Of a stretch of DNA of 64,000 nt, positions 1-64,000 are shown piece after piece. The position numbers and the translations under genes were made by a program. Numbering within the stretch: position 1 is the first letter of the stretch; each line of letters begins with the position of its first letter. This stretch comes from Patescibacteria group bacterium. GTDB taxonomy: Bacteria; Patescibacteriota; Saccharimonadia; CAILAD01; BJGX01. Under the pieces are notes generated by a model. The model did not search any database, was not told the origin of the DNA, and was given only the letters and a program-made list of their open reading frames with translations. Location of the stretch: assembly GCA_026397045.1 (NCBI GenBank), contig JAPLVO010000008.1, forward strand, positions 20,850 to 84,849, read 5' to 3'.

Positions 1-1
1 A

Positions 2-592
2 ATTAAGGCGCATGATTCGTCTATCCATCTTGGAGCGCTCTTTCAGGATCTTCTGAGCGTGACTAAGATAGAGGATAAGCACATAAAGGATAGCAGAAAA
101 GTATTCAACCTAAGCGACCTAGTGCTCAAAATATCATCAGAGATGGAGCCTATTGCATCCAAAAAGAACCTCAGCCTAAAGACTCACATCGGTGGCGCAG
201 GGATTAAAAATGAGCTCGTGGTTGCGCCTACCTTCATGGTTTCTGCAGATCCTCTTAGGCTAAATGAAATAGTAACAAACCTTGTCGATAACGCAATTAA
301 ATACACCCAGGCCGGCGGCATAGATATCAATATCACAGGAGATAAATCTAGTGTTAGTGTCGAAATTACTGACACAGGTATGGGGATAACACCTCAAGAA
401 CAAAAGCACCTTTTTGAAAAATTTTATAGGGTGGACAATACTATGACTAGGGAGCAATCAGGAACCGGGCTTGGCCTATATATCGCCAGGAATTTAGTGG
501 AGCTATATGGTGGCAAGATATGGGTGTCTTCTAAGCTAGGTAAAGGCTCGACCTTTGGTTTTAGGCTGCCGATAGTAAGAGTGGTTGCATAA
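2..592 (+). CDS. sensor histidine kinase, C-terminal fragment (5' end lies outside the window)
   Basis: Reading frame is open to the window edge. HATPase_c motifs are present: N-box NLVDNAIKYT, G1 DTGMGI, G2 GTGLGLYIARNLVELYGGKIWV. Confidence 0.75.
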   Translation: MKAHDSSIHLGALFQDLLSVTKIEDKHIKDSRKVFNLSDLVLKISSEMEPIASKKNLSLKTHIGGAGIKNELVVAPTFMVSADPLRLNEIVTNLVDNAIKYTQAGGIDINITGDKSSVSVEITDTGMGITPQEQKHLFEKFYRVDNTMTREQSGTGLGLYIARNLVELYGGKIWVSSKLGKGSTFGFRLPIVRVVA

Positions 593-638
593 TAAGCATA
601 AAAAGAATTATAATAGTAAATATATAAAAGAGGTGCAT

Positions 639-1151
639 ATGTCAAAATTATTATTAGTAGAAGATGATATCAGCCTTAGAGATGTCTATAATGCTCGACT
701 CCAAGCCGAAGGCTATGATATCTCCCTGGCAAGCAATGGTGAAGAGGCCCTAGCAATGGCCGTGAAAGTACGCCCCGATTTAATCGTCTTGGATGTTATG
801 ATGCCAAGGATATCCGGCTTTGATGTCCTTGACATAGTCAGAACAACCCCAGAAATAGCCCACACCAAGGTAATCATGATGACTGCCCTTGGCAGCTCAG
901 AAGATAAAGAAAGGGGCGAAAAACTTGGTGTCGACCAATACCTTGTTAAGTCTCAAGTCACTCTCGAAGATGTTGTAACGACAATAAAAAAAGTCCTTGA
1001 AGGTGGTAGCTCATCTGCAGGGGAGCCTATAGTTGGTCAGGATTCCGTAAATACGCCAGAGGCAGCCACGGCCGCACCTCTTGCCGATACCTCTTCCCCA
1101 GTTATGCCCCCAGAAATACCTCAAGAGCCATTAGCCACTCCACCCCAGTAG
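639..1151 (+). CDS. response regulator, receiver domain only, with Pro-rich C-terminal tail
   Basis: CheY-like LLLVEDD...LDVMMP motifs. GAGG RBS at 630. No DNA-binding output domain. Immediately downstream of the kinase fragment. Confidence 0.8.
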   Translation: MSKLLLVEDDISLRDVYNARLQAEGYDISLASNGEEALAMAVKVRPDLIVLDVMMPRISGFDVLDIVRTTPEIAHTKVIMMTALGSSEDKERGEKLGVDQYLVKSQVTLEDVVTTIKKVLEGGSSSAGEPIVGQDSVNTPEAATAAPLADTSSPVMPPEIPQEPLATPPQ

Positions 1152-1230
1152 CTTTTAGCGGCCTGATGTTTAGCCTATCTGCATTATAAAACTGTGTTAT
1201 ATACCCTCATTATGAGATATAATTGGGCTT

Positions 1231-2637
1231 ATGATAAATCGCACAATGATTTCCGAACTAACAAACATGGTCGGCCAAGAAGCTAGTATTAATGGCTGGG
1301 TTCATGTTAGACGCGACCACGGCAAGTTAGCCTTTTTTGAGATTCGTGATGCTTCAGCTATTGTTCAGACAGTATACTTTAGGAGCGGGGTGGCTCTGGA
1401 CGAAATAATCGACAAGCTCAGGCCTGAATATGTCGTGGAAATCAAGGGACTAATAAAGGCTCGGCCAGAAAAAATGATAAATACCGAACATCCAAATGGC
1501 GCTGTTGAATTTGAGATTATAGACCTTAAAATTTTAAGCCACGCCGAAACACCACCTTTCGAGATAGCGGATATCAAATCTAAGGTTGGTGAAGATGTAA
1601 GAATGCGCTACCGGTATCTTGATTTGCGAAGGGCAGGTATGCAAAACAACCTTCGTTTCAGGCATAAATTTATAAAATCTATTAGGGATTATATGGACTC
1701 ATTTGGTTTTATCGAAATAGAGACTCCTATTTTAACTAAATCTTCACCCGAAGGAGCTCGAGACTTCTTGGTGCCATCTAGGCTCAGTGAAGGTAAGTTT
1801 TATGCACTTCCTCAGGCGCCTCAGCAGTTCAAGCAGCTCTTGATGATTAGCGGATTTGAAAAATACTATCAAATTGCTCGTTGCTTTCGCGATGAGGATC
1901 AGAGAGGCGATAGACAGCCCGAGTTTACCCAGCTAGATATGGAAATGAGTTTTATGTCTCAGCAAGAGATTTTAGATTTCAACGAGACAATGCTAAAGAA
2001 AATAATTTCGGATATGCTCCCTAATAAAAAGCTACCCACTAAATTTCCCGTAATTACTTATGCTGAATCTATGGAAAAATATGGCAATGACAAGCCAGAC
2101 ATGCGTAAAAATGTCGATGACCCAGACGAGCTCGCTTTTTGTTGGGTAGTAGACTTCCCAGTTTTTGAAAAAACATCAGAAGGCCATATCACCTTTGCTC
2201 ACAACCCTTTTGCCAAGCCGCTAGATGAAGATCTTGGACTACTTAAATCCGATAACCCAAAGGACCTACTTAAAATGCGAGCGCACTGTTATGACTTAGT
2301 TCTAAATGGAGTAGAAATTAGTAGTGGCAGCTTGAGAATTAATGACCCCCTTGTGCAGAAAGCTATTTTTGAAAGGTTTGGTCTAAGCGAGAGCGAAGTC
2401 AACGAGAGGTTTGGTGACTTCCTAGAGGCCTTTAAGTACGGGGTGCCACCTCATGGTGGCTTTGCTCCTGGCCTAGACAGATTGATTACTGAGCTGCTAA
2501 ATGAAGGCTCAATTCGAGAAGTTATCGCATTTCCTAAAACGGGCGACGGCAGGGATCTCATGTTTAAAAGCCCATCTATTGTCAGCCCTGAGCAGCTCAA
2601 GGAGCTTGGAATTGCAATCAAGCCCCAGGATGGTTAG
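1231..2637 (+). CDS. aspS: aspartyl-tRNA synthetase, short archaeal/eukaryote-type (no GAD insertion domain)
   Basis: Class II motif FRDEDQRGDRQPEFTQLDMEMSF. N-terminal OB fold. 468 aa, versus ~590 aa for the usual bacterial type. Confidence 0.9.
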   Translation: MINRTMISELTNMVGQEASINGWVHVRRDHGKLAFFEIRDASAIVQTVYFRSGVALDEIIDKLRPEYVVEIKGLIKARPEKMINTEHPNGAVEFEIIDLKILSHAETPPFEIADIKSKVGEDVRMRYRYLDLRRAGMQNNLRFRHKFIKSIRDYMDSFGFIEIETPILTKSSPEGARDFLVPSRLSEGKFYALPQAPQQFKQLLMISGFEKYYQIARCFRDEDQRGDRQPEFTQLDMEMSFMSQQEILDFNETMLKKIISDMLPNKKLPTKFPVITYAESMEKYGNDKPDMRKNVDDPDELAFCWVVDFPVFEKTSEGHITFAHNPFAKPLDEDLGLLKSDNPKDLLKMRAHCYDLVLNGVEISSGSLRINDPLVQKAIFERFGLSESEVNERFGDFLEAFKYGVPPHGGFAPGLDRLITELLNEGSIREVIAFPKTGDGRDLMFKSPSIVSPEQLKELGIAIKPQDG

Positions 2638-2643
2638 CTAAAA

Positions 2644-3303
2644 GTGGCCTTTGTCTTAGAACTAAAAAACTTCCAGGGACCTTTTGATGTGCTACTAGAA
2701 ATGCTAAGAAAACAAAAGTTAGATATAACCGAGGTAGCTCTTGCCAAGATAACATCTGACTACCTTAAATATACTGCCCAGCTAGATTTGAAGATTACTG
2801 AAATGAATTGGTTTTTATATGTGGCCGCTAAATTGGCAATGGATAAAAGTTCTGCACTATTGGATGTAGATGTCACTGATGAAAGCGATGACATCGATCT
2901 TGAGGAAAGCCTAAAGCGCTATGCAGTCGTAAAGGCTTCTGCGAGGCAGATAGGTGATAGGTCCTTAGCCCCAATGCTAACAAGTAGATCCAAGCCGACA
3001 AGGCCAGCAAGGCTAGCTCCCATTACAGCGGCCCAGCTTGCAAAAAGTTTTAAAGAGGCAATGGCCCAGTACCGCGCTAAGCCAGAGATTCAAACTATAG
3101 AGTCTAGGTCTGATAAGTACCAATATATACGGGAGAATTTTATTAACAGCCTTAATAAATTAGATTCTTTTACCGCAGATGAAATAGTTGATAATTCCAG
3201 TAATAAAACTGAAGCTATAATTTATTTCCTAGCTTTATTGGATATGCTACGAGATGGTCGACTCGACATCAGAAATGACATATTTATGCAGGGGGCAAAC
3301 TAA
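2644..3303 (+). CDS. scpA: segregation and condensation protein A
   Basis: N-terminal LELKNFQGPFDVLLEMLRKQKLDITEV is characteristic of ScpA. GTG start. Followed by scpB. Confidence 0.8.
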   Translation: MAFVLELKNFQGPFDVLLEMLRKQKLDITEVALAKITSDYLKYTAQLDLKITEMNWFLYVAAKLAMDKSSALLDVDVTDESDDIDLEESLKRYAVVKASARQIGDRSLAPMLTSRSKPTRPARLAPITAAQLAKSFKEAMAQYRAKPEIQTIESRSDKYQYIRENFINSLNKLDSFTADEIVDNSSNKTEAIIYFLALLDMLRDGRLDIRNDIFMQGAN

Positions 3304-3785
3304 TGATCAGTAATATTCCCAGGCTAGTGACCTTACTATTTTATTCTGGCGAAGCGGTAAGTGCTAAGCAAATTATTAAAGAATTCAAGATTACCCAAGA
3401 GGAACTAGGCCAATTAGTTATTACTGCTAATAAAAGCCTGGACTCGCTAGGTTTATATATCATTTACAGCTCGACGAAATTAGAGCTTGCGACTCTTAGC
3501 CAGTACACTAAAGCTACTCTGGCATTCCATAATGATTCTACCCAGACTCTGTCTCAGTCAGCGCTAGAGGTACTGAGCATAATATCGTATAATCAGCCCA
3601 TTAGTAAGGACGAAGTTGATGATATCCGAGGTGTTTCCAGCGAACAGTCCTTAAAGAATCTAGCCAATTTGGGTTTGATACAAAAATCTAGCAATACTTC
3701 AGATTTAAAATATACAACAACGACTGAATTTCTGAAGCTAGCTGGCATAAAAAACCTTAAGGATTTGGACACGCCAAATGAATGA
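3303..3785 (+). CDS. scpB: segregation and condensation protein B
   Basis: ScpB-like winged-helix repeats. Start overlaps the scpA stop. 160 aa. Confidence 0.7.
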   Translation: MISNIPRLVTLLFYSGEAVSAKQIIKEFKITQEELGQLVITANKSLDSLGLYIIYSSTKLELATLSQYTKATLAFHNDSTQTLSQSALEVLSIISYNQPISKDEVDDIRGVSSEQSLKNLANLGLIQKSSNTSDLKYTTTTEFLKLAGIKNLKDLDTPNE

Positions 3786-4464
3786 GGATATTAGGATAAA
3801 TAAGTACTTGGCTAGCGCTGGCTTGGCTGATTCGAGGCGCAAAGCTGATGAAATGATTAAGGCTGGGTTGGTTTTAGTTAATGGAAACCGCATTACCGAG
3901 CTAAGCACAAAATTAGGAGCTGATGACATTGTAGAAATTGCTGGCGTAAAAGGCGAGATCAGAAGAAACATATATATTGCCCTAAACAAGCCTCGTGGAG
4001 TAGTCTGCTCTCATGTTAATCAGGATAATAACCCAACTATCTTCGACATTCTACCTAAGGCATTTTATAATCTTAAAATAGCAGGCCGCCTAGACAAAGA
4101 TAGCGAGGGCTTGGTTATTCTTAGCTCAGATGGAGACTTCATCCAGAGCCTGTCCCACCCTAGCAATAATAAATCCAAGACCTACATAGTAATAACGAAG
4201 GAGCAAATTACTCAACAAAGCATATCCGCCCTGAATGCTGGGATAAAGCTCAAGGATGGTATGAGCAAATTAAAGGTTAGCGCTATTAATAATAATACAG
4301 TAAGGGTAATACTGAGCGAGGGCAAGAATAGGCAAATTAGGAGAAGTTTCGCAGGTGCCCAGCTAGAAGTTATTAAGCTTCAAAGAGTCAAGATAGGTAA
4401 CTATACCAACCCAAGACTTCAGCCCAGAAAATTCGTGTTTATTAAGCCCGAGGATGTCTTGTGA
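3778..4464 (+). CDS. pseudouridine synthase, RsuA/RluB family
   Basis: S4 domain INKYLASAG...RRKADEMIKAGLVLVNG. Catalytic GRLDKDSEGLVIL. EGKNRQIRR motif. Confidence 0.85.
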   Translation: MNEDIRINKYLASAGLADSRRKADEMIKAGLVLVNGNRITELSTKLGADDIVEIAGVKGEIRRNIYIALNKPRGVVCSHVNQDNNPTIFDILPKAFYNLKIAGRLDKDSEGLVILSSDGDFIQSLSHPSNNKSKTYIVITKEQITQQSISALNAGIKLKDGMSKLKVSAINNNTVRVILSEGKNRQIRRSFAGAQLEVIKLQRVKIGNYTNPRLQPRKFVFIKPEDVL

Positions 4465-5360
4465 GCCCAGCGGTAATTATTGGCCTAATAACGAGCTTAG
4501 TATTGATTAATCTCGGAGTAAATATAGGGCCCTCTAATACCAATTCTATGGATCCTAAATATGCTGCTGTGCCTATTGCCCCGGCTCAGTACATGGCTGG
4601 GCCAACACTTATTCCGAATGCTACGAAGCTAGATACGCCTGCTAGCTCGGCTGTTTTACACGATGTTGATTCTGGCGTAATGCTTTATCAAAAATCTGCC
4701 AGTGAGAGACGGCCCGTTGCGTCCATAGCCAAGCTAATGACGGCGCTCGTGATAATGGACAGCCATAGCCCAGACGAAATCGTCAAAATCGGCGAGATTC
4801 CACGGCTCGAGCTGGATGCCCAGAAAATTGGTATCACTGAAGGGGAGGAGTTTAAGCTAGAGGATCTACTAAAGGCCTTGCTCATATACTCTGCCAATGA
4901 TGTAGCTAACGCTCTGGCCATCTACGATAGTGGTTCTATAGAAAAATTTGCTAGCAAAATGAATCTTAAATCGAAGGAGTGGGGTCTAGAGAATAGTAAC
5001 TTCGTCAACCCATCTGGCCTGGACTCGACCGATCAATACAGTAGTGCAAGAGATGTATTAACGCTATCTGAGCTGCTAATAAATAATAAAATATTTTCCG
5101 ATATTGTCTCGACAGAGTACACTAATATAAATAATTTATCCGGCAAAGACTATAGCCTCACCACCACGAATAAGCTTCTAGGCAAAAACGGCGTGATAGG
5201 GCTCAAAACCGGTTTTACACTAATCGCGGGAGAATGCCTAGTTGCATTGACTCAGAGAGATGGGCATAGGGTTGTTTCTGTAGTCCTAGATAGCCCTAAC
5301 CGTTTCCAAGAAAGCAAAAATATGGTAGACTGGGCGTTCAATAACTATATTTGGCAATAA
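4461..5360 (+). CDS. D-alanyl-D-alanine carboxypeptidase (peptidase S11 / PBP5-like)
   Basis: SIAK (SxxK), SAND (SxN) and KTGFT (KTG) motifs. N-terminal signal/TM segment. Confidence 0.8.
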   Translation: MSPAVIIGLITSLVLINLGVNIGPSNTNSMDPKYAAVPIAPAQYMAGPTLIPNATKLDTPASSAVLHDVDSGVMLYQKSASERRPVASIAKLMTALVIMDSHSPDEIVKIGEIPRLELDAQKIGITEGEEFKLEDLLKALLIYSANDVANALAIYDSGSIEKFASKMNLKSKEWGLENSNFVNPSGLDSTDQYSSARDVLTLSELLINNKIFSDIVSTEYTNINNLSGKDYSLTTTNKLLGKNGVIGLKTGFTLIAGECLVALTQRDGHRVVSVVLDSPNRFQESKNMVDWAFNNYIWQ

Positions 5361-5361
5361 A

Positions 5362-6684
5362 ATGAAATCATTATCAAGAGTAATAATTGTAGGGCAACCT
5401 AATGTCGGCAAAAGTGTTTTGTTTAATCGTTTAACCCATACCAACCAAGCGATTACATCTAACATAGCCCATACAACCCGCGACCAAAATCGCGGGGTTG
5501 TTAGGCATGATTCTGTTCAATTCGAGCTGGTTGATAGTGCAGGCTTTGCTAAGACCAGCGATGAGCTAAACAAACTTGCGATATCACTTATAGAGAGTGC
5601 TGTTAACAGCAGCGACTTGGTGATATTTGTGGCCGATGGCACCAGCGAACTAAACAATAACGACCTTAGACTTGCAAAGATGGTCATGAAGAGCCGACTT
5701 CATACTATCTTGCTCATAAATAAGTCAGACAAAAAGGAGTTCCTGGATAATCAAAACTATTTTAGAAAACTCGGTTTTGAGAACATCATGCAGGCCTCAG
5801 CTCAAAACGGCCAGGGGATTAATGACCTGCTAGATGAAATCGTATTAAAAATACCCCGTAAAAAAGCCATAAAAAAGCAGGAAAGTATTAAGGTTGCGAT
5901 TCTGGGGCGCCCCAATGTAGGTAAGAGTGCGCTACTAAATGCCATGGCCAAAGAAGATCTAGCACTGGTGAGTGATATTGCTGGTACGACCCGAGATGTT
6001 AATTCAGCCAGGCTCAAATACAAAGACACCACTTTAGAATTCTACGACACAGCTGGCCTTAGGCGAAGAGGTAAAATAGCGGCTGGGATTGAATTTTTTT
6101 CTACCACTAGAAGCAAATCGGCTATAGAAAAAGCTGATATCTGCCTGGTCCTAGTTGATGCTAAAGAGATGCTTACTAACCAGGATGAGCATATTATAGG
6201 CCTGATAAAAGATTCTCAGAAGGCGTTGATAGTAGTAGTTACGAAGTGGGATGCCATTGAAGACAAAGATGATAATCTGATGCAGTATCTGGCTAGCAAG
6301 ATAAGCGGCCAGCTCCAGTATGTCTGGTGGGCACCGCTTATTTTTACTTCTTCTGTTGATTTTCAGAACCTAGAGAAACTTAAGGAAATAATAGTTACCG
6401 TAAACAATAGATTAGAGACAACACTACCTACTACCAAGCTCAATGAAGTACTACGAAATGCCGTCAACAGACAACCTCCGGTGACCACTAAGGGCTACCA
6501 CGCCAAATTAAATTATATAACTCAGACAGCTACCAACCCACTGGAGCTGAGTATTTTTGGGACGCACCCTGAACTTATTCACTTTAGCTACCAGAGATAT
6601 CTGGAAAACCAGATTCGCAAAAACTTTGAACTTACTGGGATACCCATTAAAATACTGTTCAAGAGTAAGTACAAAGATAAATAA
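5362..6684 (+). CDS. der: ribosome-biogenesis GTPase Der (EngA)
   Basis: Two tandem G domains (GQPNVGKSVLFN and GRPNVGKSALLN) followed by a C-terminal KH-like domain. Confidence 0.9.
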   Translation: MKSLSRVIIVGQPNVGKSVLFNRLTHTNQAITSNIAHTTRDQNRGVVRHDSVQFELVDSAGFAKTSDELNKLAISLIESAVNSSDLVIFVADGTSELNNNDLRLAKMVMKSRLHTILLINKSDKKEFLDNQNYFRKLGFENIMQASAQNGQGINDLLDEIVLKIPRKKAIKKQESIKVAILGRPNVGKSALLNAMAKEDLALVSDIAGTTRDVNSARLKYKDTTLEFYDTAGLRRRGKIAAGIEFFSTTRSKSAIEKADICLVLVDAKEMLTNQDEHIIGLIKDSQKALIVVVTKWDAIEDKDDNLMQYLASKISGQLQYVWWAPLIFTSSVDFQNLEKLKEIIVTVNNRLETTLPTTKLNEVLRNAVNRQPPVTTKGYHAKLNYITQTATNPLELSIFGTHPELIHFSYQRYLENQIRKNFELTGIPIKILFKSKYKDK

Positions 6685-6699
6685 GCTATAATATAGACT

Positions 6700-7254
6700 A
6701 TGAAACTTATCATTGGCATTGGCAACCCAGGACAAGAATATATAAATACTCGACATAATTTAGGCTTTATGGTGCTCGACGAAATCTGCAAAACCATTAA
6801 AGTTTCTACTAAATTCGATAAGAAACTCAAAGCCGAGATGTATGCCACTATTATCGGCGGCGAGACCGTGATACTAGCCAAGCCCCAAACCTTCGTAAAC
6901 TTAAGCGGGGATAGTGTAGCTAAGATAGCTACTTTTTATAAAATACAAACCAAGGACATCTGGGTTGTGTCTGATGATTTAGCGCTGGACTTTGGTACCA
7001 CCCGAATAAGGGTTGGCGGGAGTAGCGGAGGGCACAATGGCCTAAGAGATATTATCGGCAAAGTAGGGGAAGATTTTACGCGCTTCAGGGCGGGGATTAG
7101 AAACGAATCAGCAGAAAAAATTTCAACTGAAAAATTCGTTCTACAAAAATTTAATCAAGAAGAGCTAGAAAACCTTGAGGTATTTATTAAAAGGGTAGCC
7201 GAGATAGTACTAGAATCACTAGAAAAAAGTCCAGAGCATAGCACTATAAAATAA
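6700..7254 (+). CDS. pth: peptidyl-tRNA hydrolase
   Basis: KLIIGIGNPGQEYINTRHNLGF N-terminus and HNG catalytic region. Confidence 0.9.
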   Translation: MKLIIGIGNPGQEYINTRHNLGFMVLDEICKTIKVSTKFDKKLKAEMYATIIGGETVILAKPQTFVNLSGDSVAKIATFYKIQTKDIWVVSDDLALDFGTTRIRVGGSSGGHNGLRDIIGKVGEDFTRFRAGIRNESAEKISTEKFVLQKFNQEELENLEVFIKRVAEIVLESLEKSPEHSTIK

Positions 7255-7342
7255 TACTTAAAGTTTATTCCGCTACATGCTAGCAATTAATTTTTGGACT
7301 TGATAAGCTGAGTAAAACAAATACAAAATTTGAAGAATAAAA

Positions 7343-7385
7343 AACAGACCAGCCGTATAAACTCGAACTGATCTGTTTATTATTC
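7343..7385 (+). terminator. rho-independent terminator downstream of pth
   Basis: AACAGACCAG ... CTGATCTGTT stem (9 of 10 bp) followed by TTATTATT. Confidence 0.45.
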
Positions 7386-7522
7386 CCTTTAAGGCCCCCG
7401 AAACGGGATTTTGGCGACCGCGTAGTATATAAGTAGGCCGTGGCGTTAAAGGGAGTAATCTGCTCGCGAGATCTAAAAGGAGGGTGATTTCTAGATTTGG
7501 CCTCGCGGAGCAGATTACTCCC
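7382..7522 (+). ncRNA. candidate structured RNA / long hairpin in the pth-dprA spacer
   Basis: A 20-bp near-perfect inverted repeat (GGGAGTAATCTGCTCGCGAG 7451-7470 / CTCGCGGAGCAGATTACTCCC 7502-7522) encloses a loop containing AAAGGAGGGTGA. An alternative CCCTTTAA/TTAAAGGG pairing lies just upstream. Confidence 0.3.
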
Positions 7523-7623
7523 TTGAAATACTGGAGAAATATGTTCTTACTTAAGAACGATTAGTATACTATCACATAAGCAGTATGTTGTCAATACTTT
7601 TAACTCCTTACGCTTAATAGTTT

Positions 7624-8502
7624 TTGGAAGCTACAGATTGGAGCAAGAATATGAATATACAACATATATACAATAAAGACAATGCCTATCCAATTCTCTT
7701 GCGGGGCATAGCTAGCCCACCTAAGTCATTATACGCAATTGGCGAAATCCCAGATTTACCTATGATAGCTATCGTTGGCACTCGAAAACCAACCGACTAT
7801 GGGCGCCAGATTTCCTATCAGCTTAGTAGCCAGTTAGCCAAAGCTGGATTTTGTGTGGTTAGCGGAATGGCCTTAGGGGTCGATGCCATTGTACATAAAG
7901 CTGCGATTGAGGCTGGCGGAAAAACTATCGCCGTGCTTGGATCTGGCCTTGATAAGCCCTACCCGATAAGTAACCATGGAATTTATAAAGAAATTGCTAG
8001 TGGTGCTGGAGCGGTAATTAGTGAATACCCATTAGGCACGCAGGCCTACAAGCAAAATTTCCCGGCCCGCAACAGAATTATAGCTGGCCTTTCATTGGCC
8101 ACCATAGTGACAGAGGCAGATGCTAAATCTGGCAGCCTAATAACTGCTAATTTTGCCCTTCAGGCCAACAGGACTGTGATGGCTGTACCCGGCAATATAT
8201 CTAGCCCACGGTCAGCTGGCCCAAATAACCTGATAAAGAATGGTGCGCAATTAATAACCAATATTGCAGATGTACTGGCTATATTGGGCTTACAACTACC
8301 ATCGATGGTCACAGCCAAGCCTCGTGCAGATAGCAGAGAGGAGGCTCGTATAATGGAGCAATTAGCAGACAGATCCTTAACCACCGAGCAATTGATTGAG
8401 CTAACCGAGATAGATGCTATTAATATTGCCTCGATTATTAGCCTGATGGAAATAACTGGAAAGATACGAAACCTAGGGGCTGGAAGCTGGATACTTACCT
8501 AG
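7624..8502 (+). CDS. dprA: DNA processing protein A (Smf)
   Basis: Rossmann-like GTRKPTDYG...VVSGMALGVDAIVHKAA...LGSGLDKPYP. The true start is probably the ATG at 7651. Confidence 0.85.
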   Translation: MEATDWSKNMNIQHIYNKDNAYPILLRGIASPPKSLYAIGEIPDLPMIAIVGTRKPTDYGRQISYQLSSQLAKAGFCVVSGMALGVDAIVHKAAIEAGGKTIAVLGSGLDKPYPISNHGIYKEIASGAGAVISEYPLGTQAYKQNFPARNRIIAGLSLATIVTEADAKSGSLITANFALQANRTVMAVPGNISSPRSAGPNNLIKNGAQLITNIADVLAILGLQLPSMVTAKPRADSREEARIMEQLADRSLTTEQLIELTEIDAINIASIISLMEITGKIRNLGAGSWILT

Positions 8503-8849
8503 TAAATCCTTTGCAATACTTCTATACTTATAGTATTATAGTGGTGCAATCCCATGGAAACCTAAATACTGCTAGGGCTCTTTACTTCTTCTTCCCTTTG
8601 GAGACTATCAGCCCGGCTTGGGTTAAGGACAGGTGCAGTTGCCTCCTCGGCTTCAAACTGTCTGTCTATGATCGGTCTGCAGCTATTTAGAGTGTATTAC
8701 AAACCCAACGGCGCCTTGGCAAATGATTCGACTGGAACTCCAGTTAAATTATGGCAAAAGCGTGGGCATATGGTTTTTTGTCGCCAGCGTATGACGGGGT
8801 TTTAATAGTTGGAGCATTCGCTCCATCACTAAATTTATTTCCATGGGTC

Positions 8850-8887
8850 GGGGTTGGTTACTGATGTAGCCAACCCCTAAATTTTTT
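8850..8887 (+). terminator. intrinsic terminator-like hairpin inside the dprA-topA noncoding gap
   Basis: GGGGTTGG-(12 nt)-CCAACCCC stem followed by TAAATTTTTT. No plus-strand CDS ends within 340 nt upstream. Confidence 0.45.
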
Positions 8888-9040
8888 AAACAATTAAATT
8901 TACACGATACTATGTTTCAGTTCGCCCGGAACGGCGGGTAAATTTGACACCACAAAGAAATATAATATATAGTTCTTTCTCTGTACGCATTTGCAAAAAA
9001 TCGAATAAAACATTAGCATTATTAAGAAAGAACAAATAGC

Positions 9041-11317
9041 ATGCCAAAGAATTTAGTAATAGTCGAATCTCCTGCAAAGGCGAAAACCATAGAAAAATAT
9101 CTGGGTGGTGATTTTGAAGTACTTAGCAGTATGGGTCATATTCGAGACCTCCCGAAGAGTGGTATAGGAATTGATATTGAAAACAAATTCAAGCCTGACT
9201 ATGCTGTGACGGCTGACAAAACGAAGATCGTAAGTGCCCTTAAAAAGGCTGCAAAAGGCAAGGAAGTGTGGCTAGCAACTGACGAAGACCGAGAAGGGGA
9301 GGCTATAAGCTGGCATTTATGCAGTGTGTTGAAGCTGGATCCTGCTAAGACCAAGCGAATCACCTTCCACGAGATTACAAAGCCGGCTATCGAGGAATCT
9401 ATTAAGCACCCTAGAAATGTCGACCTTAATATTGTGGATGCTCAGCAAGCCCGAAGGATACTAGACAGGCTGGTAGGCTATGAGCTCAGCCCAGTGCTGT
9501 GGAAAAAGATTCAAACTGGCTTGAGTGCTGGTAGAGTCCAATCGGTGGCTGTCCGAATAATAGTAGATAAAGAAAGAGAAATTGAAAAGTTTGATTTGAA
9601 ATATGATTACAAGGTTACGGGAGTTTTTACCTTGCCAGATGGCAATTCACTGAAAGCTGAGCTATCGACTAGGCTGCCTGATTCTAAGAAGACTGAAAAA
9701 TTTCTACAAGAGCTAATAGGCAAATCATATAAAGTATCAGATGTTACGAAAAGGCCTTCGAAGAAGAGCCCAGCACCACCTTTTACAACCTCTACTTTGC
9801 AGCAAGCTGCCTCTAGCCGGCTAGGGTATTCTGTTAAGCAAACCATGGTACTAGCCCAAAAGCTATACGAGGCTGGACATATTAGCTACATGCGTACCGA
9901 CTCAGTCAACCTTTCTAAGACAGCTCTTGATCAAGCTGAGAAGCAAATTCGATCCGAATATGGGGACAAATTTTATAACAAAAGGATATATAAAACCAAG
10001 AGCTCTAGTGCACAAGAAGCTCATGAAGCCATAAGGCCGACAGATTTTACCCTCTCTAGTGCGGGGGCTGAGCCCAAACAAATAAAGCTCTATAATTTGA
10101 TATGGTCGAGAGCAATTTCATCACAAATGGCTGATGCCCAAATCGAGAAAACTCGAGTAACTATCGCAATTGACTCTATAAAAGAAGTGTTTTTGGCTAA
10201 AGGTGAGGTAGTGGTCTTTCCGGGTTTTCTTTCAGCTTACCTATCGCCCAGCCAAGCCGACCCAAATATTTTGCCTAAGCTAACTGCTAATGACATTGTT
10301 ACTCCAACTGAAATATTAGCTAACCAAACTTATTCCCGACCACCAGCCAGGTATTCTGAAGCCTCCTTGGTTAAAAAGCTCGAATCGGAGGGGATTGGGC
10401 GTCCAAGCACATACGCTCCGACAATTTCCACTATACAGGCCCGAGGCTATGTACAAAAATCAAATGATGACGGCAAGACAAGAAATATTGAAGTATTTAA
10501 ACTCGCAGCTGGCGAGCTCACAAAAAATACCCAAGAAGAAAAATATGACACTGATCGGACTCGACTTGTACCGACAGATACCGGTACTGTTGTCACCGAT
10601 TTTTTGGTTAAGTATTTCACAGAGATCCTAGATCCACAATTTACTGCTAAAGTCGAAAAGCAGTTTGACTTGATCGCAGAAGGCAAGGAAAAGTGGCAGA
10701 AAATGTTAGGTGAGTTTTATAAGCCATTCCATGAACTTATCACTTCCTCGGAAGATATTTCTAGAAAGGAAGCTAGCCAAAATAGAGTGCTAGGCGTGGA
10801 CCCAAAGAGTAAAAAACCCATTATCGCCAGGCTGGGAAGGTTTGGTGCCATGATTCAGATCGGCGAGGTAGAGGACGAGGAAAAGCCTAAATTCGCACCA
10901 ATGCCAGAAGGTCGTAAGATTGCTGATGTAACTCTAGAAGAGGCACTGAAGATGTTCGAGCTCCCGAGGACTGTTGGCGAATTACAAGATGGCACCCAAA
11001 TAGTTGCCACTACCGGCCGTTTTGGACCCTATTTGAAGGCTGGAGCTCTAAATGTTTCGCTAAAAGGCGAGGACCCTTTTACCGTTACCGAGAAAAAAGC
11101 ACTAGAGCTAGTAGCTGAATACCAGAAAATGCTTGATGAGCGCATCATATTAGATTTCCCAGAAGAATCGATCCAGGTACTTAATGGGCGATACGGGCCA
11201 TATATTACTAATGGTAAATCTAATGCCAAGATTCCTAAGGGTACTGAGCCCAAAACACTCAAGCTGAAGGATTGCCAACTTCTTCTGAGTGCTAAAAAGA
11301 CGAAATCTAAAAAATAA
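9041..11317 (+). CDS. topA: DNA topoisomerase I
   Basis: Toprim N-terminus (LVIVESPAKAKTIEKYLG) and topo IA core. 758 aa. Confidence 0.9.
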   Translation: MPKNLVIVESPAKAKTIEKYLGGDFEVLSSMGHIRDLPKSGIGIDIENKFKPDYAVTADKTKIVSALKKAAKGKEVWLATDEDREGEAISWHLCSVLKLDPAKTKRITFHEITKPAIEESIKHPRNVDLNIVDAQQARRILDRLVGYELSPVLWKKIQTGLSAGRVQSVAVRIIVDKEREIEKFDLKYDYKVTGVFTLPDGNSLKAELSTRLPDSKKTEKFLQELIGKSYKVSDVTKRPSKKSPAPPFTTSTLQQAASSRLGYSVKQTMVLAQKLYEAGHISYMRTDSVNLSKTALDQAEKQIRSEYGDKFYNKRIYKTKSSSAQEAHEAIRPTDFTLSSAGAEPKQIKLYNLIWSRAISSQMADAQIEKTRVTIAIDSIKEVFLAKGEVVVFPGFLSAYLSPSQADPNILPKLTANDIVTPTEILANQTYSRPPARYSEASLVKKLESEGIGRPSTYAPTISTIQARGYVQKSNDDGKTRNIEVFKLAAGELTKNTQEEKYDTDRTRLVPTDTGTVVTDFLVKYFTEILDPQFTAKVEKQFDLIAEGKEKWQKMLGEFYKPFHELITSSEDISRKEASQNRVLGVDPKSKKPIIARLGRFGAMIQIGEVEDEEKPKFAPMPEGRKIADVTLEEALKMFELPRTVGELQDGTQIVATTGRFGPYLKAGALNVSLKGEDPFTVTEKKALELVAEYQKMLDERIILDFPEESIQVLNGRYGPYITNGKSNAKIPKGTEPKTLKLKDCQLLLSAKKTKSKK

Positions 11318-11319
11318 AG

Positions 11320-11348
11320 TTGACCGTAACTAGTATAAATGATATAAT
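11320..11348 (+). promoter_or_regulatory. consensus sigma-70-type promoter (TTGACC-17 nt-TATAAT)
   Basis: TTGACC at 11320-11325, a 17-nt spacer, TATAAT at 11343-11348. Sits about 55 nt upstream of the 11403 start. Confidence 0.4.
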
Positions 11349-11402
11349 AATATTCATGTGAAGTGGCCTAGAACGGCTATTTTGTGAATTAGAATAAACT
11401 TT

Positions 11403-12419
11403 ATGACTAAATATACTTCTCAACAGCTTAATACCCTCGTAGACGATGCTCTAGGTAGCCTTAAAAAAGACCGTGATAAGGAAGTCCTTCGGAGGCGTGG
11501 GGGTATTAATGTCGAGGCTCAGACGCTCGAACAGATTGGCCGAGATCTTAATATTACTCGAGAAAGGGTTCGTCAGATAGAAAAGGCGGCCCTTATTAAG
11601 ATTAGGGAGCTAAATAACCATGATTATGATTTTTCCAGGTCTATCATGGAGATATTATCGCAAAAAGGTGGGCTTGTAAGCCTGATGAGTGTAAATACCG
11701 AACTTGGGCTTGACCACACAAGAGAGCCTCAAGCTATATTTCTTATCAGGACCAACCCTTCGATGCTGTTTATTGACCGTAACGACCACCACCTGCGCAT
11801 CGTAGGTGATTCTTCGGTATTCACTCAAGAAAAGATTAAAGATGCCCATGATGCCCTCGTAGAAGTAATCAGGCAAAATGGTAAGCCAGCCAAGTTTGCC
11901 AGTATTTACAAGCTGATAGATGGTCCACACAGCGAAGATAGCCTGGCTGAGCTAGCTAAAGCTTCGAACTATCTAGCCGAGCTGGATGGTAGCTGGGGCC
12001 TAACTAGCTGGCCAGAGGTAAACCCAAAAAGTATTCGAGACAAAATATACCTTGTACTAAAAAAGGTGGGGCGCCCGATGCATTTCTCCGATATTGCTGA
12101 AAAAATTTCTTATTTAGCTGCTAACCCTAAAAAGGTGACTACCCAGGCTGTACACAATGAACTTATTAAAGACAAAAGATTTGTGTTGATAGGTCGTGGC
12201 ATCTATGCATTAGCAGAATGGGGCTACCGATCGGGCACTGTTGCTGATATCATAGAGGAGATCCTTAAAGAAGAGGCTGGACCTCTCAATAAAGATGAAA
12301 TTGTAAAGCGAGTTCTTGCAAGGCGTCAAGTAAAGACGACTACTATAGTCCTAAATCTTCAAGAAAAGCCACAATTTAAGAGAGTAAAAAAGGGCGTCTA
12401 TACTCTTACTAGTAGCTAA
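11403..12419 (+). CDS. sigma-70 region 4 (HTH) + C-terminal HARE-HTH-like winged-helix protein
   Basis: N-terminus VLRRRGGINVEAQTLEQIGRDLNITRERVRQIEKAALIKIRE is a textbook sigma region 4. Regions 1-3 are absent. The C-terminus HFSDIAEKI...GRGIYALAEWGY resembles the HARE-HTH of RNA polymerase delta. Confidence 0.55.
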   Translation: MTKYTSQQLNTLVDDALGSLKKDRDKEVLRRRGGINVEAQTLEQIGRDLNITRERVRQIEKAALIKIRELNNHDYDFSRSIMEILSQKGGLVSLMSVNTELGLDHTREPQAIFLIRTNPSMLFIDRNDHHLRIVGDSSVFTQEKIKDAHDALVEVIRQNGKPAKFASIYKLIDGPHSEDSLAELAKASNYLAELDGSWGLTSWPEVNPKSIRDKIYLVLKKVGRPMHFSDIAEKISYLAANPKKVTTQAVHNELIKDKRFVLIGRGIYALAEWGYRSGTVADIIEEILKEEAGPLNKDEIVKRVLARRQVKTTTIVLNLQEKPQFKRVKKGVYTLTSS

Positions 12420-12471
12420 AAAAGCAAAATATTAAAGGCAAGCGTATCACAGGCCTCTTTAGTCAAAAAAT

Positions 12472-15144
12472 ATGGAAATAATAATCAACATAATTACAAC
12501 TCTAGCCCAAACCATAGGAATTATCCTTTTCCAGTTTTGGGGCTGGGTTTTTATTGCCGGCTGGTTGGCCTATCAAATTTACTCTAATAATAAAAAAATC
12601 GCCTACATCGATCGAATCGACCATACATTATTACAAATCATAGTGCCCAAAGACAACGAAAAGAGTGAATTATCTGCCGAGCAGCTGTTTGCGAGTCTGC
12701 ATGGAATATTAAAACCAATCAAAGAAGATTCAGCCATTCAAGAGCACATTAGCTTCGAGATAGTTAGCCACGATCACCTCATATATTTTTATGTATGGTG
12801 TCCTAGGCACCTAAAGGACTATGTAGAGAGTCAAATATATGCTCAATACCCATTAGTCCAGATAACCGAAATGGATAAAGATTATAGTAAAAAGGACTTA
12901 TTGGGTCGAACCGCCTTTACGACAGAGGTTGTACTGGTTAAAAATCAAATCTTCCCTATAAAAACATTCGCAACATTCGAGGTTGACCCTTTAGCAGGGC
13001 TAACTACTGTACTGTCGAGTCTTGGTGATAGCGAAGAAATTTGGATTCAAATGCTACTGGAACCAGTCGATGACAGCTGGCATAAGGCATCTTTAGCCTA
13101 TGTAGATGAAGTCAAGAATGGAAAGAAGTTAGGACTATCGGACGATTTACGCAACAAGTCCTTGAAGGCTCCCGGAAAACTAATCAGCAGCTTGGTCTCC
13201 GCTGCTTTTACGCCTGAAACATACCGTGAAAATTCATCGGCAAAGAGTAAAGGTGGTGATAAAAAAGAATTATCTCCAGGGCAGACCACACTTTTGGCGG
13301 CCGTTGAAGCAAAAGCAGAGAAGCTAGGCTATGGGGTTAAGATACGAGTATGCTATATTGGCCAAAATCCAGCGGCTGCAAAGCAACGCTTGCAGGCTCT
13401 GGTTGGTGGCTTTAAGCAATTCAATACAGTCAATTTGAATGGTTTTGGTGGAACCCAAATGGTTGAGGGGACGGATGGGCTAGAAGACTACCAATCGAGA
13501 AAATTCGAAGACGATGGCTACATACTAAATATCGAAGAGGCGGCTAGTATATTTCATTTGCCCCACACCAGCGTGGAGACCCCCAATATAGCCTACACCT
13601 CGACCAAAGTAGGGGAGCCGCCCGCGGGACTACCAACCCTAAATAACACTAAAGCCGAAGACCTAAGCCTGTTTGGCAGCACTACTTTTAGGCAGGGGAA
13701 TATAAAATTCGGAATTAAAAGAATAGACCGCGAGAGGCACCTCTATATTATTGGAAAGAGTGGAGTCGGAAAATCATTTATGCTTAACTTGCTGACTCTG
13801 AGTGATATATATCAAAATGAAGGCTTCGCGGTAGTGGACCCACATGGGGATTTTGCACAAGACATTATGAAGTTTATACCTGAGAATCGAATCAAAGATG
13901 TTATCTACATCAACCCAGATGATTCCAACTTCCCCGTAGCATTTAACCCCATGGAGTACACGGATGAAAATCGGCGAAATAATATAGCCTCCGAAATAGT
14001 TGGTGTACTAAAAAAGATGTTCGGAGATAGCTGGGGTCCTAGACTAGAGCATATTTTGAGGTTTACTCTATTGGCATTACTAGAGACACCCGACACAACA
14101 ATGCTAGGCATTACCCGAATGTTAACCGACAAAAACTACCGCAAAACGATTGTGGATAACATATCTGATCCTATCGTGAAAGCCTTCTGGGTTACAGAGT
14201 TCGCTAGCTGGAACGATAAATTTGCCTCAGAAGCTGTTCAGCCAGTCCTCAACAAAGTTGGGGCCTTCACTGCTGTGCCGATCGTTAGAAATATTATCGG
14301 CCAGCCTAAGAGCTCATTTTCATTCAGAGAAGCTATGGATAATGGCAAGATAATTATTGTCAATTTAAGTAGGGGCTTAATTGGTGAGGACAACGCCGCA
14401 ATATTAGGTTCACTAATTATTACCAAAATCCAACTCGATGCCATGAGTAGATCTGATATAAAAAATGTTGCTGATCGAAGGCCATTCTACCTATATGTAG
14501 ATGAGTTTCAGAATTTTGCGACCGAGTCTTTTGCCGTCATATTATCCGAAGCCCGAAAGTATGGCCTAAGATTGACAGTAGCTAATCAGTACATCTCGCA
14601 GATGCCTGATGAAGTTAGGGACGCGGTGTTTGGCAATGTTGGCTCAATGGTAACCTTCCGTGTTGGTGCTGATGACGCCGACTACCTATCAAAGTACTTT
14701 GAGCCGGTATTTGAGCCTAAAGACCTTGTAAACCTTGATAAGCGAGATATATATGTATCTATGAGCATTGGCGGACAAACCTCTAATGCGTTTAGTGCCA
14801 AGAGCCTAAATATGCCAACTCCACAATATGATCATACCCAAGCAATTATAGAAAACTCGCGAGAGAATTACTCTTTGAAGAGGGCAGATGTAGAGGCTCT
14901 AATCGCAAACTGGGTATCCCCGGAAAGTCCCAAGGGAAATGAATCTAATGGCAAACCACAGTTGACTGGAGGCAATAGTGCTAATCCCGTCGCTAACACA
15001 GCTTCTGCTAAGCCTGCTCAGATAAGGCCAGAAATAAGCGGCGTAGAGCCCAAAAAATATAGTGAGCTGATTAAAAGCAAGCCTAATACTAATCGCAAAA
15101 GATACAACAATAGCAACAAGTATAAGAGTAATAAGTCATATTAG
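12472..15144 (+). CDS. membrane-anchored VirD4/TraG/HerA-superfamily (AAA_10-like) P-loop ATPase; possible type IV coupling protein
   Basis: Two N-terminal TM helices. Walker A YIIGKSGVGKSF, then VVDPHGDF. Walker B FYLYVDEFQNF. ARKYGLRLTVANQYISQM and FGNVGSMVTFRVGADDADYLS motifs typical of T4CP/HerA. Basic low-complexity C-terminal tail. Confidence 0.55.
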   Translation: MEIIINIITTLAQTIGIILFQFWGWVFIAGWLAYQIYSNNKKIAYIDRIDHTLLQIIVPKDNEKSELSAEQLFASLHGILKPIKEDSAIQEHISFEIVSHDHLIYFYVWCPRHLKDYVESQIYAQYPLVQITEMDKDYSKKDLLGRTAFTTEVVLVKNQIFPIKTFATFEVDPLAGLTTVLSSLGDSEEIWIQMLLEPVDDSWHKASLAYVDEVKNGKKLGLSDDLRNKSLKAPGKLISSLVSAAFTPETYRENSSAKSKGGDKKELSPGQTTLLAAVEAKAEKLGYGVKIRVCYIGQNPAAAKQRLQALVGGFKQFNTVNLNGFGGTQMVEGTDGLEDYQSRKFEDDGYILNIEEAASIFHLPHTSVETPNIAYTSTKVGEPPAGLPTLNNTKAEDLSLFGSTTFRQGNIKFGIKRIDRERHLYIIGKSGVGKSFMLNLLTLSDIYQNEGFAVVDPHGDFAQDIMKFIPENRIKDVIYINPDDSNFPVAFNPMEYTDENRRNNIASEIVGVLKKMFGDSWGPRLEHILRFTLLALLETPDTTMLGITRMLTDKNYRKTIVDNISDPIVKAFWVTEFASWNDKFASEAVQPVLNKVGAFTAVPIVRNIIGQPKSSFSFREAMDNGKIIIVNLSRGLIGEDNAAILGSLIITKIQLDAMSRSDIKNVADRRPFYLYVDEFQNFATESFAVILSEARKYGLRLTVANQYISQMPDEVRDAVFGNVGSMVTFRVGADDADYLSKYFEPVFEPKDLVNLDKRDIYVSMSIGGQTSNAFSAKSLNMPTPQYDHTQAIIENSRENYSLKRADVEALIANWVSPESPKGNESNGKPQLTGGNSANPVANTASAKPAQIRPEISGVEPKKYSELIKSKPNTNRKRYNNSNKYKSNKSY

Positions 15145-15454
15145 AAAGTAGGCTCTTTTGCCTACGCAAAAGGTATAAAGAGCAGTACTGAGACACCTTA
15201 ATTAGGATATTTTATTGTGTCGCACAATATATCTTTTGCGACATGCGCAATATATTTACAGTAATTTAACGAATATTTTTTATATCCTGATATTATATCC
15301 ATTTGATAATTAGATATTTATTATCCACCATTCCCCTGTTTCCACTAATAGGGGCCGGGTGCCGTGAGACTGAGCATTCATGATGTATAGTTAATATAGC
15401 TAGTATTTAGCAATAAACAAAAACCGAACATAGGAGAGCGTTGAATAGTTACTA

Positions 15455-16282
15455 TTACTTGTAGAAGGCCCGGCCATCAACCCTTAAATCAATATATTCA
15501 GATGGTTTTTTATTCTCTGCGGCAAGTAAATCTAGTGTAGAGCTAAGCGATCTAATTTGCGATTCTGGTGATGCCAGAGAGTTAAATCTGATTTCGTACC
15601 CAGAGGTAGTTTGGACTCTGAGTTCTACAGTGGTATCTGATACGGACATCAGACTTGGCCCGAGATTACTCGACTTAATAAATTCGAAGACCTTATTGGT
15701 AAAGTCGACAAAATCCCTGCCGACAACTCTGTCTCCAGTTTTGGTAGGAATGTTACTATTATCATTTACAAGGGGTAGTTCGCCAAGCTGACCCGCCTGA
15801 AGCTCACTCATCACGCTACCATTGACCGACACTACATAACTCTTACTACCAGTTTTCCAGACCAACGAAGGTTTTTGTTCATCTGTCTTTATGCTAAGCC
15901 TGTTAGGAAAAGATTTCTGCACTATGATGGATTCTTGGCCCGTGAAAGTTTTCTGCAAGCTAGTCTTTAACTCTCCTCCATTCATAAAAAGCCAATTTCT
16001 TCCCAGTAGTCTAGATGACAAATACTTGTCTGTCTCTTCTTTTAGCCCCTGTGATAAAGATGTGTTCGGTCCTTGTACATCTACCCTACTTATCAGAAAT
16101 AGATTAGAGAAAAAAACTGCATAGGTAACCAATGTTAAAGCAATAATATAGGGAGAATAATGCCATAGTCTTCGCAGTATATCAGATAGCCTCATTGCTT
16201 CTTTGGGCTTGGCTGAGCCATCTGGATCATTACTTTTTAGAGGCATAAATTCATAAGCCCTTTTTACATCTCGACGCTTCAA
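15455..16282 (-). CDS. ftsQ: cell division protein FtsQ/DivIB (POTRA)
   Basis: Single TM helix followed by a POTRA-like ISRVDVQG region. Last gene of the dcw cluster, immediately after murG. Confidence 0.65.
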   Translation of the reverse strand: MKRRDVKRAYEFMPLKSNDPDGSAKPKEAMRLSDILRRLWHYSPYIIALTLVTYAVFFSNLFLISRVDVQGPNTSLSQGLKEETDKYLSSRLLGRNWLFMNGGELKTSLQKTFTGQESIIVQKSFPNRLSIKTDEQKPSLVWKTGSKSYVVSVNGSVMSELQAGQLGELPLVNDNSNIPTKTGDRVVGRDFVDFTNKVFEFIKSSNLGPSLMSVSDTTVELRVQTTSGYEIRFNSLASPESQIRSLSSTLDLLAAENKKPSEYIDLRVDGRAFYK

Positions 16283-17433
16283 GCTTTTGCTCCAGGTGAA
16301 CTATGTTTGCCAGTGTTTACAATTATGTTTGCCAAATCCTCGGCTGAATTGGGTATGAAAAATTTATGAATTGTATCAGAAATATAAGCTAATGATTTTT
16401 TATCACCAATCAGCCTAGAGATCTCGTTAATAAGGCCCAAGCCTTCCATATCCTTTTGCTGTAGTAGCCTCACTGCCCCATGTTTTGACAAATACTGGGC
16501 ATTTTTTAATTGATGATCGTTAGTAGATGTTGGCAGAGGGATTATAATTGCTGGCTTGGACATCGCCGATAACTCCGCAAGTGAATTCATCCCGGCCCTC
16601 GAGACGACTACATCTGCCCAACGATATGCTGCAGGCATATCTTTTGATAAAAACCCTTCTGGCTGGTAGGATTTTTTTAGTTCTGCTGGAAGTCTGTGTC
16701 TCATGTATCTAGCCTTCTCTTCTCCCTGCTCTCCAGCAATATGCATAATATTAAAATTCTTAGTAAAAAGTTCTAAATTATTAAAAATGTTTTCGTTGAT
16801 CTCTGCCGCTCCCTGGGAGCCTGCGAAAACTAGTATGTTCGGTTTTTGTCCGCTACTCTCTCTCGTGCGACCCGGCCCGAGTCGAGTAAACTCTGGCCTT
16901 ACCGGGTTACCGGTGAAAAACAGCTTACTACTAGCGATATCAGGGTACAAGGTGGTTGGGAAGCTAACTCCAACAGCTTTGGCGTGTTTAGATAGTATCC
17001 GATTTGTTTTACCCATAATAGAATCTGATTCGTGTATTACATATGGCACTTTTGCCCTGCCTGCCGCTAAGCCGACTGGCAAGCCAACATAACCACCTTT
17101 TATAAATACTACATCAGGCTTAAATTGCTTTATGATTTTTCGGCTAAGTGAATAAGCCTTTATCACCCTACTAATATCCTTTATGTTATGCAGCTGGGTC
17201 TTAAGATCAGCAATCTCCCTTGCTCCTCCCCTGCCATAACGGCGATACTTGCCACTAGGTATTACTTTGTAGCTAATATTTGCCTCTTTTAGAAGCCTGA
17301 GCTCATAATCCTTGCCGGAACATACGAACAAAATATCAGAATCAGGACTTAGCTTGCGAATCGATGCGATTACGGCTAGAACTGGCGATATGTGACCTGC
17401 GGTTCCGCCCCCTACTACTAGTATCTTCATCAT
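16279..17433 (-). CDS. murG: UDP-GlcNAc:lipid I N-acetylglucosaminyltransferase MurG
   Basis: MKILVVGGGTAGHISP N-terminus. AAGGAGG RBS 4 nt upstream of the ATG at 17433. Overlaps the ftsW 3' end by about 90 nt. Confidence 0.85.
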   Translation of the reverse strand: MMKILVVGGGTAGHISPVLAVIASIRKLSPDSDILFVCSGKDYELRLLKEANISYKVIPSGKYRRYGRGGAREIADLKTQLHNIKDISRVIKAYSLSRKIIKQFKPDVVFIKGGYVGLPVGLAAGRAKVPYVIHESDSIMGKTNRILSKHAKAVGVSFPTTLYPDIASSKLFFTGNPVRPEFTRLGPGRTRESSGQKPNILVFAGSQGAAEINENIFNNLELFTKNFNIMHIAGEQGEEKARYMRHRLPAELKKSYQPEGFLSKDMPAAYRWADVVVSRAGMNSLAELSAMSKPAIIIPLPTSTNDHQLKNAQYLSKHGAVRLLQQKDMEGLGLINEISRLIGDKKSLAYISDTIHKFFIPNSAEDLANIIVNTGKHSSPGAKA

Positions 17434-18577
17434 AGACCTCCTTATATGTATATTTAGAAATATTCTGCAAGATACCAATTCCTCCCAATAAAGCTACTAG
17501 GCTGGTTCCGCCATAGCTTACAAAGGGCAATGGTATGCCAGTCAACGGTATAATATTAAGCATAGCAGATATATTAATTATCGACTGAAAACCGATCCAG
17601 CAGCTTATACCTATGGCCAATAACCTACCAAAGTTATCTGGCGCCGACTTAGCTATTTTCACACCTCTCCAGACAAGAGCAGTGAAGACTACTATTATAC
17701 TACTAGTGCCAATCAAGCCAAACTCTTCGCCGATGATGGCAAAAATAGAGTCATTGGTGGCCTCTGGAAGGTAGCCGTATGCCTGAAGGCTTTTACCAAG
17801 GCCTCGGCCCAAAAAACCGCCACTGCCTAGGGCGATCAAGGCCTGGTTAATGTGATAGCCAGAACCTGCTGTATCATCGCTGGAGTTAAGAAATGTTGCC
17901 AACCTAGCTAACCTATATGGAGCGATTAAGATAAGTACCCCAGCACCACCGACTAGGCTTAATGCGGCAGCACTGAAATTCCATATAGGAACACCGGACA
18001 CCAAATACATAGATAGCATTGTCAAAATTATAACCATTGCACTGCCCATGTCTTTTTGTAAAAGAATTGCACTGGCTGCGACAAGTAGTATTAAGAACAT
18101 AAATGGCACCAGGCTTTCGAAGGGGCTCTTTAGTTTGTCTTTATTTTTGCTTAGCCAGGTTGCCATAAATATCACCGAGCCGACCTTCAAGAATTCTACT
18201 GGCTGGAAGTTGATAAAGCCTATTTTGACCCATCTAGTGGCACCACCGCTACTAACTGCAACCCCCGGAATAAGAACTAAGAACATCAGTGCGAAAGCTC
18301 CCCAAAATATCGGCGTGGCATATTTCTGCCAAAAATGGTAGTCGGTTTTAGCCGCTATGATCCAGGCGAATAATCCCACTACTAGCCCAGCCAGTTGCTT
18401 AAAGAAAAAAGAATTATTATCACTCTCGCCTGCAGTTTGCTTCAATATAGCAATCCACCCAGTAGAGAAAATCAAAATAAGACCAACGCCGACTAATATA
18501 CCTACTAATATGGTGAGTAAATAATCTGGTCGGTGCTTATAAAATATAGTTTTTTTTGTTTTATTTTTTGGTAGCAT
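17342..18577 (-). CDS. ftsW: SEDS-family peptidoglycan glycosyltransferase FtsW/RodA
   Basis: About 10 TM segments with the SEDS signature. Positioned between mraY and murG. Confidence 0.85.
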   Translation of the reverse strand: MLPKNKTKKTIFYKHRPDYLLTILVGILVGVGLILIFSTGWIAILKQTAGESDNNSFFFKQLAGLVVGLFAWIIAAKTDYHFWQKYATPIFWGAFALMFLVLIPGVAVSSGGATRWVKIGFINFQPVEFLKVGSVIFMATWLSKNKDKLKSPFESLVPFMFLILLVAASAILLQKDMGSAMVIILTMLSMYLVSGVPIWNFSAAALSLVGGAGVLILIAPYRLARLATFLNSSDDTAGSGYHINQALIALGSGGFLGRGLGKSLQAYGYLPEATNDSIFAIIGEEFGLIGTSSIIVVFTALVWRGVKIAKSAPDNFGRLLAIGISCWIGFQSIINISAMLNIIPLTGIPLPFVSYGGTSLVALLGGIGILQNISKYTYKEVYDEDTSSRGRNRRSHIASSSRNRIDSQAKS

Positions 18578-18588
18578 TCTTTAGTATC

Positions 18589-19614
18589 TTAGCCCTTACC
18601 GACTAAGCCAATCATCAGCCCTAAGCCGGCGCATACAGCGCCTATTATCCACAGCCTCATTGTGACTTTTGTCTCTGGCCAGCCAATTGCCTCTAGGTGA
18701 TGATGCAGCGGTGCCGAAATAAATATTTTTCGCTTAAATAGCTTCTTGGAAATAATCTGCACCAGGCTCGAGCCTGCCTCCATAACAAAGACAAAGCCAA
18801 TAATAGGAAGGACAAAAACAGAATTCGTCAGCATTGCTACCACTCCAAGAGCCGTTCCAAGGGCAAATGAGCCTATATCCCCCATGAAAAACCTAGCCGG
18901 GAATATATTAAACCAAGTATAGGCCAGCACAGCCCCTACTGTAGCTAGGCAGAACCCAGCTATCCCGATATTACCTTGGGCTAAGGCGATGATTCCAAAG
19001 GCCCCAAAGGATGCAGCTAAGAGGCCACCCGACAGACCATCTAGGCCATCGGTTATATTCACAGCATTAGATGTGGATACAATTACCAAAACAAAGAGCG
19101 GAATATAAAGAATTCCAATTTCGAAATCCCCGACTGCTGGGATATGGATCAGGCTATATTTGAGCCTATAATAGAAGTAAAGTGCACCAATAACTGCTAT
19201 GACCATTATTAGCAAGAACTTTATTGTTGATCTAAGACCAGCGACTCCTTTACCAGAACCTCTGATGTTGATAATATCATCAATCAAGCCGATTGACCCG
19301 GCCGATATGAGGCCAAATACTAAAAGATATGTTTGATTACGCGACCAATTCGTGAGTAAAGTAACTGCAGATATCGCAATAACTGTCACAATACCAGCCA
19401 TAGTGGGTATGTTTCTTTTGTGTTTGGCAGCATGGAGCCGGGCAAACACAGTGGCTTTCTCGCCAGTAGTAGCCGTGTCTCTAATTTGCTTCCAGAGTTT
19501 TAGCTTGAACGCAAAGTATGTATATACAGGAGTCAGGGCAATTGCTACGCCAAAACCCAGTGAGGCTTGAACCAAAAGTATAAGAAAGTTTTGGGTTAAT
19601 AGTTGGTCTGTCAT
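18589..19614 (-). CDS. mraY: phospho-N-acetylmuramoyl-pentapeptide transferase
   Basis: Polytopic membrane protein with MraY DD/DG motifs (NAVNITDGLDGL). Confidence 0.9.
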   Translation of the reverse strand: MTDQLLTQNFLILLVQASLGFGVAIALTPVYTYFAFKLKLWKQIRDTATTGEKATVFARLHAAKHKRNIPTMAGIVTVIAISAVTLLTNWSRNQTYLLVFGLISAGSIGLIDDIINIRGSGKGVAGLRSTIKFLLIMVIAVIGALYFYYRLKYSLIHIPAVGDFEIGILYIPLFVLVIVSTSNAVNITDGLDGLSGGLLAASFGAFGIIALAQGNIGIAGFCLATVGAVLAYTWFNIFPARFFMGDIGSFALGTALGVVAMLTNSVFVLPIIGFVFVMEAGSSLVQIISKKLFKRKIFISAPLHHHLEAIGWPETKVTMRLWIIGAVCAGLGLMIGLVGKG

Positions 19615-19646
19615 GTTTGTATACTTAATTCTACCAAAATCTGGCC

Positions 19647-21410
19647 TTAATTCCCATTCGGAGGCACCTGATAATAAATAAAGAGCTGCTTGGCGACTTC
19701 CGCAAAGGCTGGAACTGCAGTCTTTTCTGCGAATCCATCAACCTTGGGGTAATCAACTCTTACTAGCATAACAAACTTAGGATCCTCAACGGGCCCAAAG
19801 CCAACGAAACTTCCAATGTTCTTTGACTCCTCATAGCCCTGGCCATCAGCCTTAGGAACCTGTGCGGTTCCAGTTTTGCCTGCGATATTATAGCCCTTCA
19901 TCCTGGCCGGCCAACCAGACCCCTTAAGCACCACTTGCTCCATCATGCTAGCTACCGTTGCAGCCGTCTGAGCGGATATTACATTATCTCTTATAACTTC
20001 TGGCTTTTTTTGTTTGATTTCGCCAGATTGAGTGATTTCTTTGTCCACTAAGTAGGGCTTATAGAGTGTACCCCCATTAGCCACTACTGCCACAGAGTTG
20101 ATAAGCTGTAAGCTAGTGCTCGAAAGCCCCTGACCAAAGCTCATATTAGCGTAATCTACATCTGGGCTATCTGGATCTTTTATAAAACCTTTTGATTCAC
20201 CGGCCAGCTCAATGCCTGTGCGCTCACCAAAGCCAAACTTTTTGATATAGTCGTAAAATACCTCCTTGGACTTGTAAGTGATCTTATTCGGATCAGTCCC
20301 GAGCTGTTTTAATACAAATACTACCCCAGTATTTAAGGACTTCTGAATGACATCAACCATGCTTGATGTGCCATACTTCTTATTGTCAGCGTTCTTGACT
20401 ACCCTATCATCAATCTTAGATTCTCCAGTGTCCTCGTATTTAGTATCTGGTTTTACCTTGCCTGTTTCGATACCAGCCGACATTGTTATAACCTTAAAGC
20501 CAGACCCAGGCTCAAATAAATTGGTTATAGAACGATTTAAGAACTTGCTATACTCATCTTGCGGAACAGCCTGATAATTATTTGGGTCATAATAAGGATA
20601 GTTAACCATTGCTTTTATTGCTCCAGTTTTCGGGTCCATAACTATTATGCTGCCATTTTCGGCTTTATTATTTTTGACTGCCGTCTCGAGTGCTTGGGCG
20701 GCCATAGCCTGTATATTCCTGTCGATTGTGAGGACAAGGTCGCTGCCGTCTTTAGGCTTGATGAGCGTGTTCTCATTGGAAGTTATCGGCACGCCTTGAG
20801 CATCAGTTACGGCCCTGTTGACTCCATCTACGCCAGCAATTGTCTGGTTCATATACTCCTCAATACCATATTGCCCAGATTCGTCATCATTTACATAGCC
20901 GGTAATGTGCGAAAATAGCTCACCTTCTGGGTAGTTTCGGCCATCTTGAGGGATTAATATAACCCCAGCTATATTCATTTTTTTTACTTCTTCGGCTTCA
21001 TTAGATGATAGCTTTTTATTAATAACAACATAGCGCTGATCTTTATCAGATAATTTAGAGCGTAGCGCTTCGCGATCCGTGCTCCCAAGGTATCCAGATA
21101 GTTTATCAACACTTTCGTTAGGGTCCTTAATATACTTTGGGTCTGCGGCCAATAGATACCGCTGCTGGTTTAATGCGATTGGATAGAGTTCGTTATTACC
21201 ATCCTGAACATAAATCTGGCCTCTCTTGGCATTAATTACAAATTTTCTAGATTGCTGAGCATTCGCTTTTTGTATGTAGGAATTATGCATATAAACTTGT
21301 ACATAAACTAGCTTAAAAATCACAACAAACACGAAAATACACATCGTTACAGATATAAATACAATGCGCTTATTAAAATCATTGGCTGGGCTGCTGCTAT
21401 TTGGCATATA
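19647..21410 (-). CDS. ftsI: peptidoglycan D,D-transpeptidase FtsI (class B PBP)
   Basis: PBP dimerisation and transpeptidase domains (SxxK, SxN, KTG present). The ORF extends to 21509 but the likely start is MPNSS at 21410, abutting ftsL. Confidence 0.8.
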   Translation of the reverse strand, partial: YMPNSSSPANDFNKRIVFISVTMCIFVFVVIFKLVYVQVYMHNSYIQKANAQQSRKFVINAKRGQIYVQDGNNELYPIALNQQRYLLAADPKYIKDPNESVDKLSGYLGSTDREALRSKLSDKDQRYVVINKKLSSNEAEEVKKMNIAGVILIPQDGRNYPEGELFSHITGYVNDDESGQYGIEEYMNQTIAGVDGVNRAVTDAQGVPITSNENTLIKPKDGSDLVLTIDRNIQAMAAQALETAVKNNKAENGSIIVMDPKTGAIKAMVNYPYYDPNNYQAVPQDEYSKFLNRSITNLFEPGSGFKVITMSAGIETGKVKPDTKYEDTGESKIDDRVVKNADNKKYGTSSMVDVIQKSLNTGVVFVLKQLGTDPNKITYKSKEVFYDYIKKFGFGERTGIELAGESKGFIKDPDSPDVDYANMSFGQGLSSTSLQLINSVAVVANGGTLYKPYLVDKEITQSGEIKQKKPEVIRDNVISAQTAATVASMMEQVVLKGSGWPARMKGYNIAGKTGTAQVPKADGQGYEESKNIGSFVGFGPVEDPKFVMLVRVDYPKVDGFAEKTAVPAFAEVAKQLFIYYQVPPNGN

Positions 21411-21411
21411 G

Positions 21412-21738
21412 TTATCGGGCAGTGGTATATGAAACCGTCTTGACGGCCGAAAGCTTGGCTGTTTCAGAAGCCTTTTTAGCTTCAGATATAGTTTGCAATC
21501 TGGCGGCATCGATGGAAAGATTCTCTCTTGTCGATTGGAGCTCAGTCTGCCGACTCTCTAAGTTAGATATTTTATAGTTAAATGTTGATGTTTTAGTCAC
21601 TTGATTAAGATACATCAAGCCAAGCAAAATTACCAAGCCTATCAGCATTAGAGATGTACTGACTGGCCCTGATTGTACCTTAATTTTATTTTTGACAAAG
21701 TTCTGATTCTTTCTTAGTGACATCGCTCTTGTTGACAT
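21412..21738 (-). CDS. ftsL: FtsL-like small bitopic division protein
   Basis: 108 aa with one TM helix then a coiled coil. Sits between rsmH and ftsI. Confidence 0.5.
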   Translation of the reverse strand: MSTRAMSLRKNQNFVKNKIKVQSGPVSTSLMLIGLVILLGLMYLNQVTKTSTFNYKISNLESRQTELQSTRENLSIDAARLQTISEAKKASETAKLSAVKTVSYTTAR

Positions 21739-21754
21739 TTAAACTCCTGATTTA

Positions 21755-21778
21755 TTTTTGTTTTTGTTTTTGTTTTTG
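21755..21778. repeat. (TTTTTG)4 microsatellite, i.e. (CAAAAA)n on the coding strand, in the rsmH-ftsL spacer
   Basis: Four exact tandem hexamers. Similar tracts occur at 21875-21890, 22821-22840 and 23024-23042. Confidence 0.7.
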
Positions 21779-21889
21779 CTTAAATTAAGTAAGAAATTAC
21801 TTAACTACACGGACTTTGAGCTTGCGGGAACGTGGAGATTGATCTTTTACTACGATACTCATATTTTTGACTCCTTTTTTTGTTTTTGT

Positions 21890-22798
21890 TTAATTTATCT
21901 TTTCAACGGCTCGGAGCATAGCGCTCCTTGCTCGTGGGTTGTTATCATTTTTAGAACCTTTTACTGGTTTTTTATTCACCAGTCTAAAGTTTGGTGTGCC
22001 TATTTCCATACCAGTTACATAATCTTTTTCAGAATTTGTTATTCTTTTAAAGTACTGCTTAACTATTCGATCTTCAAGGCTGTGAAAGCTAATTATCGCC
22101 ATTATCCCCTTGGACTTAAGGCACCTGCTTGCCATTGGTAAAACCCGCTCAAGACTATAAAGCTCGGCATTAACTTCAATTCTTATGGCCTGGAAAGTCT
22201 TGGTCGCTGGGTGGACCTTGGTCTTACCGGGTAGGGCGCTGGAAACTATACTAGCTAGCTCAGTGGTGCTGGCAATGGCCGACACTGACCTTGCCAAGAC
22301 GATTGCTTTGGCAATTTGTCTCGAACGGGATTCTTCACCATATTTGTATATGATGCTAGCTATGTCGGATTCGTCATATCCGTTGACTATCTCTAGGGCG
22401 TCTTTTGCCTGGGTGGTATCCATCCTCATGTCTAGCCTGGCGTCCTTACTAAAGCTAAATCCCCTTGTGGGGGTGTCTAGCTGCGGTGATGAGACACCAA
22501 GGTCCAATAGGATTCTGTCAGGCTGGGGGATATTATCCCAATTAAGCTCTGCGAAGTTGCTGTGCAGGAAATCGATGTTTGTATGGCTCGCAAATTTCTT
22601 TCTAAGATAGCTTAAGGCGTCTGTATCTCTATCCACGAGGATGAGATGTCCGCTAGGGCCAATCTTGGAAAGTATTGCTTCAGCATGTCCTCCATAGCCT
22701 GCTGTGCAGTCTAGCACGGTCTGCCCGCTTTCTAAGCCCAGAAGATCGATAGTTTGCTGTAGTAATACTGGTATGTGTAATTTCATTGTCAAGGTCAC
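21890..22798 (-). CDS. rsmH: 16S rRNA (cytosine1402-N4)-methyltransferase
   Basis: SAM-dependent MTase motifs (VLDCTAGYGGHA, LDLGVSSPQLD). Confidence 0.9.
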   Translation of the reverse strand: MTLTMKLHIPVLLQQTIDLLGLESGQTVLDCTAGYGGHAEAILSKIGPSGHLILVDRDTDALSYLRKKFASHTNIDFLHSNFAELNWDNIPQPDRILLDLGVSSPQLDTPTRGFSFSKDARLDMRMDTTQAKDALEIVNGYDESDIASIIYKYGEESRSRQIAKAIVLARSVSAIASTTELASIVSSALPGKTKVHPATKTFQAIRIEVNAELYSLERVLPMASRCLKSKGIMAIISFHSLEDRIVKQYFKRITNSEKDYVTGMEIGTPNFRLVNKKPVKGSKNDNNPRARSAMLRAVEKIN

Positions 22799-23076
22799 CT
22801 ATTTAGCAGCCAGCTGTTGATTTTTGTTTTTGTTTTTTTGGTAAAGTAGCTCAGGGCGGTTAGCCTCTGAACTGCTATGTGGTAAGGACTTATTTAATAA
22901 GTCCTTATTGAGTGTGTGAGATAGTTTGTGAGGTGGAGTTTGTATTAACATAAGATGCTAGGGTCTTTATTTAAGCGTCACCCTCCAGAAACGCTTACTG
23001 ACTGCCAAATAGTCGACTTTGTGTTTTTATTTTTGTTTTTTTAAGGATCTGGCTATTATAAGTCCATCGAAAGGTT

Positions 23077-23427
23077 TTACTTAGCTACTATTCGCCAGTA
23101 CTTGCCGGCACGGACCATGGCAACTGTGCGAGCATTTGTAAGTAAAGCCATTTGATGGGCTTCTAAGGTTACTCTCCCCTGCTTGGAGTCGAGTTTTGAG
23201 GTTGATTTACCGATGCGGAATTTAACGTTCAAATCAGCGATTGATTCATCTAGAATATCACCTGATAGCGCATTTTCCATTTCGTTGTCCCATACCTCTT
23301 TAGAGTAAAGGTGCAGATATTGGCCGAAGCCTTGGGTAACCACTACTTCGTTTCCTAACTCGCTCTGTAATTCTCGAGGAATTGTGAGCCTATTTTTGTC
23401 GTCTAGTTTTCTTTCGAAGTAATCCAT
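23077..23427 (-). CDS. mraZ: transcriptional regulator MraZ
   Basis: Duplicated SpoVT/AbrB-like units (KLDDKNRLTIPRELQ and KLDSKQGRVTL). Confidence 0.8.
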   Translation of the reverse strand: MDYFERKLDDKNRLTIPRELQSELGNEVVVTQGFGQYLHLYSKEVWDNEMENALSGDILDESIADLNVKFRIGKSTSKLDSKQGRVTLEAHQMALLTNARTVAMVRAGKYWRIVAK

Positions 23428-23441
23428 TGTCTTTTCTTTTG

Positions 23442-23575
23442 TTACCCACTTTTACCCACTAGGACTATTGTACTCCACAATCTTACCCACTGCAATAGCT
23501 TTAAGGGAGTTTTTTTATAGTTTCCAATAAGATTTTTGCAATCTTATAGAGCGAACAAAAAGCGAATTACCCACT
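23442..23575 (-). promoter_or_regulatory. candidate MraZ operator: four exact TTACCCACT repeats (AGTGGGTAA on the mraZ-coding strand)
   Basis: Repeats at 23442, 23452, 23483 and 23567. The first two are 10 bp apart, and all lie 15-150 bp upstream of mraZ. Each contains the TGGG core of known MraZ boxes. Confidence 0.4.
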
Positions 23576-23579
23576 ACTA

Positions 23580-24098
23580 ATGTTTGCTATAATAAATTAC
23601 ATGAGACATCGTAAAAAGATTTCTGCAGATTATTTGCACAGTGGTTTTTTTGGTATAGAAGACAGCCTGGTGTCCACTACTGGTGCACTAGCAGGTATCG
23701 CCATTAGCTCAACCAGTAAGGCAGCAATTATTTCTGCGGCGCTAGTTATAATTGCGGTAGAATCTACTTCTATGGCCGCCAGTGAGTTTGTAAGCGAGGA
23801 GACTGAAGAAGATGTCGAGAATACCAAAAACCCTGCTAGCCCTCTAATTAGCGGCCTAATTATATTTGTTGGCTACATAGTAGCTGGCATTATTCCCCTC
23901 GCTCCCTACTTACTATTGCCTAAACTTCAGGCAATACCCGTAAGCATCGGCCTAGCCTTAACGGGGCTGTTTTTGCTTGGTATTTACAAAGGTAAAATTA
24001 GCCACAAGAGCCCGTTGCGATCAGCGCTAGAAGTGCTAATAATCGGCGGTGTTGCAGCTGGAATCGGTGTTGCAGTTGGCTTGATATTTAAGGTCTAG
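23580..24098 (+). CDS. VIT1/CCC1-family membrane protein (putative Fe/Mn transporter)
   Basis: GIEDSLVSTTGALAGIA resembles the VIT-family signature. Hydrophobic C-terminal half. Confidence 0.6.
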   Translation: MFAIINYMRHRKKISADYLHSGFFGIEDSLVSTTGALAGIAISSTSKAAIISAALVIIAVESTSMAASEFVSEETEEDVENTKNPASPLISGLIIFVGYIVAGIIPLAPYLLLPKLQAIPVSIGLALTGLFLLGIYKGKISHKSPLRSALEVLIIGGVAAGIGVAVGLIFKV

Positions 24099-24609
24099 TA
24101 ATGGCAGTTAGTTCGTGGTATTTCTGCCAATACTCTATTGGAAGTGAAGGATCGTCAATTGGAACAGAATCTTCAAAATCTTGCTGAAAAGCTGGCGAAC
24201 TAATATCTAAAATCTTTAAACCATTTGGTCCCGCTATCCAGCAATCAACCCATCCAGCACCTTCACTGACTTCACCGCTTTTCATATCAACCTCAGTAAC
24301 TTGAATTTCACCGCTCGGCAGTATTGCGAGTAGCGTGCCGCTACCTTCAACTACCTGTCGTTTCGCGGTATAACCTTCTTTGGTGATATTCATAACTGGA
24401 CATGCGGCATTGGGATTAATCTCGAATAAAGCACCGTCAGCTTGTTCTTCGGTTTTGTCTAAATATTTAATCGCAAAGATTCGATAATCTTTATTTGAGT
24501 CTATTTCTGTTAGTTCAGATTCTAAATCATATTTTATTGGGTGGAACTTTTCATCTGGTCCCAGCAGACCGCCGATATCAATACCTGGCTTTGGAGCTGT
24601 TTCAGACAT
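24088..24609 (-). CDS. hypothetical protein (possibly cupin-like beta-barrel)
   Basis: ORF directly downstream of glyQS. No confident motif match. Confidence 0.35.
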   Translation of the reverse strand: MSETAPKPGIDIGGLLGPDEKFHPIKYDLESELTEIDSNKDYRIFAIKYLDKTEEQADGALFEINPNAACPVMNITKEGYTAKRQVVEGSGTLLAILPSGEIQVTEVDMKSGEVSEGAGWVDCWIAGPNGLKILDISSPAFQQDFEDSVPIDDPSLPIEYWQKYHELTAITRP

Positions 24610-25954
24610 GTAGCCTACCTGTAAGGTAACGCTTGAGTTCTTCAATCTTAATTCGTTCTTGTGCCATAGTGTCGCGATCTCGTACGGTGACGGCTTTGTC
24701 TTCTAAGCTCTCAAAGTCTACTGTCACGCAGTATGGAGTGCCAATTTCGTCTTGGCGCCTGTAGCGCTTGCCGATAGATTGGGTTTCGTCGTACTCCACA
24801 TTGTATTCACCTGCAATCGATCTAAATATCTCATGAGCAACATCGCTTAGTTCGGGTTTTTTGCTTAGCGGCAAAATAGCAACTTTAACAGGTGCGATTC
24901 TGGGGTCAAATTTCATCACCACTCGCTTCTCGTCATTAACTTCTTCTTCGGTGTAGGCATCTACAAGTGCTGCCAAAAACAGCCTATCTACACCAACTGA
25001 TGTCTCTACCACCCAAGGCAAGGTGTGCTCTTTTGACTCTTCATTAAAATATTCTAGCTTCTGACCACTGTATTTTGAGTGTCTACTTAGATCCCAGTCT
25101 CCACGATTATGGATTCCTTCCATTTCCTTGAAGCCAAATGGAAAATTATACTCGATGTCCCAGGCGTCTTTGGCGTAGTGGGCTCGCTCGTTCTCGCCAT
25201 GCTCTCTAAAGCGTAAATTATCTTTTCGCAAGAAGCTTTGGTGCCACTGCATACGGCGCTCTTTCCAGCTTTCAAAAACTTCTTTAGCATTATCGGGCTC
25301 AACGAACATTTGCATTTCGGCCTGCTCAAATTCGCGCTGTCTAAACAAGAAGTCGCCTGGAGTTATTTCGTTACGAAAGGCCTTACCTATTTGGGCCACG
25401 CCAAATGGTAATTTGGCTCGAGTTGTTTCGCGTACATTATTAAAGTTTGTGTAAATTCCCTGGCAGGTTTCGCCTCTTAAATAAGCTGTCGCGCTAGAAT
25501 CTTCAATTGGACCCAGAAAAGTCTTCATTAAAAGATTAAAATGTCTTATATCTGTCCAGTCGTGTTCTTTACAGTTTGGGCATACAATATCAATTAGCTT
25601 AGAATTGAGCTCATCTACATCAACGCTATCAATGTCTGCTAGCTTGTCGGCCCTATAGCGTTTCTTGCAAGCCTTACAGTCTATCATTGGGTCGCTAAAA
25701 CGCTCAACATGGCCACTCGCCTCCCAGACCTTTGGGCTTTGAATAATTGCACTATCTAGACCGGTGATATTCTCGTTCGTATAGACCATTTCTTTCCACC
25801 ACAGCTTCTTGAGATTATTTTTTAGCTCAACGCCGTATGGGCCAAAGTCGTACATACCGCTAACGCCACCGTATATTTCACTGGCCTGAAACACAAAACC
25901 GCGCCGCTTGGCGTAGCTAACTAACTCTTCCATGGATATTTTTGGATTGCTCAT
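24602..25954 (-). CDS. glyQS: glycyl-tRNA synthetase, alpha2 homodimeric type
   Basis: Class II motifs with a C-terminal anticodon-binding domain. 450 aa. Confidence 0.9.
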   Translation of the reverse strand: MSNPKISMEELVSYAKRRGFVFQASEIYGGVSGMYDFGPYGVELKNNLKKLWWKEMVYTNENITGLDSAIIQSPKVWEASGHVERFSDPMIDCKACKKRYRADKLADIDSVDVDELNSKLIDIVCPNCKEHDWTDIRHFNLLMKTFLGPIEDSSATAYLRGETCQGIYTNFNNVRETTRAKLPFGVAQIGKAFRNEITPGDFLFRQREFEQAEMQMFVEPDNAKEVFESWKERRMQWHQSFLRKDNLRFREHGENERAHYAKDAWDIEYNFPFGFKEMEGIHNRGDWDLSRHSKYSGQKLEYFNEESKEHTLPWVVETSVGVDRLFLAALVDAYTEEEVNDEKRVVMKFDPRIAPVKVAILPLSKKPELSDVAHEIFRSIAGEYNVEYDETQSIGKRYRRQDEIGTPYCVTVDFESLEDKAVTVRDRDTMAQERIKIEELKRYLTGRLHV

Positions 25955-25978
25955 TTCTATATTATAGCCCAGAATCTA

Positions 25979-26710
25979 CTAAGCATGCAAAAGCTCAGTA
26001 CTTTCGGATATAACTTTGATACTCTTTATCTTTCGATCAAAGCTATATTGTAGATAGCCCAGCAGCAAGCTAAGCGACTCCACTAAAGTTCTATTTTCTA
26101 ACTTAAGACGAAGGCAGGTAGAGATATTGTAGTTCGTGCAAATACTCCATAGCTTTACGGCATCTGGGCTAATAACAATTGCATCAATATTAGTTTTACT
26201 GCTGGCGACTCTGCCGTCGGTCATATTAAAATAATACTTACTATGGCCTTCAATCCCCCTGATGTCTGGCGCTAAGCCTGAATACTTCATCATTCCTAAG
26301 AGCGCAAAAGTTGCTGTTAATAGCACATTACTGCCACTGCCTATCTCTTCTAAGGAGCTCTTGTAGCAGTGATAAAGAGTATTATTGGGCTGGGCTTCGA
26401 TGGTTATTAAGTCTAAGACCTCTGTAATTAGCAGGGCCATGAGCCTTGCTTCAAGCTTAGCTTCAAAAAAAATGTTTAATGCTTGTGTTCGCGCAGCAAC
26501 TAGCGTTGGCAGCTTACCTTTACCGATGTAGCTAAATCGAGTCTCCACTAGCGGCTCAGTATGAGCTTGGAGCTTGGCCCTAGGCTTCTTTATGCCCTTG
26601 GCTATAAGGCTAATTTTGCCCTGCTCTAGCGTAAAAATCACTATAATCCTATCATTATCCTTGAGGCTTCTGCGCGCTATCACATAGCCGGTGCAGTCAG
26701 ACTGCCTCAC
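25979..26710 (-). CDS. recO: DNA repair protein RecO
   Basis: N-terminal OB fold (GYVIARRSLKDNDRIIVIFTLEQGKISLIAKG). 243 aa. Confidence 0.7.
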   Translation of the reverse strand: MRQSDCTGYVIARRSLKDNDRIIVIFTLEQGKISLIAKGIKKPRAKLQAHTEPLVETRFSYIGKGKLPTLVAARTQALNIFFEAKLEARLMALLITEVLDLITIEAQPNNTLYHCYKSSLEEIGSGSNVLLTATFALLGMMKYSGLAPDIRGIEGHSKYYFNMTDGRVASSKTNIDAIVISPDAVKLWSICTNYNISTCLRLKLENRTLVESLSLLLGYLQYSFDRKIKSIKVISESTELLHA

Positions 26711-27089
26711 TTTGGCCGATCAAATCTTTAACTACCTTTGAGAATTGTGAAATCGAAAACTGAGACTTTGTATATATCCCTAAAATATTTAGGCTCACCA
26801 TGAGCTCCTTATCCATATTAAGATCCTGGGTATTCATGCCGGTTACAATTATTGTCGGGACAGTATCCCCGTTAGGCCTCTTGCGTAAATCGCGTAACAG
26901 CTCAAAGCCATTTTTATTCTTAAGCATGATATCCAGCACCAGTAAAGAAATGTTATCGGGATTAAAAATCTTAATTGCAGAATTATAGCTTTCCGCAGTT
27001 AATACTCCAATCCCCTCTAGCTCTAAGGAATGGCGATATACATCACACAACAGTTTATCGTCCTCTACTATTAATACTTTTTTATTCAT
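26697..27089 (-). CDS. stand-alone response regulator receiver (CheY-like)
   Basis: VLIVEDD ... LLVLDIMLKNKNGFELL ... motifs. 130 aa with no output domain. Confidence 0.8.
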   Translation of the reverse strand: MNKKVLIVEDDKLLCDVYRHSLELEGIGVLTAESYNSAIKIFNPDNISLLVLDIMLKNKNGFELLRDLRKRPNGDTVPTIIVTGMNTQDLNMDKELMVSLNILGIYTKSQFSISQFSKVVKDLIGQSEAV

Positions 27090-27713
27090 TTATCCATTAT
27101 AGCTAAATGGGATCTGATTAGACAGGCTTAGCCGCATATAGACTAGCCGCATTTCGCCAGACTTCCTCCACCTGAGAGAGCCCCCGTGGCGAATTAGTAG
27201 AGTGTTGATAAACTCCACGATATCTACTCCAAAATTCATGGAGTCGGATACCGTGCCGCCTTTAATACGGACCGAAACATAGCCAGATCGGCAGCGTAAA
27301 TCGATAGCAATCTTCTTAATAGATAGATCCTCGAGGATTATGAGCAATATTATCACTTTTACAACGCTCGCAATTATGTCCCTATCCGAGATAACATTCA
27401 AAAGTGGTCTATTCCTATTAGGGGTTATTTTAATACCGGCCGCTCGATATGCCTGCGCCGCCCTATCAAAGGCCGCCATGAGGCTAGTGATAGTGCCTTC
27501 GGCTGAATCGATATTTTGACCGATGTATATAATTTGATTGAGCAGATCAATATTGAACTTATTCCTTAAAATAATTTCATTATGGTTAGGGCTTAGGGTG
27601 GCCGAATCTCCGTAACCGGTAGATAGACAATGCTCTATTATTAATTGGTCTGAGGTTATTCGCCTTACGATACTAGCCACGACTAAATTGAAGGACTCAT
27701 AATCTAATGCCAT
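27090..27713 (-). CDS. hypothetical protein, degenerate histidine-kinase-like (GHKL) ATPase
   Basis: C-terminus NFGVDIVEFINTLLIRHGGSLRW resembles a G2 box. No TM segment and no clear H-box. Adjacent to the receiver gene. Confidence 0.3.
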   Translation of the reverse strand: MALDYESFNLVVASIVRRITSDQLIIEHCLSTGYGDSATLSPNHNEIILRNKFNIDLLNQIIYIGQNIDSAEGTITSLMAAFDRAAQAYRAAGIKITPNRNRPLLNVISDRDIIASVVKVIILLIILEDLSIKKIAIDLRCRSGYVSVRIKGGTVSDSMNFGVDIVEFINTLLIRHGGSLRWRKSGEMRLVYMRLSLSNQIPFSYNG

Positions 27714-27757
27714 ACACTCAGCTTAGACTTGCACCAACCAGTGAGCAAGCATAGGCC

Positions 27758-28495
27758 CTATGGTACTAGCTTTGTGCCATCTAGTAGGCTGTTGAATGTC
27801 GCCGAATAAGTGTCGGGGTCATCGGTTCTAAATAGCATGATCTTCTCACGGTAAGGAATAATTACGATTTCTGCCTTACCGCCTGTCTTGTCATCAAATA
27901 CTCCTTTGTAACGACGACCTTTTATACCGGATACGGTGGCGTCTGAGGCTACAATTTTGCCGCCTGACTTCTTAGCCTCATCATCTAAAGACTTAATCTC
28001 TTTTTCATAGTCAGATTTCTTAAGATCGATGGAGAACTTATGCAGCTCACTGGTAATATCTACATATTGGGGGTCAGCCAAACCGTTGAAGGTCCCATCG
28101 GCAGGTTTTGGAGTTATAGAAAAGCTCCACAGCTTAGGGATTGGAACCTGAAAGCTTCCTAGCTCGGAGGGGGCACTATAGACAACTACACTCTTGCTCT
28201 GATCTATCAAGGCCTGCTTATCTGAAGCTGCTTTCTGCTCCGTCTTGCCTGTTGCCAAGCCAGAAGCGTACTGGGCATCTAAGGCTTGCTTCTTGGCGGC
28301 CGCGTTCTTGTTTGATGTAAGTATCAAAACAATTAATAATATGGCCAATATCCCCCCCACTACGCCGATGATAATAAATATCAAGGTATTGGCTGATTTC
28401 TTCTTTGGTGCGCCAGATGGCATGGCGGATGGATCTGGCAAGACGGATGCATTGGCATCTGGCTCGGGGTTGTTTAGTGGATTTTGGGGGTCCAT
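27758..28495 (-). CDS. bitopic membrane protein, Pro-rich N-terminus, extracytoplasmic domain
   Basis: Single TM helix (LIFIIIGVVGGILAILLIVLIL). No family assignable. Confidence 0.4.
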   Translation of the reverse strand: MDPQNPLNNPEPDANASVLPDPSAMPSGAPKKKSANTLIFIIIGVVGGILAILLIVLILTSNKNAAAKKQALDAQYASGLATGKTEQKAASDKQALIDQSKSVVVYSAPSELGSFQVPIPKLWSFSITPKPADGTFNGLADPQYVDITSELHKFSIDLKKSDYEKEIKSLDDEAKKSGGKIVASDATVSGIKGRRYKGVFDDKTGGKAEIVIIPYREKIMLFRTDDPDTYSATFNSLLDGTKLVP

Positions 28496-28499
28496 AAAA

Positions 28500-29030
28500 T
28501 TAATCTCCTGTTAAAATTGCTTGCCCTGGCTCCCAATCTATTGGACATAGGCCGCCAGTTTGCAGGGCCTGAACTACTCGCATTGTCTCGTCGACGCTAC
28601 GCCCGACATTACTATCTGAGAGTACCGCATACCTTAGCTTACCATCAGGGTCGATGATGAATGTACCTCTTTCGGATTCGCCATCTGCTTCATTTAGTAC
28701 TTCATAGGCAGTAGAGAGCTGGTGATTGGTATCGGCAAGGATAGGGAAATCGACATCTTTGAGGTCTCTCTCAAACCATGCTTTATGCGAATTAATACTA
28801 TCTGTACTCGCTGCTAAAATATAGGCATTGATCTTTTTAAATTCGGCACTCTTCTTGGCGAAACCCTCTATTTCTGTCGGGCAGACAAAGGTGAAGTCTC
28901 TGGGATAGAAAAATAGTACTACCCATTTACCTTTGTAGTCTTTCAGACTGATATCCTTGAAGTCTCCTTTGATGCCCTTCTGAAAGGCAGGCTGCTTAAA
29001 ATCTGGGGCTGGTTGGTTTAGTCTCAACAT
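28500..29030 (-). CDS. peroxiredoxin (AhpC/TSA family)
   Basis: Peroxidatic FTFVCPTEI motif. Confidence 0.85.
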   Translation of the reverse strand: MLRLNQPAPDFKQPAFQKGIKGDFKDISLKDYKGKWVVLFFYPRDFTFVCPTEIEGFAKKSAEFKKINAYILAASTDSINSHKAWFERDLKDVDFPILADTNHQLSTAYEVLNEADGESERGTFIIDPDGKLRYAVLSDSNVGRSVDETMRVVQALQTGGLCPIDWEPGQAILTGD

Positions 29031-29171
29031 TATTTTCTCCTTTAACTGATGATTAATTTAATATTTCCATTGCGACATCATAAGTGCCATTATTGTCTTA
29101 AATTACGATTAATAAAACTAATTACTTGTGTATGGGTTGTGTTTATATTGTACTACAGTAAGGACTTAAGC

Positions 29172-29654
29172 TCAAAATATATATATATTCGCTGGCCCGA
29201 TCTTTTGATCGATCTTCTTGCTTTCAAAGCTAAAGGCGTATGATATCACCACTGTTCCTGGTTTAAGTTCATTTTTGAACTTTTCATTTAAACGATGCAT
29301 ATAGGGGGCAGCCGAAAATATAAATACAACATCGGCCTTGGATAAATCAGCCTTCCAGTAATCGGTAATAACCACTTTCGCCTTTGGGTATTCACGCAAT
29401 CGGTATTTAGAGACCAGTGCAAGTACGGGATTGAGCTCATATCCAATGGCCTTATAACCGTGCTTGCTAGCCGACATTAGTACTCGTCCATCTCCACTGC
29501 CTAGGTCTACCACGGTGGACCCTTTTCTAATTTTAAGTACGGAGAATATGCCCTCTATAGCCTGATTATCTGTCGGAACAAAGGGGGCTCCGATAAACAC
29601 AATCATACCAAACGAAACAAATAGCAGTATAAGGAGTATCCAGATAATAATCAT
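29172..29654 (-). CDS. class I SAM-dependent methyltransferase with N-terminal TM segment
   Basis: VVDLGSGDGRVLM glycine-rich motif I. Confidence 0.55.
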   Translation of the reverse strand: MIIIWILLILLFVSFGMIVFIGAPFVPTDNQAIEGIFSVLKIRKGSTVVDLGSGDGRVLMSASKHGYKAIGYELNPVLALVSKYRLREYPKAKVVITDYWKADLSKADVVFIFSAAPYMHRLNEKFKNELKPGTVVISYAFSFESKKIDQKIGPANIYIF

Positions 29655-29663
29655 TACAAAATT

Positions 29664-30137
29664 CTACCCGTTTACTTTTAGCCAGCTTATCACTTCGGGT
29701 ACTGTCTTGAGTGGTTGAATTTTAGGCCACATTGCTATGATCTTTAAATCTGGGCCCAACATAACCGCAGATCGCTGAGTACCAAAGAATTTACGCCCAT
29801 ACATGCTCCGCTCCTGCCAAGCTCCATAGGCCTCTATCATTTCATGCTCAGGATCAGCCAAAATATCAAAGGGCAAATGGTGATTTTGTTTGAATTTAAA
29901 ATGGCTAGCAGCACTGTCTTTACTAACCCCAACCACATCTACCCCTAAGGCCTGTAGTTCTTCAAAATGATCTCGCAGCGAACAGGATTGCGCCGTGCAG
30001 CCTGGAGTTTCGTCCTTTGGATAAAAATAAATCAAAGTCGTCTTACCCTTCAAGCTATCTAGGGTATGAGTCTTGCCATCCTGGTCTTGGATATTAAATA
30101 CTGGTGCCTTATCGCCTACCTTAAGTTCCATCTGCAC
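29664..30137 (-). CDS. bcp: thiol peroxidase Bcp (atypical peroxiredoxin)
   Basis: PGCTAQSC active site. Confidence 0.8.
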   Translation of the reverse strand: MQMELKVGDKAPVFNIQDQDGKTHTLDSLKGKTTLIYFYPKDETPGCTAQSCSLRDHFEELQALGVDVVGVSKDSAASHFKFKQNHHLPFDILADPEHEMIEAYGAWQERSMYGRKFFGTQRSAVMLGPDLKIIAMWPKIQPLKTVPEVISWLKVNG

Positions 30138-30158
30138 TCCTTTATAATTAAAATGCCG

Positions 30159-30881
30159 TTACTGTTTAGGCCTGAGGTACTGGTCCCAGTAATGAAACAA
30201 CTTTGCAGTTGCGAATAGGTCCTCGGCATTGTATTTAGCAATCTCAATATTTTTACCTTCTAAATAGGCTGGCCCTACATCACTTCCGTCCATCCCAGAT
30301 TCTTTAGGGCTCTTGATGCCAAATGCCCGGCACCATCGGTGCAGGCTGCCTTTGAACATGGCGCCACCATAAAAAGTCAGTAGATCAAATAAATCGTGAT
30401 GGGTAGCCCCCCTGAGGCCCTTAGAGTTGTATCTATTACTTACGAGGTCCTTGCTTGGCCTGATGCCGTGTACAGCAGAGCGAACCATCATATATGGCAC
30501 ATCTGCGCGACGCCCAAAAAAGCTAATAAACTCATCGGTGATTTCTGCTAGCCCCCAAAATTTAGTAAGCATCTCGGCTTCATCCATTGCGACATATTTA
30601 ATTCCGTTTTCTTCTACATCATCGGCTTTCTTGCCTGCATTGTCATAATATACAGCGCCCTTCTCTTCATCAATATCATATACCCCAATAGCCACTATTT
30701 TACCCGTGAGAGGGCTAAATACTAGGTTTTGCTTAAGGTCTTTAAGTGCCCGTTCGTAGCCGTCAGGGTCTTTTTTGGGATCAGGCAATTTTTTGCTAAG
30801 GTCTTTTTTGGTGGCATCGTCGAACTTATCGAAATCCTCACCAACCATCTCTATGTCAAATACTAATCTTTTTTTATTCAT
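30159..30881 (-). CDS. RNase H-like 3'-5' exonuclease (PolB-exonuclease-like DEDDy)
   Basis: LVFDIEM ... YNAEDLFATAKLF (Y-x3-D). The start at 30881 is chosen to avoid overlapping the helicase. Confidence 0.45.
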   Translation of the reverse strand: MNKKRLVFDIEMVGEDFDKFDDATKKDLSKKLPDPKKDPDGYERALKDLKQNLVFSPLTGKIVAIGVYDIDEEKGAVYYDNAGKKADDVEENGIKYVAMDEAEMLTKFWGLAEITDEFISFFGRRADVPYMMVRSAVHGIRPSKDLVSNRYNSKGLRGATHHDLFDLLTFYGGAMFKGSLHRWCRAFGIKSPKESGMDGSDVGPAYLEGKNIEIAKYNAEDLFATAKLFHYWDQYLRPKQ

Positions 30882-30897
30882 TTTTGTATTATAACAG

Positions 30898-30935
30898 AAA
30901 CAAACACCTGACAGTAATTGCTCAGGTGTTTGTTT
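30898..30935 (-). terminator. 14-bp perfect inverted repeat between the helicase stop and the exonuclease start
   Basis: AAACAAACACCTGA-(10 nt)-TCAGGTGTTTGTTT. Only about 14 nt separate it from the next ATG. Confidence 0.45.
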
Positions 30936-30972
30936 ATAAAATGTTGCTTCGCCCAATTGGACGACTCGATAG

Positions 30973-32190
30973 TTAACCAGCGATGAAGGTAAGCGCCTTA
31001 CCGGTCTTGCCAGCTCGTCCAGTTCGGCCAATTCGGTGTATGTAGTCCTCATAGTTATTAGGCTGATCGAAGTTAATAACATGACTAACATTAGGTATAT
31101 CTAGGCCACGGGCTGCTACATCGGTAGCTACTAATATACCTACCTTGCCGTCCTTAAAGGCGCGCAGTGCGCGCTGGCGCTGAGGCTGGGATTTGTTGCC
31201 ATGAATAGCTTCTGCTGGCAATCCTGCCCTAGTTAAGCTATCAGCAAGCTTTTGGACCCCAAATTTAGTCTCGCCGAATACTAGCACCTTCTCGAAATCC
31301 TCGGAACTAAGTAGGTCATTGAGTATTTGTATTTTTGCTTCCTTAGAGCCAGCCCTAACTACATCTTGCTCGATGTGCTCGCTAGTTTCACGAGTACGAA
31401 CTGATATTGTAACTGGGTCTTTAAGCATTGAATCTAGCAAAAACTGAATTTGCGGAGTAATAGTAGCGCTAAAACATAGCGATTGGCGCTCGCTAGGTAG
31501 CTCGGCCAAGATTTCTTTGATGTCTGGCAAAAATCCCATATCTAGCATTCTGTCGGCCTCATCAAGTACCAAAGTGGTTACAAATTGCAGCTTCAGCTCG
31601 CGTTTTTGCATGAGATCTTTTAGCCGGCCTGGTGTGCCGATAATAAACTGCGGGCGACGACGCAAGTCGCGGATTTGCTTCTGCATGTTAACACCGCCAA
31701 CGCATATTGCCGAGTAAAGATTAAGATTTGTAGCGAACGATTTGAACTCTTCATCGATTTGCATCGCTAGCTCTCGGGTCGGTGCCATAATAAGCACGGC
31801 CTTTTGGCCAGGATTAGTTTTGATCCTATTAATAATCGGTAGCACGAAAGCAGCAGTTTTGCCGGTACCAGTATTGGCTAGGCCAATTACATCTCGACCT
31901 TCAAGGATTGGCTTAATAGCTCCATCTTGAATAGCTGTTGGGTACTCGTGGCCTTTTTTGGTGATATTGGCCTGCAAATCGGCTACAAAACCGAAGTCGC
32001 TAAATTTGTGAACTGGCACAAACTCAACCCTGTCGATTTTTTCGACTGCTTTATTGATATATTTAGTGGGGTCAATGTAAGCCTTACCCCGGTTGTTTCT
32101 GCGGTTGTTGCCTCGGCTATTTGAGCCAAAGGACCGCGATTGGTTACCGCCTCGTTTAGAACGAGAAGCGGAAAAAGATCTGTATGCCAT
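30973..32190 (-). CDS. DEAD-box ATP-dependent RNA helicase with RG/RN-rich N-terminal tail
   Basis: Q motif, Walker A GTGKT, DEAD (VLDEADRMLDMGF), SAT and HRIGRTGR motifs. Confidence 0.9.
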   Translation of the reverse strand: MAYRSFSASRSKRGGNQSRSFGSNSRGNNRRNNRGKAYIDPTKYINKAVEKIDRVEFVPVHKFSDFGFVADLQANITKKGHEYPTAIQDGAIKPILEGRDVIGLANTGTGKTAAFVLPIINRIKTNPGQKAVLIMAPTRELAMQIDEEFKSFATNLNLYSAICVGGVNMQKQIRDLRRRPQFIIGTPGRLKDLMQKRELKLQFVTTLVLDEADRMLDMGFLPDIKEILAELPSERQSLCFSATITPQIQFLLDSMLKDPVTISVRTRETSEHIEQDVVRAGSKEAKIQILNDLLSSEDFEKVLVFGETKFGVQKLADSLTRAGLPAEAIHGNKSQPQRQRALRAFKDGKVGILVATDVAARGLDIPNVSHVINFDQPNNYEDYIHRIGRTGRAGKTGKALTFIAG

Positions 32191-32400
32191 TAAATACCTT
32201 TCTGTTCAATGGATGAACAGCGAAGTAATAGTTAGAACTATATCGGTATTCATCATTATCTTTAATTGGTGATACAATAATAACATAAGTTATATATGGT
32301 GTCAATTATATTATTTTGCTAAGCGTAATCAGCTACAAGCCTTAGCAATTGAAATATATAGCATTTTTTGCTATGCTTATCAGGTTAGCAGGGCTAACAA

Positions 32401-32475
32401 TGGGGCGTCGCCAAGTGGTAAGGCAACGGTTTTTGGTACCGTCATACGCAGGTTCGAACCCTGCCGCCCCAGCCA
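32401..32475 (+). tRNA. tRNA-Gln (anticodon UUG)
   Basis: Cloverleaf folded by hand: acceptor UGGGGCG/CGCCCCA with the U1-A72 pair typical of tRNA-Gln, anticodon loop UUUUGGU, T-arm GCAGG-TTCGAAC-CCTGC, 3' CCA encoded. Close match to E. coli tRNA-Gln. Confidence 0.9.
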
Positions 32476-32554
32476 TCCAAAGAGCCGGTACATTAGTGCC
32501 GGTTTTTTGGATAGTTTTGTGGGCAGGGTGAGAAGCCTATCCGCTTCTGGCGGA

Positions 32555-32573
32555 AACCCTGCCGCCCCAGCCA
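32555..32573 (+). repeat. exact 19-nt direct repeat of the tRNA-Gln 3' end (AACCCTGCCGCCCCAGCCA)
   Basis: Identical to 32457-32475, 98 bp downstream. Resembles an att-site footprint of tRNA-targeted integration. Confidence 0.5.
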
Positions 32574-32589
32574 ATAGTACTTATGATTA

Positions 32590-33723
32590 TTATTCTAGAT
32601 ACCCGCCTGTTCCTTTGTTTATTTTTGAATAAATCTGTTTATATATTATGTTTGCTTCAGAGTGAGTTAGTGACTTTTCTAAATGACGAAGCGTAATGCG
32701 TACAAGCACATTCTTTTGATTAGGGTTAATGCCTAAGCGACTTCTAGCCTTATCGGGCAATACTTCGTAGCTCGTTTCGCTTAAAATCTCTACACTCTCA
32801 AGGGAATCAAGTTTATTTCCAAGTGCATCGCGAATATCAGAGCTAATATCTTCTTCAACATAACCACTCGGTACACTATAAGATATATCTCGTACAATAG
32901 CGGGCTGATTTGATACCGCCCTGTAAGGTTCAAGATTACCCATTTGTTCAGCAATCTTAGGGTTGCTAGATCGTAGATAACGAACATCCGAAATGCCTTT
33001 AAGGGTCATAACCAAACGATCTAGGCCCATACCCAATGCCCAGCCAGAGTATTCACTTGGGTCAAGACCCGCATTTGTTAAGATTTTTTCTTTTATCAAT
33101 CCACATTCCAGGATCTCAATATCATGATCACTTTGTACCGCGTTTACTTCGATACCTTCGTTCGTATAAGGATGTGGTGAATCTACAATACGCAACTTCC
33201 AGCCTGGTGCAGCAGTTTTCGCCACGCCCTTTACGACGATAACTAGATCGTCCTTTACAATTGTTTTGCGGGCAGAGTTTTTTACAATTCTCCACATTTC
33301 AAGCATGTGGACTTCACTTACGTGTTTTTTATCAGACACATCACGCCTATAGGCTAATCCTGGTAGCAGTATAACGACATCATCCCAATCATCTCGCCTT
33401 GCAAGCTCTCTTAAGATACCTGGCAGGTGTGCACTGGTGTGGGTACGAAGTATATGTGAATTATCGACATAATGTGTGTAAGTTGAGGAACGGCTTATAT
33501 TGTCGCCAGAAATTAAGAGATTGTCGTAATTGTCTTCTACAGTGACCACAGGGTCTTTTCGATACACTAAAACTTCACTTTGCGGGTGACTTGAACGCAT
33601 ATACTGTTCGACTTTTTCATATACCATCTTAATAGCATGGGGTTTTTGTGACTGCGTAAGGTCACTAATTGCTAGGTATTTCTTAAGTGACTCCTGGCTG
33701 ATAGGCTCAATATACATTTTCAT
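32590..33723 (-). CDS. single-chain phenylalanyl-tRNA synthetase: PheS-type catalytic core + C-terminal FDX-ACB anticodon-binding domain (FARS2-like)
   Basis: LRTHTSA, motif 2 YRRDVSDKKHVSEVHMLEMW and motif 3 GWALGMGLDRLVM. C-terminal ~95 aa resemble the FDX-ACB domain of PheT. AAGGAG RBS 7 nt upstream of the ATG at 33723. Confidence 0.65.
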   Translation of the reverse strand: MKMYIEPISQESLKKYLAISDLTQSQKPHAIKMVYEKVEQYMRSSHPQSEVLVYRKDPVVTVEDNYDNLLISGDNISRSSTYTHYVDNSHILRTHTSAHLPGILRELARRDDWDDVVILLPGLAYRRDVSDKKHVSEVHMLEMWRIVKNSARKTIVKDDLVIVVKGVAKTAAPGWKLRIVDSPHPYTNEGIEVNAVQSDHDIEILECGLIKEKILTNAGLDPSEYSGWALGMGLDRLVMTLKGISDVRYLRSSNPKIAEQMGNLEPYRAVSNQPAIVRDISYSVPSGYVEEDISSDIRDALGNKLDSLESVEILSETSYEVLPDKARSRLGINPNQKNVLVRITLRHLEKSLTHSEANIIYKQIYSKINKGTGGYLE

Positions 33724-33758
33724 TTTAATACTCCTTATTATTATTTTAGTTGTTCGAG

Positions 33759-33789
33759 GCAAAATAAAAAACCTGCCTCGAGGGCAGGT
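33759..33789 (-). terminator. intrinsic terminator / attenuator hairpin immediately upstream of the PheRS RBS
   Basis: AACCTGCC-TCGAG-GGCAGGTT followed on the minus strand by TTTTTATTTT. Lies 35 nt before the PheRS start codon. Confidence 0.55.
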
Positions 33790-33812
33790 TCCAAATTATG
33801 GCAATGGGGACT

Positions 33813-33872
33813 CTATCCTCGAAACGGGTTGAGAATAAAGTTAAAAAATAAGTTGTGCGAGCACGTTTTCAT
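33813..33872 (-). CDS. candidate Phe-rich leader peptide MKTCSHNLFFNFILNPFRG (19 aa)
   Basis: Read directly: ATG at 33872, 4 Phe codons clustered as FFNF plus F, stop 23 nt before the terminator hairpin. Confidence 0.3.
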   Translation of the reverse strand: MKTCSHNLFFNFILNPFRG

Positions 33873-34019
33873 GAGGCCTACAATATCATAAATAAATATG
33901 GATTACAAGCCTTTTACGCTTATTGATATATGCTTTGGTGTATAATTAAAGCAGTTCTAACCTGGGTTACAATGCTTAGCCACCTTTAAAACAATCGACA
34001 ATAGTCGGTTTTTTTGTAT

Positions 34020-35294
34020 TTATAAATACTTATTTAGGCTATTCACATACTTAATAATACTTGCATTGCCAGATCTATTAGCGTACATCTGCATGTTGCC
34101 AATAATTTTGCGATTAGCCTTTATGTCTTCTGCAGTATCAAGCTTACCTAGTTTTTTCTGTTCTTGCGAAAACAAACCTGCGTAACATTTTTTAACTGCA
34201 TCATGCTCACCAATCTCCCCAAAAGCTTTTAGCGCAGTATAATAGTCCCCTTTAGAGAAATAATATGCACCCTTGTTGTGATATATAGAATTATTAAGTT
34301 TAGCCCGATCAAGGGAATACTGGGCGAAGTTGAGGGCTTTTTTGTATTCGTTTCCTCGCATAAAATAAATTGCACCATTGTGGCCAGCCATATGAATAAG
34401 CTTAGGCTCATCGCTTTGTTTGGCGTACTTTAGGGCCTTAGCGTAGCTAGAACTGCCACAAAAATCTACCACGACATTATTATAGGCAGCTGCCAGGTTC
34501 TTTTCGACAATGTCGCGCTGACTACTGAGTATGTAGGCAATACGGGCAGACTCTAGCAGTGACTCGGCAGAAACATCGTGGGTCTTAAAATATTGGTCGC
34601 TAACATCAAGTAGATTTATACTTACAATCTCTTCGATAGGTAATAAATTCTGGTTAGGCTTTTTGTAGTTAGCGAAAGTTCCACTGGTGGCCTCAATATC
34701 AGCGCCCTTAAAATGCAGTGCGACATGACCCGGATAAGTCTTTATTTCTAGGTCCTTAATATCATGTCTTAGCGAATAAAGGTGTATATATAATGTAACA
34801 ATTTGGTTGCAATCACCCTCCAGCATATTTTTGCCCGGATCCTTCAAGAGTTCTCCAAAAGTACAAGATTTGCGGTATTTGTAGCGCCCAGCATGCGGGG
34901 ACAAGTATGACATTATACTGCGCAGGTATTGCAGCTGCTCAGCATGCTCGGAGAGATTTTTGCTATCTATGCCAGCTGCACTAATCTCGGCCAAGACTTG
35001 ATCTACAGAATGTTTGTTTTTAGACAAATAAATCTCAAAGCTGCTGGCAATGGCCAGAGAGTTATTATAGAGCTCGCGCCTTTTTGCTTTTTTTAGGTAT
35101 TTATAGCCGCGGTATTTGAATTCACTCCAAAGATTAATACCTATAATGTTGTTTTGCAAGAACCAGTCTAGATCTTTCCTGATATCATCTTTAGTTTGGT
35201 GCTCATCTAGCTTGGCAAAAAACTTAGCCACCCTGCGCTCGCTAGGGTCAGTGTTATTACTAAATAAATAAAATATTTTTTGAAAAATGTTCAT
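34020..35294 (-). CDS. hypothetical protein with TPR/Sel1-like repeats
   Basis: C-terminal half shows an A/Y/G-rich helical-repeat pattern. No catalytic motif. Confidence 0.35.
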   Translation of the reverse strand: MNIFQKIFYLFSNNTDPSERRVAKFFAKLDEHQTKDDIRKDLDWFLQNNIIGINLWSEFKYRGYKYLKKAKRRELYNNSLAIASSFEIYLSKNKHSVDQVLAEISAAGIDSKNLSEHAEQLQYLRSIMSYLSPHAGRYKYRKSCTFGELLKDPGKNMLEGDCNQIVTLYIHLYSLRHDIKDLEIKTYPGHVALHFKGADIEATSGTFANYKKPNQNLLPIEEIVSINLLDVSDQYFKTHDVSAESLLESARIAYILSSQRDIVEKNLAAAYNNVVVDFCGSSSYAKALKYAKQSDEPKLIHMAGHNGAIYFMRGNEYKKALNFAQYSLDRAKLNNSIYHNKGAYYFSKGDYYTALKAFGEIGEHDAVKKCYAGLFSQEQKKLGKLDTAEDIKANRKIIGNMQMYANRSGNASIIKYVNSLNKYL

Positions 35295-35340
35295 GCTATA
35301 TTGTGGCGGTCTTATTCTAGCGTTAAAATCAGCGTACTAA

Positions 35341-35811
35341 CTACAGCAGCTTCTTGATATCGTCTTCCATTTTGATTGGTTCTAGATTGCTAGCAAATCG
35401 GGCTACGACATTACCTTCTCTATCAATCAAAAACTTTGTAAAGTTCCATTTTATGGCACTTAGTAAGCCGCCTTTTTGTTTTTTTAGGTATTTATACAGA
35501 GGGTCGGCATTTTTGCCGTTGACATCAATCTTTGCGAAAGTCTCAAAAGTTGTTTTATAGCGCATGGCGCAAATATTGGCTATTTCTTCGTCTGATTCTG
35601 GAGCCTGATTGGCAAATTGATTGCAGGGAAAATCTAGAATCTCTAGGCCGTCTTTGTGGTATTTTTTATATAGCTTCTCTAGGCCTTCATATTGAGGGGT
35701 AAAGCCACAGTGAGTCGCGGTGTTGACTATAAGTAGTACCTTGCCGCGGTATTTAGTCATCTCTTGCATCTTGCCATCTACTTGCTTGATCTTATAGTCA
35801 TATATACTCAA
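35341..35811 (-). CDS. glutathione peroxidase family (Cys-type)
   Basis: NTATHCGFT and FPCNQFANQ motifs. Confidence 0.85.
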   Translation of the reverse strand: MSIYDYKIKQVDGKMQEMTKYRGKVLLIVNTATHCGFTPQYEGLEKLYKKYHKDGLEILDFPCNQFANQAPESDEEIANICAMRYKTTFETFAKIDVNGKNADPLYKYLKKQKGGLLSAIKWNFTKFLIDREGNVVARFASNLEPIKMEDDIKKLL

Positions 35812-35916
35812 AATATTTAGTTCCTTGTTTACTTGTTATAGTTCTATTTTACTACACTTGGCTGTGTTTTAGATGCCTAAATACAAATGGCTTTGCTATA
35901 ATAGCAGTCATATATC

Positions 35917-36696
35917 ATGATAATTTTACTTCACTCATCTAAGACAATGAAGGCCACCAAGCTAGTAGGGCTAGAGCTATCTAAGCCGGCGCTGGCGGCT
36001 CAAGCTCAAGAGCTAGGGGTCTATTTGGCGAGCTTAAAGCTCGGAGAGATTCAGGCCGTCATGGGGGTTTCTGGCAATCTGGCTCAAGAAATCATGACCA
36101 CAGCTAGTAGCTGGCCAGCTGCTCAAGACAAGGGCTCAGCCCTGCATAGCTTTCGGGGGGATGTTTTTAGTGGCTTGCAGGTGGCAAGCTTTGATAAAAA
36201 AGATCTAGCATATGCCAACCAACACCTCAAAATAATTTCTGGCCTGTATGGCCTTTTGCGGCCGCTTGATGCCGTGTCGCCTTATCGGCTAGAGATGGGC
36301 TACAAGCTGATTCGCGAGCCCTTCACCAGCTTGTATAAGTTCTGGAGTGATACGCTAGCCAAGCTACTACCAGCAGGCCAGCCAATTGTTAATTTGACTT
36401 CTCTAGAGTATGGGCGGGCCATTGTGCCTTATCTAGACAAGAGCTTAGTCATAAGCCCGCGATTTTATACATACAACGCCAAGGCTCGTCAGTACACCAG
36501 CGTAGCCGTGCATTCTAAAATAGCCCGCGGGGCCTTTGCGCACTGGCTTATAACTAAACGCATCAATAAGGTTTCAGAGCTAACTAATTTTGATGAGATC
36601 GGCTATAGGTATGAGGCCTCGCTAAGCACCCCACTGGCGCCAGCCTTTGTGTGTCGTGATTTTATGGGCAAAGGGCTGAGTGTTAGGCTGGGTTAA
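35917..36696 (+). CDS. yaaA: peroxide stress protein YaaA (UPF0246)
   Basis: N-terminal MIILLHSSKTM. Length and pattern match the YaaA family. Confidence 0.75.
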   Translation: MIILLHSSKTMKATKLVGLELSKPALAAQAQELGVYLASLKLGEIQAVMGVSGNLAQEIMTTASSWPAAQDKGSALHSFRGDVFSGLQVASFDKKDLAYANQHLKIISGLYGLLRPLDAVSPYRLEMGYKLIREPFTSLYKFWSDTLAKLLPAGQPIVNLTSLEYGRAIVPYLDKSLVISPRFYTYNAKARQYTSVAVHSKIARGAFAHWLITKRINKVSELTNFDEIGYRYEASLSTPLAPAFVCRDFMGKGLSVRLG

Positions 36697-37784
36697 TCTT
36701 GATTAACTCGAATAGGTACTAAGCTATCTGCGATTTTAGTACTGCAACGGTGGGCCAAGCCTAACTCAGCAATAGCCAAAATTGTATCAGCGTATTCTAA
36801 TCCGCCATTAAGGCTACAGGCCCTGGTAAAATACCCTCCTCCAAGCCCGGGAGCTAGGTTTGCTTCTAAAAAGTATATCTTTCCTGCACTGTCCATCCTC
36901 AAGTCTATTCTGCCGTAATCGCGACCGCCAAGGACCCTAAACATTGTTAGCGATAAAGCAGCTATCCTCGCCCTGAGTATTGGATCAACAACTTTTACGA
37001 CTCGCTCGGTGTCTTCCTTTTTGACATCGTGGCACAGTATTCTGTCGCCTTTGGCATTTTTATCGGTGAGTATCTCTATAGGCATTGCTGATGCTTCTGC
37101 ACCAAACCCTAGGATAGCTACGCTGTATTCTCTTCCCTGCAGGAACGATTCAACTAAGGCTCTTGTGCCAAACACATTAAAGATAGATTCTACTTTACTG
37201 CTAAAATCATCAAAATTATGCGCTACAGAAAGCTCATCTATGCCCTTACTGCCACCCGATGATATGGGCTTAATGAAAAGAGGGTAAAGTATATCAAGAT
37301 TATCGTTAGGCCCATACTCGCCAGGGATAGCTGTGAAATGGGCAGATGTTGGCAGCCCAGCATCTGCTATTGCTTGCTTGGCCAAGACCTTGTCATTATT
37401 AATATCCATCGCAGTCATGTTCGAGCCTGTGTATCTAATACCTTTTTGATCCAGAAACTCAGATAGCCAAACTACTCTTCCCTCCGGCCCGCCATCTAGG
37501 TCAAGCTTAAGCTTTGAAGCTCCCAGAAAAACTAAATCGGGCGATAGATCGGCTAGAGTGTCTAGGTCCTTAAGAGTATTAATTATGCTTATACCTACTT
37601 TAGAATATCTTTTTGTTAGAACAGCGAATACTTTATCTTGCGTAGATTTACTCATGCCTCCCGCACCAGCCCTATCGGTTCGTACTATTTGAATGTGTTT
37701 TGAAATTTTGGTCATTTTAATTACTTTAGCACTAGCCATATTAAGAAATGTTTTAATTAGATAATAATAATTATTTCTTGTCAA
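36693..37784 (-). CDS. ddl: D-alanine--D-alanine ligase family ATP-grasp enzyme
   Basis: RIDLRMDSAGKIYFLEANLAPGLG ... YADTILAIAELGL. The start is probably an internal Met. Confidence 0.65.
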   Translation of the reverse strand: MTRNNYYYLIKTFLNMASAKVIKMTKISKHIQIVRTDRAGAGGMSKSTQDKVFAVLTKRYSKVGISIINTLKDLDTLADLSPDLVFLGASKLKLDLDGGPEGRVVWLSEFLDQKGIRYTGSNMTAMDINNDKVLAKQAIADAGLPTSAHFTAIPGEYGPNDNLDILYPLFIKPISSGGSKGIDELSVAHNFDDFSSKVESIFNVFGTRALVESFLQGREYSVAILGFGAEASAMPIEILTDKNAKGDRILCHDVKKEDTERVVKVVDPILRARIAALSLTMFRVLGGRDYGRIDLRMDSAGKIYFLEANLAPGLGGGYFTRACSLNGGLEYADTILAIAELGLAHRCSTKIADSLVPIRVNQD

Positions 37785-37997
37785 TTATAACAGGTTAGGA
37801 GCTGGCTGGCTAGCTATATAGTGCTAGGGTGACATACAAATAATAATGTATTTGTAATAAATCGTAAAATCAGGTATAATATTGGAGTTCTTAGATACTA
37901 TGCTGCTACGGCTCTAATGGATCAGGTTATTAAATAAGTTCTGGGTGCAGCTAAACAGCCGACAAGCTGGGATTCACCAGAGAGATAAGAAGGAACT

Positions 37998-38255
37998 ATG
38001 GCAAAGAATCTATTTGTTGGTTCACTCCCATGGAGTGTAAACGACGAGCAGCTTGCTCAAATTTTTGCAGAGGCCGGTACAGTTGATTCAGCTCGTGTTA
38101 TCACAGAGCGAGACAGCGGCCGATCTAAGGGTTTCGGATTTGTGGAAATGGCTTCAGACGATGAAGCTAAAAAAGCAGTCGAAATGCTAAATGGCAAAGA
38201 AATTGAAGGACGAGCTATCACCGTGAATGAAGCTCGACCACGCGAAGAAAGATAA
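37998..38255 (+). CDS. RRM-type RNA-binding protein
   Basis: RNP-2 LFVGSL and RNP-1 KGFGFVEM. 85 aa. Confidence 0.85.
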   Translation: MAKNLFVGSLPWSVNDEQLAQIFAEAGTVDSARVITERDSGRSKGFGFVEMASDDEAKKAVEMLNGKEIEGRAITVNEARPREER

Positions 38256-38273
38256 TATATCTTTCATACCACT

Positions 38274-38297
38274 AAACCCCGCTTAGGCGGGGTTTTT
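38274..38297 (+). terminator. rho-independent terminator
   Basis: AAACCCCGC-TTAG-GCGGGGTTTTT. Confidence 0.7.
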
Positions 38298-38382
38298 GGT
38301 TATGCTTGCGTAATAATTAGTATGGTTTTATAATACAGCGGATCATCAGATTGGTGATAGCGTTTGGATATTGGGAGTGCAC

Positions 38383-38526
38383 ATGCCTTGGAAAAACTGT
38401 GAGAAGTGTAGTGGTAGTGGTGTCTGCGGGGGGTGTGGCGGCAGAAACACTTGGGGATCTCGCTCATGCTCGACATGCGGTGGGGATGGTAAATGCAAGG
38501 ATTGCAAAGGGAAGAAGGGTGCTTAA
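38383..38526 (+). CDS. 47-aa Cys-rich zinc-ribbon peptide (four CxxC; DnaJ-type CxxCxGxG repeats)
   Basis: MPWKNCEKCSGSGVCGGCGGRNTWGSRSCSTCGGDGKCKDCKGKKGA. GGGAG RBS 6 nt upstream. Not in the supplied ORF track, which lists a different frame. Confidence 0.5.
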   Translation: MPWKNCEKCSGSGVCGGCGGRNTWGSRSCSTCGGDGKCKDCKGKKGA

Positions 38527-38579
38527 TATTTATAACTTAGTCCCCAGCGAGCTTAGGCTTGCTGGGGACTCAGTCCTTT

Positions 38580-39953
38580 CTAGGCCCTGCTTACTAGGCT
38601 ACCAATGGGTGTATCAGATAGTATCAAGCTAAAATTATCAGTCAAATGTTTTCTTATTGAGTCGGAAAGTGCAAAATTTTTATCTTTTCTGGCACTATCA
38701 TAGCTGTCTATCAGCTCGAGTATTGTATCGTGGAGTGGATCGTCAAATACTAGCTGAAGCCCAAATACATCATCGACTAAGCGCATAGCTTCTCTGGCGT
38801 CTAAAGTATAAATTTTACCCTCTATAATTTTAAGGGCAGCTAGAGCCCTAGGAGTGTTTAGGTCATCCCTTAGAGCAGAGTTGAACTCTTCTAAGAACTT
38901 ATCAACCGAGCCTGTTTGGTCCATTTCTGATAATTGTCCTACTCTAGCAAGCATCAAATTATCTACATACACCCTTAAGCTCTTCACCCTCTCATGGGCT
39001 GAGTTAATGTCCTCTATGTCTAGGTCCATTCTAGTTCTATAGTGAGCACTCATTACTAAGTACCGATAAGCCATAGGGTGGTTAATATCATTCATTACCA
39101 TGGTATTGCCGAGTGATTTACTCATCTTGGTGGATCCTAGACTCAAATGCTCATTGTGCATATATATGTTGGCTTGCTTACCCCCACACTGGGCAAGCTC
39201 ATTTTCATGATGAGGGAATTTAAGGTCTACTCCACCGGTGTGAATATCGAAGTTATTTGCTAATAACTCCCCGCTCATAGCAGAACACTCGATATGCCAG
39301 CCTGGTCTACCTGGATAAAGACTAGTACCAATCTTAAAATCCCACTGCGGCTCACCTGGCTTACTGGCCTTCCACAGCACAAAATCAGCAACTCCTATTT
39401 TCTGATCTTGATCGTCCGTAACTCTGGGTTTAGCTGTGAAGTCGAGGTTTACAAGCCTACCGTATGTCTTGCCTGTCGCCTGATAATTCTTAATGCTAAA
39501 ATATACACTTCCTGAAGATATATATGCAACCCCTTGCTCTCTTAAATCTAAAATTATCTTCTGCATTGAATCTATAAAGTCGGTAGCTCTGGGTAGATGA
39601 CTTATATCCCCTCTTTTTACCCCTACTTTCTCAATGTCTTCTGTAAATAAGTCCGTGTACTTGTCTGCCAGTCTCCCAAGCGCAGTCATTGGCTCATCAT
39701 CTGGGTAAATTTGCTTTGATTTAGCTATCATCTTGTCGTCAATATCTGTGATATTCATTACCCACTCGACATCATGCTGCTCGACATGCCTTATAACCCT
39801 TTGGAGCAAGTCGGGTAATAAAAAGGCCCTCAGGTTGCCTACATGAACATGGTCGTAGACCGTGGGCCCACAGCTATATATGGTTACCCGATTAGAATTG
39901 ATTGGCTTTAATTCTACTTTGGTATTTGTTAGTGAGTTGTATAGCTTGAGCAT
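38580..39953 (-). CDS. cysS: cysteinyl-tRNA synthetase
   Basis: HIGH-type HVGN, KMSKS, Zn-binding Cys. Confidence 0.9.
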   Translation of the reverse strand: MLKLYNSLTNTKVELKPINSNRVTIYSCGPTVYDHVHVGNLRAFLLPDLLQRVIRHVEQHDVEWVMNITDIDDKMIAKSKQIYPDDEPMTALGRLADKYTDLFTEDIEKVGVKRGDISHLPRATDFIDSMQKIILDLREQGVAYISSGSVYFSIKNYQATGKTYGRLVNLDFTAKPRVTDDQDQKIGVADFVLWKASKPGEPQWDFKIGTSLYPGRPGWHIECSAMSGELLANNFDIHTGGVDLKFPHHENELAQCGGKQANIYMHNEHLSLGSTKMSKSLGNTMVMNDINHPMAYRYLVMSAHYRTRMDLDIEDINSAHERVKSLRVYVDNLMLARVGQLSEMDQTGSVDKFLEEFNSALRDDLNTPRALAALKIIEGKIYTLDAREAMRLVDDVFGLQLVFDDPLHDTILELIDSYDSARKDKNFALSDSIRKHLTDNFSLILSDTPIGSLVSRA

Positions 39954-39955
39954 TA

Positions 39956-40495
39956 TTAACTATTATATACCTTTCTTAATACTTCTGCAGTATGCCTGCA
40001 GTCTTCAAGCGCATCATGCCGCCCTCGCGTTGGCAGTCCAAAATATTCAAATGTAGCTTCACTTCTTATAATATCACCGCGTCCTTTTTTAACCATATGC
40101 ATATATGCCAGGCTCCAAATATCTAAATAATGATAATCGTGCTCATATATATCCTTACCTACCGAATTCAGCATTTTAGAAAGCATGGTGTGGTCTAGCA
40201 TTTCATTCCAGCTTGCTAGATATATTTCTGTTCCAAATTTGCTTAAAAATATCTCAATTACATCCTCCTCCATAGGAGCACTATTTAAAATACCCTGTGT
40301 AATTCCATGTACATCAAATGACTCCTTGGGCATATTTGAAACATCTTGCTTGATGTAGCTTAGGAAACTATCTTTTTCTTTCAGGCTTTGTTTATCTAGC
40401 AGTACTGCCCCAAGCTGGATTGGCAAGGACTTTTTGAGATCCAGTCCGGTGGTTTCGAAGTCGATTAAAAGTATGTCTTTAGAAAAGCCTCGCAT
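39956..40495 (-). CDS. DEDDh 3'-5' exonuclease (DnaQ/oligoribonuclease-like)
   Basis: Exo I LLIDFETTGLD and Exo III HDALEDCRHTAEVL motifs. Confidence 0.7.
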   Translation of the reverse strand: MRGFSKDILLIDFETTGLDLKKSLPIQLGAVLLDKQSLKEKDSFLSYIKQDVSNMPKESFDVHGITQGILNSAPMEEDVIEIFLSKFGTEIYLASWNEMLDHTMLSKMLNSVGKDIYEHDYHYLDIWSLAYMHMVKKGRGDIIRSEATFEYFGLPTRGRHDALEDCRHTAEVLRKVYNS

Positions 40496-40496
40496 C

Positions 40497-41096
40497 CTAA
40501 AAGGCCTGCCTATTGTCTAATGCCCTACTCAATGTCAGCTGATCGGCGTACTCTAAATCCCCACCAATCGGCAATCCATGAGCTAGCTTGCTAATTTTGC
40601 CAGTATAGCCCTGATCTATAAGCTTGCGCGATATGTAAATTGAAGTAGTCTCACCTTCAATATTAGGGTTGGTGGCAAGGATGATTTCTTCGGGCTCTAC
40701 TAACGAGACTCTATCTATAAGACTTTGGATTTCCAAATCATCTGGTCCGATACCGTCAATAGGGCTTATTACGCCATGTAGTATATGATATTGGCCTCTA
40801 AATAAGCCCGTTCTCTCTAGCGCTACTATATCCATTGGGCTAGATACTACAGCTATAAGATCGGCTGTCCTGCTGGTGCTTGAGCATATAGGGCATAAAT
40901 CACCCGAGGCATAATTCTTGCAGGTATGACACCTTTGGAGACCTTTCTTGAGCTCTAGCACTACCCTGCCGAATTGCTCGCTATCACCGTTGGCGAGTAA
41001 ATAAAAAACCATTCGCTCGGCAGACTTTGCGCCAATCGATGGCAACTTAGAAAACTCATCTATTAGATTAGTAATATTATCTGGGAGAATCTGCAT
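40497..41096 (-). CDS. recR: recombination protein RecR
   Basis: HhH, C4 zinc finger CHTC...CPIC, Toprim domain. Confidence 0.9.
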   Translation of the reverse strand: MQILPDNITNLIDEFSKLPSIGAKSAERMVFYLLANGDSEQFGRVVLELKKGLQRCHTCKNYASGDLCPICSSTSRTADLIAVVSSPMDIVALERTGLFRGQYHILHGVISPIDGIGPDDLEIQSLIDRVSLVEPEEIILATNPNIEGETTSIYISRKLIDQGYTGKISKLAHGLPIGGDLEYADQLTLSRALDNRQAF

Positions 41097-41103
41097 GAGT
41101 TTA

Positions 41104-41412
41104 CTACATGCCAGGAAGATTCATGCTACCAGCAATCTCTTGCATTTTCTCTGTAGCCTCACTCATAAGGTCCTTATTTGCCTGGTTAACTGCTGCGATG
41201 ATCAAAGATGACAGCCTTTCAAGGTCTTCACTGGCTTCAGGCTTAATCTCTATACTCTTAATCTCGACATTCATACTGGATTGACTAATCGCTAGGCCAG
41301 CCGTAACTGTGACATCACCTTCGCCTGCCTCTGCCACGATTTGCATTCTTTTGAGCTCTTTTTGTAATTTTAAGGCTTTCTGGGCCAATTTGGCTTTTTC
41401 CATCATCGACAT
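41104..41412 (-). CDS. ybaB: nucleoid-associated protein YbaB/EbfC
   Basis: 102 aa. Classic position upstream of recR. Confidence 0.85.
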   Translation of the reverse strand: MSMMEKAKLAQKALKLQKELKRMQIVAEAGEGDVTVTAGLAISQSSMNVEIKSIEIKPEASEDLERLSSLIIAAVNQANKDLMSEATEKMQEIAGSMNLPGM

Positions 41413-41445
41413 AATATTTCTCCTTTTATTGAAGTTACAACAATA

Positions 41446-42939
41446 CTATTGTATCTGATATAGCCTAGCTTCGCTATATCCAGCCGAAAAAGTACTAACC
41501 AGCTTCCAGCTAGATGGGACCTGATCGTAATAATCATGCTGCCCTGTCTTGCCTATAACCCATACTCTTCCCGACTGGATGTCATTATAAGAGTCTAAGT
41601 AGATGCCCTTATCATATATCAAGCCAGATTCACCATAGCCGTTCGGCCTACCCTGCTTTGTGTATAGAAATATATCTAAGCCAGTTCTGTTGTAATAGCT
41701 ACTATCAAAATAGACATACAATTCTCCGGCGATAAGCTTGTCATCAGGCTTGAAGCTACTCTCAAGGCCACTCATTACGGTGCTCATTTGATGATTAGAC
41801 TGTGAATTAACATTTCTAATTCCAACCAGCTGAGAACTCACCACAATAAATAGTAGTAGTGCTGCTAGGATTTTATTTTTGGCGTTAATCTCAGATATCG
41901 CCAGAGCCAATAGCATGCATAATCCAATGGCCGCAAACACAAAATACCGCTCATGGTAGATTGGCCTAAAGAAAGATATTGAAAGTGCAAATAGTATGGG
42001 GAAAAAGCTAAAGAGTAATATAAGCCTAGAGAAGTGGGCTTTTGTTTTGTCATTTATGGTATGAGCTACTATTACAACAAGCAAAATAACAGGAACTACC
42101 CAGTACAATACTGGCCATAAAGCACGGCCATCGGTAAATGTAGTAAACTGCCATATGGTATCGTTAAGAGTCATGGCTGACGCCCTAGATAACCAGCCAA
42201 GGCCCTGCCCCCTAGTTAGTTGGCTCAGCATATTTGGCACCCATGGCATAAAAAGTATTACTGCCGCAAGATTAGCTAGCCACCATCGCCAATTAGTTAA
42301 TATGGAAATCTTTTTGCTACCTGTTTGCATGAATATAGCCACTACATAAATCCAGAAGCTAATCACTACGAGTGCGGTAAAATAATGCGTATAAAGGCCA
42401 GCCGTGATGCCAGCTACATATATGATATAACCCCTCCAATCTTTTTGATTTTGGGTTATATATATAACACCCAGCATCGCTACAAGCAGAAATACTCCTA
42501 GCACGCCATACATCCTAGCTTCCTGGCTATAGCGAATTAGAAATGGGTTGAGGGCTAAAATAAAGCCTGCCAGCGCAGCTACATTGTGCTTTTTACCTAC
42601 CTTCAACACAATAAAGTAGCCTAACCCTACAACAACCACGCCAAATACAGCACTAAGTGACCGTAAAGCCAGAGCTGAACTGCCAAATAACAAACCCCAA
42701 CCATGCAAGAGCTCGTAATACAGTGGCGGGTGTACATCCCTGGCCGAGCCGAGCCAAACACCGAGCCAATCTTTACTAGAGAGCATAATACTGAATCCTT
42801 CATCGTGCCATATGCTTGATTTAGTAATGCCGAAGGCTCTAGTAACTACAGCTAAAATGATAATTAAGACTAGAACCAATAGCCAATGCCTATTTAGCGT
42901 CTTGGAAAATTTATTAAAACTATTTTTTATACTTACCAC
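41446..42939 (-). CDS. GT-C fold membrane glycosyltransferase (ArnT/PMT_2-like)
   Basis: About 12 TM helices. A DE-containing first periplasmic loop (SIWHDEGFSIM). Confidence 0.5.
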   Translation of the reverse strand: MVSIKNSFNKFSKTLNRHWLLVLVLIIILAVVTRAFGITKSSIWHDEGFSIMLSSKDWLGVWLGSARDVHPPLYYELLHGWGLLFGSSALALRSLSAVFGVVVVGLGYFIVLKVGKKHNVAALAGFILALNPFLIRYSQEARMYGVLGVFLLVAMLGVIYITQNQKDWRGYIIYVAGITAGLYTHYFTALVVISFWIYVVAIFMQTGSKKISILTNWRWWLANLAAVILFMPWVPNMLSQLTRGQGLGWLSRASAMTLNDTIWQFTTFTDGRALWPVLYWVVPVILLVVIVAHTINDKTKAHFSRLILLFSFFPILFALSISFFRPIYHERYFVFAAIGLCMLLALAISEINAKNKILAALLLFIVVSSQLVGIRNVNSQSNHQMSTVMSGLESSFKPDDKLIAGELYVYFDSSYYNRTGLDIFLYTKQGRPNGYGESGLIYDKGIYLDSYNDIQSGRVWVIGKTGQHDYYDQVPSSWKLVSTFSAGYSEARLYQIQ

Positions 42940-43660
42940 GTATCAACTGCCAGCGTATCTTAGCTAAGTCACCGAAGGTTTGTATTGAGGCCTTTATGGG
43001 TGATGTACCGCTAATTTTGCTTCCTTGCTTAATGTCATGCCAATCAGGCACATCGATAATACCAATCGTGTAGCCTTTTTTTCTAGCTATCGCTAGCACC
43101 TCCATATCAAAGCCCCAGCTATCGATCGTCTGTAAGGGGAATATTGATTGTGCCGATTCTTTGGTGAACCCCTTGAAGCCACACTGGGTATCGGCTATAC
43201 CTGGTAGTAGAACCATCTGAACTAACATATTGCCAGCTCCTGAAATTAACTTACGGATACCTTTATGGCTCTTTTGAAGGTCCCTAACGCATATAGCAAG
43301 TTGGCTGCCGGATTGCATTAGGCTAACAGCTTCCTTGATGTATTTGAGGGGTGTCGCTAAATCTGCATCCATAAAAATAATATACTGCCCCTTGGCCTCT
43401 AGCATACCCTTTTTGACTTGCAGGCCTTTAATAAACTTACCTTTAGGCTTCGGGCCAACATCGATGACTTTGATTTTATTAAAAACTTTAGAATGAGCAT
43501 TTACTTCCTTGATGGTGTCATCTGGGCTTCTTGCATCAACCACCAAGACCTCGATATTGAGCTTTTCTTTGCTAGCGTACTTGTGTAGCTGATCTAGTGT
43601 TGGTCCTATCCTGCCCTGCTCATTATAGGTTGGTATTACAATACTTATTAGGTCTTTCAT
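42920..43660 (-). CDS. GT2 polyprenyl-phosphate glycosyltransferase (DPM1/GtrB-like)
   Basis: ISIVIPTYNE, DAD (IIFMDADLATP), QCGFK motifs. Confidence 0.8.
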   Translation of the reverse strand: MKDLISIVIPTYNEQGRIGPTLDQLHKYASKEKLNIEVLVVDARSPDDTIKEVNAHSKVFNKIKVIDVGPKPKGKFIKGLQVKKGMLEAKGQYIIFMDADLATPLKYIKEAVSLMQSGSQLAICVRDLQKSHKGIRKLISGAGNMLVQMVLLPGIADTQCGFKGFTKESAQSIFPLQTIDSWGFDMEVLAIARKKGYTIGIIDVPDWHDIKQGSKISGTSPIKASIQTFGDLAKIRWQLIRGKYKK

Positions 43661-45222
43661 TGATTTATCTCGCAGGCACTAAATAGTAGCTTGCCATTAA
43701 AGTCTGAATAGAAATCCTTGACTGTGGCATTAGGGAATTTTGCCTTAACAATAGCTACCTGTTTATCGTGGTCGGCTCCAGCTGGCACTATTATAAGGAT
43801 ATTTGTAGTATTAGCTATTGGTAGGTCTCTTAGCTGGGCAGTATCCAGTAGACTATACTGAGACTTTTTATGGGTTAGATACTCGATTGTGTTGGCCTCA
43901 TAACCGCCCATAATAACATAATTACTTCGTGCGGGATTATTTGTAGAGATCAAATATTTGGCGATTGCCACTGAGCCCTCATTGTAGGCTTCATAGGTCT
44001 TGGCATCCTGAGCCCACGATACGAAGTATTGCCGATATGCCTGAATCAGGGATAGGGCCATGAGCACACAAACCAAGAATAAGCCTGTGATTCGGGCCAG
44101 CCTATTGATAGGAAAGGTCTGATACCACATATAAAGCAAGTAATTTACTCCCATGCCGGCCATAATTAGAACTGGCACGGCTGTGCCTATGGATCTTAGA
44201 GCGTGAGGCAAACCTTCTGCCGTCAAAAGAGATGGCAATAACATTGATCCAAAAACAACCAGAAGCAATGCATACTTAGGTTTGGCAAAGTTAAATAGGC
44301 ACATGACTAGGCCCAAAATAAACATTATGCCCACGAAAATATTTAGTAGCGGCTGGCCAGAAAAATTATGCCGATTATTACTATCCCCTATGTAATTGTA
44401 TTGCAAAATAGTTTTTGCTGTTCCAGAAAGCAGAGTTTGAATTGGCTGACCATTATTTAAGTTTTTGTTCAAAAAGCTGGTACCACCTGCCCTAGCTGTA
44501 GACCCTCCAGGGTCCTTGATGGTGGTATACAAAAGTGGGCTCATAACTGCCCCAAAAACAGCCATACTAAGAATTAGCTTCTTCCAATTACTCATTAGCC
44601 AGCTTCTTCTAAAGATTAGCATATATATAAAACCTGCGAAGATTGCTGTTAATATCATGGAGAACGCTGTGTATGTATAAAATCCTAAGCCTAGAGATAC
44701 TGCAGCAAGAATATAGTAAATCTTTTTATTAGTCTTATAGGCCTTAGCGCCAAATAGTAATATTAAGGCTATGAATAATGGCACTAGGCTAGCCCTAAAG
44801 CCATCGCGTTGAATTGTCACCACCCACGGATTGATTGCAAAAAAGAAAGCCGTGATCAGCGCTGTTCGGCGATTAAACCACTCTTTAGTGGCAAAGAATA
44901 CCACTATTACGCTAAGAACTCCGAAGAGTGCAGGTGCAACTCTCAGAGCTGTTATTGTATTTCCCATCGCTAGGACAAAAACAGCCTGGAAATAAAAAAA
45001 CAATGCCTCGCGGGGGCCATTAGTATTATAAATAATCCTTAGGTCGCGGTTTTCTAGGATCTTGAATATATCTAGTCCGTTTGCTGCTTCATCTGGATGT
45101 AAACCTGGCGGGAGTGTATTTAGCTGGTAGAATCTAAAAAATATAGCTAATGCGACTATTGCCAGAAGCAAAAACCAGACCATATTTTTCCTTATAAAAA
45201 TGAGTGTTTTGTTATTTTTCAT
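43657..45222 (-). CDS. GT-C fold membrane glycosyltransferase (ArnT/PMT_2-like)
   Basis: LHPDEAANGLD first-loop motif. 13-14 TM helices. 521 aa. Confidence 0.6.
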   Translation of the reverse strand: MKNNKTLIFIRKNMVWFLLLAIVALAIFFRFYQLNTLPPGLHPDEAANGLDIFKILENRDLRIIYNTNGPREALFFYFQAVFVLAMGNTITALRVAPALFGVLSVIVVFFATKEWFNRRTALITAFFFAINPWVVTIQRDGFRASLVPLFIALILLFGAKAYKTNKKIYYILAAVSLGLGFYTYTAFSMILTAIFAGFIYMLIFRRSWLMSNWKKLILSMAVFGAVMSPLLYTTIKDPGGSTARAGGTSFLNKNLNNGQPIQTLLSGTAKTILQYNYIGDSNNRHNFSGQPLLNIFVGIMFILGLVMCLFNFAKPKYALLLVVFGSMLLPSLLTAEGLPHALRSIGTAVPVLIMAGMGVNYLLYMWYQTFPINRLARITGLFLVCVLMALSLIQAYRQYFVSWAQDAKTYEAYNEGSVAIAKYLISTNNPARSNYVIMGGYEANTIEYLTHKKSQYSLLDTAQLRDLPIANTTNILIIVPAGADHDKQVAIVKAKFPNATVKDFYSDFNGKLLFSACEINQ

Positions 45223-45778
45223 TATTAAATATAAAGTACTTATACATTAGATAATTATAAAACAGAACAACTGCTACAGCTGCTAGCAGGGCGGTGTTTC
45301 TAATATCAAACTCTCTAGTAAAGGGTAGCCTTAGGTAGCTAGTGATGCTGTATGCTAGCTGAGCTGGCCAAATCCAGACATCAGTAAAAACAAAAAATAT
45401 TATTGGGCGAATTAAATATAGGCCAGCCGCAGTAATAATAAAAAACAAAACTAACTTAGCAGGAGATAGCTTTTTTGCCTTAAAGGTGAAGTTCTTATTG
45501 AATATGAAGCTATTAATCATTGCTGCAGTTCCAGATATTAACCCAGCCAAGACCACCCCAGTAATATTGTATTGTTTGCCAGCGAGAGTAAAGCTAAATA
45601 TTAAAAGGGTACTGGGTAGTATTGTGGCCGCAAGAATATTTAGCAGGGTAAAATCTACCAGGGTGTTAAGTATGCCAACTAGACCAAATCTACCAACTTG
45701 GGCAGCCTCGGAAAGTTTATTAGAAGGTTTGGATTTAGTGTTACTCATCATATTGCTTATGGATTTATTATAACTCAA
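45212..45778 (-). CDS. GtrA-family flippase-like membrane protein
   Basis: RFGLVGILNTLVDFTLLNIL with 4 TM helices. Confidence 0.6.
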   Translation of the reverse strand: MSYNKSISNMMSNTKSKPSNKLSEAAQVGRFGLVGILNTLVDFTLLNILAATILPSTLLIFSFTLAGKQYNITGVVLAGLISGTAAMINSFIFNKNFTFKAKKLSPAKLVLFFIITAAGLYLIRPIIFFVFTDVWIWPAQLAYSITSYLRLPFTREFDIRNTALLAAVAVVLFYNYLMYKYFIFNNEK

Positions 45779-45797
45779 TCTGTTCGGATATTAAATA

Positions 45798-47156
45798 TTA
45801 ATTTTGGCCGCCTCGGTCAATAGACTTAAAGAGGGTTTGCTCGGGCTGGAAGAATAGTTCGACTTCGCCAGTTGGACCATTACGATGCTTTTTTATAAGA
45901 ATATCCGCGATATTCTTCTTCTCAGAATCCTTCTCATAATAATCCTCGCGATATATAAACATCACTACATCAGCATCCTGCTCTATAGAACCAGATTCTC
46001 GTAAATCGGACAACTGCGGGATCTTTGGTGATCTTTGCTCAACCGACCTAGAAAGCTGAGACAAGGCAATAACAGGCACATTTAGCTCTCGGGCCATTCC
46101 CTTAAGACCGCGGGATATTTCGGATATCTCCTGAACCCTATTTTCTGATGAGTTACGGCCACTCATTAGCTGCAAATAATCTATAACTATCAGCCCTAGA
46201 TCGTGCTCAGATTGAAGACGGCGGGCTTTAGTTCTCATCTCCATAACATTTGCCATGGCAGAGTCGTCGATGTATATCGGCGCTTCGGACAATACCCCCA
46301 TGGCCTTATTGAGTTTTTCAAAATCCTTATCTTCAAGACTCCCCGTTCTAAGCTTCCAGCTATCAATGCCGGCCTCCGACGCGAGAAGTCTGTCTATCAA
46401 TTGCTCCTTGCTCATCTCTAGGCTAAATACGCCCACTGGGACACCCTCTTTAGTTGCGACATTCTGGGCAATATTTAACGCCAAGCTAGTTTTGCCCATA
46501 CTAGGCCGAGCCGCTAAGATAATTAAGTCGGATTTCTGTAGGCCTGCCAAAAGATTATCTATCCCGGAAAATCCAGTTGGAACTCCGCGCAGACTTTCTT
46601 TATCTTTGTGCAAGCTATCGAGACGATCAAAACTCTCGGCTAGGACATCCTTTATAGACACAAAGTTTTGCCTGAGGTGCTTTTGGCTGACATCGAAAAG
46701 TGTTTTCTCGGCATTATCCAATAAGCTATCGAGAGGCTGATCCTCGTCATAGGCCATTGTGTTAATTTGACTAGAGGCCTTGATTAGTCTTCGCAGAGTG
46801 GCCTTTTGGGCAACAAACTGGGCGTACTGCACTACATGCGCAGCTGATGGAACGCCATTAACAAGCTCCGTCAGGTAACTTGCGCCGCCCATACTCTTAA
46901 GTGTACCCTGCTTATCCAGCTCTTCAGAGAGTGTTACTACATCTAGCGGTTCGCGTTTTTCGTATAGACTAAGGATGGATTCAAATATATGACTATTTTT
47001 ATCTACATAAAAATCGTCAATATGCACTACATCGGCAATTTTAATTATTGCGTCTTTATCCATCAGTAGCGACCCAAGTAGGCTGGCTTCGGCCTGGGGG
47101 TTTTGCGGCGGTACCTTGACGCTCAGGACCTCTTTGGCTGTAAACTTCTTAGCCAT
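45798..47156 (-). CDS. dnaB: replicative DNA helicase
   Basis: DnaB N-terminal domain plus RecA-like core (Walker A ARPSMGKTSLALN). Confidence 0.9.
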   Translation of the reverse strand: MAKKFTAKEVLSVKVPPQNPQAEASLLGSLLMDKDAIIKIADVVHIDDFYVDKNSHIFESILSLYEKREPLDVVTLSEELDKQGTLKSMGGASYLTELVNGVPSAAHVVQYAQFVAQKATLRRLIKASSQINTMAYDEDQPLDSLLDNAEKTLFDVSQKHLRQNFVSIKDVLAESFDRLDSLHKDKESLRGVPTGFSGIDNLLAGLQKSDLIILAARPSMGKTSLALNIAQNVATKEGVPVGVFSLEMSKEQLIDRLLASEAGIDSWKLRTGSLEDKDFEKLNKAMGVLSEAPIYIDDSAMANVMEMRTKARRLQSEHDLGLIVIDYLQLMSGRNSSENRVQEISEISRGLKGMARELNVPVIALSQLSRSVEQRSPKIPQLSDLRESGSIEQDADVVMFIYREDYYEKDSEKKNIADILIKKHRNGPTGEVELFFQPEQTLFKSIDRGGQN

Positions 47157-48591
47157 CTATTACCTCTCCGCCCAGTATCGCCATCGCTGAACTGACTAAT
47201 TCTTCCTGAGAATCGATCTGAGTGGGCTTTTTAATAGCTTCCAGCTTGATAATTAGATGCATACTTCGACCATACACCTTGGTAAAGGCCTTCTCGACTA
47301 AACTAGTATTTCGTGGTTCAGCGATTCTATCCTTATGAAAGCTAAACCTACAGACGACCTCAATACTATCTTTGTAGACTCTAATCTCCGCTCCTTTCAG
47401 GACTGCATATAAAGAATTGTTGTAGTGCTTGATGACACTAAGCGACTTAATGAACAACTCCTCGCTGTCAGGTCTTAGTTTGGTCTCGGGCTCTAGGGTT
47501 TTACTCTTAGGGGCGCCAGCGGTGCTAGCACCCTCAATATTACCTACCTCTTTGTGTGAATTAACCTGGGCTGAGGCGAGAGCCATTGGCATTGTGGGCT
47601 GGGTGCTATTAGCCTGTGAATTTATGAACGATTTAGCTAGCCCAACCTGTAAAACTAGCTGCGGCAATGATGACTGACGAATATTTGACTGCACCCAGTG
47701 AAGGTTCTCAGCGAGGCCTAGTAGGAACTCATCACTGTACACATCCCCTTGTTGCAAATAACTCTGAATACTATCTAGCATCTGCTGGGCCAGCAGTGAA
47801 GTATCGGCGCCGGAGTCGTATAGCGCCTGTAAGAATGAAAGCATTTCCTTGATTTGATTGGCATCTCGGGCATCAAATATCTGTTTTATTTTAGTGCTAT
47901 CCTGTAGCCCTGTGAAGTCCGATATTATGCTAACCGTTATTGGCCCTTTAATGGCCGAGACTTGGTCTAATAAGCTAATTGCATCCCTAAAGCCACCCCG
48001 GCTGATCTTAGCAATCAAGTCCAGTGCCTTGTCTTCAATTATTATATTTTCTTGGTCTGCGATGTATCTTAAGTGCTTTGTCATATCAGAAGCAAGGATT
48101 GGCTTAAAATCGAATCTTTGCGTCCTGGATGTAATTGTCTCGGGCAGCTTGTGCGCTTCGGTGGTGGCAAAAATAAATACGACATGGGCAGGTGGCTCCT
48201 CGAGGGTCTTTAATAGGGCATTAAAGGCAGGGGTGGTGAGCATGTGTACTTCATCGATAATATAAACCTTGTACTCGAGCTTGGCAGGTAAAACCTGGAC
48301 TTTCTCTCTAAGGCTTCGAATTTCATCTATGCCGCGATTACTAGCCCCATCTATCTCTATTATATCGAGGTGGCTAGATATAGAATCCTCCTTATTTAGG
48401 CCGTTTAATTGCTTGGCGATAATCCTAGCAATGCTTGTTTTACCAACACCACGCGGCCCCGTAAGCAGATAAGCGTGACTATGTTTGCCCGTGGCTATAG
48501 CGTTAGTAAGAGTACTAACGACATGCTTCTGGCCAACTACCTCGCTGAAGTCAGCAGATCTATATTTACGATATAAAGCTAAATTAGACAA
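47149..48591 (-). CDS. dnaX: DNA polymerase III subunit gamma/tau
   Basis: AAA+ HAYLLTGPRGVGKTS, Zn module, sensor 2. Confidence 0.9.
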   Translation of the reverse strand: MSNLALYRKYRSADFSEVVGQKHVVSTLTNAIATGKHSHAYLLTGPRGVGKTSIARIIAKQLNGLNKEDSISSHLDIIEIDGASNRGIDEIRSLREKVQVLPAKLEYKVYIIDEVHMLTTPAFNALLKTLEEPPAHVVFIFATTEAHKLPETITSRTQRFDFKPILASDMTKHLRYIADQENIIIEDKALDLIAKISRGGFRDAISLLDQVSAIKGPITVSIISDFTGLQDSTKIKQIFDARDANQIKEMLSFLQALYDSGADTSLLAQQMLDSIQSYLQQGDVYSDEFLLGLAENLHWVQSNIRQSSLPQLVLQVGLAKSFINSQANSTQPTMPMALASAQVNSHKEVGNIEGASTAGAPKSKTLEPETKLRPDSEELFIKSLSVIKHYNNSLYAVLKGAEIRVYKDSIEVVCRFSFHKDRIAEPRNTSLVEKAFTKVYGRSMHLIIKLEAIKKPTQIDSQEELVSSAMAILGGEVIDG

Positions 48592-48649
48592 ACCACTCTC
48601 CTACTTTAGTAGCTATTATAGCTGATTAGTTAGGCCTTTTACAGGTCTA

Positions 48650-49192
48650 TTATATAGTAGAGATAAGCGCCTCTATGGCAGCCCAAGAAGGCTTGGTACC
48701 AGCCGGCACAACGATTGTGACTTCATCGCCTGGCTGAGCCTTGAAATAAGTGACACTGGCATAAAGAACTCGATATTTTATATCGCCAACCACTGCAACA
48801 TATTGGCCATTCTCGAGTGATATCTTGGCTATAATCTTTTTGCGTTCTACTGGACCAATCTGCTTGTATATAAAGCTACCGTCCTGAGCTATAGTTAGCT
48901 TGAGAGTGTCTCCTTCGACTAGCTTGGATTTAGAAGCATAATTAGCTGGTACTGGATAGACTTTGCCATCTGGACCAATCATATTCTGGCCATCAAACTG
49001 GCCTTCTATTATTTTACCAATGGAGTCCTGTGAGCCAGGCTGAACTAAATCTTGAAGCTTGGGCTCAGGCAAATCACTTGAACTAACGCCGAGCTTCTTA
49101 AGCTCTTCTTCTACCTGTTTAATAGTATCTTGAGCGACCTGCATTTGGGTCGCTAGATTCTGCATAATTTTCTGTTTATCTTTATCTATCAT
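48650..49192 (-). CDS. hypothetical protein (N-terminal coiled coil, C-terminal beta-rich domain)
   Basis: ORF with coding-like composition. No motif recognised. Confidence 0.35.
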   Translation of the reverse strand: MIDKDKQKIMQNLATQMQVAQDTIKQVEEELKKLGVSSSDLPEPKLQDLVQPGSQDSIGKIIEGQFDGQNMIGPDGKVYPVPANYASKSKLVEGDTLKLTIAQDGSFIYKQIGPVERKKIIAKISLENGQYVAVVGDIKYRVLYASVTYFKAQPGDEVTIVVPAGTKPSWAAIEALISTI

Positions 49193-49304
49193 TTTGTTAA
49201 CCTACCTTACATAAATTACTTTTTACACATTTTAGCAAGAAACAGTACAAAAGCCAAACAAAAAAGACCCCAAAGGGTCTAAATTGTGATTTACAGATTA
49301 AAAA

Positions 49305-49760
49305 CTACTGCAATTCAATTGTCGCTCCGGCCTCTTCAAGCTTCTTCTTGGCCTCTTCTGCCTCTTTGGCAGGCACAGCTTCTTTGATCATCTTAGGCGC
49401 ACCATCTACCACAGCCTTGCTTTCTGCAAGACCTAGGCCAGATACTTCGCGCACTGCCTTGATTACATCAATTTTCTTTTCGCCTGTTGCAGTTAGCATA
49501 ATGTCGTAAGCACTTTTAGCCTCTTCGACTTCCGCTTCACCACCTGCTGGACCACCAACCGCAGCTGCTGCAGCTGGAGCGGCAGCACTTACGCCAAAGT
49601 GATCTTCCAAAACCTTAACTAATTCTGACAAATCTAAAACACTTAGTTCCGAGATTTGGTCAACTAGTGATTTAAACTTTGCGGGTACTTCTTTATTCTC
49701 TTCAACTGAAGCTACAGATTCCTCTTTAACTTCATCTTTTTTCGTAATTTCTTCTGCCAT
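49305..49760 (-). CDS. rplL: 50S ribosomal protein L7/L12 with ~27-aa acidic/Lys-rich N-terminal extension
   Basis: [29 protein letters not shown], Ala-rich hinge. 151 aa versus the usual ~122. Confidence 0.85.
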
Positions 49761-49761
49761 T

Positions 49762-50298
49762 TTATACTTCTCCCTTCTTAACTTGCAGTGCGTTTAGCAC
49801 ATGCAATACTTGAGTTATATTGCCATTTAGGACTCTTACAAATCCACTTAGTGGAGCCGCAATTGTACCTACTACTTGGGCCGTAAGAATCTCTCGACTC
49901 GGTAGCTTAGCTAGCGCTAAGATATTTTCACGGCTTATTGTGTTCCCTGATTCATCGATGCCACCAATGATCTCTAGGTTCTCATTTGTTTTAGCAAAAT
50001 CTGCAATTACTTTGCAGGTTTGTGCTTCATCCTGACCAAAAGCAATTGCCATTGGTCCTGTAAAAACCGAATGATCGGCTTTTTTAAGTTCGGTTTGTGC
50101 GATAGCAACCTTTACTAAGGTATTTTTACTTACCTTATAGCTGATACCGGCCTCTCGTAGCTTATTGCGCAAATCGTTAATTGACGGGACATCTAAGCCG
50201 CGGTAATCAGTCATTACGGCAATTTTGCTACTTGTGAAGGCCTCGGCTAAGACCTTTACATCAGCCTCTTTTTGCTTGCGTGTTTTTGCCATAGGCAT
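49762..50298 (-). CDS. rplJ: 50S ribosomal protein L10
   Basis: L10 family, located directly upstream of rplL. Confidence 0.85.
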
Positions 50299-50483
50299 CC
50301 TCCGATGCTTTAAATTTAATGTGCATGATTACCAAACAAAAAGCCCCCGGTAATAAACCTAGGACCTTAAAGTTTGAAAATCTATTGTTAGATTTGTAAC
50401 CTCATGTAGCGAATTAAGTCATTTAGACTGCTACAGTCTTTGGTAATCGATATTATTATAGCAGCTTAGCGGTGAATATTCAA
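50299..50483 (-). promoter_or_regulatory. rplJ 5' leader (possible L10 autoregulatory leader)
   Basis: 185-nt untranslated spacer upstream of rplJ. Inferred from the conserved L10-leader position only. Confidence 0.25.
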
Positions 50484-51755
50484 CTACAAACTACGCTTAA
50501 ACGCATTATCGTATGGCCATGCAAGGTCATTGGCTAGCTTGGCGGTGTAGGTAGCGAGCTGGTTACTTTGTAGATCGCCTAAAATGGCTTTGCCTATCAG
50601 CATGCCGAGCTCTCTGGACTGGGAAATGCCTATGCCACGACTAGTTAGGGCCGCCATGCCAAGTCTCAGGCCACTGGGCCGCCATGCTGATTTGAGGTCG
50701 CCGGGCACTGAATTACGATTTGTTATTACACCTGAAACTTCAAGTGTTTGCTGAATTGCTAGGCTATCGGAGGCCTTGGGCAGATTAATTAAGCTAAGGT
50801 GGGTTTCGCTCTTGGCTGAGACGGTAATGCCAGACGAGAGTACTCCTTGCTCTAGCGAAGCAGTATTAGCTACGACTGATTTGATGTATTTACTAAAAGG
50901 CACTTTGTCGGTGTACTCGTCCTCGCCGAGTACCTCCATTAAGGCCTGGCCAACGGCAGCTATCTGATTGAGATGCGGCCCACCGCTGGTTCCAGGAAAA
51001 ACAGTCTTATTGATCGCTGGCATGTACTGCTTTTTAGCAAAAAGTAACGCTGAGCGCGGTCCACGCAGTGTCTTGTGCGTGGTTGTTGTCACGAAGTCCG
51101 CCCCACTGCCATCAGGATTAAATGGGCTGCTGTGCTCACCGGTGGCGACTAATCCTGAAATGTGAGCAATATCTGCCAATACAAGGCAGCCATTACCATG
51201 AGCCAGGCTGCATATTTCTGTAAACTCATACTTTTGTGGATAGGCCGAAAACCCAACGACCAATAACCTTGGCTTATACTTAATAATTTTGCGCTTAAGC
51301 TCGGCTAGATCCAAAACAAAGCCCTGGGGGCTAGGCGTGAGGTAGTATGATTGGTGGTTGAAGAACTTTAGATAGCTGCTAGACGAGTGAAGATGGCTGA
51401 GGTGGCCACCGCTGGCTAAGTCCAGGCTAAGTACTGTATCGCCAGGCTCAAGAACAGTTAAAAATACCATGGCATTTGCTGGGCTACCAGACAGTACTTG
51501 GACATTTACGCCATACTCACCAGTTGAATCAAACACCTCAAGAGACTTTTGCTGTACAAACTCTTCTAGCTCATCGGCGAGTATGTTGCCTCCATAATAT
51601 CGCTTTCCTGGGTAGCCTTCGGCGTATTTATCATTCCATATTGAACCTAGCAAATCTAAAACTTTAGGACTTGGGTAGTTTTCTGAGGCTATTAAATTGA
51701 TAGTGGCTTGCTGACGAGAGTTTTCTTGCTCAGTTAGCTTGTATATTTTATTCAT
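50484..51755 (-). CDS. glyA: serine hydroxymethyltransferase
   Basis: PLP-lysine signature TTTTHKTLRGPRSAL. Confidence 0.9.
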   Translation of the reverse strand: MNKIYKLTEQENSRQQATINLIASENYPSPKVLDLLGSIWNDKYAEGYPGKRYYGGNILADELEEFVQQKSLEVFDSTGEYGVNVQVLSGSPANAMVFLTVLEPGDTVLSLDLASGGHLSHLHSSSSYLKFFNHQSYYLTPSPQGFVLDLAELKRKIIKYKPRLLVVGFSAYPQKYEFTEICSLAHGNGCLVLADIAHISGLVATGEHSSPFNPDGSGADFVTTTTHKTLRGPRSALLFAKKQYMPAINKTVFPGTSGGPHLNQIAAVGQALMEVLGEDEYTDKVPFSKYIKSVVANTASLEQGVLSSGITVSAKSETHLSLINLPKASDSLAIQQTLEVSGVITNRNSVPGDLKSAWRPSGLRLGMAALTSRGIGISQSRELGMLIGKAILGDLQSNQLATYTAKLANDLAWPYDNAFKRSL

Positions 51756-51929
51756 TATATGCCCTAATTATACCATTTAGCTTACAAATGTAATTAATTA
51801 ATGTATCCTTTTATGGCTACCCGCCAAACTACGATCAGTTAGGCCTGCTAACAGATACTAGCAGATCAATTGCTGGGTTACTCGGATATAAAAAGCCCCA
51901 ATGTGGGGCTTTTTATATAATTGACCGAG

Positions 51930-52898
51930 CTATTTCTGCCTGGCCTCACGCAAGGCCTCGTTGTGGTCGAGCCTGATGCTAGGGCTCATGCTAGAAGTTA
52001 TATATATATTTCGGATAAACACTCCTTTGACTCCACTCGGCTTAGCCGATGAAAGAGCCTTAACTACCGATCTGGCATTGGAATATAGATCCTCAGGCTT
52101 GAAGCTAAGTTTCCCAATCGCGACATGTATAACCCCATTGGCATCATTCTTGATTTCCACCTTACCCTTCTTAAACTCATCGACTGCCTTGGCTGGATCG
52201 GCCGTTACAGTACCATTTTTAGGTGAAGGCATTAAGCCTTTTGGGCCAAGTATTTTCGCAAGTTTGCCTAGCTCACTCATTTTGTCTGGGCTGGCAATTA
52301 ATATATCAAAATTAAACTTTTCCTTTGCTATTTCTTTTAATATAAGTTCACCATCTACAAAATCAGCTCCTGCCTTCTTAGCTGCCTCAGATTCATTCTC
52401 GCCAGATATCACGGCAACTACCAAAGTTTTGCCAGTACCTGCAGGTAATGAGATATTAGTTCTTACCATCTGATCAGCCTGCCTAGGATCAATATTTAGC
52501 GTTGCATGCAATTCAGCAGTTGCGTCAAATTTTACCTTAGAAATCTTGGGCAGCAAAGCCATGGCCTCTGCAAGCGTGTAGAGCTTATCCTTTTCGAGCA
52601 TATCTCGCGCAGACTTCTGGTTCTTTGTGTACTTTTTAACTCTAGGCTTTTGTTTGGTTTTCGGTACTTCGATGGATTTTTTAGAATCTATCTTTTTAGC
52701 CTCTTTGGCTTCTTTATCACTGGCCTCGGTTTGGGCCTTAATGCTTCTCTTACCGGATTTAGCAACCTTTACGGGTTTTTCTAATTCACTAGCTGAAGAC
52801 TCACCTAACTCTGCTACTTCTTTAGGCTCTAAGTCTTTCTTTATAACTTTTTTGATTGATTTTTTACTATCTTCCATATCATCTCCTTCGGTGGTCAA
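51930..52898 (-). CDS. rplA: 50S ribosomal protein L1 with ~85-aa Lys/Glu-rich N-terminal extension
   Basis: Canonical L1 begins near KKYTKNQKSARDMLEKDKLYTLAEA. No in-frame ATG/GTG/TTG start near that point, so the extension appears to be translated. Confidence 0.8.
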   Translation of the reverse strand: MTTEGDDMEDSKKSIKKVIKKDLEPKEVAELGESSASELEKPVKVAKSGKRSIKAQTEASDKEAKEAKKIDSKKSIEVPKTKQKPRVKKYTKNQKSARDMLEKDKLYTLAEAMALLPKISKVKFDATAELHATLNIDPRQADQMVRTNISLPAGTGKTLVVAVISGENESEAAKKAGADFVDGELILKEIAKEKFNFDILIASPDKMSELGKLAKILGPKGLMPSPKNGTVTADPAKAVDEFKKGKVEIKNDANGVIHVAIGKLSFKPEDLYSNARSVVKALSSAKPSGVKGVFIRNIYITSSMSPSIRLDHNEALREARQK

Positions 52899-52940
52899 GC
52901 TCTAAAGTTTAATTAGATCCCACGATTAGGTTATTATTAT

Positions 52941-53369
52941 TTACTCTACCTCTACCCCCATAGACCTTGCAGTGCCAGCAATTATTTTTTTTGCGGCTTC
53001 TATATCATTAGCATTTAAATCTGGCATTTTTATTTCTGCTATTTCGGTGAGCTGGGCTTGTGTTAGTTTCCCAACTTTATCCTTATTGGGAACGCCAGAA
53101 GCCTTTTTGAGCTTTAGAGCTTCTTTTATTAGGGTTTTAGCGGGGGTGCCTTTGGTGACAAAGCTCATTGACTTGTCTTCATAAATAGTGACATGAACTG
53201 GAGTAGGCTGACCCTTGCGATCTTGAGTCTGCTCATTAAAAGGATTTATAAAATCCATCATGTTAACTCCGTATTGACCTAGTGACGAGCCTACAGGAGG
53301 CGCTGGTGTAGCCTGACCTCCCATAATTACCATCTTTACTTTAGCTTGAATTTTTTTTACTGCTGCCAT
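52941..53369 (-). CDS. rplK: 50S ribosomal protein L11
   Basis: MAAVKKIQAKVKMVIMGGQATPAPPVGSSLGQYGVN. Confidence 0.9.
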   Translation of the reverse strand: MAAVKKIQAKVKMVIMGGQATPAPPVGSSLGQYGVNMMDFINPFNEQTQDRKGQPTPVHVTIYEDKSMSFVTKGTPAKTLIKEALKLKKASGVPNKDKVGKLTQAQLTEIAEIKMPDLNANDIEAAKKIIAGTARSMGVEVE

Positions 53370-53385
53370 TTTTAGTAGTTCCTTT

Positions 53386-53919
53386 CTAGATCTTCTTTAC
53401 TTGCAGGGAATCGAGTTCAACTGGTGTTTCGCGTCCGAACATACTAACTAGCACCTTAATCTTGCCCTTCTGCTCATCGATTTCATTAACCTGACCATCA
53501 AAGCCCTTAAAGGGGCCATCGGTGATATTTACTGTTTCGCCTATCTTGAAGTCTATTACATATTTGGGTTCGTCAATGCCCATTCTACGCTGAATAGACT
53601 TGACCTCGTCTTCACTTAGAGGTGTTGGCGTGGTACTAGTGCCTACAAAGCCAGTTACATTAGGCGTGTTACGAACCACGAACCAAGAATCCTCGGTGAT
53701 AGCCATCTGTACCATGATATACCCGGGGAATATCTTACGCTCAACTGTTTTACGGTGGCCATTCTTGATTTCTATTTGCTTTTCTTTGGGCACGATAATA
53801 TCAAATATCTTATCCTTCATGTCTAAAGAATCAGTTCGCTGGCGCAAGGCTTCAGAAACTTGATCTTCATAACCAGAGTAAGTGTGAATAACGAACCAAT
53901 CTTTTTGTACTGTAGACAT
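53386..53919 (-). CDS. nusG: transcription antitermination factor NusG
   Basis: NGN (WFVIHTYSGYEDQV) plus KOW domains. Confidence 0.9.
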   Translation of the reverse strand: MSTVQKDWFVIHTYSGYEDQVSEALRQRTDSLDMKDKIFDIIVPKEKQIEIKNGHRKTVERKIFPGYIMVQMAITEDSWFVVRNTPNVTGFVGTSTTPTPLSEDEVKSIQRRMGIDEPKYVIDFKIGETVNITDGPFKGFDGQVNEIDEQKGKIKVLVSMFGRETPVELDSLQVKKI

Positions 53920-54110
53920 TATGGAATCCTCAAAATTAATGACTTTAATGTTGTTCTCCAGGCAGCGTCAAGGCCTGCGAGTATTAAGCCCAGGATAATA
54001 GATACTGCAACTATCAAACCAGCTAGTTGAAGGGCTTGCTTTCGAGTTGGCCAAACAACTTTTTGCATTTCGGCCACTGATTTCTTGATGTAATTTGTAA
54101 ATCCGTGCAT
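53919..54110 (-). CDS. secE: preprotein translocase subunit SecE
   Basis: 63 aa with one TM helix and a VVWPTRKQ motif. Directly upstream of nusG. Confidence 0.75.
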   Translation of the reverse strand: MHGFTNYIKKSVAEMQKVVWPTRKQALQLAGLIVAVSIILGLILAGLDAAWRTTLKSLILRIP

Positions 54111-54191
54111 GATTCGTATCTAATCTAAAAAAGCCCTTTGCGGCCTTTCTTGTATTTTACCTAATAAATAGGGGCTTTGTCAACAATTTCA

Positions 54192-55460
54192 TTATGGCCT
54201 TGGCAGCTTGATATCAATAGAGCTAGGCAGGCTGTTAGATAGCTGTGTTAGATATGAGGCTAATTCCGCCGATACCGCTGAACTCGCTATGAAATAAGTA
54301 ATCACTATAACTGCTGCAATCATCACGACAATTAGCAGACTGAGATATCCAGGGTTACGATTGTTGTGCATTACTAAGCCAGCTCTCATGCCATGAACAC
54401 GAACAACTCTTGCCCAGTACCCCACTTGCCAGGCAGTCCATACCGACCATAGGATATACAAAAAAGTCGAGAATGAGGATAATACAAGTATCTGAAGGCT
54501 CACGGCGGTTGTAGTATCTATTAGATAAACATTTATAGCTACCAGGCCAAGGCTAAGGCCGAAAAACAGCATCAAATGCAGCATCCATACGAACCCATAT
54601 TTAATACTGGCTAGAGGGTGGCTGAGGGTATACTTGAAGGCGGGGCTTAATTTAGCCGTTCCAGTTTCGGTGCCTATTGCAACGCTAGCCATCAACCAAA
54701 ACCTTAAGGTCGAATACGCTGCAATCATCATAATCAGCACCAATAATGCGCATAGGCACAGAAAAGCTTGCTGATATATAGAGCCATAGCCGAGCACATA
54801 TATAGCCAGTATGGTTAAAGCCGCAAACCCTAAAATAAGCATAAATACCATTACTTTTACAATCTTCTGTAGAAAGCTACCTAATATCTGGCTAGCTGAT
54901 TGTTTTAATGAATTAGAAAGCTTGGGCTCACGATTATCTAGCTGCTGATACCTGAACCTTAACAGTGCAGGAGTTATTAGGCTATCGGCAATAATACTAA
55001 CTAGAGCAATTATAAGTATGGTGCCTCCTAATACTATGAGCATGGATGTATTTTGGGCCGATACACCAGCCTTTAGCTCTATAAGCAGCTCATCGAGTTT
55101 TAAGACTGATAAATAGCGCAACTGAAATATCAAGATTGGCAAAATTACGAAAAATAAAACTCGAGCCCCTAATAAGTTTCTGGCTAATGACAGCTGGAAT
55201 ATGTCTGCAATCAAAACGGACTTCCAGGCCGAACTAACCATAGTGATAACTCCTGATTGAGCTGGCCTGGGAGCTGGGGCTTGAGTTGGAGTTGGCCTGG
55301 GAGCTGGAGCTCGAGTCGGAGTTGGCCTGGGAGGTGGAGCTGGAGCTCGAGTCGGAGTTGGCCTGGGAGCTGGGGCTGGCCTGGCAGCTGAAACCTTCGG
55401 ACTTTTTACAGTCGACATGCGTGAGACCCTTTTAATATCAATGTTTTTTGGTGTAGCCAT
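54192..55460 (-). CDS. polytopic membrane protein with N-terminal Pro/Thr/Ala-rich tandem repeats
   Basis: (RPTPTRAPAP)n N-terminus then about 8 TM helices. No family recognised. Confidence 0.4.
   Translation of the reverse strand: MATPKNIDIKRVSRMSTVKSPKVSAARPAPAPRPTPTRAPAPPPRPTPTRAPAPRPTPTQAPAPRPAQSGVITMVSSAWKSVLIADIFQLSLARNLLGARVLFFVILPILIFQLRYLSVLKLDELLIELKAGVSAQNTSMLIVLGGTILIIALVSIIADSLITPALLRFRYQQLDNREPKLSNSLKQSASQILGSFLQKIVKVMVFMLILGFAALTILAIYVLGYGSIYQQAFLCLCALLVLIMMIAAYSTLRFWLMASVAIGTETGTAKLSPAFKYTLSHPLASIKYGFVWMLHLMLFFGLSLGLVAINVYLIDTTTAVSLQILVLSSFSTFLYILWSVWTAWQVGYWARVVRVHGMRAGLVMHNNRNPGYLSLLIVVMIAAVIVITYFIASSAVSAELASYLTQLSNSLPSSIDIKLPRP
55258..55390 (-). repeat. ~33-bp tandem DNA repeat (~4 copies) encoding the P/T/A-rich repeats
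   Basis: TGGCCTGGGAGCTGGRGCTYGAGTYGGAGT units. One copy carries a 6-nt insertion. Confidence 0.6.
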
Positions 55461-55494
55461 TAAAGTTATGTCTACTAATTATAACCCCTATGAG

Positions 55495-56334
55495 CTATAG
55501 CGCAAAACTTCTTTTGATCTTTATGAACAATAAAATTCTAATTTTTACGAATAAAGGAAGGCTGGCTCTAGATTTTGAAAGCTCACTGGCAGGCCTACTA
55601 TTTATCAATTTAGTTAACTCGCTGAAGTACGAATAAGCAAGCTCCACACCATATCGGCTAGACTTAGGTAGGGACTTTATAGCTCCACTGGCTATTTTTA
55701 GATCCTTATTTATATCTTCTGTGATGTCAGTGATATCTTGCTGGGTTAGGTTCTTTGAAGATTTGCCAGGAAAATATAATCGGCCAAGATTACCAGAATC
55801 ATCGGAGATATCTCTTAGGAAATTTATCTTTTGGAATGCAGAGCCCAGTGCTCTGGCAGATGGCTTTAACTCCCTAAACTTTTTCTTATCACCGGCCACA
55901 AATACCATTAAGCACATTAGGCCCACAGCTTCAGCTGAGCCATATATATAATCACTGTACTCTTCTAGAGAATACCGCTTCTTTTTAATATCCATGCGCA
56001 TGCTATCCATGAATGAGTCGATCAAATCCATGGGTATACCGTACTCACGAACAACCAAGCAAAAACTATGGACAATTGGGTTAATGCTAAAACCCGTCTT
56101 TAAGGCTCTTTTGGTGTCAGCTGTTAGCTCATCGAGATATTCAGCCATTTCCTTAGGCCGCCATGTATCCACGACCTCGTCTGCTATTCTAACAAACCCG
56201 TAAATAGACACTATTGAGTCTGCCACTTTGGGGCTAAGGAGCTTAGTTGCAGATGAGAATGAGCTTGAATAAGAGAAGGTGATGTCTCGACTTAAGCGAA
56301 TGCTTATTTGGTTATATAGGCCAATATTAATCAC
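55495..56334 (-). CDS. crtB: phytoene/squalene synthase family (CrtB/CrtM-like)
   Basis: Asp-rich YGFVRIADEVVD and signature-2 LGSAFQKINFLRDISDDSGNLGRLYFP. Confidence 0.7.
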   Translation of the reverse strand: MINIGLYNQISIRLSRDITFSYSSSFSSATKLLSPKVADSIVSIYGFVRIADEVVDTWRPKEMAEYLDELTADTKRALKTGFSINPIVHSFCLVVREYGIPMDLIDSFMDSMRMDIKKKRYSLEEYSDYIYGSAEAVGLMCLMVFVAGDKKKFRELKPSARALGSAFQKINFLRDISDDSGNLGRLYFPGKSSKNLTQQDITDITEDINKDLKIASGAIKSLPKSSRYGVELAYSYFSELTKLINSRPASELSKSRASLPLFVKIRILLFIKIKRSFAL

Positions 56335-56339
56335 TGCTA

Positions 56340-57410
56340 CTACTTTTTCCTAGCCACACAGTATGAGGCGAGATTTCTTAAAAGATCTTCGAGCTCAGTA
56401 TCTAGGTTCATCCTATCCAATATTAATAAGGACTTTTTAAGATGATCATCTGCCGCAACAGTGACCTTAGCCCGTGCACCACATTCCTCGAGAATAACTC
56501 GGACTATCTTGGTGTCATGAATATTTATATCCGTCTTGCCCAGCCTAGTCTCAATGGCCTTCCATTGCAGTGGAGATGATAGCTTTTTAGCATAATACAT
56601 CAGTAGCGTTTGTTTACCTTCGCGAATATCTGAGCCGACTGGCTTACCTGTTTGTCGACTTGAGCCAAACATGCCAAGGAGGTCGTCTGCGAGCTGGAAA
56701 GCTTTGCCTAATTCAGAGCCAAACTCAGCAAAGAGCTTAAAAAGCTTACTATTTCCCCCGGCGGCGACAATGCCTAGTTGCATGGGATATGTAATAGTAT
56801 ATTGAGCAGTTTTATAAAAATTCACCTTTTCTATTTTACTTAGATTCAAATCTCCTCTAAGACCCGCCATGACATCTAATTGCTGCCCTGCTCCGGTATC
56901 GAAAAGTGTTTTTTGGAAATGCTTCATCATTTCGAACACCAGCTTGGGGTCGAGGTCGAGGCTGGTTAGCACTTCAAATGTAAAGAACTCATTTAGCTCC
57001 CCTGCTAAAATAGCGATGGACTCGGCAGTTTTCCTAGCAGGTTTATCATCTAGCAGCTTCTTGAACCTTTTTTCATATACTCCCGTAATATTTGCGCCGC
57101 CGTAGCGTGTGGTATCGCCGTCCATAATATCATCATGGATAAGTACGAAGTTATGAAAAATTTCTAACGATACAGATGCATCCAGGGCCTTAGCTATTTC
57201 TTTGCCGCCGGCAGCCCTATAGCCTAGTACCATTAAGGTTGGCCTGAGTCTCTTGCCGCCTCTGAGAATGAACTTCTTCATATCCAGCAGCAGCTTGGCA
57301 TAGACTGGATCAATCTTACTAGCCTCGGCTATTTTAAGATCATAGAAATCAGATAATCTACCATCTACCTCTGATTTAACAAACTTGTTTAATGCAATAA
57401 ATTTTTCCAT
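56340..57410 (-). CDS. polyprenyl diphosphate synthase (GGPP/FPP synthase, CrtE/IdsA-like)
   Basis: FARM LIHDDIMDGD and SARM FQLADDLLG. Confidence 0.8.
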   Translation of the reverse strand: MEKFIALNKFVKSEVDGRLSDFYDLKIAEASKIDPVYAKLLLDMKKFILRGGKRLRPTLMVLGYRAAGGKEIAKALDASVSLEIFHNFVLIHDDIMDGDTTRYGGANITGVYEKRFKKLLDDKPARKTAESIAILAGELNEFFTFEVLTSLDLDPKLVFEMMKHFQKTLFDTGAGQQLDVMAGLRGDLNLSKIEKVNFYKTAQYTITYPMQLGIVAAGGNSKLFKLFAEFGSELGKAFQLADDLLGMFGSSRQTGKPVGSDIREGKQTLLMYYAKKLSSPLQWKAIETRLGKTDINIHDTKIVRVILEECGARAKVTVAADDHLKKSLLILDRMNLDTELEDLLRNLASYCVARKK

Positions 57411-57411
57411 A

Positions 57412-58911
57412 CTACGCCTTAGTATCCTTCAAAATCCTTTCCATGACTAGCTTAGCACTAAGGGTCACCATCGGTATGCCGCCTCCAGGATAGGTGCTCG
57501 CACCGACAAAATAAAGGTTCTTTATATCCTTACTTTTATTGTGTGGCCTAAAATAGCCAGACTGCAAAAAGTGATGGCTCAGACCAAAAGCAGATCCGAT
57601 GTGCAAATTATATTTGTCTCTGAAATCTTCTGGCGTAAAAATAGATTCCACTTTTATTTTTTTCTCAATATCCAAATCAAACTCCGTCTTTAGCCTTGAT
57701 AGTACCTGCTTTCTAAGGCGTTTTATGCCAGACTGCCATTGCACCTTTGAATCAAGATTCGGAACCGGCACCAGTACATAGAATACACTCTTTCCTTTTG
57801 GTGCCAAGCTTGGGTCAGTCTTGGTAGGAATATAAGTATAAAACGAAGGATCCTTAGGAAGTTTTTTCTGATGGAATATTTCATCAAGATTATTTTTAAA
57901 GTCTTTACAGAGATATACATTATGATGAAGCATGCCCTCGCAGCTATCATCTACACCCCAATAGAATAGTAAGGCTGAGCTTGCCTGCTTATATGATTCG
58001 AGTTTTGTATTAGGAGTCGAAGGTCGATCTTTTTCATCAATCAATTTCATCTGAGAATATACTAAATCAGCATTGGCTACAATTGTATCCGCATAAAGTT
58101 TTTTGTTCTTATTTGTCCTAATACCGACTGCGGTTTTGTTTTCTATAATTATTTCTTCTACCGGTGTCGAGGTAATTATTTTACCCCCTAAATCTTTGAC
58201 CAGCTTTTCAATAGCCAAAGATAGTGAGTACATGCCACCCTTTGGATACCAAATACCCAATCCTGTTTCCATATAGCTCACCACGCTATAAACCGCTGGT
58301 GCCTCGTGCGGACTAACACCCAAATACATACTTTGAAAACTAAATAATTGCCTAAGGCGCTCATCTTTGAAATAACGCGAGACAAATTTATAGAGCTTAG
58401 ATAAGCCTCTCTTTTTGAATAATTGGGCACCACTTACGGGGCTGATGAAGTCGGTAATATTGCTAAAGTTTTTATCTATAAAGTTAGCCCTAGCGATTCT
58501 ATATATCTCCGATACATCGCCGAAAAATTTATAAAACTGCTCTGGGCCTTTAGGGTCAAACTTGGACAGCTCGCTTGCAAATTTTGGTAAATTACTACTT
58601 ACAGTAATTCTACTTTTATCGGCGAATGCAACTTGATAGTTTGGCTCTAGCTGTAACAACTCGATATAGTCATCGAAATTTTTACCACAGTAGCTGAAGG
58701 TCTCATAGAGGGTATCGGTCATCATGAGAAGGGTCGGCCCCATGTCAAAAGTGTAGCCACTTTTCTCAATACGGTGTGCTCGGCCGCCAATTTTATCTTC
58801 CTTTTCGACAATAGTGACTTCGTAGCCATTTTTAAGCAAACGAGCAGCCGCACACATCCCGCCTATGCCGCCGCCAACTATAATTACACTTTTGAGTTTA
58901 TTATTTTTCAT
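57412..58911 (-). CDS. crtI: phytoene desaturase family (CrtI/CrtN)
   Basis: N-terminal FAD fold VIIVGGGIGGMCAAARL...EKEDKIGGRA. About 500 aa amine-oxidase fold. Confidence 0.8.
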   Translation of the reverse strand: MKNNKLKSVIIVGGGIGGMCAAARLLKNGYEVTIVEKEDKIGGRAHRIEKSGYTFDMGPTLLMMTDTLYETFSYCGKNFDDYIELLQLEPNYQVAFADKSRITVSSNLPKFASELSKFDPKGPEQFYKFFGDVSEIYRIARANFIDKNFSNITDFISPVSGAQLFKKRGLSKLYKFVSRYFKDERLRQLFSFQSMYLGVSPHEAPAVYSVVSYMETGLGIWYPKGGMYSLSLAIEKLVKDLGGKIITSTPVEEIIIENKTAVGIRTNKNKKLYADTIVANADLVYSQMKLIDEKDRPSTPNTKLESYKQASSALLFYWGVDDSCEGMLHHNVYLCKDFKNNLDEIFHQKKLPKDPSFYTYIPTKTDPSLAPKGKSVFYVLVPVPNLDSKVQWQSGIKRLRKQVLSRLKTEFDLDIEKKIKVESIFTPEDFRDKYNLHIGSAFGLSHHFLQSGYFRPHNKSKDIKNLYFVGASTYPGGGIPMVTLSAKLVMERILKDTKA

Positions 58912-58941
58912 TATTTAGTGAATATATAATATAATAATACT

Positions 58942-59256
58942 GTGAATAATGCATATTTAGCCATACTTTTATTTAGCATAGCGGGGATGGGTATAATTGA
59001 CGCCCGCTATAAGTTAGTATTTTTTTTAGATTATAAATCGGCCGCCAAGAGCATCGCCATAGTGATGACGCTGCTTTTAGTTATTGATGTGATAGGAATA
59101 AATTTAGATATATTCAGCACTAATCCAGATTATGTGACTGGCATTTTTATTGGCAGCGAAAACCTGCCGCTGGAGGAATTCTTTTTTTTATTTCTTCTTT
59201 GCTATTTCACGCTATCTATCAATCGGATAATATCGTCGAGACTTAAAAATGTTTAA
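58942..59256 (+). CDS. lycopene-cyclase-domain small membrane subunit (CrtYe/LbtA-like)
   Basis: About 100 aa, 3 TM helices, conserved PLEEFFF (PxEE) motif. Confidence 0.5.
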   Translation: MNNAYLAILLFSIAGMGIIDARYKLVFFLDYKSAAKSIAIVMTLLLVIDVIGINLDIFSTNPDYVTGIFIGSENLPLEEFFFLFLLCYFTLSINRIISSRLKNV

Positions 59257-59557
59257 ATATAGTGGCTTGATTATATTATGTTTAGCGCTGTCGACTGGTA
59301 TTATATTTATTTACAAATTAAAAGTAACGCTTAGCAAAGCACTACTATACACCGGGCTTGTAAGTTTTGTTGCTATGCTGTTTTTTAACACCATACTCAC
59401 GAGCCTGCCTATAGTGGTGTATAATACGGCTTCAACTCTAAATATTAGAGTCCTAACATTCCCTATTGAGGACATAGGATATTTATTGGCGGTCTTAATG
59501 ATTCTGCCAGCTTTGTTTGAAAAGTTTATTAACGAAAGTAGTTCTAATAAAAAATAA
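59249..59557 (+). CDS. lycopene-cyclase-domain small membrane subunit (CrtYf/LbtB-like)
   Basis: About 100 aa, 3 TM helices, FPIEDIGY (PxED) motif. Overlaps the previous gene by 8 nt. Confidence 0.5.
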   Translation: MFKYSGLIILCLALSTGIIFIYKLKVTLSKALLYTGLVSFVAMLFFNTILTSLPIVVYNTASTLNIRVLTFPIEDIGYLLAVLMILPALFEKFINESSSNKK

Positions 59558-61550
59558 TCATCAGCTTTCTATTCGAGAAGTTTTAGCCAGTTCTAGGCCA
59601 TTTAGCTGGGTTAACACTGTCGGTCCTTTCTTTGTAGGCTATACGATTGCCAATGGCTCGATCAATCTCCCCTGCGTGGTAGGTGCGGTTTACTTTTGCT
59701 TCTTCTACAATTTTTTATTATATGGAGTGAATGATATATTTGATTATGAATCAGATATAAAAAATCCTCGAAAAAATTCTATAGAGGGTGGCCTGGTCGA
59801 CAAGAGCAAACATAATCTGATGTTCGCTCTTATAATAGCTACGAATATACCTATTTTAATATACCTAATGGCCACTGGCAGCATACTTAGTGGCTCAATA
59901 CTGGCCCTAATCATATTTTTTGCATTTAGCTATTCCGCTAAGCCATTCAGATTTAAAGAGGTGCCAATTCTAGATTCGATAAATTCTAGCTTGCACTTTG
60001 TGATGCCTTTAGTTTTTGGCTTGGTTTATGCAGGTGCCACCAGCCTTCCTTGGCCAGCGATAATATCTTTCTTTTTGTGGGGAGCTGCCTCGCAGGCCCT
60101 AGGAGCTATCCAGGACATTAAGCCCGATAGGGCAGGCGGTATAGAGTCGATCGCAACCAAGCTGGGGTCAAAGTTTACAAATAGGTATAGCATTATTCTT
60201 TATACCGTGAGCTGTATCATACCCGTCATATTCTATTTCCCATGGGGAATAGCTGTAGGAATTATACTTTCCCTTTACCCATTAAATGTTCTGTTCTTTA
60301 GCAGATTCAAATCAGATGCTAAGAGTGGTGAATACAATAGGGCCTGGAAAAACTTTCTATGGTTAAACCTGCTGTGTGGTTTCTGGCTAAGTCAACTGTT
60401 ACTGTTCGTCTTTGACCCATTAGGGCTGGGGCTAAGCAGGATAGCTTTGCTGGGAGTCTTTATTATTATTATTGGCTTGGCTCAACTATCCCTTACTCTG
60501 TACAATTACAAGAAATTCACTCGTCCCAAGACTAAACGCCTCAATGATCTGCCGCATATAGATATACTACTCCACTCCACCGGCAACAAGGATAATATCG
60601 CCTCCACGCTCCTTGCTCTGATAGGCCAAAACTACCCTCACTTTGATATTTACTACGCCAACCTAGATAATGACCCGCGCTCCAGGAAGATCGCTGAAGG
60701 CTACCAGGATAAAAGGCTACAAATCGTTGACGCTGGCAGAACTCCAGCCGGCTGGAGTCAGGCGGCCTGGGCTAGCAATGTATTATTTAAAAAATCTAAA
60801 TCGGATATAAATGTATTAATAAGCCCAGATACTATTCTGCTACCCAACACCCTTTCGGTAATTGCCAGCATGTTCGACTCTAGCGATCTAGATCTAGTAT
60901 CATTATTGCCGGCTGATCAAAATGAATCATTATGGCAGCAACTTTTAATGAGCCAGGAACACTATTTGCTATTAGGACTCTACCCTTCTGCATACATCAC
61001 CAAAAACCACCCAAAACTAGCCACGGCTTATAGTAATTTAATTGCTTTTAAGAAGTCTCCGCTTAAAAAAGTTGGTGGGTTTGAATTAACCAAAAACAGC
61101 CCCCTTGAGGACCTCGATATAGCCAATAAAGCCAACCAAATCGGGCTAAACACTAAATTCTATTGTGCTAGCGACTTGGCAGTTAGCCAGAATAGATCTG
61201 GGCTAGTGAGTTTAGCTGCCTACAACCAACAAAAACTGTATCCTAGCCTACACTTCAATATGCCCCTTACTGTTGCTCTTATTTCGGGTGGTATTTTCAT
61301 TATTTCATTCCCAATATTCTTATTAAGCGCCTTGATGCTAGCAGGGATATATGATGGCACAATACTTTTGGCGATAGGTTGTGCTCTACTGCTATTCAAT
61401 AGGCTAGTAGTAATGGTCAAATCCAAGCAGAGCATTTCTGGTGCTCTGCTTTACCCATTAGGCTGTCTTGCGATTTTGCTGCAACTTTTCACATCGATGC
61501 TCTATTATGAGCTAAGAAAGCACAGCTGGAAAAGCCGCTACGAACTATAG
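59517..61550 (+). CDS. fusion: UbiA-family prenyltransferase (lycopene-elongase-like) + C-terminal GT2 glycosyltransferase
   Basis: N-terminal SRPFSW and NDIFDYESD (NDxxDxxxD) UbiA motifs with 7-8 TM helices. C-terminal GT2 region (DxD-like LDND, then 2-3 terminal TM helices). Confidence 0.55.
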   Translation: MKSLLTKVVLIKNNHQLSIREVLASSRPFSWVNTVGPFFVGYTIANGSINLPCVVGAVYFCFFYNFLLYGVNDIFDYESDIKNPRKNSIEGGLVDKSKHNLMFALIIATNIPILIYLMATGSILSGSILALIIFFAFSYSAKPFRFKEVPILDSINSSLHFVMPLVFGLVYAGATSLPWPAIISFFLWGAASQALGAIQDIKPDRAGGIESIATKLGSKFTNRYSIILYTVSCIIPVIFYFPWGIAVGIILSLYPLNVLFFSRFKSDAKSGEYNRAWKNFLWLNLLCGFWLSQLLLFVFDPLGLGLSRIALLGVFIIIIGLAQLSLTLYNYKKFTRPKTKRLNDLPHIDILLHSTGNKDNIASTLLALIGQNYPHFDIYYANLDNDPRSRKIAEGYQDKRLQIVDAGRTPAGWSQAAWASNVLFKKSKSDINVLISPDTILLPNTLSVIASMFDSSDLDLVSLLPADQNESLWQQLLMSQEHYLLLGLYPSAYITKNHPKLATAYSNLIAFKKSPLKKVGGFELTKNSPLEDLDIANKANQIGLNTKFYCASDLAVSQNRSGLVSLAAYNQQKLYPSLHFNMPLTVALISGGIFIISFPIFLLSALMLAGIYDGTILLAIGCALLLFNRLVVMVKSKQSISGALLYPLGCLAILLQLFTSMLYYELRKHSWKSRYEL

Positions 61551-61571
61551 CCTGATCTTTTGCTTGCTTCC

Positions 61572-62411
61572 CTAAAGCGCTCTATCGCTTGCCCTAAACA
61601 CTACTTTGGCTATAATTATAGCCAATACGGATGCTAGCCCGACTGCTATAAATACTGGCAAAGTCTGAGATAGCAAAAATACTATTACCCTACCCAGAGC
61701 TAAAGGGTCCATTAGTCGGGAAGGGTCCGAAGAGATTAATAGATTATTCGCACTTAATAAATTAGCCGAAAAAGCCATTACCAGCCCGATGATAGAGCCA
61801 AATGCAAGTGAATAAGCAGGGCTAGTTATTTTTCTACTGCCCTTGCGAATATTAACTATTACCAGCGATAGTATCGAAATAGAAATAGTCACCCACAAAA
61901 AAGGTATAGCTTGGCTCGCCGTAGTATAGATTAGTTTGGCATACTGCAATCTATCTAATAGTGTCTTGTCCTCGCTATCTGGTGCGATCAGCGAAATGCT
62001 GTCTGGAATAATTTTGGTAATCTCGAATTTAGCTCTTGGGTCGTCTATGCCAGAAAGTGCCTTTGACCTCAGCTGCACTAGATCTAATTGCAAAGCTATA
62101 GGGCCATTAGGCGAATTAAGCCACTCCAATATAGATATCTGGCTTGGCTGCAAAGTAGACTTTACAACTTCTGGGGTTACTGCTTGGCCGATTCCGTTCT
62201 TTGCAAGACCCACAATTGCCTCATTGCCGCTTAATTGGCTAATGAGCAAGGAGCTCAAGCTCTTGGCGGCAGTGTTATAAAATCCTGAGCCGGCCAATAC
62301 TTGTGTTAGCCTTTGGTTGGAGGAAAATGTCCCCACTAGAGACATGGCAAAGACTAAAAGTAAAAAGCTCAGGCAGACCACTGCCTGTAATATTCTATTG
62401 ATTAGTGACAA
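61572..62411 (-). CDS. hypothetical membrane protein
   Basis: N-terminal and C-terminal TM helices. No family recognised. Confidence 0.4.
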   Translation of the reverse strand: MSLINRILQAVVCLSFLLLVFAMSLVGTFSSNQRLTQVLAGSGFYNTAAKSLSSLLISQLSGNEAIVGLAKNGIGQAVTPEVVKSTLQPSQISILEWLNSPNGPIALQLDLVQLRSKALSGIDDPRAKFEITKIIPDSISLIAPDSEDKTLLDRLQYAKLIYTTASQAIPFLWVTISISILSLVIVNIRKGSRKITSPAYSLAFGSIIGLVMAFSANLLSANNLLISSDPSRLMDPLALGRVIVFLLSQTLPVFIAVGLASVLAIIIAKVVFRASDRAL

Positions 62412-62433
62412 AACAAAGTTGACATTATGTAGA

Positions 62434-63000
62434 TTATTTTAGCATCTCATTATGATCCTCGGCTAGAGATAACATAACAAATTCTATTTGGTTGTAGAAA
62501 GACTTATAACCAGCATTGTTGTGCAATGTGTAGTCTGCACGATCCTGGATTGCCGAGACATCAAAGTGGGCATTTTTATTTTCATTAATTTCCAGCTGCT
62601 TAAATGTGTCGAAATCAATTTTGTCGCCAATTCTATTGCGCAGTAAGGATCTTTTGTAGCGAGATTCTGCAGAAGCTACAGTGCTTATTACCTTCCCGCC
62701 TTTGGCGATGGCATAATCGGCTTCTTCTGGGTGCCTTAATGCACTTAATAATATTTTTTGAGTGCCGGCTCCTTCTAGAGCCCAGCGCACCAAAACATCA
62801 TTTCCTTGTTCATCCCTGAGCTTAGTGGCGACTTTATGCATATTTTGCCGGGTAAGATCCCCTAACATATTTTTTTTAATATAATCTCTTAGGATATCCG
62901 CAGTAGAGATATGCTTGTATCCATATTTCTTACAAATATAGTCAGCAGCAGTATCCTTACCACTACCAGCCTGTCCTACTAAAATCAGTATTTTACTCAT
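62434..63000 (-). CDS. P-loop kinase resembling phage T4-type dNMP kinase
   Basis: MSKILILVGQAGSGKDTAADYI closely resembles the T4 Dnk N-terminus (GVKRSGKDTTADFI). Confidence 0.4.
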   Translation of the reverse strand: MSKILILVGQAGSGKDTAADYICKKYGYKHISTADILRDYIKKNMLGDLTRQNMHKVATKLRDEQGNDVLVRWALEGAGTQKILLSALRHPEEADYAIAKGGKVISTVASAESRYKRSLLRNRIGDKIDFDTFKQLEINENKNAHFDVSAIQDRADYTLHNNAGYKSFYNQIEFVMLSLAEDHNEMLK

Positions 63001-63034
63001 TAGCTATATACTATCCTATTTTGGCTTATTCTAG

Positions 63035-63796
63035 CTAATTATATTTACTAAGTTCTTCAAGAAGCTGGCCTTTGTAGTCATAGCTTTTTTGATCATACTC
63101 TGCAAGCACGCTATCTATTGCCTGATTTTTAGAAATAATAAGTGCATCAAGTTCATCTTTATTTTTAGATAATGACTCTACACCTTTACGGAACTGGGCC
63201 CTAGCAGATTCGATATCTGTGCTAAATTTTTCTGAGACTATTTGGCTATCTACCCCCGCGGCGCAGGATATTTTCGCCTCACTGGATAAAGTCTCGAACC
63301 TTGATACTAAAGACAAGTCGTTCTGCTTATCAAGAAGTATGTGACGATCTGAAAGCTCAGTTATTTTATTTTTAAAATCAATTCTTATTCGATCTACGCC
63401 TTCTCTTCTTGCGCTGATTGCGCTGACTATTTTACTTTTATAACTATCTATTGCAGCGGCTTGCTCTGGGGTTCTAGACTTGAGTAATATCTGCCTAAAG
63501 TGTTCTTCTCTCTTTTCGTCGGCCGACTGGCGTATAGACTTTAACTTTTGTTCGGGTTTACTTTGGGGTGTTCTGTTGCTACTGATTAGATCCCTGTTTT
63601 GGTCTCTTTTATTTTTAAGGGCAGCTAGCTTATCGCCAATTTTCAGAGATGATGACTCCTGGCCTGCACAGAAATTTGTTTCTCCCATGGCGATTATGGG
63701 CATAGCAAAAGCACTAGCTGGCATCAATACAAGGCTAAGCAGCAACAGCGAGATAATGGAGATAAATATTTTGATTGGATTATTATTAGTTTTCAT
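63035..63796 (-). CDS. secreted coiled-coil protein (signal peptide)
   Basis: N-terminus MKTNNNPIKIFISIISLLLLSLVLMPASAFA. Charged helical remainder. Confidence 0.4.
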   Translation of the reverse strand: MKTNNNPIKIFISIISLLLLSLVLMPASAFAMPIIAMGETNFCAGQESSSLKIGDKLAALKNKRDQNRDLISSNRTPQSKPEQKLKSIRQSADEKREEHFRQILLKSRTPEQAAAIDSYKSKIVSAISARREGVDRIRIDFKNKITELSDRHILLDKQNDLSLVSRFETLSSEAKISCAAGVDSQIVSEKFSTDIESARAQFRKGVESLSKNKDELDALIISKNQAIDSVLAEYDQKSYDYKGQLLEELSKYN

Positions 63797-64000
63797 CTAA
63801 AGCCTCATCTATTGTTGACATGCTAGAAACAGTTACTTTTGCAGAATCTTCGGCTGTGGTGTCGATATAAGAATTATTGGTATCATTTTGGGCATCAGCA
63901 ATGTTGAGATTGCTTAGGTTCTCTAAGCTGCCGTTGGGCTTGACCGATGAGCTGCTCAGGGTATCGACCGGCGTAGTACCACTTATAGTCGCATACCCTC
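63786..64000 (-). CDS. 3' end of a minus-strand gene that continues beyond the window (Ser/Thr/Asn-rich tail)
   Basis: Reading frame open from the window edge to a TAA at 63786-63788, overlapping the next start by 11 nt. Confidence 0.3.
   Translation of the reverse strand, partial: GYATISGTTPVDTLSSSSVKPNGSLENLSNLNIADAQNDTNNSYIDTTAEDSAKVTVSSMSTIDEALDEN

What the first reader, a model, noticed from the sequence alone, without database searches (positions are those of the whole stretch)
59517..61550. Single-polypeptide fusion of a lycopene-elongase-like UbiA prenyltransferase with a GT2 glycosyltransferase
In characterised C50 or glycosylated carotenoid clusters the elongase (CrtEb/LbtC/LyeJ) and the glycosyltransferase (CrtX, or the GT2 CrtQ in the staphyloxanthin pathway) are separate proteins. 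Here one 677-aa ORF has the NDxxDxxxD UbiA core followed by a GT2 catalytic region with terminal TM helices. This implies coupled prenyl elongation and glycosylation of the carotenoid end group. It could be a natural bifunctional enzyme of biotechnological interest.
Basis: partly seen in the sequence, partly recalled or inferred. Interest (0 to 1): 0.6.

Follow-up and report, generated by a model that had tools for sequence, protein, structure and literature searches.

The report
Carotenoid elongase fused to a glycosyltransferase
A real, widely conserved gene in a Saccharibacteria pigment cluster joins a C50-carotenoid chain-extending enzyme to a sugar-transferase-like enzyme in one membrane protein; no paper in the library I could search describes this arrangement, and the sugar-transferase half is unusually altered here.

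Summary
Window 59517-61550 (+) is one uninterrupted 677-aa ORF. It has a UbiA prenyltransferase half (aa 16-300), a linker transmembrane helix, a GT-A/GT2 domain and three C-terminal helices.

It is not a frameshift artefact. The same 677-aa protein occurs in independent NCBI, ENA, Logan and JGI assemblies. In all, 172 fused-length homologues were found in Saccharibacteria, Chloroflexota and Dormibacterota, and every intact one whose surroundings I read sits among crtI, crtB and two lycopene-cyclase-domain genes.

The N-terminal half is a CrtEb-type lycopene elongase (NCBIfam NF009608, above cutoff). The C-terminal half is homologous end to end to stand-alone CruC/CruG/HpnB-like GT2 enzymes. 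In the window's clade, however, only 12 of 40 signature residues survive: the metal-binding Asp and the ED motif are kept, but DDGS, the first Asp of DxD and GK are lost.

Where relatives lost the crt genes, the UbiA catalytic residues decayed while the GT2 half stayed conserved.

Best reading: a bifunctional elongase/glycosyltransferase that makes a glycosylated C50 carotenoid. The sugar-transfer step is inferred and uncertain in this clade. I rate it a new variant of a known kind, of moderate interest.

The parts
59517..61550 (+). Fused gene, 677 aa: CrtEb-type UbiA prenyltransferase + linker TM helix + GT2 (GT-A) domain + C-terminal TM helices
   Evidence: the same architecture in 172 homologues
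59562..60416 (+). UbiA / lycopene-elongase half (aa 16-300), nine helices H28-H299
   Evidence: NF009608 303.7 bits against cutoff 217, aa 16-297; AF2 helices; AfUbiA 4tq4 TM-score 0.69 normalised to the target
59730..59756 (+). First Asp-rich motif NDIFDYESD (N72, D73, D76, D80)
   Evidence: intact in 161 of 172 fused homologues
60114..60128 (+). Second Asp-rich motif DIKPD (D200, D204)
   Evidence: conservation
60435..60515 (+). Linker TM helix (aa 307-333). It corresponds to the N-terminal TM helix of stand-alone GT2 relatives and returns the chain to the cytoplasmic side
   Evidence: AF2 H307-333; alignment with stand-alone GT2s; sequence
60558..61235 (+). GT-A catalytic-type domain (aa 348-573)
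   Evidence: alternating strands and helices in the AF2 model; Foldseek hits to PcManGT, BcsA and hyaluronan synthase; profile hits to PDB GT2s
60822..60830 (+). Remnant of the DxD motif, SPD. D438 is invariant; the first Asp is replaced by Ser
61098..61124 (+). SPLEDLDIA: the ED motif (E531, D532), putative catalytic-base region, retained
61260..61514 (+). Three C-terminal helices (aa 582-666), followed by the family's W..R end motif (W671, R674)
59249..59557 (+). Lycopene-cyclase-domain subunit B (CrtYf-like). It overlaps the fused gene by 41 nt
   Evidence: PF18916 E 6.4e-12; TIGR03462
58942..59256 (+). Lycopene-cyclase-domain subunit A (CrtYe-like)
   Evidence: TIGR03462 57.3 bits against cutoff 39.4; 39-44% identical to Glutamicibacter CrtYe-position genes
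57412..58911 (-). Phytoene desaturase CrtI, divergent from the cyclase/elongase operon
   Evidence: TIGR02734 512 bits against cutoff 238
56340..57410 (-). Polyprenyl diphosphate synthase (CrtE/IdsA-like, presumed GGPP synthase)
   Evidence: PF00348 E 2.7e-49
55495..56334 (-). Phytoene synthase CrtB
   Evidence: PF00494 E 1.1e-37

Best explanation
The gene encodes a 13-helix membrane protein that joins two enzymes of one pathway, in a six-gene C50-carotenoid cluster of a Saccharibacteria (Patescibacteria) chromosome.

Shown: the N-terminal half is a CrtEb-type UbiA prenyltransferase with both Asp-rich motifs intact. The C-terminal half is a complete HpnB/CruG/CruC-like membrane GT2, running from its own N-terminal TM helix to its C-terminal W..R motif, and it is attached end to end. 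From the helix count, with the two Asp-rich loops taken as cytoplasmic as in solved UbiA structures, the UbiA fold ends outside the cell and the GT2's own first TM helix brings the GT-A domain back to the cytoplasmic face. Both active sites would then lie on the same side of the membrane.

Inferred: CrtE, CrtB and CrtI make lycopene. The UbiA half adds C5 units at C-2/C-2' to give a hydroxylated acyclic C50 carotenoid (flavuxanthin type). The CrtYe/Yf-like pair cyclises the ends. The GT2 half transfers a sugar to the new hydroxyl groups, giving a C50 carotenoid glycoside that is made and decorated at one membrane site.

In the window's clade the donor site of the GT2 half is heavily remodelled, so the donor, and even the sugar-transfer activity itself, is the least secure step.
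For: Architecture and fold.

CrtEb type: NF009608 scores 303.7 bits (cutoff 217). The CrtEb-position protein of Glutamicibacter arilaitensis (a homologous cluster of strain Re117 is annotated CrtEb in PMC2991359) scores 419.7 bits on the same model and is 44-49% identical to the window's UbiA half.

Pathway link: intact fused genes lie next to cycA-cycB and crtI (and crtB wherever the contig reaches far enough) in Saccharibacteria, Chloroflexota and Dormibacterota. Triple fusions cyclase-UbiA-GT2 exist.

Natural knock-outs: every relative with decayed UbiA catalytic residues whose locus was read (7 of 7) has lost crtI, crtB and both cyclase genes. This ties UbiA catalysis to the carotenoid genes.

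GT2 kinship: some of the nearest stand-alone relatives of a canonical fused GT2 half carry the JGI label 'chlorobactene glucosyltransferase'. All 16 scanned match the HpnB and CruG models, below those models' cutoffs for the one member whose scores are shown.

Selection: dN/dS is 0.07 for the UbiA half and 0.04 for the GT2 half against a 98.6%-identical relative. D438, E531/D532, R629, Q638 and W671 are kept.
Against: No biochemistry exists for any member of the family. The window keeps only 12 of 40 residues that are invariant in stand-alone relatives. It has lost PxRxE, DDxSxD, GK, the first Asp of DxD, the His of GGH and RMY, whereas the Chloroflexota/Dormibacterota fusions keep 29 of 40. 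The single-sequence Pfam GT2 score is marginal, and the HpnB and CruG scores are far below their cutoffs. The GT2 half remains conserved in genomes whose locus has lost the crt genes, which suggests a role that does not need the neighbouring elongase. The dN/dS estimate rests on few substitutions (GT2 half: 7 synonymous, 1 non-synonymous). No sugar-nucleotide genes lie in the cluster. Precursor supply (IPP/DMAPP) in this reduced genome was not examined.
Confidence: 0.6

Rival explanations
1. The UbiA half is a working lycopene elongase, but in Saccharibacteria the GT2-like half no longer glycosylates the elongase product. It has changed donor, acceptor or reaction, for example acting on another membrane lipid or on carotenoids taken from the host, or it serves as a non-catalytic membrane or substrate-binding module.
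For: 28 of 40 family-invariant residues are replaced in the window, including most nucleotide-sugar-site signatures. This derived GT2 type is found only fused, never alone, in an exhaustive search of 1.84 billion representatives. It stays conserved where the crt genes and the UbiA catalytic residues are lost. In 11 of 12 such proteins the GT2 half is more conserved than the UbiA half, against 3% of 5847 intact pairs.
Against: The metal-binding Asp (D438), the ED motif, GW, R629, Q638 and the W..R end are retained. Homology to the stand-alone GT2 group that includes CruC-labelled proteins runs end to end. The gene stays in the carotenoid operon in all intact members. Many active GT-A enzymes carry variant DxD motifs (my own knowledge, not tested here).
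Confidence: 0.25
2. The cluster makes an acyclic bacterioruberin-type C50 carotenoid, with the UbiA half acting as a LyeJ-like elongase/hydratase, as proposed for Lake Baikal Patescibacteria (PMC9948471).
For: PMC9948471 reports lyeJ, crtD and cruF in Patescibacteria Baikal-deep-G192. Locus L006 comes from that MAG and carries a 69%-identical fused gene. A PF04240 (CruF-like) gene lies 6 kb from a related fused gene in L087.
Against: Two lycopene-cyclase-domain genes sit immediately upstream and are even fused to the elongase in relatives. The UbiA half passes the threshold of NF009608, the model that a Glutamicibacter CrtEb-position protein also passes, and fails NF009516 and NF010119. No PF04240 gene was found among the 56 window ORFs scanned. 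There is only one CrtI-family desaturase in the cluster.
Confidence: 0.07
3. The GT2 half is a polyprenyl-phosphate or cell-envelope glycosyltransferase (DPMS/GtrB-like) that merely happens to be fused to the prenyltransferase.
For: Foldseek's best PDB match is the DPMS-like PcManGT. The GT2 half persists without the crt genes.
Against: By sequence the closest relatives are HpnB/CruG/CruC-like GT2s, not GtrB/DPMS. The window already has a separate canonical GT2 flanked by PMT_2 genes at 41446-45222. The carotenoid-cluster context is conserved across three phyla.
Confidence: 0.05
4. Assembly or sequencing artefact: two adjacent genes joined by a frameshift error.
For: None found.
Against: Identical-length proteins occur in many independent assemblies. 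There are 172 fused-length homologues down to 28% identity. There is no intergenic remnant: UbiA helix 9 runs straight into the GT2's own first TM helix. The single-chain model is confident (pTM 0.88).
Confidence: 0.01

Closest known systems
CrtEb lycopene elongase of Corynebacterium glutamicum (cg0717) and its orthologues in Glutamicibacter/Arthrobacter arilaitensis and Micrococcus luteus
   Same: UbiA fold with NDxxDxxxD and DxxxD motifs. It passes the same NCBIfam model (NF009608). It is 44-49% identical to the Glutamicibacter proteins. It lies directly downstream of two small cyclase-domain genes in a cluster with crtI, crtB and crtE.
   Different: It carries a 377-aa GT2 module at its C-terminus. 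The gene order is divergent (crtB-crtE-crtI on the opposite strand). The host is a Patescibacterium, not an actinobacterium.
LbtBC of Dietzia sp. CQ4 (C50 cyclase subunit fused to lycopene elongase)
   Same: A precedent for gene fusion inside C50 pathways (PMC6669644). Relatives of the window protein (P0108, P0110, P0114, P0117, P0119) have the same cyclase-elongase junction plus the GT2.
   Different: In the window the cyclase subunit is a separate gene that overlaps the fused gene by 41 nt. The fusion partner here is a glycosyltransferase at the other end of the protein.
Stand-alone membrane GT2s of the HpnB / CruG (2'-O-glycosyltransferase) / CruC (chlorobactene glucosyltransferase) group
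   Same: Homologous end to end (HHalign E 2.4e-41): N-terminal TM helix, GT-A domain, C-terminal helices and W..R end motif. The Chloroflexota/Dormibacterota fusions keep 29 of 40 invariant residues.
   Different: The window keeps 12 of 40 and scores far below the curated cutoffs (HpnB 68 against 379; CruG 32 against 600). This derived form is known only in the fused context.
CrtX, the separate C50 carotenoid glycosyltransferase of C. glutamicum (cg0730) and M. luteus
   Same: The proposed role is the same: glycosylation of the hydroxyls of a cyclic C50 carotenoid (PMC5401885; PMC10998873).
   Different: CrtX is a separate gene several genes away from crtEb.
LyeJ, the bifunctional lycopene elongase/hydratase of haloarchaea
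   Same: UbiA-family C50 elongase. 'lyeJ' is the label applied to this gene family in Lake Baikal Patescibacteria (PMC9948471).
   Different: The window protein fits the model matched by CrtEb-position proteins, sits beside cyclase genes and not beside cruF/crtD, and is fused to a GT2.

Membership tests
UbiA prenyltransferase superfamily | Pfam PF01040 above the gathering score | tested here: met
   95.1 bits against 34.2, aa 35-282
UbiA prenyltransferase superfamily | Two Asp-rich motifs (NDxxDxxxD and DxxxD) | tested here: met
   NDIFDYESD and DIKPD; conserved in 161 of 172 fused homologues
UbiA prenyltransferase superfamily | Nine-helix UbiA fold | tested here: met
   AF2 model pLDDT 90.9 with nine helices at aa 28-299; Foldseek hit to AfUbiA 4tq4, target-normalised TM-score 0.69
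CrtEb-type lycopene elongase (NCBIfam NF009608) | Score above the curated cutoff of the model that CrtEb-position proteins match | tested here: met
   303.7 bits against 217; the G. arilaitensis CrtEb-position protein scores 419.7 (annotation of the homologous Re117 cluster in PMC2991359)
CrtEb-type lycopene elongase (NCBIfam NF009608) | Encoded next to CrtYe/Yf-type cyclase subunits and crtI/crtB/crtE | tested here: met
   conserved in relatives
CrtEb-type lycopene elongase (NCBIfam NF009608) | Prenylates lycopene with C5 units to give C45/C50 products | not testable with these tools
   Needs heterologous expression or an enzyme assay
Alternative prenyltransferase models NF009516 (PRK12875) and NF010119 (PRK13595), possibly LyeJ-like (my assumption, not verified) | Score above the curated cutoff | tested here: not met
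   148.4 against 205 and 144 against 248
Glycosyltransferase family 2 (GT-A fold) | Profile and fold match to GT2 | tested here: met
   PF00535 24.0 against 23.3, marginal; profile against PDB 1.9e-22; Foldseek hits to GT2 enzymes; HHalign probability 100%
Glycosyltransferase family 2 (GT-A fold) | DxD metal/diphosphate-binding motif | tested here: inconclusive
   The window has S436-P437-D438. The second Asp is invariant in the whole family. The first Asp is lost throughout Saccharibacteria and kept in Chloroflexota/Dormibacterota
Glycosyltransferase family 2 (GT-A fold) | First nucleotide-binding Asp (DDxSxD block) | tested here: not met
   The window has ANLDND (N382, L383). The block is DDGS in canonical relatives
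Glycosyltransferase family 2 (GT-A fold) | Acidic catalytic-base region (ED) | tested here: met
   E531-D532 in SPLEDLDIA
Carotenoid/hopanoid-type membrane GT2s (HpnB TIGR03469, CruG NF045692, CruC-labelled proteins) | Score above the curated cutoff of a named model | tested here: not met
   HpnB 68.3 against 379; CruG 32 against 600. The canonical fused relative P0091 also stays below cutoff, at 142 and 116.5
Carotenoid/hopanoid-type membrane GT2s (HpnB TIGR03469, CruG NF045692, CruC-labelled proteins) | End-to-end homology, including the N-terminal TM helix and the C-terminal W..GR motif | tested here: met
   but only 12 of 40 invariant residues are kept
Carotenoid/hopanoid-type membrane GT2s (HpnB TIGR03469, CruG NF045692, CruC-labelled proteins) | Transfers a sugar from an NDP-sugar to a carotenoid hydroxyl | not testable with these tools
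   Needs product analysis

The most novel reading that the evidence does not exclude
In Saccharibacteria the GT2-like half has become a new kind of module. It is remodelled at most donor-site positions, it is never found unfused, and it is kept under constraint even after the carotenoid genes and the elongase active site are lost. It may therefore act on something other than the cell's own elongase product, for example carotenoids or other lipids acquired from the actinobacterial hosts of these epibionts, or it may use a non-canonical donor.
Probability: 0.2. Interest if true: 0.7.

Novelty: new variant of a known kind. Interest (0 to 1): 0.45.

Why it matters
The fusion works as a Rosetta-stone link. 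It is conserved in three phyla and ties an uncharacterised branch of HpnB/CruG/CruC-like GT2 enzymes to C50 carotenoid elongation, so it offers candidate single-gene parts for making glycosylated C50 pigments.

It also sharpens an earlier claim about C50 carotenoid biosynthesis in Patescibacteria, organisms with very small genomes and little biosynthetic capacity. That earlier report (PMC9948471) read the genes as a bacterioruberin pathway. The cyclase genes and the GT2 fusion point instead to a cyclic, probably glycosylated product.

The series of relatives with a dead elongase site but a conserved GT2 half gives a direct, testable handle on what the GT2 half does on its own.

Tried and rejected
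- **Frameshift or assembly artefact:** rejected.
- **Single-sequence phmmer of the GT2 half against PDB:** no hit at E <= 1. A profile was needed.
- **Foldseek against afdb50:** the library was not available.
- **A 'split' ancestor, with a GT2 gene next to an unfused crtEb:** none found. tblastn found no GT2 in the flanks of any unfused locus. In the two loci examined by Pfam, a NUDIX gene follows crtEb in Glutamicibacter and a histidine kinase follows it in an unfused Saccharibacteria locus.
- **Single origin of the fusion:** the NJ tree of UbiA halves is unresolved. The fused/unfused split has 41% bootstrap support and the fused Saccharibacteria clade 75%. Shared linker residues (N330, R336) and end-to-end collinearity of the GT2 halves favour a single origin but do not prove it.
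- **Kyte-Doolittle TM prediction:** too noisy. Helices were taken from the AF2 model instead.
- **CruF (PF04240) or rhodopsin in the window:** none among the 56 ORFs scanned.
- **Promoter and terminator scan of the locus:** consensus-level matches only, not informative.
- **Literature:** six full-text searches found no paper describing a CrtEb-GT2 fusion. The library lacks most subscription journals, so absence is not proof.
Full report
**Observation.** Window 59517-61550 (+) is a single 677-aa ORF with a TTG start and no internal stop. No other ATG, GTG or TTG lies in frame before the conserved SRPFSW block, and the ORF overlaps the upstream gene by 41 nt. Pfam places UbiA at aa 35-282 (E 5.4e-27) and Glycos_transf_2 at aa 358-518. 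The GT2 score is only 24.0 bits against a gathering score of 23.3. NCBIfam puts aa 16-297 in NF009608 at 303.7 bits (cutoff 217). The best models for the C-terminal half are HpnB, HpnI and CruG, all far below their cutoffs.

**Not an artefact.** The 90%-identity cluster of this protein has 28 members. Of the 15 members listed, 11 are exactly 677 aa, from independent NCBI (MCX6804620.1, named only 'prenyltransferase'), ENA, Logan and JGI assemblies. A homologue search returned more than 120 clusters with the same UbiA+GT2 architecture, down to 28% identity. With the second search, 172 proteins of fused length were collected. In 83 fetched loci, ORF length measured from the UbiA start is bimodal: 297-331 aa (unfused) or 660-725 aa (fused). 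Against a 98.6%-identical relative, dN/dS is 0.069 for the UbiA half and 0.042 for the GT2 half. The counts are small, 16S/4N and 7S/1N.

**Anatomy.**
- An AlphaFold2 model built on 95 homologues is confident (pLDDT 90.9, pTM 0.88). It shows nine helices at aa 28-299, a long helix at aa 307-333, an alternating strand/helix domain at aa 348-573, and three helices at aa 582-666.
- Foldseek matches the C-terminal part to membrane GT2 enzymes (PcManGT 6yv7, BcsA, hyaluronan synthases). It matches the N-terminal part to the archaeal UbiA homologue 4tq4, with a target-normalised TM-score of 0.69.
- Both Asp-rich UbiA motifs are present: NDIFDYESD and DIKPD.
- By the helix count, and taking the two Asp-rich loops as cytoplasmic as in solved UbiA structures, helix 9 ends outside the cell. 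Helix 307-333 then returns the chain so that the GT-A domain is cytoplasmic, on the same side as the UbiA active site. This topology is my inference from the model and from established UbiA topology.
- Aligned with stand-alone GT2 relatives, the linker helix is simply the N-terminal TM helix of the GT2, and the family's C-terminal W..(G)R motif is at the very end. Two complete proteins are therefore joined end to end.

**Context.** The gene is the last of cycA (58942-59256), cycB (59249-59557) and the fusion on the + strand. This operon is divergent from crtI (57412-58911), a polyprenyl diphosphate synthase (56340-57410) and crtB (55495-56334) on the - strand. The cluster sits in the chromosome core beside nusG-rplK-rplA. 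The best-matching genomes are Saccharibacteria/Patescibacteria MAGs.

The same six-gene layout, next to nusG, recurs in the fused Saccharibacteria loci whose contigs reach far enough upstream. In Chloroflexota and Dormibacterota the order is cycA-cycB-fusion-crtI-crtB, and in L003 the cluster lies beside a MarR-family regulator gene. Some soil relatives fuse the second cyclase subunit as well, giving PF18916+PF01040+PF00535 proteins of about 740 aa.

Unfused CrtEb genes of about 300 aa occur in Glutamicibacter, Arthrobacter and Microbacteriaceae, and also in a second set of Saccharibacteria with a different, mostly colinear actinobacterial-type gene order. tblastn found no GT2 gene in the flanks of any of these, and Pfam confirmed this in the two loci examined.

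**Identity of the N-terminal half.** It is 44-49% identical to Glutamicibacter proteins that occupy the crtEb position. In G. (Arthrobacter) arilaitensis strain Re117 this cluster was annotated crtE-crtB-crtI-crtYe-crtYf-crtEb, with 44-54% identity to the C. glutamicum decaprenoxanthin genes (PMC2991359). The corresponding protein of another G. arilaitensis strain scores 419.7 bits on NF009608, so NF009608 is the model that CrtEb-position proteins match. The window protein fails the two sister models.

**Identity of the C-terminal half.** A profile of GT2 halves hits solved GT2 enzymes at 1.9e-22, with D438 aligned to the second Asp of DxD. When a canonical fused GT2 half from Chloroflexia was used as query, the nearest stand-alone proteins were 30-38% identical and 360-390 aa long. 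They include several that JGI labels 'chlorobactene glucosyltransferase', plus proteins from Methylobacterium, Blastococcus and Modestobacter. All 16 that were scanned match the HpnB and CruG models.

HHalign of Saccharibacteria GT2 halves against these stand-alone proteins gives probability 100% and E 2.4e-41 over 355 of 377 columns, but only 20% identity.

Of 40 columns invariant in eight stand-alone proteins, the Chloroflexota/Dormibacterota fusions keep 29 and the window keeps 12.
- Lost: P-x-R-x-E, DDxSxD, GK, the first Asp of DxD (the window has SPD), the His of GGH, and RMY.
- Kept: W413, A419, D438, G520-G521, G543, W671 and R674 among others, plus the ED motif.

An exhaustive search of 1.84 billion representatives found this derived GT2 type only in the C-terminal part of longer proteins or in short fragments; eight of the ten hits at E <= 1e-30 are 494-683 aa. 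Scores then drop sharply to ordinary stand-alone GT2s at 20-27% identity.

**A natural experiment.** Of the 172 fused-length proteins, 161 keep N72, D73, D76, D80, D200 and D204. The other 12 do not: six are from Saccharibacteria and six are of the Chloroflexota type. Eleven of the 12 keep W413, D438, R629 and Q638, and nearly all keep the acidic 531/532 pair and W671.

For all seven whose loci I read (L007, L085-L090), crtI, crtB and both cyclase genes are gone from an otherwise syntenic locus. One of them keeps only the polyprenyl synthase.

Relative to the nearest intact protein, the UbiA half is less conserved than the GT2 half in 11 of the 12. In 5847 intact pairs, by contrast, the UbiA half is on average 11 points more conserved, and only 3% of pairs show the reverse.

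This supports two conclusions. First, the catalytic residues of the UbiA half are maintained only together with the carotenoid genes, which is independent support for an elongase role. Second, the GT2 half is maintained without them, so it has some value of its own.

**Mechanism.** The best-supported reading is a bifunctional membrane enzyme in a pathway to a cyclic, glycosylated C50 carotenoid:
1. CrtE, CrtB and CrtI make lycopene.
2. The UbiA half adds C5 units and so creates hydroxylated ends.
3. The CrtYe/Yf-like pair cyclises the ends.
4. The GT2 half adds sugar.

All four steps are inferred from homology and gene context. Step 4 is the weakest for this clade because of the remodelled donor site and because the GT2 half persists without the crt genes. 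The main rival is that the GT2-like half has changed function in Saccharibacteria.

**Comparison with the literature.** In characterised C50 systems, crtEb and the glycosyltransferase crtX are separate genes (PMC5401885). The only fusion I found reported in these pathways is cyclase-elongase (LbtBC of Dietzia; PMC6669644). A Lake Baikal study reported 'lyeJ, crtD, cruF' in Patescibacteria, including MAG Baikal-deep-G192, and proposed bacterioruberin (PMC9948471). Locus L006 from that MAG carries a 69%-identical fused gene, with the cyclase genes beside it. The cyclic CrtEb-type reading fits better. Six full-text searches found no description of the fusion.

**Verdict.** The architecture and the pathway assignment are supported. 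The coupled-glycosylation claim is plausible but unproven. This is a new variant of known kinds: two known enzyme families in an undescribed, conserved fusion, with a strongly derived GT2 half in Saccharibacteria. Interest is moderate, 0.45.

Noticed in passing
Related loci L007, L085, L086, L087, L088 (Saccharibacteria); L089, L090 (Chloroflexia); proteins P0021, P0022, P0026, P0057, P0085, P0087, P0161, P0163, P0166, P0177, P0178, P0184: Twelve fused proteins have lost the UbiA catalytic residues but keep the GT2 hallmark residues. All seven loci that were read have lost crtI, crtB and the cyclase genes at the syntenic site. The UbiA half has relaxed while the GT2 half has not.
   Followed up: yes
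L035:6004-9594 (uncultured Chloroflexia MAG): One 1196-aa ORF spans UbiA, GT2 and CrtI in a single frame. In the sister locus L001 the fused gene and crtI overlap by 4 nt, so this may be a real triple fusion or a one-base assembly error.
   Followed up: partly
P0108, P0110, P0114, P0117, P0119; L002:1409-3637: Soil-metagenome relatives of about 740 aa fuse a lycopene-cyclase domain, UbiA and GT2 in one protein. The first junction parallels LbtBC of Dietzia.
   Followed up: partly
Loci L046, L047, L052, L054, L055, L057, L061, L064-L067, L069, L072-L077, L082, L083: A second set of Saccharibacteria C50 clusters has an unfused crtEb of about 300 aa. Most show the colinear actinobacterial gene order (crtE-crtB-crtI-cycA-cycB-crtEb), a few have crtI divergent, and CrtI is only 31-35% identical to the window's. 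The phylum therefore holds two distinct cluster types.
   Followed up: partly
P0186 (568 aa): A stand-alone-type GT2 of this family is fused to a NUDIX domain (10 member sequences). Type 1 IPP isomerases are NUDIX proteins, so this may be another isoprenoid-pathway fusion.
   Followed up: no
window 54192-55460 (-) and 61572-62411 (-): Two polytopic membrane proteins with no Pfam match flank the cluster. The first has a Pro-rich repeat N-terminus. tblastn homologues of both flank the fused gene in the close relatives L004-L007, and unannotated genes of similar size sit in the same positions in loci that lost the crt genes (L085, L087, L088), though homology there was not tested.
   Followed up: partly
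window 51930-52898 (-): The ribosomal protein L1 ORF is 322 aa, and the L1 domain starts only at residue 118. Called L1 genes in related Saccharibacteria are also 317-361 aa, so an N-terminal extension of about 100 aa seems real.
   Followed up: no
window 50328-51755 (-): A serine hydroxymethyltransferase gene lies between rplA and the L10 leader/rplJ-rplL. Relatives carry further nucleotide-metabolism genes (thyX, thymidylate kinase, dCTP deaminase) in this region.
   Followed up: no
window 41446-45222 (-): A separate, canonical 246-aa GT2 (PF00535, 77.5 bits) sits between two PMT_2 family membrane glycosyltransferases. This looks like a polyprenyl-phosphate-sugar system unrelated to the carotenoid cluster.
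   Followed up: no
window 12472-15144 (+): An 890-aa protein has TrwB/TraG-type type IV coupling-protein domains. It lies next to a protein with sigma-70 region 4 and HARE-HTH domains (11403-12419).
   Followed up: no
window 28500-30137 (-) and 35917-36696 (+): Two AhpC/TSA peroxiredoxin genes and a YaaA peroxide-stress gene lie in the same 64 kb as the carotenoid cluster. This may reflect an oxidative-stress theme.
   Followed up: no
L087:12252-13127: A PF04240 (Caroten_synth, CruF-like) gene lies 6 kb from a fused gene with a dead UbiA site, in a locus that lacks crtI and crtB. It may be the 'cruF' reported for Patescibacteria in PMC9948471.
   Followed up: no
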